The notes: generated by a model not told the origin, from the sequence alone. A DNA stretch of 32,000 bases from Fibrobacter succinogenes subsp. succinogenes S85 (GCF_000146505.1 NC_017448.1:2850001-2882000); one strand, 5' to 3'; numbered from the stretch's first letter, positions 1-32,000 are shown. Made by a program: numbers and translations.

Positions 1-850
1 TGAGCTGCTCCCGGAAATTCCGGCGTTTGTTTATGCGGACAAGACGTTCACGCAGTATGCGGGTGAACTCCCGAAAGCTGCTGCTACCCCGAAGTTCAAA
101 AAAGCCGAGCTTAAGGATTATGAAATCGTTGATCTTAGACGAGAGGCGAAAGACGAGAGACGAGAGTGCGGGAATGACAATAGCGGAGAAATTCTTTTCG
201 ACCTTAAGCATGTGAATGTCCGCTTTGGCGATACGGATGTGCTCAAGAATTTGAACTGGACGGTTCGCAAGGGTGAACATTGGGCAGTGATGGGCGAGAA
301 CGGTGCTGGCAAGAGTACGCTCCTCGGCATGCTTACCGCTGACCATCCGCAGATTTACAACAACGACATTACGCTCCTCGGTGAACGTCCGGGGCATGGC
401 CTCAACATTTGGGACCACAAGGCAAAACTCGGATTCTTCTCGCCGGAAATGGCGCTCCAGTACCGCGAAGATTTGAGCCTTCTGGATGTGCTTTGCACAG
501 GATTCACACCGAACCTCTGCCGCGCTGAAAACATCACGTGGGAAGAAAAGGCTAAGGCTCGCGAATGGCTTACGTACTTGGGCTTTGAAGATACGTCGAT
601 TTCTATCCGCAAGATTTCGCCGATTGACAAGCGCTTGGTGCTGATGGCCCGTGCCGCAATCCGCCCGCCGAAAGTCCTTTTGCTTGACGAACCGACGCAA
701 GGCCTCAAGGGCGAGTATCGTGAAAAGCTGTTCCACCTATTGCAACTGCTTTCGACGGAAACGACAATCATCATGGTCAGCCATTACGAAGAAGAATGGC
801 CACCTTGTATGACACACCTCCTCCGCATGCCGAAGTTTTCGCTGAATTAA
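1..850 (+). CDS. ABC transporter ATP-binding protein, ModF-like, 5'-truncated by window start (C-terminal ABC domain)
   Basis: Frame +2 is open from nt 2 to TAA 848-850 (hand translation ELLPEIPAFVYADKTF...LFDLKHVNVRFGDTDV). The track start at 212 is an internal GTG. Walker A GENGAGKST, Walker B VLLLDEPTQGL, H-loop MVSHY. The tail EEWPPCMTHLL resembles ModF-type double-ABC ATPases. Confidence 0.8.
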   Translation, partial: ELLPEIPAFVYADKTFTQYAGELPKAAATPKFKKAELKDYEIVDLRREAKDERRECGNDNSGEILFDLKHVNVRFGDTDVLKNLNWTVRKGEHWAVMGENGAGKSTLLGMLTADHPQIYNNDITLLGERPGHGLNIWDHKAKLGFFSPEMALQYREDLSLLDVLCTGFTPNLCRAENITWEEKAKAREWLTYLGFEDTSISIRKISPIDKRLVLMARAAIRPPKVLLLDEPTQGLKGEYREKLFHLLQLLSTETTIIMVSHYEEEWPPCMTHLLRMPKFSLN

Positions 851-872
851 ACGAACACAAAAAGGTCCCGAA

Positions 873-1241
873 ATGAATTTCTTATTCGTTGCTCTTGGCG
901 GTGCTCTCGGTAGCGTGTTGCGCTACTTCATGTCGCTTGTGATTCCGAAGGTCGCCGGGTTCCCGTGGCCGACCTTTGTCGCAAACATCTTGGGCTGCCT
1001 TTGCATCGGGATTTTCTCGGGACTCTTCCTCAAGTGCGATAGCCTCTCGCCAAACCTCAAGCTTTTTTTGGTGACGGGCTTTTGCGGCGGCTTTACGACG
1101 TTCAGCACTTTTGCGAGTGAAAACCTGGCGCTTTTGCAAAGCGGAAAATTCGGGATGTTCATAGCTTACGCGCTAGCAAGCTTTGTACTTGGTGTTGCCG
1201 CCTGCGCCGGTGGAATTTACTTGATGGGCTACAATCGATGA
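873..1241 (+). CDS. crcB: Fluoride ion channel CrcB/FluC
   Basis: 122 aa, hydrophobic throughout. CrcB hallmarks are GGALGSVLRY near the N-terminus and GFCGGFTTFSTF. ATG 873 lies 22 nt after the upstream stop. Confidence 0.9.
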   Translation: MNFLFVALGGALGSVLRYFMSLVIPKVAGFPWPTFVANILGCLCIGIFSGLFLKCDSLSPNLKLFLVTGFCGGFTTFSTFASENLALLQSGKFGMFIAYALASFVLGVAACAGGIYLMGYNR

Positions 1242-1351
1242 TGATCGCTCCCCCCTGCGATTTATTAAATTAAAAACAAATAACCCCATACCTCAAAGCG
1301 AGCTTGCGAGCGATCCCATAGCCCAAAGGCTCGTAGAGCCGAGCTGTAAAA

Positions 1352-2479
1352 ATGCAATTGAATGAGCAAAATATTTTAAGTGCCTTGCGTGCGGTCCAGG
1401 ATCCGGACTTGCACAAGAATATTGTAGAACTAAACTTTGTTCAAAACTTGAAAATTGAAGGCACGAAGGTTTCCTTTGATTTGAAACTCACGACTCCGGC
1501 ATGCCCGATTCGTGACCGCTTCAAGGACCAGTGCATTACCATCGTGAAAAGCCTTGGTGCCACCGAAGTCGAAGTGACGCTCACTTCTTCGCAGGGTCGC
1601 GTGGGCGATGACAATTCTGCTGCTAAGGCTCCGCAGAATTCGCATATTGGCGAAGTGGCGCATGTGGTTGCTGTGGCTAGTGGCAAGGGCGGTGTCGGCA
1701 AATCGACCGTGACGGCGAACCTCGCTATGGCGCTCAGCCTTTCTGGCGCTCGCGTGGGTATTCTCGATGCTGACATTTACGGTCCCTCTATGGGTCTCAT
1801 GTTTGGGATAGACAAGGCTCCTGAAGTTTTTGAAGACAATACGATTGCGCCTGTCGAAGCGAAGGGCGGCATCAGCATTGTCTCAATGTGCATGTTCGCG
1901 GATTCCGACAAGGCGACCATCTGGCGCGGACCGATGGTTTCGCAGATGATCCAGCACTTCATCCACCACGTGCGCTGGGGCAAGCTCGACTACCTCCTCG
2001 TGGACTTTCCTCCTGGAACGGGCGATATCCAGCTTACGCTCACGCAGAACTGCCCGATGGCAGGTGCGGTTGTCGTGACGACTCCGCAGCAGGTGGCTCT
2101 CGCTGACTGCCAGAAGGGTATTGCCATGTTTGATAACGTGGGCGTCCCGGTGATTGGTATTGTCGAGAACATGAGCTACTTCATTTGTGATGAGTGCGGC
2201 AAACACCACAACATTTTCCCTGCCGGTGGCGGTCAGAAAATTGCCGAAAAGTGGGGTGTGCCGCTTATCGGTAAAGTCCCGATGGAACCAGCCGTTGCCG
2301 ACTGCGGTGACTGTGGTACTCCGGCCGTGCTCCGCTACCCGAACTCCGAATCGGCGAAGGTCTTTATGGACGCTGCCGAAAAAATGGTCCGCACGCTTTC
2401 TGTGTTTGAATCCGAAGGCGATGGAGTCCTTAAAAACTTCAATTACGATTTTGAACAACTGCCGGTGGAGGAAGTATGA
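1352..2479 (+). CDS. mrp: Mrp/ApbC/NBP35-family Fe-S cluster carrier ATPase
   Basis: N-terminal DUF59-like segment (ILSALRAVQDPDLHKNIVELNFV), deviant Walker A VASGKGGVGKST, and the CxxC pair in FICDECG typical of Mrp/NBP35. Confidence 0.9.
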   Translation: MQLNEQNILSALRAVQDPDLHKNIVELNFVQNLKIEGTKVSFDLKLTTPACPIRDRFKDQCITIVKSLGATEVEVTLTSSQGRVGDDNSAAKAPQNSHIGEVAHVVAVASGKGGVGKSTVTANLAMALSLSGARVGILDADIYGPSMGLMFGIDKAPEVFEDNTIAPVEAKGGISIVSMCMFADSDKATIWRGPMVSQMIQHFIHHVRWGKLDYLLVDFPPGTGDIQLTLTQNCPMAGAVVVTTPQQVALADCQKGIAMFDNVGVPVIGIVENMSYFICDECGKHHNIFPAGGGQKIAEKWGVPLIGKVPMEPAVADCGDCGTPAVLRYPNSESAKVFMDAAEKMVRTLSVFESEGDGVLKNFNYDFEQLPVEEV

Positions 2480-2772
2480 TCCAGCCAAAGAAAGTATTCA
2501 GGACAAAAGAGGGCAAACTTGGTTTTGAATGGAACGACGGTAGCCGCACCGCTTGCGATGCCCGTACGCTCCGCTTAGCTTGTCCGTGCGCACTTTGTGT
2601 GGATGAACATACCGGTGAAAAACTCCTCGATGAATCGACCGTTCCCTTGGATGTAAAGCTTGAACATATCCAGTCTATTGGCCGTTATGCCGTGGGTCTT
2701 TCTTTTAGTGATGGTCATCGTTCGGGAATTTACCCATACGATAAACTTAAGGAATTGACGAAATCCGCATAA
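2476..2772 (+). CDS. DUF971 (gamma-butyrobetaine hydroxylase-like N-terminal) domain protein
   Basis: ATG 2476 overlaps the mrp stop (ATGA at 2476-2479). FEWNDGS..LRLACPCALC..YAVGLSFSDGHRSGIYPY fits the DUF971 pattern. Confidence 0.8.
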   Translation: MIQPKKVFRTKEGKLGFEWNDGSRTACDARTLRLACPCALCVDEHTGEKLLDESTVPLDVKLEHIQSIGRYAVGLSFSDGHRSGIYPYDKLKELTKSA

Positions 2773-2829
2773 TAAACCATATTTGAATGAGTCTAAGACG
2801 GTTTGTCCAAGACAAGAAGGTGTTGTTTT

Positions 2830-3678
2830 ATGAGTGATTTTAACGAAGCTCTTTATTTTCGTGACTTGAATAGGTATCCTACGCTGACTCCACAGGAGGA
2901 ATCGGCGCTGTTGAAAATTATCAAGAACGGTGAAACCGAAGAAATTCGAAAGTCTGCCTTGCAGCGCCTTATTCGCGGTAACCTCCGATTTGTGGTGAGC
3001 GTTGCTCGCAAGTACCAGGGTCGTGGTCTTTCCCTTTTGGACCTTATCAATGAAGGTAATCTCGGTCTTTTCAAGGCGGCTAAACGCTTTGACATGGACA
3101 AGGACGTGAAGTTCATTAGCTATGCCGTGTGGTGGATCCGTCAGTCTATCCAGAAGGCTTTGTTCGAACAGGTGGGCGCAGTCCGCATTCCGCCTAATAA
3201 GCTTGCCTTGGTGAACCGCTTCAAACGTGCCTTAATGCAGAATGGCGGTGACTACGACAAGACCATCTCGATGGAAGAATTTGCTCCTTACGAACGCGAT
3301 ATCGTCGAAGTCATGGAAAAGATTGTCGATATCTCGCTCGATGCTCCGATTGGCGATGATGCCGGTGTCTCCAGTGCCGATTCCGTGAGTACGCTTATGG
3401 ACGTGCTCGGCAGCGATGGCAACCAGGACGAGGACATGGAACGCGAAGAGCGCAAGAAACTCATCCAGGAAACTCTTTCGTCACTTCCGCAGCGCGAAGA
3501 AGAAATCCTCCGCATGTTCTACGGCCTCGATACGGTCGAAGACACGACGCTCAAGGACATTGGCGAAGACTTGAAGCTCAGCCGTGAACGCGTTCGCCAG
3601 ATCAAGAACAAGACTTTGCGTCGCTTGCAGAAGAGCAAAGAACACAAAGAAAAACTGGCAGACTACCTGCAAGAATAA
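2830..3678 (+). CDS. RNA polymerase sigma factor, sigma-70 family (compact RpoD/SigA-like, no region 1.1)
   Basis: Region 2: NLRFVVSVARKYQGRGLSLLDLINEGNLGLFKAAKRFD and YAVWWIRQSIQKAL. Region 4.2: LKDIGEDLKLSRERVRQIKNKTLRRL. The track start 2803 is TTG; I prefer ATG 2830 (MSDFNEALYF) with GAAGG about 9 nt upstream. Confidence 0.85.
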   Translation: MSDFNEALYFRDLNRYPTLTPQEESALLKIIKNGETEEIRKSALQRLIRGNLRFVVSVARKYQGRGLSLLDLINEGNLGLFKAAKRFDMDKDVKFISYAVWWIRQSIQKALFEQVGAVRIPPNKLALVNRFKRALMQNGGDYDKTISMEEFAPYERDIVEVMEKIVDISLDAPIGDDAGVSSADSVSTLMDVLGSDGNQDEDMEREERKKLIQETLSSLPQREEEILRMFYGLDTVEDTTLKDIGEDLKLSRERVRQIKNKTLRRLQKSKEHKEKLADYLQE

Positions 3679-3689
3679 TTGGATCTCTA

Positions 3690-5411
3690 ATGTCGAATCC
3701 TTCAACTGCGCCTCGTACTGCCGCGTACCTCTTTCTGATTTTTTTCTTTGGGGCGTTGCTTGCGTATGGCGGATTCAAACTTTATAACAAATACGGACCG
3801 TCCAAGACGGTCGTAGGGGAAATCCCGTTCGGGCTCGAAGCGGGTACTTCTGTGTTGAATGGCGATGCTCCGAATTTCAAGGCCGATGTTGAAAGGCTGC
3901 CGGTGCAGGCTCAGGCCGAATTCCGCCGTGCGGGCGAACTCTCGCGTAGCGGAGCGACCAAGGCTGCTTACGAAATTTACGATGCTTTAGTGCTTCTTTA
4001 TCCGAATGTGGATGCGGCGGTCTGGGGTGAAGTCAATACTTTATTCCACATGGATTCCGTGTCGGAGCCGATGCGTGACCGTGCTGAACTTTTGATCGGG
4101 CGCCTTATGGCGCATTACCCGAATACGGGCATTAGCTTTTACCTGGACAGCCGCAAGTCGCTCCTTGCAGGGAACTTGACTGTGGCGGTCGAACTTGCAA
4201 AGATGGCGAGTTCACGTGCTCCATCCATTTATGAAATCAGACTTTGGTATGCGGAGCTTCTGCTCAAGAATTCGAACATGAAGGATGCTGCAAATGAATG
4301 CCGTGCCGCCATCAGCCTTTCTTCGGGCGACTCGCAGCGTGCATTTGAACTCTTGGCTAAAGTCTACCATGACGATGGTATTTTGGACAGTGCGGCACTC
4401 GTAGTCGATTACGCCTTGACGCAGTTCCCGCTTTCTTCGGAACTGATGCTTTTGCGCGGTTACTTGGCCGAATACAATGGCAAGTTTGACGTGGCCGAAA
4501 AGACGTACCAACGCATTCTTGCGTTCCGCCCCGATTATGAAAAGGCCCGTCGTGCGATGGCGACGATTGGCGAAAAGACTGCTCCTGGCAAGAACGGCCA
4601 TTATGCAGGCTCTTCTCGGGACCGCGCCCAGGTCGCTTGCGACATCCTTGCTCCGCTGGTCGAACGTTATCCTGAAAACTTGCCGCTACGTGAAGCGATG
4701 GGTATCGCTTATACGAAAGCACACATGTTTGACATGGCTCGCCGCGAGTTCAACTACATCCTCAAGAACGACCCGGATTACCCGGACATTAAGTCTCGCT
4801 TGAGTGAACTAGAACTGGTCCGCAAGGCCGCCATCGAGGAATACAACAATGGTCTTACGGCTAACTTGAACCGCGCTGTGGATAGCCTCCGCGAATCCAT
4901 GATGCCCGAACGAAAACACGATTTCTCGACCAAACTAGGACATTATCTTGTTCGCTATGGCGCCTCCTCGCAGGAGTTCTTTAGAAAGTACTCTGCGTCT
5001 AATTTTAAACAAGTGAAGCGTTTTGTCTGGCAGGAAACTTTCTACGAAAATCCTTACCATCACACTTACACGGTCGTCTTTGATTCCCTGAACCGCTTTA
5101 AGGAAGTTCACGTGGTCGTGTTTGATTCCGCTTCGAATTCGAACCACCTTGGCGTTGCGCCCGAAATCTTTACGCGCCTCCTCAAGCAGAATTCCCGCAT
5201 TTCTGGTATCAGCAACAACACTGGCGAAACCGATTGCGGTGATGGCACTATCATGGATGCTGCTGTCTGGGAAACTCGCGACAACTTCGAAATTTTGGCT
5301 CGCATCGTCGGAAAACCGGCCGAAGTGCGCATGGTTCGCTTGGATCGCAACACTTTGCCGCCTTCTGGCCTGAAACTTTGCGATTATCTGCCGCTTCTTA
5401 TGGAATTTTAG
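3690..5411 (+). CDS. Membrane-anchored tetratricopeptide-repeat protein
   Basis: 573 aa. One N-terminal TM helix (AAYLFLIFFFGALLAYGGF). TPR-like repeats (AYEIYDALVLLYPN, AEKTYQRILAFRPDYEKA, ARREFNYILKNDPDYPD). Starts 11 nt after the sigma gene stop. Confidence 0.7.
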   Translation: MSNPSTAPRTAAYLFLIFFFGALLAYGGFKLYNKYGPSKTVVGEIPFGLEAGTSVLNGDAPNFKADVERLPVQAQAEFRRAGELSRSGATKAAYEIYDALVLLYPNVDAAVWGEVNTLFHMDSVSEPMRDRAELLIGRLMAHYPNTGISFYLDSRKSLLAGNLTVAVELAKMASSRAPSIYEIRLWYAELLLKNSNMKDAANECRAAISLSSGDSQRAFELLAKVYHDDGILDSAALVVDYALTQFPLSSELMLLRGYLAEYNGKFDVAEKTYQRILAFRPDYEKARRAMATIGEKTAPGKNGHYAGSSRDRAQVACDILAPLVERYPENLPLREAMGIAYTKAHMFDMARREFNYILKNDPDYPDIKSRLSELELVRKAAIEEYNNGLTANLNRAVDSLRESMMPERKHDFSTKLGHYLVRYGASSQEFFRKYSASNFKQVKRFVWQETFYENPYHHTYTVVFDSLNRFKEVHVVVFDSASNSNHLGVAPEIFTRLLKQNSRISGISNNTGETDCGDGTIMDAAVWETRDNFEILARIVGKPAEVRMVRLDRNTLPPSGLKLCDYLPLLMEF

Positions 5412-5437
5412 CTCGTAAATATCTATTTTATAGCTAT

Positions 5438-7354
5438 ATGTTCCGTGGTCGTTTTTTAGCTTTAGTTCTGTTCGCTGCATTGTTGGAAGGTTGCACTTGC
5501 TGCGCCTACCTGAATCATATGTTCAATGCAGAACGGCTCTATGACGAAGCGACTGAACTTCGCATGGCTCGTCTGGATAGTGTTCCTGACGAAAACATGT
5601 CTTACCCGAGTGGCGAGGAATCCCAGAAATACGAGAAGATCATTGAAAAGGGTTCCCGTGTGCTCGAACGCTTCCCCAAAAACAAGAAGCGTACTGCCGA
5701 AGCCGTTTTCCTCATTGCTGAATCTTACAGGCACAAGGCCGACTGGCCCAAGGCTATTACCAAGTACGACGAATACGAACGTTATTTTTCCGATAACGAT
5801 TCCATGCGTGCCGTGGAATACCAGCGTGCTTACTGCCTCTACCGCAACCAGGAATTCAATATCAGCCGCTTTGCATTGGAACCTGTAGTGGCTGACAAAA
5901 ACCACCCTTACTATTTCCAGGGACTCAACCTGCTCTCGCTTCTGGATGAAAAGTCCGAAGCTCCGGAACAGGCTATTGCGGCCCTTGAAGCTGTGCTTGC
6001 CGATACGAGCGGAACCCCGTATATGAAGGGCAAGGCGCATTTCCGCCTGGCAGGGCTTTACTTTAAGATGGAACAGTGGGAAAAGGCCCACCACCACTAC
6101 AACGCCAAGGAAATTGAAAACCTGAACGATCGCGAACGCCAGACGGCGGGCGAGCAGTCGGCGGAATGCCTCGTGAATACGAAGGAGTACCTTAAGGCTG
6201 CGGATGAATACAAGGCTCTTTACAAGGTCGAAGCCTACGAAAAACAGCGCCCGCATTACCTGGTGCGAATTGGTGAAACGACTCTCTTGGCTGGCCGCAA
6301 TGCCGATGCTTACGTGATTTTCAACAAGGTCAACACGGAATATCCGAAAACGGAACAGTCGTCCCGTAGCTACTTCAATATGGGCGATTATGAACAGAGC
6401 AAGACGCAGAATTATGAGCTTGCCATGTCGTATTACGATAGCAGCTACATTGCAAGGTCGATTAGCGAGTATGCCCAGAAATCCCGTGAACGCCGCAATG
6501 CTTTAAGGCGACTTGTGTCTATGCGCGACCGCAACGAAGAAATTCTCCAGAGCAAGGATTCCATTCCCAACATGAAGTCGTTCTTTGCGAATGAATTTAT
6601 GATTGCTGAGTTGTTCCTTCTCAAGCTTTCCGAAGCGGACAGTGCGGTGGCTAGACTTACGAACGTGATTGAAAAGTCCGACGATACGGCAAGCGTCATG
6701 CGTGCATCGTATGCGAGGGCTTTCATTTATGACGAGTTCCTGCACGATCCTGATACCGCCGAGGAACTGTACAAGGAAATCATTGAAAAGTACCCGAATA
6801 CCGATTATGCCAAGCAGGCTCAGGCAAATATTGGCATGAACGTAACGATGAAGACTAAGGAAGATGAAGCCCGGGACCGCTACATGGCTGCCGAAAGCTT
6901 GTGGACGGTGGCTTCGGAAATGCCGGTGAGCAAGATGGATCAGGTGGATTCCGCCTATGCAAACGCTTATGCAGCTTTTGATAGTGTGTACAGAGACTAT
7001 CCGCAGACGCAGTCGGGTGTGCAGGCGCTTTACATGAAGGCTATCTATTTCCAGATGAATCCGGATCGCTTGGACAGTTCCATTGCAATTTACCGTGAAC
7101 TTCGCGATAAGCATGGCCAGACCCCGTGGGGCAAGCGTGCTGCCTACGTGCTGAATACGCGCCTTACGACAACCGATGACGATTTGGCTAAGTTGCGCAA
7201 GCGTACGGCTCAGACGATTGAAAACCTGAACAAGAATTCTGCCAAGTATTACGAAACCTTGAATGCCAAGCCCGAAGAAAAGAAGGCCGAGATTATAAAC
7301 AAGGAAGACGAAATTCTCGAGAATACGTACAACAGCATGTACGACTTTGAGTAG
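5438..7354 (+). CDS. Tetratricopeptide-repeat lipoprotein
   Basis: I prefer ATG 5438 (MFRGRFLALVLFAALLEGC, lipoprotein-type signal); the track start 5378 would overlap the upstream gene. TPR-like helices throughout (AEELYKEIIEKYPNTDYAKQA, FDSVYRDYPQTQSG). Confidence 0.7.
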   Translation: MFRGRFLALVLFAALLEGCTCCAYLNHMFNAERLYDEATELRMARLDSVPDENMSYPSGEESQKYEKIIEKGSRVLERFPKNKKRTAEAVFLIAESYRHKADWPKAITKYDEYERYFSDNDSMRAVEYQRAYCLYRNQEFNISRFALEPVVADKNHPYYFQGLNLLSLLDEKSEAPEQAIAALEAVLADTSGTPYMKGKAHFRLAGLYFKMEQWEKAHHHYNAKEIENLNDRERQTAGEQSAECLVNTKEYLKAADEYKALYKVEAYEKQRPHYLVRIGETTLLAGRNADAYVIFNKVNTEYPKTEQSSRSYFNMGDYEQSKTQNYELAMSYYDSSYIARSISEYAQKSRERRNALRRLVSMRDRNEEILQSKDSIPNMKSFFANEFMIAELFLLKLSEADSAVARLTNVIEKSDDTASVMRASYARAFIYDEFLHDPDTAEELYKEIIEKYPNTDYAKQAQANIGMNVTMKTKEDEARDRYMAAESLWTVASEMPVSKMDQVDSAYANAYAAFDSVYRDYPQTQSGVQALYMKAIYFQMNPDRLDSSIAIYRELRDKHGQTPWGKRAAYVLNTRLTTTDDDLAKLRKRTAQTIENLNKNSAKYYETLNAKPEEKKAEIINKEDEILENTYNSMYDFE

Positions 7355-7359
7355 GTTGT

Positions 7360-7785
7360 ATGACTTATCGTTTTTGGTTGGTGTTTGTACTTGGTATCCT
7401 GCTTGCTTGTTCGGGATGTTCTGGTTCTACACATCGCAAGGGTTATATCCGCGTTACTAAATCATCCCGCGTCCAGAAAAAGGCTGAAATAGGTTATACC
7501 TTTACGGGAGACGCTAGTTATTACGGTAAGGGGTTTGATGGCAAAAAGACCGCGAGCGGTGAACTTTTTGATCGTGACGACTTTACCTGTGCGCATAGGA
7601 CACTCCCGTTCGGAACGAAACTCAAGGTGACCCGCATAAAGACGGGCGCCTCTGTCGTTGTGCGCGTGAATGACCGCGGACCGTATGCCAAGAAGCGCGT
7701 GCTCGATTTGAGCGAAGCGGCTGGCAAAAAGCTTGGGCTAGACAAAGCTGGTCATGCCCAAGTCAAGGCCGTTGTTGTAGAATAA
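7360..7785 (+). CDS. rlpA: Septal ring lytic transglycosylase RlpA-family lipoprotein (DPBB domain)
   Basis: Lipobox LLAC-S. GDASYYGKGFDGKKTASGE...CAHRTLPFGTKLKV...VRVNDRGPY is the RlpA double-psi beta-barrel signature. Starts 5 nt after the upstream stop. Confidence 0.85.
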   Translation: MTYRFWLVFVLGILLACSGCSGSTHRKGYIRVTKSSRVQKKAEIGYTFTGDASYYGKGFDGKKTASGELFDRDDFTCAHRTLPFGTKLKVTRIKTGASVVVRVNDRGPYAKKRVLDLSEAAGKKLGLDKAGHAQVKAVVVE

Positions 7786-7886
7786 ATTTTCAAAAAAAAT
7801 GAGCTACTGCTCGAAATGTCATCTTCTGACATGTCGTGATTCTATATTAGTGCTCGTAAGAACACTAAACACCAAAAGGTGAATAT

Positions 7887-8108
7887 ATGAATCGCAAAGT
7901 AGTTAAAGTGAATAAGCATGTAGTCGAAATTCCGGAACAGTCTCCGTGGGATTCCGGCTTTTCCATTTTCAAGCGCCGCATTGGGGAGCTGATGCAGTTG
8001 AGCGGTAACGATGATAGCGCTATCGATGATGATGACTTGATTCCGTATTACCGCATGGGTGAAAGTGAAACGTTTGTGCTCTCCGCCCTCGGTTGCACCG
8101 GGTATTAA
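7887..8108 (+). CDS. Small acidic hypothetical protein (73 aa)
   Basis: ATG is preceded by AAGGTG 6-7 nt upstream. No recognisable domain. It lies alone between rlpA and the convergent prmC. Confidence 0.35.
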   Translation: MNRKVVKVNKHVVEIPEQSPWDSGFSIFKRRIGELMQLSGNDDSAIDDDDLIPYYRMGESETFVLSALGCTGY

Positions 8109-8112
8109 AAAA

Positions 8113-8136
8113 CGCGGCTTGTGCCGTGCAAATTTT
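8113..8136. terminator. Possible bidirectional terminator between the small ORF and prmC
   Basis: CGCGGC-ttgt-GCCGTG hairpin (6 bp including one G:U) with an A-run upstream and caaaTTTT downstream. The stem is weak. Confidence 0.3.
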
Positions 8137-8146
8137 AGTAGTGTCG

Positions 8147-9127
8147 TTATTTCGCTTTGTAACTCACAAAGCGGACGTTGTTGCAGAAGTCCTTGTGGAT
8201 TCCCGAGAATTCCAACCACGGATACTTCTCGGCTTCGGCTTTGAGCATTTCGCCCTGTTCCGAACCGATTTCGAGCAAAATAGATGCACCCGGCTTGAGC
8301 TTGCCTTCGGTCTGCTGTAAAAGTTTGCGGACAAGGTCAAGGCCGTCTTCACCGCCGAATAATGCAAGCGCAGGATCGTACTTCGCGACTTCGGGCTGGA
8401 GCTTGTCTTTTTCGCTATCCGGAATGTAAGGGAGGTTTGCAATCAGGCAGTCAATTTTTGCGGAGGAGTCGCCAGCGACATTCGCGATAACGTCTGCGGT
8501 GATTGCGTTCAGCAAGTCGCCCTGTGCGAAGGTCAATGAGCTTGCTTCGTTTGCGGAACTTGCCGAGGATGCCGAAGCGGTGGATCCGGTCGAAGATGCG
8601 GCGCTTTCCGCGTCGGGATTACCTGCGAGGTCGTTCGCTTCAGCATTTGTACGTGCAAGTGCAAGAGCGTCTTCAGAAACGTCTGTAGCGAGTACTTTGG
8701 CGCCTGCAATTTCTTTAGCACAAGCAATCGAGATGGCGCCTGTGCCAGTGCCGATTTCGACGATGAACGGTTTTTCGATGCCTTTGAGACTGTCCGATGC
8801 CATGTCTACGAGCGATTCCGTTTCCGGACGCGGGATAAGCGCGCGGCGGTCGCACTTGATGATGAAACCGCGGAAGCTTGTATCGCCGATGATGTGCTGC
8901 AGCGGCTCACGCGTTGCACGGCGTGCAACCATCGTGCGAAGCACGTCCAGCTCCGCTGGCGTGAGCGGCTTTTCGAAGTTCAGGTACAAGTCCATGCGGT
9001 TCTTCATCTTGAGACCGTAGCTGATGATGTACTCGGCATCGAGACGTGCATCAGGAATGCCCTTCTTTTCAAAGAAGACCTTGGTGCGGTTCAAAATTTC
9101 AAGAACTGTCATCTGCGGCTGTGGCAT
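8147..9127 (-). CDS. prmC: Peptide chain release factor N5-glutamine methyltransferase PrmC/HemK
   Basis: SAM motif VEIGTGTGAISI, HemK-type N-terminal domain, and substrate motif position IANLPYIP. Starts 20 nt downstream of the prfA stop with a GAGGT RBS. Confidence 0.9.
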   Translation of the reverse strand: MPQPQMTVLEILNRTKVFFEKKGIPDARLDAEYIISYGLKMKNRMDLYLNFEKPLTPAELDVLRTMVARRATREPLQHIIGDTSFRGFIIKCDRRALIPRPETESLVDMASDSLKGIEKPFIVEIGTGTGAISIACAKEIAGAKVLATDVSEDALALARTNAEANDLAGNPDAESAASSTGSTASASSASSANEASSLTFAQGDLLNAITADVIANVAGDSSAKIDCLIANLPYIPDSEKDKLQPEVAKYDPALALFGGEDGLDLVRKLLQQTEGKLKPGASILLEIGSEQGEMLKAEAEKYPWLEFSGIHKDFCNNVRFVSYKAK

Positions 9128-9147
9128 TGGACTTACCTCACGACCCC

Positions 9148-10215
9148 TTAAGCGTTGAACTTTCCGAGCTTTTCCTGGGCGTTTGCCATCTGGAGACCAT
9201 TGATGATTTCATCGAGATCGCCTGTGACAACCTTGTCCAAGTTGTAAACGGTGAGACCAATGCGATGGTCCGTCACGCGGTTCTGCGGATAGTTGTAAGT
9301 GCGGATCTTGGCAGAGCGGTCACCAGTACCCACGAGGGCCTTGCGGTTTGCCGCTTCTTCCTTTTCCTTCTTGGCGATGACGGCGTCAAGAATCTTGGAA
9401 CGCAACATTTCCATAGCGTGCAAGCGGTTTTGCAACTGGCTACGTTCGGTCTGGCAGCTCACCACCACACCCGTCGGGATATGAGTCAAACGCACTGCGG
9501 AGTCCGTCTTGTTGATGTACTGACCGCCAGCGCCCGAAGAACGGTAGGTATCCATGTGGATGTCGGCTTCGCGGATTTCCACATCGACTTCTTCTGCTTC
9601 CGGGAGGATTGCGACTGTAGCTGCAGACGTATGCACACGGCCCTGCGTTTCCGTTTCCGGCACGCGTTGCACGCGGTGAACGCCACTTTCGAACTTGAGT
9701 GTTCCATAGACGCTGTCGCCTTCGATAAACACGCGGATTTCCTTGTAGCCACCCACCGTGCCTTCGCTCAAGTCCTGGATAGTCATCTTCCAGCCCATCT
9801 TGTCGCAGTAGCCGCGATACATGCGGAACAGGTCGCCCGCGAAAAGTGCGGATTCGTCGCCACCCGTACCGCCGCGAATTTCAAGCGTTGCGTTACGGTA
9901 GTCCCACGGATCCTTCGGCACCATCAAAATCTGGAGTTCGTCCGTCACTTCGGGGAGCTTCTTTTCGATCTCCGAAATTTCGGCCTTGGCCATCGCGACC
10001 ATTTCCGGGTCGGAATCGCCGAGGGCAGCCTTGTATTCGTCAAGGTCGTCCATCATCTGCAGGTATTCCTTGGCCTTCAAAACAGCCTTTTCGATACCCT
10101 TGTACTGCTTGTGAATCTTGTTGTAACGAGCCTGGTCTCCGAGAACATCCGGATTGCCGAGTTCCGATTCCAGTTCTTCGTACTTTTCAATGAGTTTTTT
10201 AGCTTTATCTTTCAT
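9148..10215 (-). CDS. prfA: Peptide chain release factor 1
   Basis: HRVQRVPETETQGRVHTSAATV (PxT-type RF1 motif) and SGAGGQYINKT (GGQ). I prefer ATG at 10215 (MKDKAKKLIEKYEEL). The track start 10311 adds 32 residues that do not look protein-like. Confidence 0.95.
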   Translation of the reverse strand: MKDKAKKLIEKYEELESELGNPDVLGDQARYNKIHKQYKGIEKAVLKAKEYLQMMDDLDEYKAALGDSDPEMVAMAKAEISEIEKKLPEVTDELQILMVPKDPWDYRNATLEIRGGTGGDESALFAGDLFRMYRGYCDKMGWKMTIQDLSEGTVGGYKEIRVFIEGDSVYGTLKFESGVHRVQRVPETETQGRVHTSAATVAILPEAEEVDVEIREADIHMDTYRSSGAGGQYINKTDSAVRLTHIPTGVVVSCQTERSQLQNRLHAMEMLRSKILDAVIAKKEKEEAANRKALVGTGDRSAKIRTYNYPQNRVTDHRIGLTVYNLDKVVTGDLDEIINGLQMANAQEKLGKFNA

Positions 10216-10382
10216 CGTGCGCAAATTTAGTAAAAGGCGAAGGCAGCGGCAAAACAACTTGTTGTTTTGACATTGCTGAGCCGAACTAAATGCGCTCCAA
10301 AGGAGCGCCAAGTAGAAAAGTGTGCAAGGCGAGTAAAGCGCGAAAATTTATTTTCGCATTTTTGAGCCGTGTCGCCATCTGT

Positions 10383-10427
10383 TTGCAAAATGAACGGCGA
10401 GATGTGCGACCCCTTTTTTTGAAATTT
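10383..10427 (+). repeat. Copy 1 of a ~45-nt intergenic element (TTGCAAAATGAAYGGCG-N6-GCGACCCCTT..TTTTTGAAA)
   Basis: Hand alignment to 13068-13113 gives about 37 of 45 positions identical. Only the central 6 nt and a few other positions differ, plus one indel in the T-run. Function unknown. Confidence 0.7.
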
Positions 10428-10455
10428 ATTCGTTTAGATCCTACAAATGGTGTAA

Positions 10456-10614
10456 AAGCCTTTGGCAGTCAGCTATGCTTGCGTTGACGTTGACGATGCG
10501 TACTTGAATGCGGTGCCGTTTTACGAGAAAAATGGATTGCGCTTCATGAATGCCGAAGACGATGATCCGCATACGCGCCTTATGTATTACGACTTGATGA
10601 ATCTAGTTGCGTGA
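10456..10614 (+). pseudogene. C-terminal remnant of a GNAT-family acetyltransferase (TacT/KacT-like tail)
   Basis: Frame +1 reads KPLAVSYACVDVDDAYLNAVPFYEKNGLRFMNAEDDDPHTRLMYYDLMNLVA*. The ..FYEKxGF..(n)..LMxxDL.. tail is typical of GNAT C-termini. There is a stop at 10453-10455 and no N-terminal two-thirds or ATG. Confidence 0.4.
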
Positions 10615-10695
10615 ATTAGAAGAATGATAGCCTCGATTTTACCGAGTTTTTTCTGTGTTCTATATCAATATTTTTGGTCAAAAACTCAAAAAAAC

Positions 10696-10723
10696 TTGAC
10701 AATGTTTCGCTTTTTTTTACATT
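10696..10723 (+). promoter_or_regulatory. Candidate sigma-70-type promoter for the 10764 gene
   Basis: TTGACA (10696-10701), 16-nt spacer, TACATT (10718-10723), about 40 nt upstream of ATG 10764. Confidence 0.35.
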
Positions 10724-10763
10724 TGAGGCCGGATTTGTTAAAACATAAACGGAACATATTGAA

Positions 10764-11729
10764 ATGAAATCAAATCTGTTTACTGGTTTTCTGTTGTCTA
10801 TTTCTTTGCTTCCTTCATTGCTTTTTGCCCAGGAAAGCGAATTCGTCGAAGATAGGAGTAATTCGCTTGTTGAATTTGTGGACGTGCAGGACCAAAAGCC
10901 TGTACTGACTACAGAAACAGATGTTAAAGAAGACGATGTGAAAAAGGTAGAGTCTTCAACGTCAATTGAAGATAAAACACCGACTCCAAGTCTTGCTGAA
11001 AAAAAGAAAAATTTGGGTGTTCATGCAAGATTGTCTTTTGCAATTCCTGTAGGTATGACTGCCGCGCCTAATGTTGATGGAAATTCTTCTGCTTTAGGAA
11101 GTTGGCATTGGCTTGGTACGAAAGATGCTTTGGGAATCGCTTTTAGTTATTATTTCAATGATAAAATGGCTTTAGTAACAGGATTTGATTTTCATTTGCT
11201 TTATTTTAAGTCTCTTGGCAAGGTTCAGCAAAATCATGTTGAATTAAATGTTGGAAACGAGTTCTCTTCAACTTATACTTATTCTATGATGGAATCAATG
11301 GAAAAAACTGTGTATTTGACAGAAAATAAAAAACGTAGTTTGCTTTATTATCAATATGCTTTACCAATTTCTTTCCGTTATCATGTTATGGGTAAAATAT
11401 GGGGACAACTGGGCTTAGAGCTTGATTACATCTCAAAAGGTAAAGATGTGTATGATGTCTCGGTTTGCAGCAGAACGTCATATTTTGTTTCTTTTGGTGT
11501 GGGTGGCTATACAGAATTTTCGGAACAACGGCAAGAAACTTCAGTTCCTGTCAGAAATGATGTGATTCCTAATTTGTTGATTTCTGCAGGAACTTCATGG
11601 CCTTTGTGGGGCTGGAATGTTGAAGCAGCTTTGTCTCTATCGTATGCGTTGAAGAAAATAGATTTTGATTATGGTATTTCTTCGAATGTGTTTACCATAG
11701 GTTTGGATGTTTATCTTTGGTTTATTTAA
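10764..11729 (+). CDS. Secreted protein, probable outer-membrane beta-barrel
   Basis: Signal peptide MKSNLFTGFLLSISLLPSLLFAQE, then an acidic/Lys-rich linker. The remainder has an alternating-hydrophobic, Gly/Tyr-rich pattern and an aromatic C-terminus (DVYLWFI). AT-rich coding sequence. Confidence 0.65.
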   Translation: MKSNLFTGFLLSISLLPSLLFAQESEFVEDRSNSLVEFVDVQDQKPVLTTETDVKEDDVKKVESSTSIEDKTPTPSLAEKKKNLGVHARLSFAIPVGMTAAPNVDGNSSALGSWHWLGTKDALGIAFSYYFNDKMALVTGFDFHLLYFKSLGKVQQNHVELNVGNEFSSTYTYSMMESMEKTVYLTENKKRSLLYYQYALPISFRYHVMGKIWGQLGLELDYISKGKDVYDVSVCSRTSYFVSFGVGGYTEFSEQRQETSVPVRNDVIPNLLISAGTSWPLWGWNVEAALSLSYALKKIDFDYGISSNVFTIGLDVYLWFI

Positions 11730-11744
11730 AATAAGGAATAAAAA

Positions 11745-12134
11745 ATGAGAAAAATTAATATTCTCTTTGCCGTTATGGCTGCTTTTTTCTTGGCTTCTTG
11801 TGCATCAATTAAGCCAAATTCGCCCGCTTCTGGTCCGACAATCCCAATAACCCCATTGAAAATAAAAAAGATGACGCCTGTTACATATCAGTACGAATCT
11901 GCTAATATTGGATGTTCTGAAATTGGTTTTTTGAACAAATTTGTCGGTAAAATGATAAAGCTTGGGGATGGAAGTGTTATATACGTAGATAACATTTTGG
12001 ATATCCATACTGAAAAGTATTCGTCGCAAAGGTTTTTTGATGTAGGTCTTTTTGGCATGTTGCCATCTTTTGCTTTGACTGATGAAAAATACAATTGCAA
12101 TTTCTGGGGCTTGGCTGTAGAATACGAGAAGTAG
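11745..12134 (+). CDS. Small lipoprotein, unknown function
   Basis: MRKINILFAVMAAFFLASC lipobox. 129 aa. Starts 15 nt after the upstream stop with a GGAATAAAAA-ATG context. Confidence 0.6.
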   Translation: MRKINILFAVMAAFFLASCASIKPNSPASGPTIPITPLKIKKMTPVTYQYESANIGCSEIGFLNKFVGKMIKLGDGSVIYVDNILDIHTEKYSSQRFFDVGLFGMLPSFALTDEKYNCNFWGLAVEYEK

Positions 12135-12143
12135 TGATTGCTT

Positions 12144-13000
12144 ATGTTTAGACAAATCTTACTAGGGCTAACGATATTTGCTTCATTTGTTTTTGCTTCG
12201 TATAGTTTGTATCCTGTACCGGCGGCAAATAGTGGTGAAATTAAGATTGCTCCTAGCTTTTTGATGGTAGATGGAGTTGCTGACAGCAAACATAAGCAGT
12301 ATGGTGTTGCTTTAAAAACACGAATTGTTCCTGCTACAAATTTGGAGCTTTTTTTAGTGTTCCGTTTGTTGTTGCTAGTTCGTCTTACGATGAGTGCTTG
12401 GAAGCTTTAGCTCCGTACGATGATGGTTCGAGGGATCCTTCTTTTTATTGTATGGAAAAAGGTTTTTATACAGGTGCTCAAAATTTGAGTGCTGGAGTCC
12501 GCTTTCAGGCTCTTCCCAATGTCGCTCTTTTTGCGGAGATGACTGCACCGACTGGCAAAGAGAGTATTTCCAGCCAAGTTTTTGAACTTTTTTTGGGTGG
12601 TCAGTATTCTACAAAATTTGGCCCTTTAGAATTAGGAACAGAATTGGGGCTTGTTTACCTCACAGAAAACGATGAAAAGAATTGGGCCGAAAAGCAAGGC
12701 CCGATGCAAATAGCTGTTGCGTTTGAATTGAATTATTCAGTAATTCCAATTGTATTACCCTATATTGGAGGTATGGTTAATGTGGTTCTGACTAATCCTG
12801 AGTTTAGGTCTGGAGCTGTAGGTCCAGAAACCCAAGGCCTTGTTGGATTTTTCCCATATTTAGGTGCTGGCTTTATTATTTCAGATTTGTTTTCTGTAGA
12901 TTTAAAAACAATCTTTAGTATAGGTGATGATTATACGGAACTATTTGGTGGAAAAGGGCGTCTGGTAATTGAATTGTCCTTCATTGCTCATTGGCATTAA
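12144..13000 (+). pseudogene. Outer-membrane beta-barrel-like protein split by a frameshift at a T7 tract (track ORFs 12138..12410 and 12398..13000)
   Basis: The first ORF carries the signal peptide (MFRQILLGLTIFASFVFA). The second has no plausible start (TTG) and is open upstream back to 12296. One extra T in 12349-12355 fuses them into ..ATNLELFFSVPFVVASSSYDECLEALAPYDDG.. (~285 aa) ending in SFIAHWH. Confidence 0.6.
12349..12355 (+). repeat. T7 homopolymer at the frameshift point
   Basis: The sequence gagcTTTTTTTagtg was read directly. Frame 0 and frame 2 overlap exactly here. Confidence 0.9.
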
Positions 13001-13067
13001 AGCGAAACGCTAGCTCTCATTGTGCTCGCTTTTTTGAATTTTTTTTTCGCTTCTTGCTAACAGTTGA

Positions 13068-13113
13068 TTGCAAAATGAATGGCGTGCAGCGCGACCCCTT
13101 GTTTTTGAAAATT
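13068..13113 (+). repeat. Copy 2 of the ~45-nt intergenic element
   Basis: ttgcaaaatgaatggcgtgcagcgcgaccccttgtttttgaaaatt, 15 nt upstream of ATG 13128. See copy 1. Confidence 0.7.
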
Positions 13114-13127
13114 GAACATTTTATATT

Positions 13128-13355
13128 ATGAAAACCATGGCTAGACCCATTCGTGAAACTCCGATTCTCTTTGGCGAAGATGCTCGTCGCTTTCGTGAGG
13201 CGATGCAGAATGTAAAACCGGAACCTCCTGAAGTTCGAGCCCGCATTTTGCGGGATTACGAGCTAATGAAAAAGGCTTACGAACGTGGTATGGCTGATCA
13301 GCGTGCTCGAGAAGACGCCAATGGAGGTGTTGATCCGTGGTTCAAAAAGGTATAA
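13128..13355 (+). CDS. Small charged hypothetical protein (75 aa), possibly antitoxin-like
   Basis: MKTMARPIRETPILFGEDARRFREAM... is highly charged and looks helical. It is followed by a strong terminator. No partner gene is present. Confidence 0.5.
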   Translation: MKTMARPIRETPILFGEDARRFREAMQNVKPEPPEVRARILRDYELMKKAYERGMADQRAREDANGGVDPWFKKV

Positions 13356-13401
13356 ATAGTAACTATTCATCTCCCCTTAAATAACGTAAAACTCTTGACC
13401 G

Positions 13402-13429
13402 GCCAGCCTTTTGCGGGCTGGCTTTTTTT
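13402..13429 (+). terminator. Rho-independent terminator
   Basis: GCCAGCC-ttttgcg-GGCTGGC followed by TTTTTTT (13423-13429). Confidence 0.75.
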
Positions 13430-13485
13430 ATATTAATATTCTATGGCGCCGGGTTATTTATTCGTGCGTTAAAAAGGAGCTAGAG

Positions 13486-14466
13486 ATGAAGTTAGGATTT
13501 ATTGCAGGAGTTGCCGTTGCTTTGAGCTTAGGCTTGTTTGGGTGCGACGGAAACACAGTGGCCGAAGCCGATGTTGAATATGATGATGTCGCCCAGGGTG
13601 GTACAGAAAATCCGTCCAATGGTACACGGACTTCATCAAACTCAAAGGTTGCTTCTTCGAGCTCTCGTGCATCGATGAATGTTGTCGAAAGTTCTTCTGC
13701 AAAATCGTTGTCAAGTTCTAGCGAAGGTCCCGTTGAAACGTTAAGTTGGATTAGCACAACGTACAAGACAGCGAGAGTGGTTGCCGAAAACGCAGATAAG
13801 CTAAAGTGCGATGATGTCAAGAATACGGATGATTTAAGTGGCTACGAAGTGGCGTATGAATTCAATAATCCTAACGATTTAGGGCGCGACTATATTGGAA
13901 ATAATAATGCGTATATTGAAGACAATGTGCCTCCAGTGTCTGCTGCGTGTGGGAATATTATTTTCAACGGAGAAAATGGCCTGCTTATACCGTTGAACGA
14001 TACTTTTAATAGTAAAGGCTTTGTAATCGAAGTCCGTTTCATGCCTACCGAACCGGGGATTATGGGCAATATCTTCGTGGCCGAACCTCCTGGAAGCGGT
14101 GTCGATGGTTGGCAGGTACGTCTAGATGGCTCTGATGTCGTTTTCCACATGCGCGATACAAGTATTCGAAGCTCTTGGGAAACTCCTAAAATTGGTACGG
14201 TGTCGATGAACGAATGGCATGTCGTCCGTGTTAAAGTTTTCCCGGTGAAGTCGGCTGTGACCGGAAAAACGGTGTATTCGATGAATGCCTCCCTGGATGG
14301 TGTAACAACTGTCGTGACGCAGCTGTCTGAGCGTATCAATATTGATGTTGACAGATATGGTCTTGGCATTGGCTATGATTCAATGCATCAGTCTTTGCAT
14401 GCCGACCGATTCTTTACCGGAAAAATTGATTACATCCGGTATGGAAGGATTGCAGAAAAGAATTAA
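13486..14466 (+). CDS. LamG-like (concanavalin A-type jelly-roll) domain lipoprotein
   Basis: I prefer ATG 13486 (AAGGAG 7 nt upstream): MKLGFIAGVAVALSLGLFGC lipobox. A Ser-rich linker follows. C-terminal NEWHVVRVKV...DRFFTGKIDYIRYG resembles Laminin_G_3. Confidence 0.7.
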   Translation: MKLGFIAGVAVALSLGLFGCDGNTVAEADVEYDDVAQGGTENPSNGTRTSSNSKVASSSSRASMNVVESSSAKSLSSSSEGPVETLSWISTTYKTARVVAENADKLKCDDVKNTDDLSGYEVAYEFNNPNDLGRDYIGNNNAYIEDNVPPVSAACGNIIFNGENGLLIPLNDTFNSKGFVIEVRFMPTEPGIMGNIFVAEPPGSGVDGWQVRLDGSDVVFHMRDTSIRSSWETPKIGTVSMNEWHVVRVKVFPVKSAVTGKTVYSMNASLDGVTTVVTQLSERINIDVDRYGLGIGYDSMHQSLHADRFFTGKIDYIRYGRIAEKN

Positions 14467-14471
14467 TTGCA

Positions 14472-15263
14472 ATGACGCCTATCGGTACATTCTACGGTGA
14501 TGCTGTTTACAAGTATGATGCTCCTCGCCAGGGGCGTCTTTTTGCAGGGCATCCGGGCCGTATTGAACTGCAGCCGGGAATGAATTTCGAAACGGCGCTT
14601 CGCGACTTGGATGGCTTTGAACGCATCTGGGTGATTTTCTTGTTCCACGAGAACGAGGGCTGGCGCCCGACAACGCGCCCGCCTGTACCGCCCAAGGGTA
14701 AAGACCGTGTGGGAACTTTTGCAAGCCGCAGTCCTTACCGACCAAATCCGATTGGACTTAGTTGCGTGAGGCTCCTGAAAGTCGAAGGGCTCACGTTATA
14801 CGTCGATGAAGCCGACCTGCTGAATGGAACGCCCGTACTCGATATCAAACCGTACATCCCGATGGCCGATGCCTTCCCCGATGCGAAAGCGGGCTGGGTT
14901 GAAGAGCAAGTGGGGGAGTTGTGGACGGTTGAAATGTCAGCTGAGTTTGCTGAACAAAATCGTTGGATTGCAGAGCATAGTGCATTTGATTTGGAAAGCT
15001 TTGCTCAGGTGCAACTTTCTCGCGGAAATTTTTCCAAAGATGTTTTTGACAGCTCCCGCCGTCGCTTGGCTGTTGATGAAAATTCTAAAACGGGTGTGCT
15101 TGCTTACCGCACGTTCCGCATCCACTTTAGCTATGATGAAACGGCCCGTAAGGTTTTGCTTTTGCGTGTTTCAAGCGGTTATTCCGAAGCTGATTTAGCG
15201 CCCGGTGCTGAAGATAAGTACGGTGACAAACAACTTCACCGAGACTTTATTGCGAAATTTTAA
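14472..15263 (+). CDS. trmO: tRNA (t6A37-N6)-methyltransferase TrmO/TsaA (YaeB family)
   Basis: GTFASRSPYRPNPIGLSCVRLLKVEG..LYV...DLLNGTPVLDIKPYIP is the TrmO core. It also has a ~110-aa C-terminal extension. Confidence 0.85.
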   Translation: MTPIGTFYGDAVYKYDAPRQGRLFAGHPGRIELQPGMNFETALRDLDGFERIWVIFLFHENEGWRPTTRPPVPPKGKDRVGTFASRSPYRPNPIGLSCVRLLKVEGLTLYVDEADLLNGTPVLDIKPYIPMADAFPDAKAGWVEEQVGELWTVEMSAEFAEQNRWIAEHSAFDLESFAQVQLSRGNFSKDVFDSSRRRLAVDENSKTGVLAYRTFRIHFSYDETARKVLLLRVSSGYSEADLAPGAEDKYGDKQLHRDFIAKF

Positions 15264-15373
15264 TTGTGATGTCATTCCCGCCCCCTTGTCATTCCGGACT
15301 CCGTTCCGGGAGGGATTTCCGTCTTGTTGAATTTGTTATATTTAGCTCAAACTAAACGTTTTTTATAAGAAAT

Positions 15374-16114
15374 ATGAAGAATAAACTTATTGCACTCTTT
15401 ATTTTGTGCGTTGCTGTAATTGCAAACGCTCAGTCTGTCCCTACAATCGGCAAATCCGCCCCGCGTGAACACCGTGGGTTCTACAATAGCACGTCTTTTG
15501 GCATTGCCTATAACTGGTTTGACAATAGCCTTGACGATACAGATAAATACCAAAATCGTCAGCGTCATGATGTTGAAATCTATGAGTACAATGGATATTC
15601 TTTTGCGCTCGGTGAATTCAAGTTCGGTGTCGCCATTGCTGATTTGGTTGCTTTCCATACCGTTTTTAATGTTGGGTTCTTTATGGGAACTGTGGATTAC
15701 AGCAATGAAAGGTATCAAGAATACTGCACTGAAGCCGGGTGCGTCAATATGGCTCAAATAGATGGTATAGATGATCCGACTTCTAACGATGCATACAACT
15801 TTAGAACGTATTTTGGCTTTGGTGCGACCTTCTATCCGTTTCGTGACAAGAATTCTCCGATGAACGGATTCTTTGTCGGCGCCTCGTTGGGGTATACTTT
15901 ATTTGTGGCTGTGATCAATGGTGGCAATGATAGTGCTACCGGTAATGGCGGCTTTGGCTTTGAATTGGAAGCGGGCAAGGAATGGTGGATCAATGACCAT
16001 TATGCGATTGGCTTTGGAGTTGGCTTTGCCCATAGTAGCTTGGTTTGGGAAACCGTCAAATCCCATAAGTCCGATAATGTACTGTCGCTTTCTTTCCGTA
16101 TGACGCGTGGATAA
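15374..16114 (+). CDS. Secreted beta-barrel-like protein, tandem paralog A
   Basis: Signal peptide MKNKLIALFILCVAVIANAQ. Shares PREHRG, FGFGATFYPFRDKNSPMNG, GKEWWINDHYAIG and the C-terminal SFRMTRG with the next gene. Confidence 0.65.
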   Translation: MKNKLIALFILCVAVIANAQSVPTIGKSAPREHRGFYNSTSFGIAYNWFDNSLDDTDKYQNRQRHDVEIYEYNGYSFALGEFKFGVAIADLVAFHTVFNVGFFMGTVDYSNERYQEYCTEAGCVNMAQIDGIDDPTSNDAYNFRTYFGFGATFYPFRDKNSPMNGFFVGASLGYTLFVAVINGGNDSATGNGGFGFELEAGKEWWINDHYAIGFGVGFAHSSLVWETVKSHKSDNVLSLSFRMTRG

Positions 16115-16120
16115 TTGACG

Positions 16121-16918
16121 ATGAAAATGTTTAAAGTATTAATCGTTGCATTAATTGCCGCGTCGGTGGCTTGGGCTCAAATGCCTAAAGTAAATAAGCC
16201 CGCGGTTCCTTGCGAACATCGCGGTAGCTTTTTCAGCGTTGGCCTTGGCTTATCTTATATGAGTTTGTCCAAAGATGAATATGTTTCGCATCGTAGTGAA
16301 GATGGAGATTGGGATAATCCTTCGCATAGATATGTTGTAAAAAGTGTTAAATATTGGGGACCTAAAAGACATTGGGAATTTAGCGGCGCTGAAGCTCCTT
16401 CGCTAGATTTAAGGTTTGGCGGAACAATTGGAAATGTCGTCGCCTTGTATTTTACTTTTATGGGTGGTCTTTATAGGGGTACAGCGGTACGTGAAGAAAA
16501 TAATATTGAACAATATTATCTCCCCGATGCAAATGGCAATTTGATTTTTCAGTCGGAGAATAGCAAATCTTATTACAGGCGTGAATTTGATGCGATAGCC
16601 GCTTATGGCTGGTTTGGTGTCGGTTTCTCCGTTTATCCGTTCCGCGATCCATCTTCGCCGTTGAGAGGACTTTATTTTGGATTCTCCGGTGGTCTTGATG
16701 CTTTAGGTGTTCGTGTAGAAGACAATTATGATGACGTGGCGACGGAAAGTTATTTCTTACGCTATGAAGTCGGGAAGGATTGGTGGGTGAGCGAAACGTG
16801 GTCGATTGGCGTTGCGCTCTCATTTACGAATGTTGTCGGATTTGAAGACGACTACTATGGTAGCGATGGCGGCGGCCGCAAGGCGGTTACGCTTTTGTTC
16901 CGCATAACTCGCGGATAA
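16121..16918 (+). CDS. Secreted beta-barrel-like protein, tandem paralog B
   Basis: I prefer ATG 16121 (MKMFKVLIVALIAASVAWAQ). Motifs are PCEHRG, FGVGFSVYPFRDPSSPLRG, GKDWWVSETWSIG and C-terminal LFRITRG. Confidence 0.65.
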   Translation: MKMFKVLIVALIAASVAWAQMPKVNKPAVPCEHRGSFFSVGLGLSYMSLSKDEYVSHRSEDGDWDNPSHRYVVKSVKYWGPKRHWEFSGAEAPSLDLRFGGTIGNVVALYFTFMGGLYRGTAVREENNIEQYYLPDANGNLIFQSENSKSYYRREFDAIAAYGWFGVGFSVYPFRDPSSPLRGLYFGFSGGLDALGVRVEDNYDDVATESYFLRYEVGKDWWVSETWSIGVALSFTNVVGFEDDYYGSDGGGRKAVTLLFRITRG

Positions 16919-17966
16919 AACCTGTATCTATACCGTTTACAAGCAAGTTGGTGATAGCCTCGTCGCTACCCATCTTGCTTTTTTCTTTTATGTGGCGACC
17001 AAAAGTCTTGTGCCAGTCGAAACTGTCGGGGACGAGCTCGTCAAAGACTGGCCACGGCTTGATGAAACCTGGCGGGAGCAGTTTGTAGAGTTTTTCGGAA
17101 TTGATGCTCAAGTCGCCAACGCGCGGGGGCATGGGTCCGCCTTCGATACGCGGCACTCCATGGAGGAGCTCGGCGGGGTAGCCGCCGACCGCGTTCACGA
17201 TTTGACCGACGTTGTAAAGCGATACGCTACGCGGGCCGCCGCAGTTGTAAATGCCGGCGGGGAATTTATGTTCAAGAATGTATTGCACGGTACGGCAAAG
17301 GTCCGGACCCGAAAGCGGGTTGCGGAATTCATCGGTGAACAAGGTTGCTGGGCGACCGGGGCGGAAACGGTACGTAATCCAGTCAATGGCACCGGCGCAT
17401 CCGCCGGGCGCATAGTCCATCGGGAGCGGCACGCGGAGAATCACGACGTCAGGCTTGATAGCGGTAATCGCGTCTTCGGCTTCGGCCTGGTGCTTGCCGT
17501 AATTGTGGATGGGGTCTTTGGGGTCGGTTTCTACGTACGGGCGGTTTGGCTTTGTCTTCTCGTCACCGCTAAAGACCATGTCGGCAGAAATGCGGATGAG
17601 TGTCGCGTTGTAGCGTGCTGCGAATGTAGCTGCATCAACGCCCTGACTGTAATTCAAAAGTCGGCTGCGGGCAGGGTCGCATTCGCAAGCCTTAAGCGCG
17701 CAATTTCCGCTCGCGTCAATAACGGTACCAAAGCGGAATTTCTCAAAAAGTTCGCCCAATCGTTCTGTTTCTTCGGCATCTACGCCGAAGACGTTTTCTC
17801 CAAAAACGCACGGATGCTTGATGGGGCGAATCCCGATAATGCCCGGCACGTTCTCGCGAACGGTCGCGCTGCCGTACAATTTGTTGAAATGCCTAAAAAG
17901 TGCAAAGCCGGGAACGCCGTTCAGCCCGAGAATTAAAATCGGGAGGCGGATTGCGATAATTTCCAC
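16887..17966 (-). CDS. RmlD-like sugar-nucleotide-binding SDR reductase/epimerase
   Basis: N-terminal Rossmann ILILGLNGVPG; ISADMVFSG...PYVETDPKDPIHNYGKHQAEAE (YxxxK-type catalytic region). The only in-frame start is GTG 17966, which overlaps the NUDIX 3' end by 34 nt. Confidence 0.7.
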   Translation of the reverse strand: MEIIAIRLPILILGLNGVPGFALFRHFNKLYGSATVRENVPGIIGIRPIKHPCVFGENVFGVDAEETERLGELFEKFRFGTVIDASGNCALKACECDPARSRLLNYSQGVDAATFAARYNATLIRISADMVFSGDEKTKPNRPYVETDPKDPIHNYGKHQAEAEDAITAIKPDVVILRVPLPMDYAPGGCAGAIDWITYRFRPGRPATLFTDEFRNPLSGPDLCRTVQYILEHKFPAGIYNCGGPRSVSLYNVGQIVNAVGGYPAELLHGVPRIEGGPMPPRVGDLSINSEKLYKLLPPGFIKPWPVFDELVPDSFDWHKTFGRHIKEKSKMGSDEAITNLLVNGIDTGFIRELCGTKA

Positions 17967-18514
17967 TTGAAATAGCCTGCGATTTGAAGCGGGTGATTGA
18001 ACGTGCCGTCGGCAACTTTTGCCTGGAATTCCTCGTCCGTGTACAGGAACGTTTCGATATCTTCCGTATCGTCAAAGCTCGTTTTGCCCAAGCGTTCCAC
18101 GCCATCGATAAACACCACGTGGAACTTCCCGCGATGCCTATCTGGATTCACCGGGAACGACCCGATGTAGGCTACGTTGTCATGCCCGCCACTGAGCGGG
18201 CATCTCCCTTCTTCGAGGCGATAACCGCATTCTTCTTGCAGTTCTCTGACGGCGGCCTCTTCTGGTGTTTCGCCTTTGTCTATAATCCCTGCCGGAAACT
18301 CAAGCGCAATCTTTCCCGTTCCGTGGCGGTACTGTTCCGTCATGACCCACTTGCCTTCCTTTGTGCGTGCAAGAATCAAAACCCAGTCGGGTTGCCATAA
18401 CGTATAAAAATCATCGATGACCTTGCCGCTCGGCAGTTCGCACGTTTCCTTCGCGACCTTCAACCACGGCGCATCCACCAAAAATTCCGAACTCAACAAT
18501 TTCCACGGTTTCAT
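17933..18514 (-). CDS. NUDIX hydrolase (ADP-ribose pyrophosphatase-like)
   Basis: NUDIX box GIIDKGETPEEAAVRELQEECGY. Confidence 0.85.
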   Translation of the reverse strand: MKPWKLLSSEFLVDAPWLKVAKETCELPSGKVIDDFYTLWQPDWVLILARTKEGKWVMTEQYRHGTGKIALEFPAGIIDKGETPEEAAVRELQEECGYRLEEGRCPLSGGHDNVAYIGSFPVNPDRHRGKFHVVFIDGVERLGKTSFDDTEDIETFLYTDEEFQAKVADGTFNHPLQIAGYFKWKLSQSASRF

Positions 18515-18716
18515 ACCCCAAATTTAGAAAATACAACATCAAAGCAATTCTTTAAGTTCTAAGATCTAAGTTCTGCCGACTAGATTCTTGTAATTGCAAT
18601 AAACGCCCCTGATTCATCTACGCTTTCTGGTGATACATTAAATTTTAAAAATTTTTGAAATTTACAAAATTTACGTATTTCTGCTAAAAATCAAGATTTT
18701 TGTATCATTTTATCTA

Positions 18717-18745
18717 TTGCGAGTTACTGACAAATGACGTATATT
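18717..18745 (+). promoter_or_regulatory. Candidate promoter of the TIGR02147 cassette
   Basis: TTGCGA (18717-18722), 17-nt spacer, TATATT (18740-18745). AAGGAGG RBS at 18755-18761, ATG at 18768. Confidence 0.4.
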
Positions 18746-18767
18746 TGAGCCTGTAAGGAGGTTAAAT

Positions 18768-19583
18768 ATGAAACCGATAACAGAATATCAAGATTACCGA
18801 AAGTACATGCTTGATTATTTTGAATGGCGAAAGAGAAGTTCTGTGTTCTCGTGGCGCGAATTTTCCAAAATCGCCGGATTCTCGTCGCCATCATACTTAA
18901 AACTTGTATGTGATGGCAAGAGCTCGCTGAGCCGCGTGGGCGTCCCGCTTGTGGCTGCCGCGATGGACTTGAATGATTTTGAACAGGAGTATTTCAAGCT
19001 CATGGTTGAATTCACGAATGCCAAAGACGATGACAAGAAAAAAGAAGCGTTCCTCAAAATGAAGGGGCTTGCAGACGAACAGCGTGCTAGAGTGTTGGAT
19101 GCTGATGCGTTTGATTACTACGAAACGGCAGTGAATTCCGTTGTTCGTGAACTTGCTCCGTTGATGCCTGGCGCACTTCCGGGTGAAATTGCCAAGAAAA
19201 TCAAGCATACGTTTACGGCGCAACAGGTCCGTGATTCATTAAAGCTTTTGGTGAAACTTGATTTGCTTAAGTCACTTGGCGAGAACGTCTACGAACAGAC
19301 AGACAAAGTCATTACGGGTTCAGGTGAAGCGCTTAAGCTTGCGCTCCGCTCCATGAATGGTCAGATGATAGACCTTGCCCGTGAAGCTATTGAAAAAATC
19401 GCTCCGGGTGAACGCAACATTTCGGGTGTGACGATTGGCGTTGACGAAGCTACAGTAATACGCATCTCTGAAGAAGTGGATCGTTTCCGCAAACAAGTTA
19501 TTGCTATCGCTAGCGAATCCAAGAAGATCAACCAAGTTTATCGTTTAAATTTACAGCTTTTCCCGCTGACGGAAAAAGTGTAA
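18768..19583 (+). CDS. TIGR02147-family protein (Fibrobacter paralogous family, DUF4423-type; putative HTH regulator)
   Basis: The N-terminus YQDYRKYMLDYFEWRKRSSVFSWREFSKIAGFSSPSYLKLVCDGKSSLS matches my recollection of the TIGR02147 consensus (Y.DYRkfL.dyy..kK...FSyR.Fa.kaGfsSp.fLklVi.GkrnLs). Confidence 0.8.
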   Translation: MKPITEYQDYRKYMLDYFEWRKRSSVFSWREFSKIAGFSSPSYLKLVCDGKSSLSRVGVPLVAAAMDLNDFEQEYFKLMVEFTNAKDDDKKKEAFLKMKGLADEQRARVLDADAFDYYETAVNSVVRELAPLMPGALPGEIAKKIKHTFTAQQVRDSLKLLVKLDLLKSLGENVYEQTDKVITGSGEALKLALRSMNGQMIDLAREAIEKIAPGERNISGVTIGVDEATVIRISEEVDRFRKQVIAIASESKKINQVYRLNLQLFPLTEKV

Positions 19584-19593
19584 GGAGGAAACC

Positions 19594-20406
19594 ATGAATC
19601 TCAAAAAAATCATTCCGCTTTCGTTCACTGCGTTGAGCGTGATGGGGGCCTTTACCGCTTGCTCCGATAATAAAGTGGTGGGGGCTGACGAACAGGCTAA
19701 TACGATGGCTGAACGTTCTAGTTCGTCTGTAGAGTTGGGCTCGTTGAGCTCAAGTAGCTCTTTGCAAGGTTGGAAAATTGATCGAGAAGGCGCTTTAGCA
19801 GCTCTTAGAAGTGTACGTAAAGAAACGGCGATTGCTTATACTTATCTGGCCGGAGATTCTGCTGAACAAATAGATACGGTTAATGCTTATGAATCTTTTG
19901 ACAGAGTTGTTCAAATAATCCTCAATAAAGATGGTTCTATAATCTTTGATGAGAATGCTAGAGGGTATGATAATGATTATCAGACTTATGCGTTAATGAA
20001 GGACGAAGAGGGCTTCGTTCATGGAGGATTATTGTTTGAACATGGGTTTAAAAACGTAGAACCCGGTTCGTCTCTCGAATTGACTTGCACCGGCTTGGAT
20101 AATTGGTATGATGTATACTTTAGATTCGTAGATGTTTCTGGAGTCCCGGACTCTGCTGCTATTAAATATTTTAGGTCCACAGATTCAACGATGAGGGATC
20201 AGTTTAGACAGGATTGTGCTCTTGAAAATGGTGAACTGACGGATGATCCTAAATTTTATCCTGATTTGGGCTGTAGAATCGATCCTAAATTAGTTGATGG
20301 CGTCCTGACATACAAAGATCCTTATTGGAAAAAGTATGCTACGCATATTATCGAAGGTTGTGTAACAACTCAGAATTTTGATGAATTGTTTGGTTTAGGC
20401 GACTAA
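19594..20406 (+). CDS. Lipoprotein, cassette paralog 1
   Basis: AAGGAGG RBS. MNLKKIIPLSFTALSVMGAFTAC-SD lipobox, then a Ser-rich linker. Shares F..DC..ENG and YKDPYWKKYA motifs with the next gene. Confidence 0.7.
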   Translation: MNLKKIIPLSFTALSVMGAFTACSDNKVVGADEQANTMAERSSSSVELGSLSSSSSLQGWKIDREGALAALRSVRKETAIAYTYLAGDSAEQIDTVNAYESFDRVVQIILNKDGSIIFDENARGYDNDYQTYALMKDEEGFVHGGLLFEHGFKNVEPGSSLELTCTGLDNWYDVYFRFVDVSGVPDSAAIKYFRSTDSTMRDQFRQDCALENGELTDDPKFYPDLGCRIDPKLVDGVLTYKDPYWKKYATHIIEGCVTTQNFDELFGLGD

Positions 20407-20454
20407 ATATATAAAAGGTTATATCTTTAAAAACTTTATATAAAGGAAAAGATT

Positions 20455-21246
20455 ATGAACTTCAAAAAAATCATTCCGCTTACGCTCGCTACCATGAGCG
20501 TGATGGGCGCCATTACCGCTTGCTCCGATAAATCGCCCGAGAACAATATTGTTGGTGTTGATGAACAACCTAATACGATGTCTGAAGTAAAAACTTTGTT
20601 TGGAAATGTAGTAAGTAGCGATGTGCAACGCGCCATGCTGGCTAAATATAAAGAAGATTCTAAGTCTAATGGTGCTGTTTCAGCTATTTTGGCTCATGAT
20701 AGTACTTTTCAGTTGAATACTATAAAAACGATTGATGGCGATGAATTTTATAATAATGAAATAAATCGAATACTCAGTATGGGCGATATTGATACTACGT
20801 ATGTAGAATATAAAGGGTGGGATTATTATTCTATGCTAGATGAAAATGGTGTACTGCATGGACCGATTTCGATATCCCATTCTGTTTTGGCGTATGATGT
20901 TACAAATAACGTTGGCTGCGTGAACGAAAATAAATGGTTTATAGAGGATAATGAAGTATATAGAATTAGCGAATATTATAGTGTTAGTGTAGGTTTTGGA
21001 AATGTTCAGATGAGACTTCAAACCAGAGATTCTCTTTTGACTGCTCAATTTATAGAGGATTGTAATGCCGAAAATGGAATATTCAGTGAGTACAAAGGTA
21101 ATCGGTATTATATTTTGGGGGAGGCTCATGTTGAATCATGGATAAATTGCGTTATGCAAAGAGACAATCCCTATAAAGATCCCCATTGGGTAAAGTATGC
21201 ATCATATATTATCAATAATTGTAGGTCCGATGTAGTTTCTTATTAA
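20455..21246 (+). CDS. Lipoprotein, cassette paralog 2
   Basis: MNFKKIIPLTLATMSVMGAITAC-SD. Motifs FIEDCNAENG and YKDPHWVKYA. The mature region is very AT-rich. Confidence 0.7.
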   Translation: MNFKKIIPLTLATMSVMGAITACSDKSPENNIVGVDEQPNTMSEVKTLFGNVVSSDVQRAMLAKYKEDSKSNGAVSAILAHDSTFQLNTIKTIDGDEFYNNEINRILSMGDIDTTYVEYKGWDYYSMLDENGVLHGPISISHSVLAYDVTNNVGCVNENKWFIEDNEVYRISEYYSVSVGFGNVQMRLQTRDSLLTAQFIEDCNAENGIFSEYKGNRYYILGEAHVESWINCVMQRDNPYKDPHWVKYASYIINNCRSDVVSY

Positions 21247-21264
21247 TCCCATAGCTCCTTGAAT

Positions 21265-21296
21265 AAAAAACTCCCGCTCGGTTGAGCGGGAGTTTC
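21265..21296. terminator. Bidirectional rho-independent terminator
   Basis: AAAAAA-CTCCCGCTC-ggtt-GAGCGGGAG-TTTCT lies between convergent genes ending at 21246 (+) and 21317 (-). Confidence 0.75.
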
Positions 21297-21316
21297 TCCT
21301 TTAAATCAGCGAAATT

Positions 21317-22639
21317 TTACTTGATCTTCAAAGACCAGGCTTTATTGCCGATTTTTACCACGTATACACCCTTGGCGCCGGTGTAAACTTTCTGTTCAAG
21401 GCCAAGACCCTTTGTAGTGCGGACAACGTTACCGAGGCTGTTGAACACTGTGATGCTCAAACCCTGGGCGTTCTGAACGGTGATGTAACCGCTTGCGTCC
21501 ACGTAGGCTGCGAGGTGGCGACCGTCAAATGCTTGCGTTGGGAGAGCGGTTGTGCTGCTTGAAGAAACTTCCGGTTCGCTGGAGCTGGACTGTGGCGGTT
21601 CAGCGCTGCTGGAAGATTCCGGAGCGGCTGCGGCGGCGTTCTTCACGACAATCTTGCCTGCGTTCGGGACTGCATCAAAGTAAATGTAACCGCCGTCGAC
21701 CTTGGATTCGAGCTTTGCGCCATCCTGCGTGACTTCGACCTTCTTCCAGTCGCTCTTTACGCGAATAGAAAGCGGATAATCGTACTTGGAAATGTTGTCT
21801 GCGATGCTGTGCTTGAGTTCAAAAGCCATCGTGTTTGCTGCCCCACCGTCCTGCGGTTCGATTTTAGAGGCCTTGCGTTCCTTGAGGTACATGGCGACAT
21901 GGCCCATCGGGGCAACCCAGATGTCCTTATCGTTCTGCTGGGCCCATTTGAGCGCGCCATCGATGGCGTTGATATCCGTCGGGGAGTAGTTGGCGTTGCC
22001 GTTGTTCTTGCCTTGGAAACCGTGAGTGAGGAATGCCGCCCAGCCGTTGCTCTGAATAACTTTCTGCATTCTGCCGGTAAAGTCGTTCGTGCTCTTGAGC
22101 TGGCCTTCGGCACCGGTCATGGTGGCAGGGACCTGGGCCCAGTTGCTCGGGCCATCCTTGCCCATTTCATCATTCATGCCCTTCCAGCTGCCGTTGCAGA
22201 TACGGCCCACGATGTAGTTCTGCTTGACCGCGCTTTCGTTAGGCACGTTGCAGTTCGGGTAGGCGACAGTGATAATACCGTATTTCTGTTTGATATGGCT
22301 TTCGATATTTTTTTTCGAAGAAGCTTCTTCGCCACTCATGTTATTGCCGTGGCTATTGCTGTGGCTTGCGATTTCGTGCCCTTCGTCGGCCAGGCCCTGG
22401 AATCCGCTCCAGTTGGGGTTCCAGTTCACCACCAGGTTGAAGGTAGCCTTGTAGCCATACTTCTTGAACATCGGACCAGCGTCGGTCACGTGGCTCGGTG
22501 CGCCATCATCGAACGTGAAAGACGCTGCACCCTTGCGGAAACCCGACCAGGTTGCGATTTCTGCATCCTGCGCGAATGCGGCGCCTGCTGCGAACATTCC
22601 AACTGCGACAGAGGCAATAGAAATTTTTTTGTAGTTCAT
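21317..22639 (-). CDS. Polysaccharide deacetylase / carbohydrate esterase family 4 protein with C-terminal sorting-type domain
   Basis: I prefer ATG at 22639 (MNYKKISIASVAVGMFAAGAAFAQD signal). NodB motifs FTFDDG and HSNSH. A Ser/Pro linker follows. The last ~70 aa (ITVQNAQGLSITVFNSLGNVV...GVYVVKIGNKAWSLKIK) resemble a T9SS type-A C-terminal domain. Confidence 0.75.
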   Translation of the reverse strand: MNYKKISIASVAVGMFAAGAAFAQDAEIATWSGFRKGAASFTFDDGAPSHVTDAGPMFKKYGYKATFNLVVNWNPNWSGFQGLADEGHEIASHSNSHGNNMSGEEASSKKNIESHIKQKYGIITVAYPNCNVPNESAVKQNYIVGRICNGSWKGMNDEMGKDGPSNWAQVPATMTGAEGQLKSTNDFTGRMQKVIQSNGWAAFLTHGFQGKNNGNANYSPTDINAIDGALKWAQQNDKDIWVAPMGHVAMYLKERKASKIEPQDGGAANTMAFELKHSIADNISKYDYPLSIRVKSDWKKVEVTQDGAKLESKVDGGYIYFDAVPNAGKIVVKNAAAAAPESSSSAEPPQSSSSEPEVSSSSTTALPTQAFDGRHLAAYVDASGYITVQNAQGLSITVFNSLGNVVRTTKGLGLEQKVYTGAKGVYVVKIGNKAWSLKIK

Positions 22640-22768
22640 TATCCACACCTTGTTAATAGTATTATGCGAAAATAATTTACCCCCGTATATAAGGAACCGT
22701 CCCACGTTAAATTTCTTTTTGTTGTATAGTAATGCAACAGGGGAGGGGTAAATTCTATATTTCCCTAC

Positions 22769-23980
22769 ATGGATTTACAGTCGATTCTCTCCTCCGTTCT
22801 GGACGAAGTTTACGAAAAAAACGAATACCCCGCACTTGCGGCGCTTGAAAGCGAATGGACACATACCCGTCCGTTTGATGGCCTCCGCGTGCTGGTGGCA
22901 ACCCCGATTTACCGCAACACCATGACTGAATACCGTGCTCTCGTGGCGGGCGGAGCCGACCTTCTTGTGGGTTTTTCGGAATTTAACGACCCCGATGTCG
23001 TGGACTTTATGAGGGAATGGGGTGTACCCGTCGTAACGCCTGCCGAAATGCTCGAAGCCGAATCTCGTGGCGAGTTTGTGGACTTGGTGCTCGACTGTGC
23101 GGGGCCTTTTGCGGTACTCCACCCGAAAATTGGCTTTGTGGAACTCACACGTTCGGGTGTACACTATTATAAAGATGCCGAAAAACCGGTTTACGTCGCC
23201 GATAGCGGTATCGTAAAGCGGATCGAAACCTCCCTGGGTACAGGCGATGGCTATTTCCGCGGTCTCGAAAAATTGGGCCTTGGAGGCGATTTCGAAGGCA
23301 AGAAGTTATTGGTTTTTGGTAGTGGCAAAGTTGGTTCCGGAATTGCGCTCCAGGGCGTGCGCCGAGGCTGCAATGTGACCGTTGTGACGGACTTGAAACG
23401 CGGGCAGTCTCAAACAGCGAATTCCGAAAATGCTGAACATTCCGCGGCTCCTGAAACAATGCCTGCAGGCGATTTTTCTGCCGTCCTTGAGCAAAATGAC
23501 GTGGCTGTCGTGGATTGCCATGACTATGCAACTGTCGCCTCCTTGATTGAAAATTCCGATTTTGTTGTGACGGCGACGGGTGTCAAAAATGCCCTTGCAG
23601 CCCCGGAATTGACGGAAGCACTTCTCTCGACCAAGGCAATTCTTGCCAATATGGGTGTCGAAGATGAATACGGCGAGGCTGTTCCCACGGAAAAAGTGCT
23701 CAATGATAAAGGTCCGCTGAACTTCATTCTTGAGGAGCCGACACATTTAAAGTACATTGATACGTCGCTTGCGCTCCATGCTGCCCTTGCCGAACGCTTG
23801 GTTCAAGAAGCCGCGACTCTTGAAGACTCTTCCGATGCTGCTTCTGCTGAAATTTCCGCCGGACTTCGCTTCCCGCCGCAAGAAATTGAACAGCGCTTGC
23901 TCACTATTGCCATACAAAATGGCGTCATTGGCCCTGAAATTTGCAGCATGCTCGGCGGCATCCCCACCGAAATGGACTAG
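22769..23980 (+). CDS. Divergent S-adenosylhomocysteine-hydrolase-like NAD-binding protein
   Basis: RPFDGLRVLVATPIYRNTMTEYRALVAGGADLLV parallels SAHH KPLKGARIAGCLHMT..LIETL.ALGAEV. Rossmann motif is LLVFGSGKVGSGIALQGVRRGCNVTVVTD. Also VVTATGVKNAL and ILANMGVEDE. The function is not assignable. Confidence 0.5.
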   Translation: MDLQSILSSVLDEVYEKNEYPALAALESEWTHTRPFDGLRVLVATPIYRNTMTEYRALVAGGADLLVGFSEFNDPDVVDFMREWGVPVVTPAEMLEAESRGEFVDLVLDCAGPFAVLHPKIGFVELTRSGVHYYKDAEKPVYVADSGIVKRIETSLGTGDGYFRGLEKLGLGGDFEGKKLLVFGSGKVGSGIALQGVRRGCNVTVVTDLKRGQSQTANSENAEHSAAPETMPAGDFSAVLEQNDVAVVDCHDYATVASLIENSDFVVTATGVKNALAAPELTEALLSTKAILANMGVEDEYGEAVPTEKVLNDKGPLNFILEEPTHLKYIDTSLALHAALAERLVQEAATLEDSSDAASAEISAGLRFPPQEIEQRLLTIAIQNGVIGPEICSMLGGIPTEMD

Positions 23981-23988
23981 GTGCGACA

Positions 23989-24831
23989 ATGACTCCCGAG
24001 AACATGAAAAAGGTTGTCGATCTCTGCAACCAGATTTCGAACATCACCTACGAGAATTTGACGAAAATCATCCGTCTGGAACAGACGGGGAGCGCGACTG
24101 GCGCCCGCAAGCTTGACGATAGCGACCAGAATGATATTGATTCTTGGATGGGCGGCGGCACCTGCTTTAGCATGACGTGGCACCTTTACCAGGCGCTCAC
24201 AGACATGGGCTTCAAGCCGCGTCTTGTCATGGGCCATAAGCGCAAAGAGCGCAACATCCACTGCGCCCTCATCTTGCCCGATCCCGATGATAGTTTTGTC
24301 ACCCCGGGGCAACCCTTTTCTGCAAATGTCTCCCCGGCCTCCGTGCCGGGGTCGGTTCTCTCGTCTAATTCATACCTTCTCGACCCCGGTTACTTGATTT
24401 TCGACCCGCTCCAGATGCCGCTCCCGCAGCCGTTTGGCACCGGCGAAGCGTTTTTCCCGCTTTCCCCGAACTGCGTGCGTCTCGTGCGCCCGACGCTTGA
24501 ATCGATGGAACTCTGGACAGGTGGCGCAGGCGCGCCAATGAAGCTCCGCTTCGAGTACCCTGTTGAAGGCGTTTCCGTCGAAGAATTCAAGCACCATTGG
24601 AACGAGAGTTTCTACCGCGAAATGATGACCTACCCGGTCTTGAACCGCCTTGACCGCGAAAAGGGCATCCAGTATTACTACCAGAAGGGGAACCTCGTCG
24701 TCCGCAATGCTACAGGCTCAAAAATGACGAAAATTGAGCCCGCCGATCGCGTGCAGACGCTCAGCGATATCTTTAAACTGTCGCCCTCCATCATCGAGCA
24801 GGCGCTCCAGATTCTTGAGAAAAAGCACTAG
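23989..24831 (+). CDS. Arylamine N-acetyltransferase-like (Cys-His-Asp fold) protein
   Basis: I prefer ATG 23989 (AGGTG 7 nt upstream), 8 nt after the upstream stop. GGGTCFSMTWHLYQALTDMGF parallels the NAT segment RGGYCFE.N.L....L..LGF. Candidate His is in NIHCALIL and candidate Asp in YLLDPGY. 280 aa, matching NAT length. Confidence 0.45.
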   Translation: MTPENMKKVVDLCNQISNITYENLTKIIRLEQTGSATGARKLDDSDQNDIDSWMGGGTCFSMTWHLYQALTDMGFKPRLVMGHKRKERNIHCALILPDPDDSFVTPGQPFSANVSPASVPGSVLSSNSYLLDPGYLIFDPLQMPLPQPFGTGEAFFPLSPNCVRLVRPTLESMELWTGGAGAPMKLRFEYPVEGVSVEEFKHHWNESFYREMMTYPVLNRLDREKGIQYYYQKGNLVVRNATGSKMTKIEPADRVQTLSDIFKLSPSIIEQALQILEKKH

Positions 24832-24860
24832 AAGGCGTTTTTCTTATCTAAATTAAAAGC

Positions 24861-24889
24861 TTGGCAATTGCCCCCAAATTTTCTATCTT
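24861..24889 (+). promoter_or_regulatory. Candidate promoter of the MATE gene
   Basis: TTGGCA (24861-24866), 17-nt spacer, TATCTT (24884-24889). This leaves a leader of about 105 nt. Confidence 0.35.
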
Positions 24890-25001
24890 TGCGCGCGAAA
24901 AACGAGGTTTTTGCGACGTTTTCCGCATTTTGCGGTTATTTTGAGCGGCTCCGCGCATCTAGTCCAACCATTTGCGTCTTGCGGGCCTCACGGGTGTGTT
25001 T

Positions 25002-26396
25002 ATGGAAGATGTAATAAACAATAAAAAACTTAACGCGATGGGGACGGCAAGTATCCCGAAGATTGTCTTGCAGTTTTCGGTCCCTGCCATCATCAGTATG
25101 CTCGTCGAAGCGCTCTACAATATTGTGGACCGCTATTTCGTGGGTCAGGGCGTCGGTAGCCTTGGCATCGGCGGCATCACCATCTGCTTTCCGATTGCCC
25201 TTTTCATTATGGCGATGTCCATGATGGTTGGCGTGGGTGGCAACACGCTTTTTGCCATCCGTCTCGGCGAACGCAAGTACCAGCAGGCAGCCATTATCCT
25301 CAACAACTCCTTTGTATTGCTCATCATTATGGCGGTGAGCTCCTTTACGCTTGGCCAGATTTTCATGGAGCCGCTCCTCAAGCTCTTTGGCGCTAGCGAC
25401 CAGCTTTTGCCTGTGGCCTCGAGTTACATGCGCATCATCTTGTGCGGTGCGATTTTCCAGACGATTGTCCCCGGCATGAACCACTTTATCCGCAGCATGG
25501 GCCACCCGAAAACGGCCATGACCCGCGTGATGATTGGCGCTGGCAGTAACGTGATTCTAGACTGGCTTTTCATCATGAAGTTCAACTGGGGCATTGAGGG
25601 CGCTGCTTGGGCGACTGTCTTGAGCCAGTTCATCGGCGGCCTTGCCGTGATGCAGTTCTTCGTGAAAAAGACGACGCCTATCAAGGTCAACCGCCGTTAC
25701 ATGAAGCTCCGCCTCCCGTATGTGCGCAAAATCTTCATTCTTGGCCTTCCGCCGAGCATTATGCAGATTAGCAACAGCCTTGTGAACGCCATTTTGGCCC
25801 GCAGCCTCACATCGTATGGTACTCGTGACTTGCCGATAGTGAACGGTATGACGGGAGGCGACCAGGCAATTGCCGCATTCGGAATCCTGATGAGTATCGT
25901 CTCCATGATTGTTTTGCCACTTATGGGCTTTGTGACGGGCTCTCAACCGATTATCGGGTACAATTACGGCGCAAAGTACAACAACCGTGTCCGTGACGCG
26001 CTCAAGTTCACCATGCTCTATGCAACGGCGTTCATCGTGATTGCGTGGATTCTCATGATGACGAATACGCTTGCGTTTGTGGCGCCTTTTGTGCCGAACG
26101 ACCAGAACATGCAACAGCTCACGTGCAAAGCTCTCCGCACCTTCATTTGCATGATGCCGTTTGTACCGCTAGGTATGGTGTCGGGTAACTTTTTCCAGGG
26201 AACGGGCAAAGCCTGGCGTTCGATGTTCCTAAACGCTTGCCGTCAGCTTATTTTGCTGATTCCGTTCCTGTTTATTATGCCGCGTTTCTTCGGACTCCGT
26301 GGCGTGTTCATGGCTCAGCCCATCGCGGACTTTGTGACGGCCTTTATCGCCATCATCATGCTCCGCGCCGAACTCAAAAACATCCCGCGCATCTAG
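25002..26396 (+). CDS. MATE-family multidrug/efflux transporter
   Basis: I prefer ATG 25002 (MEDVINNKKL). IPKIVLQFSVPAIISMLVEALYNIVDRYFVGQGVG is the classic MATE N-terminus. About 12 hydrophobic segments. Confidence 0.9.
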   Translation: MEDVINNKKLNAMGTASIPKIVLQFSVPAIISMLVEALYNIVDRYFVGQGVGSLGIGGITICFPIALFIMAMSMMVGVGGNTLFAIRLGERKYQQAAIILNNSFVLLIIMAVSSFTLGQIFMEPLLKLFGASDQLLPVASSYMRIILCGAIFQTIVPGMNHFIRSMGHPKTAMTRVMIGAGSNVILDWLFIMKFNWGIEGAAWATVLSQFIGGLAVMQFFVKKTTPIKVNRRYMKLRLPYVRKIFILGLPPSIMQISNSLVNAILARSLTSYGTRDLPIVNGMTGGDQAIAAFGILMSIVSMIVLPLMGFVTGSQPIIGYNYGAKYNNRVRDALKFTMLYATAFIVIAWILMMTNTLAFVAPFVPNDQNMQQLTCKALRTFICMMPFVPLGMVSGNFFQGTGKAWRSMFLNACRQLILLIPFLFIMPRFFGLRGVFMAQPIADFVTAFIAIIMLRAELKNIPRI

Positions 26397-27274
26397 GGCG
26401 CAGTGTTGAGCAGTCCATCGCTTTCGGCGATGAGCTCGTTCATCTGCGTGACTTCGGCGCCCTGGCGCGACACAAGCCCAATGGAAATCGTCACAGGGAT
26501 TCTGGAATCCATCCATGAGAATATGTGGCGTTCAATGACCAAACGCATTTTTTCGGCGCGCTTTTTCGCGTCTTCGGGTGAAATCCCGTTCATGAGGAGC
26601 ATGAACTTTTCGCCTTTGTTGCGTGCGAGCAAATCCGAATCACGCTTCTCGTCGTTCAATAGCCTTGCTACTTCCTTCAAAATCAGGTCGCCGCACATTT
26701 CGCCGTTGGTTTCCGTCAGTTGCTTGAATCCATCCACGCGAATCATCGCTACGTGGACGAAAGCACCCCCACGGCGGGCGCTTACAAGTTCACCTGCCGA
26801 GCGGTCCATGAATGTTTGGTGGTTCAGAAGCCCCGTCAGTTCATCCAACGTCGCCGCTTCGTAAAGCTCACGACTAAATGCTTCTTCGTTCGAATCCTTG
26901 TAGGCGATTTTCAGTACGATTTTACCAATCTGGAGCCTGTTGTCCGAATCGAGAATTTGCTTATTTATATAGTTACCGTCCACGAACGTCCCGTTCGTGC
27001 TGCCGAGGTCTTCGACCGTCACGCTCTGGCCGTCAAACGTGAGTGCGCAATGTCTGCGGCTTACCAGTTCGTCTTCAAAACGGATGTCGGCGTCTTGTCC
27101 GCGACCGAGCACCACGGTCCCCAATTCAAGCGGGAGCTCCGCGAATTCACTTTGCGGGTACAGCACGATCAAGTGCGGGTGAACGGCCATCGGTTTTAAA
27201 ATTTCCATAAAATCCCTTGTAAATCCCGACCCAAATATAGGAAGTCGGAGCTCCATCGGGTATTGCGGAGTCAT
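26393..27274 (-). CDS. FHA-domain protein with degenerate GGDEF domain
   Basis: FHA: VVLGRGQDADIRFEDELVSRRHCALTF..VEDLGSTNGTFVDG. GGDEF domain: DELTGLLNHQTF...IRVDGFKQLTETNGEMCGD...RDSDLLARNKGEKFMLLM...VTISIG. Its stop overlaps the MATE stop within CTAG (26393-26396). Confidence 0.8.
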   Translation of the reverse strand: MTPQYPMELRLPIFGSGFTRDFMEILKPMAVHPHLIVLYPQSEFAELPLELGTVVLGRGQDADIRFEDELVSRRHCALTFDGQSVTVEDLGSTNGTFVDGNYINKQILDSDNRLQIGKIVLKIAYKDSNEEAFSRELYEAATLDELTGLLNHQTFMDRSAGELVSARRGGAFVHVAMIRVDGFKQLTETNGEMCGDLILKEVARLLNDEKRDSDLLARNKGEKFMLLMNGISPEDAKKRAEKMRLVIERHIFSWMDSRIPVTISIGLVSRQGAEVTQMNELIAESDGLLNTAP

Positions 27275-27365
27275 GTCTTTTTTGTCTGTGACCGCGTAAT
27301 GTCTGTCCCTTGCCTAAATATATGATACGTCTATGATACAACCGAAATCACACTCTCTGTAAAAG

Positions 27366-27399
27366 TTGCATTTACATAGGCTCTTTTGTAAAAATGCAA
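27366..27399. promoter_or_regulatory. Inverted repeat in the divergent control region
   Basis: TTGCATTTaca..(10 nt)..tgtaaAAATGCAA has perfect 8-bp outer arms. It lies between the FHA-GGDEF start (27274) and the giant ORF start (27578). Confidence 0.3.
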
Positions 27400-27577
27400 T
27401 TACAAACAATGTTGAAAGTTTGTGAATTAGTCTGTGGATTTCCTTACATAAATTTTTTTTCACAATGATTTACAAGAAAAAATTCCCTTTTTTGGTTTAA
27501 AAAAGTAGATTTCAGTCGGTGTAGTATATCGAGGAGGCTGGTCTTCTTGATGTTCTGCGTGGTCGGAGAGAACCGAA

Positions 27578-30500
27578 ATGGATAAAAAAACAATGAAGAA
27601 CAGAATCAAATCCTTTAAATTGTGGGTGTTGAGCTGTGCTATGCTCATTGCCGGTGTTCAAAGTGCATCGGCATCATTGACCGGGTGTGAGGGAACCGTT
27701 TATCTAAAGTTGCCTGATAGTTGGACTGCCGCTTATTCTGCTGCTGGTGGCCAGTTTGTGGCTTTTTCAAAGAGTACGACGTATACCGGTTGGTACGAAA
27801 TTAGCTCTACCAAAATCGGTGGTACGAACGGAGCTACAGAATTCTTTATCTCGAAGGCTCTGAATGACTATGGCCAGCAGGGTGGTATTACCAAGACCAC
27901 TATTGGCGCCAATGTCCAGTTTGATCAGGGTAAGGGCTTCTCTTGCGCCGATTTCGGTACAAAGACGAACGAACTCTGGATTCAGCCTGATTTCTCGGAT
28001 CCGACCAAGCCGTTAGTTCAGGGTGAACCGCCTGACGTCAAGTATTTCTATGTGTTCTTGCCGGATGACAAGATTTGGAAGAGCTCCGATCCTATCATTG
28101 TCGAAAATGGCAAAGAACGTAAGATGAACATTGACGAAAACTGCGGCTGGTACTACAGACGCTATGTCAATGAATCTCTCCCGACCGAAGTCATTATCCG
28201 TCGTGATGATGATACCGAACTCAAGTATGCTATCGGTATGGATGGCGAAAAGGGTTATAACAACGGCGATGCTGCTATTCCAATAGATTTGGAAGGCATG
28301 TTTGATAACTTTAAGTCGGATGCTACCTTTGCTGGCTCTCTCTTCTTTGTCGCTGACGAAAAGCAGGCTGCCGCACTTCCGAGTGATTTTGCTGGTTGGT
28401 ATGTCGACAGGCCGGATATTCACGGTAACTGCTCTTACAACCTCGCTGCTATTATTTACGATACTGACGCTAGCTTGCATCCGGCATTCTCTTGCTGGAG
28501 CCAGGGTGGTGAAGGCTGCCAGGCTATGACTGGTGTTGCCGCTCAGGGTGTTGACAAGACTGTTGCCCTTGCTGCTATCGATGCTTGTATCGGTGTTACT
28601 TCTGGCCTTGTGGAAAGCACCTTGGATAAGGCTACCAAGAAGCCGAAGCTCTCTACGAAGGGTAAGAAGTGCTTTATTGACGACGCTTACTTCAACCAGT
28701 TGTTCAACTACACCGCTGGTGTGAACGAAATGACTTGCTTTGATATGCCGTTTAGCCGTGCAAAAGATGGCAAGTGGGAATTTAATTCCGATGACTATGT
28801 CAGCCCGGGTATGAAGATTGAAGTTCCGGGTGGTTTCTATCCGGCAGAAGCTACGGACGCCCTCAAGCTTGAAGAAGCTAAGGCTGGCCAGACTCCGGTT
28901 CCGGCAGCTCGTACCAAGCGTTATGCTCAGGGTCCTGCTTACTATGGTGCCGCTCTCCGCGCCATTGATCCGGCTACGGATATGCCTGTTATTGACGTCT
29001 ATTGCAATGGCCCGGGTTGGAAGAAGGGGCATGATTGCGAAGGTATCTTTGGCGACGGTACTGTTACCGAAGCCCAGATCCGCTCTGATTTGGACCTTAC
29101 GAATGGCGATTTGATTATTGGCTGGGATGATGTCAATAACGCTCCTGATGGCTGGCCGATTTTTGCGGGTGGTTCTGAAACTTTGGCTACCTCTACGACC
29201 ACGACTAAGTCTACTCGTTGGGAATCTAAGGAAGGTGTTGCTTCTGGCAATGGTGGCCGTAACCAGCACTTCTGCTTCGAATCTCATGCTAACTTCCGTT
29301 TCAAGCCGGGTCTGAAGTTCAACTTCCGCGGTGACGACGACATTTGGGTCTTTATCGATAACAAGCTTGCTGTGGACCTCGGTGGTACTCACCTTGCAGC
29401 ACCGGGCTATGTGGACTTGGATACGTTCATGCCGAACGCCAAGACCGACTCTACCTATGATATCGATATCTTCTTCTGCGACCGCCGTACGACGATGAGT
29501 AACGTCCGTATCAAGACGAACATGTTCATCGAACAGAATACGGGTATTGAATACGAAGGCTTCCAGAACCTTGAACAGTGGAAGCTCACTGGCGATAACG
29601 AATTCGAACTTTGCTTTACCCAGTCTGGTGCCGGTAACTGCGCTGCCCAGGTTGGTGCCGCAAGCACAAAACTCTGCGGTGAACAGATTAAGGCCGCCGG
29701 TCATACCATTGCTTACCAGTTCACCAGAAATGATCCGACTGGCTCTGCTCCTGGTTCCATAATTGTTTCTGAAGAAGATTTCGCCGCTAATCCGGTCCAG
29801 CTCGAAGGCATTATCGATGTGACGAACCCGGGTAAGCCGGTTGTCAACGAAAAGAAGTTGATGGAAAGCCTCTCTCAGGGTACGTACTATCTGCGCATCA
29901 AGATTGATACCGAAATTGCAACGATGTCCTGGACCATTAAGGGTAGCGTTGGCCTTACTTCTCGTAACGCTGTCGTTGAAGCCGATGGCAAGACGAGCGC
30001 TGAAATTCCGTTTGTCTCTTCTGCTATGGCTTCGGACAAAAAGACTACTGCCGACGGTATGATTCGTCTCCTCGTCGCTCCGGTTGTTGATCCGTGTGCA
30101 GGTAACGCAGCTTGCACGACTCCGCTCAAGTTGAACCCGTCTGTCGGTGATGAATACTCCTTGGTATCTACCAATACAAAGGCCGTGTTCTACGAAATGA
30201 AGGGCGGTGTACTTACCCAGTTCGATCCGAGCAGAACTCGCAAGATTGGTGCTGGTGGTATCGATACTATTTATGTCACGGTTCCGTTCTCTGAATTTGA
30301 CGTGAGCGACGTTGAAAAGGTGACCGTCAATGTTAAGCAGAGCTCTCTCAAGGCTGAACTTTCCTTCTTCGTTCCGAAGATTGTGTTTGTGACCTCCGAG
30401 ACCTCTTTGGAGCAGCCTGATATGACCAAGGACCTTGAAAAGATGAAGCTCGAAATGGTCGACTTCTACATTCTCGCCCTTGACCAGAACAACAATCCTT

Positions 30501-32000
30501 GCTTGACCTGTAACTTTGATTTGGGCCGCGGATCTCAGACCTCAGCTGGTATCAAGATTGTTACGGGTGCCGATAATACTATCTCTGTCAAAGATGGCCG
30601 TGCAACGGTGACTATCTATTCTGAACTCACGTACGAACGTGGAGGCACAAATGGTGTTGCAGCCCTCCACTTGACGGGTCCGGCTCCGACTTTGATGTCT
30701 GCCCTCTATCCGAACTTGATCTTTAGCGAACCTCCGGTTCCGATGCCGAAGTTTGCTGATATCTTTGACGTTCATGGTGAAACACCGACGACGGAAATGA
30801 ATGTTGAAGCTCCGTACTTCAGCATGCAGACAGAATACCTCGATGGTATCGCAGACTCCATTGTCATCTACTACGCTCGTGAATTCCATAAGGACTCTCT
30901 CCCGGGCAAGATCGCTATCTTCTGGGAAGAAGACGCTAAGGATTCTGTGCTCTTTGAAAAGGACGAAGTTGCTGCAGGTGCTTATTGCGGTATGCCTGCT
31001 GCATCTGCCGACTCCTTGTGCGCTCCGAAAATCACTCTTGGCGGCAAGAAGCTCTCCAAGAAGGTGAAGACGGGTGGCGTGGGTAAGATTAAGTCCTGGG
31101 CTACTTACATGTCTCGTGGTACCGTGGTCACGCAGGATTACTCTTGCACGATTTACGACCGTATTGCTCCGGTTATCATCGGTGCGAGAGCCAAGACCGA
31201 AGCTTCTAGCGAAACGGTGAAGCTTACTATCCAGTTCTCTGAACCGATTCAGAAGTCTACCGATGCTGCTGCTGAAGGCGACAAGATGCTTTCCTTCTTC
31301 ATCAATAACGGCAAGGCAACTGGTTTCTATGAACACATCCCGCTTTTGACGGGTACTTCCTTCCCGGAAGGTTCGACCAACGAAAACCTCACGTTGCTCT
31401 ACAGCCAGAAGAATAGCTCCGGTGTATTCCCGCAGTCTGGTGACTACATCCACTTCAGACATCTCATGATTACCGATCAGTCTGACTATATGACCTATCC
31501 GGGGGCTGATACGATTCGTCCGGCTGATGATGCCTCTTTCAAGTGGAACGTCGCTACGGGTTATGATCCTCTCGGTTCTGGCCGTAAGCCGTCTCCGTGG
31601 GCTCTGATCTCTGGTCAAGTTAACTCCTATGCTGTAAGACTCATTCCGGATGCCAAGGGTGGCATTCCGAAGACTCCGGGTGAAGCTGCAAACCTCGATG
31701 TTGTGGAAGTCTTTACCTATGATGCTGCTAAGGACGATGATGACTTCAGAAAGGATATCCGTGCTGGTCAGGGCGAATTTGAAAAGTATGGCTTCATTCC
31801 TCATGGCTGGTATGTCAAGAGCGATATGGGCAATTTGATTGAATCGGAAGACCAGTTCGTCAATGCCGACAAGAAGAACGTGTTCTTTGATTATGAACTC
31901 CAGTTCTTCACGAATCTTGGTTCGTTTGTCGCTAGCCAGAAGGGCCGCATCTATTGCGATGACGATGAAAACATGAAGAACAACAGAAAGTACTACTTCG
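27578..32000 (+). CDS. Very large secreted fibro-slime-domain protein, 3'-truncated by window end (at least 1474 codons)
   Basis: Hand translation of frame +2 found no stop from ATG 27578 (GGAGAG 8 nt upstream) to nt 32000. Signal peptide is MDKKTMKNRIKSFKLWVLSCAMLIAGVQSASA. Residues ~557-653 (nt 29246-29536) read GNGGRNQHFCFESHANFRFKPGLKFNFRGDDDIWVFIDNKLAVDLGGTHLAAPGYVDLD...YDIDIFFCDRRTTMSNVRIKTNM, which is the fibro-slime/PA14-like signature. All + strand track ORFs in this span are in a different frame (frame 0). This ORF is not in the supplied track. Confidence 0.85.
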   Translation, partial: MDKKTMKNRIKSFKLWVLSCAMLIAGVQSASASLTGCEGTVYLKLPDSWTAAYSAAGGQFVAFSKSTTYTGWYEISSTKIGGTNGATEFFISKALNDYGQQGGITKTTIGANVQFDQGKGFSCADFGTKTNELWIQPDFSDPTKPLVQGEPPDVKYFYVFLPDDKIWKSSDPIIVENGKERKMNIDENCGWYYRRYVNESLPTEVIIRRDDDTELKYAIGMDGEKGYNNGDAAIPIDLEGMFDNFKSDATFAGSLFFVADEKQAAALPSDFAGWYVDRPDIHGNCSYNLAAIIYDTDASLHPAFSCWSQGGEGCQAMTGVAAQGVDKTVALAAIDACIGVTSGLVESTLDKATKKPKLSTKGKKCFIDDAYFNQLFNYTAGVNEMTCFDMPFSRAKDGKWEFNSDDYVSPGMKIEVPGGFYPAEATDALKLEEAKAGQTPVPAARTKRYAQGPAYYGAALRAIDPATDMPVIDVYCNGPGWKKGHDCEGIFGDGTVTEAQIRSDLDLTNGDLIIGWDDVNNAPDGWPIFAGGSETLATSTTTTKSTRWESKEGVASGNGGRNQHFCFESHANFRFKPGLKFNFRGDDDIWVFIDNKLAVDLGGTHLAAPGYVDLDTFMPNAKTDSTYDIDIFFCDRRTTMSNVRIKTNMFIEQNTGIEYEGFQNLEQWKLTGDNEFELCFTQSGAGNCAAQVGAASTKLCGEQIKAAGHTIAYQFTRNDPTGSAPGSIIVSEEDFAANPVQLEGIIDVTNPGKPVVNEKKLMESLSQGTYYLRIKIDTEIATMSWTIKGSVGLTSRNAVVEADGKTSAEIPFVSSAMASDKKTTADGMIRLLVAPVVDPCAGNAACTTPLKLNPSVGDEYSLVSTNTKAVFYEMKGGVLTQFDPSRTRKIGAGGIDTIYVTVPFSEFDVSDVEKVTVNVKQSSLKAELSFFVPKIVFVTSETSLEQPDMTKDLEKMKLEMVDFYILALDQNNNPCLTCNFDLGRGSQTSAGIKIVTGADNTISVKDGRATVTIYSELTYERGGTNGVAALHLTGPAPTLMSALYPNLIFSEPPVPMPKFADIFDVHGETPTTEMNVEAPYFSMQTEYLDGIADSIVIYYAREFHKDSLPGKIAIFWEEDAKDSVLFEKDEVAAGAYCGMPAASADSLCAPKITLGGKKLSKKVKTGGVGKIKSWATYMSRGTVVTQDYSCTIYDRIAPVIIGARAKTEASSETVKLTIQFSEPIQKSTDAAAEGDKMLSFFINNGKATGFYEHIPLLTGTSFPEGSTNENLTLLYSQKNSSGVFPQSGDYIHFRHLMITDQSDYMTYPGADTIRPADDASFKWNVATGYDPLGSGRKPSPWALISGQVNSYAVRLIPDAKGGIPKTPGEAANLDVVEVFTYDAAKDDDDFRKDIRAGQGEFEKYGFIPHGWYVKSDMGNLIESEDQFVNADKKNVFFDYELQFFTNLGSFVASQKGRIYCDDDENMKNNRKYYF

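Follow-up and report, generated by a model that had tools for sequence, protein, structure and literature searches.

FSU_2502 at the edge of a Fibrobacter succinogenes S85 DNA stretch: the 5' part of a known fibro-slime gene and the probable architecture of its surface adhesin

What is encoded by a reading frame of some 4.4 kb that runs off the end of a stretch of Fibrobacter DNA, and how might its product act at the cell surface? The window, by which we mean the whole 32,000-nucleotide stretch analysed from Fibrobacter succinogenes subsp. succinogenes S85, ends in 1,474 stop-free codons on the plus strand (27578..32000), and the frame continues past the edge. The chance of such an open frame in random sequence is (61/64)^1474, about 2e-31, and it is therefore not due to chance. 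An in-frame TGA lies upstream at 27548, the first ATG after it is that at 27578, and a Shine-Dalgarno-like GGAGAG (27565..27570, plus strand), kept in the closest orthologues only, stands 7 nt 5' of this ATG. Codon usage is strongly biased, with 90 AAG, 78 GCT, 78 GGT, 76 GAA and 55 CCG codons and CTC as the top leucine codon. A preliminary description of this DNA had reported the same continuous frame, GGAGAG and bias (ggt/ccg/aag/gaa/ctc), and the misread in-frame stop that it feared is absent. It had also expected a product longer than 1,474 residues, which agrees with the full length of 1,549 residues of the nearest database protein, P0001; this places the stop about 225 nt past the window and leaves the last 75 codons outside it. 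All close homologues come from Fibrobacter. The region in front of the gene (27410..27577, plus strand), which comprises its promoter and leader, is highly conserved, and across 11 aligned orthologous loci it retains long invariant blocks although the encoded proteins are only 47–67% identical. It matches no Rfam family, and a possible 7-bp hairpin at 27530–27549 is kept through wobble changes only, with no compensatory pair.

We assign 27578..32000, at a probability of roughly 0.9, to the first 1,474 codons (5' 4,423 nt) of FSU_2502 (Fisuc_1979, UniProt A7UG66), whose product, with a mature mass of about 166 kDa, would be exported by Sec and act as an adhesin on the surface and on vesicles. 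All 24 of the mass spectrometry peptides published for A7UG66 in two S85 proteomics studies are exact substrings of the window protein, covering 339 residues. Computed for the residues in the window completed with the tail of P0001, the mass is 169.37 kDa, the pI 5.00 and the GRAVY −0.312 (−0.3119), against published values of 169.38 kDa, 5 and −0.312. The published gene order in S85 is Fisuc_1977 (MATE), Fisuc_1978 (diguanylate cyclase), Fisuc_1979 (fibro-slime) and Fisuc_1980 (SPOR); the MATE and diguanylate cyclase genes lie upstream in the window and the SPOR gene lies downstream in orthologous loci, so the synteny with the S85 fibro-slime locus agrees. Peptides, mass, pI, GRAVY, signal peptide and flanking genes are thus all the same as those of FSU_2502 of S85, with no detectable difference.

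The divergent neighbour, Fisuc_1978 (26393..27274, minus strand), is annotated in S85 as "diguanylate cyclase" and carries Pfam FHA (68.5 bits) and GGDEF (91 bits) domains. An FHA and GGDEF gene is divergent in all 12 orthologous loci that have an upstream flank, and the earlier claim of a divergently placed c-di-GMP-type signalling gene stands as to gene type and orientation; its catalytic motif is degenerate in this strain, however, with an A-site of KGEKF (residues 220–224) in place of GG(D/E)EF and an intact RxxD. The orthologues have GGEEF at 10 loci and DGEKF in UBA4297.

The N terminus of the fibro-slime protein, MDKKTMKNRIKSFKLWVLSCAMLIAGVQSASA followed across the cleavage site by SL, shows what is expected of the clear signal peptide described earlier: a hydrophobic core behind a basic n-region, and an AxA site. 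Cleavage at ASA|S would remove residues 1–32 (27578..27673, plus strand; pLDDT <50), the same residues as in the published prediction for FSU_2502; the N-terminal peptide is absent from the published mass spectrometry tables. Behind the signal peptide this copy has a lipobox-like L-T-G-C37 that fits [LVI][ASTVI][GAS]C. The family consensus at this site keeps the AxA site and a Leu at −5, and the lipobox is not conserved.

The structure prediction proposed in the preliminary description yielded two AlphaFold models (pLDDT 85.7 and 86.6), and N-terminal beta-sandwiches, a Cys-rich head and an Ig/macroglobulin-like stalk were modelled at a pLDDT of about 86. Two predicted beta-sandwich modules, residues 33–152 and 153–270 (27674..28387, plus strand; pLDDT about 90), come first; they have no profile-level repeat relationship to each other and no Pfam match. 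They are followed by a Cys-rich alpha/beta region, residues 271–560 (28388..29257, plus strand; pLDDT about 90), which is contiguous with the fibro-slime core and contains the invariant motifs IYDTDASLHPAFSC, GGFYPxE and CNGPGW. Within the head, from residue 285 to residue 634, ten cysteines are invariant, and those within 271–560 include C285, C306, C314, C337, C365, C387, C476 and C487. The models show a conserved Cys-rich head that is predicted to surround a divergent PA14 core.

This core, residues 561–660 (29258..29557, plus strand), is probably a divergent PA14-type beta-sandwich according to TIGR02148 and to Pfam PA14 matches across the family. TIGR02148 matches residues 561–650 at 133.2 bits, far above its cutoff of 45 and over profile positions 2–89 of 90, which bears out the fibro-slime module claimed earlier and dispels the concern that no HMM match would be found. 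Pfam PA14 (PF07691) reaches 18.4 bits over residues 557–642 in context and 23.5 bits for the isolated core, both below the gathering score of 24; all 12 fibro-slime family cores match it (best E 1e-9), as do 25 of 46 distant relatives. A Foldseek search retrieved no PA14 structure. Conservation along the protein peaks in the core, where mean identity is 83% against 37–58% (about 40%) in the stalk. The core includes GDDDIWVFIDNKLAVDLGG (residues 585–603), in which G585, D587 and D588 are invariant in the family and D586 is nearly so.

PA14 (PF07691) adhesins and lectins include the yeast Flo/Epa adhesins and the sugar-binding domain of a bacterial RTX ice-binding adhesin. FSU_2502 would share with these, by analogy, a beta-sandwich head that binds glycans and is carried by a long, repetitive stalk and, by its sequence, an apparent acidic "DD" motif before the central strand (GDDDIWVF in FSU_2502); we infer that the conserved residues at 585–588 may be equivalent to the calcium site of lectins whose glycan binding depends on calcium. 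Unlike them, the FSU_2502 copy falls below the Pfam cutoff and has its core embedded in a Cys-rich module of about 390 residues. The Dictyostelium "slime" proteins, according to the literature, have the same core of about 90 residues defined by TIGR02148, from which the domain takes its name, whereas the rest of the FSU_2502 architecture is Fibrobacter-specific. The statement that the domain is shared almost only between Fibrobacter and Dictyostelium matches its 2004-era description but is now too narrow, since TIGR02148 is reported more widely in bacteria: all Fibrobacteres but C. alkaliphilus are reported to carry it, and the mean across 3,454 bacterial species is about 0.2 copies per genome (PMC4704652).

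The stalk, residues 661–1400 (29558..31777, plus strand), is all-beta in both models and is predicted to comprise about six Ig/macroglobulin-like beta-sandwich modules and a linker. Its Foldseek matches are multi-domain macroglobulin/Ig chains: A2ML1, alpha-2-macroglobulin, C3/C5, SbsC, PorU and cadherin. Beyond it, at residue 1401 or thereabouts, begins a conserved basic C-terminal domain (residues ~1401–1549; 31778..32000, plus strand, the window ending at residue 1474). This domain of about 130 residues (pI 9.2) recurs at the extreme C terminus of many proteins, the median distance from the end of a match to the protein terminus being 7 residues; 26 of 46 carriers have TIGR02148, other fibro-slime paralogues among them. 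Sequence searches of Pfam, NCBIfam and PDB gave no match to it.

S85 has nine other fibro-slime paralogues (Fisuc_0377, 1326, 1327, 1474, 1475, 2031, 2293, 2471 and 2484). Paralogues in S85 and related Fibrobacter share the TIGR02148/PA14-like core and, in many cases, the C-terminal domain of about 130 residues; they differ in the position of the core (residues 60–480) and in stalk length. Types of 1,021–1,135 residues align only to FSU_2502 residues 37/153–1058 and lack its C-terminal 490 or so residues.

The C-terminal domain resembles the C-terminal (BTD/T9SS) signals of S85 cellulases in being basic and rich in beta structure, and in standing at the very C terminus of a secreted surface protein of the same organism. 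It differs in that T9SS and FlgD_ig models match none of its 46 carriers (E<=0.1) and in being retained, not cleaved. No T9SS type A sorting domain (TIGR04183/Por_Secre_tail) was found at E<=10 in the whole protein or in its last 182 residues. Peptides of the domain in S85 envelope proteomes are KNFFIVWNMK, LVGSGAYITK, LNSYVQLDTFGK and the terminal TIGSFPSLLP, which includes the last residue; because peptides are recovered up to this residue, the mature protein still carries the domain. For S85 cellulases, by contrast, BTD/T9SS-signal peptides are reported absent. We rejected a T9SS cargo with a cleaved sorting domain on the grounds of the missing HMM match and the retained C-terminal peptides.

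FSU_2502, formerly named the 180-kDa cellulose-binding glycoprotein, was first isolated for its binding to cellulose, and adhesion declines when antibodies against it are present. Its transcription is constitutive and very high (top 98th percentile in S85), and also high in vivo, and the protein has been found not only in the envelope and outer-membrane vesicles but also in the medium. Its peptides occur in S85 envelope proteomes, where the earlier description had suggested looking; it is enriched on cellulose and shares a vesicle complex with cellulases and with TPR and OmpA proteins (PMC4619616, PMC6851124). Constitutive high expression, this location and cellulose binding, shown by others, would form the first step of a mechanism for which the models and conservation suggest the rest. 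The conserved N-terminal head would be the glycan-contacting end, probably consisting of the two beta-sandwich modules and the disulfide-rich module (about 390 residues), with its divergent PA14 core and the invariant G-D-D-D in that core. The stalk, whose Ig/macroglobulin-like modules (about six) evolve fast, may act as a spacer keeping the head off the outer membrane. The basic C-terminal beta domain of about 130 residues would be an element for export, anchoring or complex docking; common to fibro-slime paralogues, it appears to be retained after maturation, whereas the C-terminal signals of S85 cellulases are cleaved off.

It is possible, if on balance doubtful, that FSU_2502 is mainly a scaffold for cellulases, TPR and OmpA proteins, an analogue of cohesin/scaffoldin systems, with the CBMs of its partners rather than the fibro-slime domain contacting cellulose. 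The reported vesicle complex of FSU_2502 with FSU_2396 (OmpA), FSU_2397 (TPR), FSU_2078 and cellulases (PMC6851124, PMC8092306) points this way, as do the many interaction surfaces on a long multi-module stalk and the failure of any recognised CBM family to match the protein. The first isolation by cellulose binding and the adhesion-lowering antibodies count against it, however, and the strongest constraint falls on the PA14-like core and not on the stalk. The scaffold and adhesin roles are not mutually exclusive.

We consider it unlikely that residues 271–660 are catalytic or disrupt cellulose (amorphogenesis) rather than being merely adhesive. Beyond the TIGR02148 core, the polar residues D295, D297, H301, E401 and E424 are invariant, in a region without Pfam, NCBIfam or PDB sequence match, and the cellulolytic mechanism of S85 is still unexplained. 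Against this, no likeness to any enzyme family was found, Foldseek matches to GH2 cover only non-catalytic beta-sandwich domains (TM 0.08), and no activity has been reported for FSU_2502 in about 30 years of work. With its signal peptide and no enzyme-family match, the protein fits a secreted, non-catalytic Fibrobacter protein.

Less likely still is a mobile, SprB-like adhesin that drives gliding-like oriented movement along cellulose fibres, an idea put forward in the genome paper (PMC3079729) and in PMC6291624. The large size of this surface protein, its repetitive, beta-rich make-up and its dedicated C-terminal domain would suit such a role, and S85 degrades cellulose along the crystallographic axis; yet motility has never been shown in Fibrobacter, and the sorting-domain models of T9SS type A and type B that match none of the 46 carriers of the C-terminal domain also speak against it.

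As to identity, FSU_2502 itself is to be preferred to an allele of it from a very close relative of S85, which is very improbable. The latter could be argued from P0001, the nearest database protein and one derived from Logan assemblies, which differs from the 1,474 residues of the window at four positions, only two of which are reached by published peptides. At both of these, however, the A7UG66 peptides, IVTGADNTISVK and TPGEAANLDVVEVFTYDAAK, are those of the window protein and disagree with P0001, and the GRAVY is equal to three decimals and the mass within 0.01 kDa of the published value.

That either antisense open reading frame opposite the gene, of 563 codons (28013..29704, minus strand) or 420 codons (30542..31804, minus strand), encodes a real protein has length alone in its favour and is scarcely conceivable, as both share the codon register of a sense frame whose translation is proven by peptides, neither has a Pfam match, and their stops are the reverse complements of rare sense codons, TTA at 28013 and TCA at 30542. 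Codons TTA, CTA and TCA make up 5 of the 1,474 in the sense frame (0.34%), against 0.83% in nine other genes of the window. Both are shadow ORFs, by-products of codon bias, that would be mis-called as genes were the open-ended frame ignored, as had been cautioned. Similar shadows lie opposite other genes of the window, those for RF-1, an RmlD-like protein and a deacetylase. The ORF track does list only these two antisense frames here, as first noted; the fibro-slime frame is missing because the lister omits ORFs that run off an end, a property of its design and not a mis-annotation.

The fibro-slime gene is already known: FSU_2502/Fisuc_1979/A7UG66 is the founding, annotated fibro-slime member, and the novelty implied by the description of an overlooked gene therefore does not hold. 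What is added here is modest: a modelled Cys-rich head and PA14 core, the contrast in conservation with the stalk, the C-terminal domain and a degenerate GGDEF neighbour. If residues 271–660 did disrupt cellulose, this would help to explain how the organism achieves efficient cellulolysis without processive exocellulases.

The end of the window, 27578..32000 (+), had been described as one continuous coding frame, and translation confirms 1,474 stop-free codons running past the window end, a run whose chance is ~(61/64)^1474, roughly 2e-31 by our own arithmetic. The start codon at 27578 is the first ATG downstream of an in-frame TGA at 27548, and the proposed SD-like GGAGAG is found at 27565-27570, 7 nt 5' of it. 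The product begins, as suggested, with a typical signal peptide, ending in ASA directly before S33. Beside this AxA signal-peptidase I site lies a lipobox-like L-T-G-C37 (27578-27690, +); C37 is near-invariant in the family, and the lipobox spacing is not kept. The semi-tryptic mature N-terminal peptide SLTGCEGTVYLK, diagnostic of the cleavage site, is absent from published MS tables. The module on which the fibro-slime assignment rested, GDDDIWVFIDNKLAVDLGG, occupies residues 585-603, and the proposed profile search matched NCBIfam TIGR02148 (Fibro_Slime) to residues 561-650, scoring 133.2 bits where the curated cutoff is 45. The Pfam PA14 match, to residues 557-642 of the protein, reached 18.4 bits and fell short of the gathering score of 24. 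All the sequence observations of the preliminary description on this frame are real, and its interpretation is supported.

The sense gene is absent from the ORF listing because the listing leaves out frames that run off the source end, and two long ORFs on the opposite strand, 28013..29704 and 30542..31804 (-), appear in its place. The codons of both line up exactly with those of the sense frame, and in this register an antisense stop is possible only opposite a sense TTA, CTA or TCA codon. These account for 5 of the 1,474 sense codons (0.34%), compared with a share of 0.83% across nine other window genes; codon counts also agree with the bias reported earlier for the frame. The ORF ends coincide exactly with a sense TTA at 28013 and a sense TCA at 30542, and a Pfam scan of both ORFs gave no match. 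Rather than real antisense genes, the two are shadow ORFs produced by codon bias, so that, on register, stop positions and the Pfam result, the earlier warning that they could be mis-called as genes was justified. Further long + ORFs face genes with clear family matches on the - strand: 9046-10230 opposite an RF-1 gene (9148-10311), 16992-17936 opposite an RmlD-like gene (16887-17966) and 21809-22675 opposite a polysaccharide deacetylase (21317-22705). A Pfam scan of one of these three found no match, and all three are apparently shadow ORFs of the kind seen at the fibro-slime gene. By dropping open-ended frames, the listing concealed the adhesin gene with the highest expression in a model cellulolytic bacterium and offered two shadow ORFs instead; open-ended frames and codon register therefore always need checking.

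The closest database protein, P0001 (1,549 aa, a Logan-only sequence), shows 4 differences across the window's 1,474 residues and supplies the missing 75. Window residues 1-1474 joined to the P0001 tail gave computed values of 169.37 kDa, pI 5.00 and GRAVY -0.312, and Raut et al. (2015) list Fisuc_1979/FSU_2502 with 169.38 kDa, pI 5, GRAVY -0.312 and a signal peptide (PMC4619616). We recovered 24 peptides entered under UniProt A7UG66 (= FSU_2502) in the supplementary tables of two S85 proteomics papers, and all 24 are exact substrings of the protein, spanning 339 residues. Two of them bear on the alternative that the frame is a sister-strain allele: IVTGADNTISVK(DGR) and TPGEAANLDVVEVFTYDAAK(DDDDFRK) agree with the window at T996 and V1376, both of which are Met in P0001. 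The alternative peptides of P0001 were not found in the published peptide tables, and the MS tables report neither allele for Q741 or for V1353. The window gene order, MatE / FHA-GGDEF (-) / fibro-slime (+), is the published one for Fisuc_1977-1979, and two orthologous loci (L001 and L015) agree with the published downstream order, in which Fisuc_1980 (SPOR) comes next. Taken together, the matching peptides, physicochemical values and gene order indicate that the end of the window falls within FSU_2502/Fisuc_1979 of F. succinogenes S85, an identification that we regard as practically certain. A protein database search returned more than 427 homologues, of which every one bearing an organism name is from Fibrobacter, and a scan of a genome collection of species representatives found orthologues only, all at ≤60% identity.

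FSU_2502 is one of ten fibro-slime paralogues of S85 (PMC3079729) and was formerly named the 180-kDa cellulose-binding glycoprotein (PMC4619616). As summarized in PMC4668043, Gong et al. (1996) found that antibodies to the 180-kDa protein lowered adhesion to cellulose by 62% and that the antigen gathered at the contact site. Envelope fractions yielded 17 and 12 FSU_2502 peptides on two celluloses versus 2 on glucose, and a quantitative study measured 1.66-fold more of the protein at the envelope of cellulose-grown cells (PMC4619616, PMC6851124). A complex from outer-membrane vesicles has been reported to contain the protein alongside FSU_2396 (OmpA), FSU_2397 (TPR), FSU_2078 and cellulases, and TPR proteins are its proposed partners there (PMC6851124, PMC8092306). 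The window itself contains, at 2803-7354 (+), a sigma-70-family gene and, after it, genes for two large proteins with TPR repeats (573 and 658 aa), which by locus position differ from the published partners FSU_2397/2398. In every chemostat condition the FSU_2502 transcript ranks in the top 98th percentile, at a log2 value of ~13.5 versus ~7.6 for the divergent neighbor, and in gnotobiotic sheep it is the one fibro-slime gene with high in vivo expression. A 2025 transcriptome study still cites FSU_2502 by locus tag, and among literature since 2021 mentioning fibro-slime we found no paper on its structure or mechanism. The gene has been annotated, experimentally detected and repeatedly studied, and is therefore already known.

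What is new is the predicted anatomy of the protein, which was modeled in two halves using alignments of ~70 homologues (residues 1-820, mean pLDDT 85.7, pTM 0.73; residues 780-1549, mean pLDDT 86.6, pTM 0.64), with part boundaries read from the secondary structure, from dips in confidence and from the conservation pattern. The signal peptide (residues 1-32) is followed by two predicted β-sandwich modules, N1 and N2 (residues 33-152 and 153-270), a predicted cysteine-rich α/β region (residues 271-560) contiguous with the predicted all-β fibro-slime core (residues 561-660), a predicted run of about six β-sandwich modules with a linker (residues 661-1400) and a compact β-rich C-terminal domain (CTD; residues ~1401-1540, pLDDT 92-96). 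Ten cysteines located between residues 285 and 634 are shared by all of 70 sequences, a pattern that suggests a disulfide-stabilized head. Mean identity per module between FSU_2502 and 67 homologues is 83% for the core, 45-52% for the rest of the head, 37-42% for most stalk modules and 52% for the CTD. When isolated cores were compared with Pfam PA14, 12 of 12 family members matched (best E 1e-9; the FSU_2502 core scored 23.5 bits), and at the family level the core is therefore probably a sandwich of the PA14 superfamily, in divergent form. For the head, Foldseek against the PDB found nothing beyond generic sandwiches (GH2 non-catalytic domains at TM 0.08), and for the C-terminal half it found chains with macroglobulin/Ig-like domains at TM 0.11-0.19 (A2ML1, alpha-2-macroglobulins, complement C3/C5, S-layer SbsC, PorU and cadherins); the latter would fit a stalk of β-sandwich modules and nothing more specific. 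PDB sequence searches with the whole protein, a fibro-slime core profile and a CTD profile gave 0 matches each. Internal duplication among N1/N2 or the stalk modules was considered and rejected, the highest all-against-all hhalign probability being 15%.

The CTD spans residues ~1410-1540 (~130 residues) with the consensus TNLGxYV...C.D...F.G.C..N...F..WN..S..GR.VG.GAY, and the last 130 residues have a pI of 9.2 within a protein of pI 5.0. Residues 1053-1549 were searched exhaustively against 1.84 billion cluster representatives, and 244 proteins matched at E≤0.001. Many of these, 600-1,860 aa long, match only query positions ~358-488 (protein residues ~1410-1540); in 50 such proteins the distance from the end of the match to the C terminus has a median of 7 residues and is ≤30 residues in 49. 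Among 46 carriers scanned individually, TIGR02148 was found in 26 and PA14 in 25, with the head located anywhere from residue 60 to 480; a small number contain Big_1/Big_5, invasin or VWA modules in place of the fibro-slime head. The CTD is common to fibro-slime paralogues of several types and occurs in a few further proteins that resemble adhesins; two shorter paralogue types, P0095 (1,135 aa) and P0113 (1,021 aa), align to residues 37/153-1058 only and are without the CTD region. Searches of the CTD against Pfam, NCBIfam and PDB sequences gave no match, and a search of a 5.8-billion-protein set with its profile retrieved nothing beyond 21 short fragments at contig ends, which have neither names nor domains. 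The likeness of W-N..S..GR.VG.GAY to FlgD-Ig/T9SS sorting domains was followed up and gained no support as family membership: T9SS/FlgD_ig models match 0 of 46 carriers, with one weak FlgD match (E = 0.0012) among them, and do not match FSU_2502 itself at E≤10.

For S85 cellulases, Raut et al. (2019) recovered no peptides from the basic C-terminal domain, which was interpreted there as a cleaved T9SS signal. In contrast, C-terminal peptides of FSU_2502 are recovered in both data sets (KNFFIVWNMK, LVGSGAYITK, LNSYVQLDTFGK and TIGSFPSLLP, the very last), and the CTD is therefore retained on the mature protein. We infer a role in export, anchoring or docking. An anchor or export signal is a tentative assignment, and it is rather doubtful that the CTD acts as a new, fibro-slime-specific anchor or signal for surface display; if it does, it would mark a route of export or attachment in Fibrobacter that differs from the cleaved T9SS-type signals on cellulases. 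It could also be a docking point for the TPR/OmpA vesicle complex. Of the whole finding, only the CTD may be new.

Compared with the orthologous loci L001-L015 over window positions 21317-32000, FSU_2502 has diverged faster than any other gene at its locus. Identities in L010 are 98% for MatE, 92% for the adjacent ORF, 85% for the deacetylase, 74% for the GGDEF protein and 50% for the fibro-slime protein, whose divergence is concentrated in the stalk modules. Across 11 orthologous loci the fibro-slime proteins are merely 47-67% identical, whereas the ~170 nt 5' of the start codon (27410-27577, +) are far better conserved, with long invariant blocks that include ATAAATTTTTTTTCACA, AGAAAAAAT, AAAAAGTAGATTTC and GGTGT. 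An Rfam scan of this leader matched no family, and a 7-bp hairpin at 27530-27549 shows wobble changes only, without compensatory pairs; on these grounds we make no claim of a structured RNA. A sigma-70 pattern scan of the leader found sites no more numerous than in shuffled sequence. Elsewhere in the window, three tandem ORFs at 18768-21246 (+) encode 271, 270 and 263 aa, the first matching DUF4423; the trio also occurs in Fibrobacter sp. UBA4297 and may be a Fibrobacter paralogous family.

The divergent c-di-GMP-type signaling neighbor that had been reported is Fisuc_1978 (26393..27274, -), with FHA and GGDEF domains, and it is divergent in 12 of the 12 orthologous loci that have the upstream flank. 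Although annotated as a diguanylate cyclase, in S85 it has KGEKF in place of GG(D/E)EF; the motif is DGEKF in Fibrobacter sp. UBA4297 and GGEEF in ten other orthologues, and RxxD is intact in all, at the canonical five residues upstream. The altered motif makes c-di-GMP synthesis unlikely in the S85 lineage, where the cyclase site has probably been lost, and Fisuc_1978 may act as a c-di-GMP sensor. Raut et al. tied c-di-GMP to growth on cellulose, with Fisuc_1978 unmentioned.

We propose that FSU_2502, whose abundant constitutive expression has been shown by others, would be a head-stalk-anchor adhesin with predicted Sec export. PA14 lectin adhesins bind calcium and sugar through an acidic pair ahead of the central strand, and G585, D587 and D588 are invariant in the fibro-slime core. 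From this analogy and the pattern of constraint, the conserved PA14-like head would contact cellulose, a placement of the binding site that we favor slightly. The fast-evolving stalk would hold the head out from the outer membrane or vesicle surface, and the retained basic CTD would tether the protein or dock it to the TPR/OmpA complex. To the adhesin role as such we give a probability of about 0.8; it was weighed against a scaffold role, on which the vesicle complex with cellulases bears, a cellulose-disrupting role and a gliding adhesin.

The domain map is an incremental gain and no discovery, and it amounts to a short list of constructs: the conserved PA14-like head, the fast-evolving stalk and the uncatalogued retained CTD. 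The remaining interest lies in this CTD and in the mechanism of fibro-slime proteins in general, FSU_2502 being central both to the attachment of Fibrobacter to crystalline cellulose and to the digestion of this substrate without cellulosomes or processive exocellulases.
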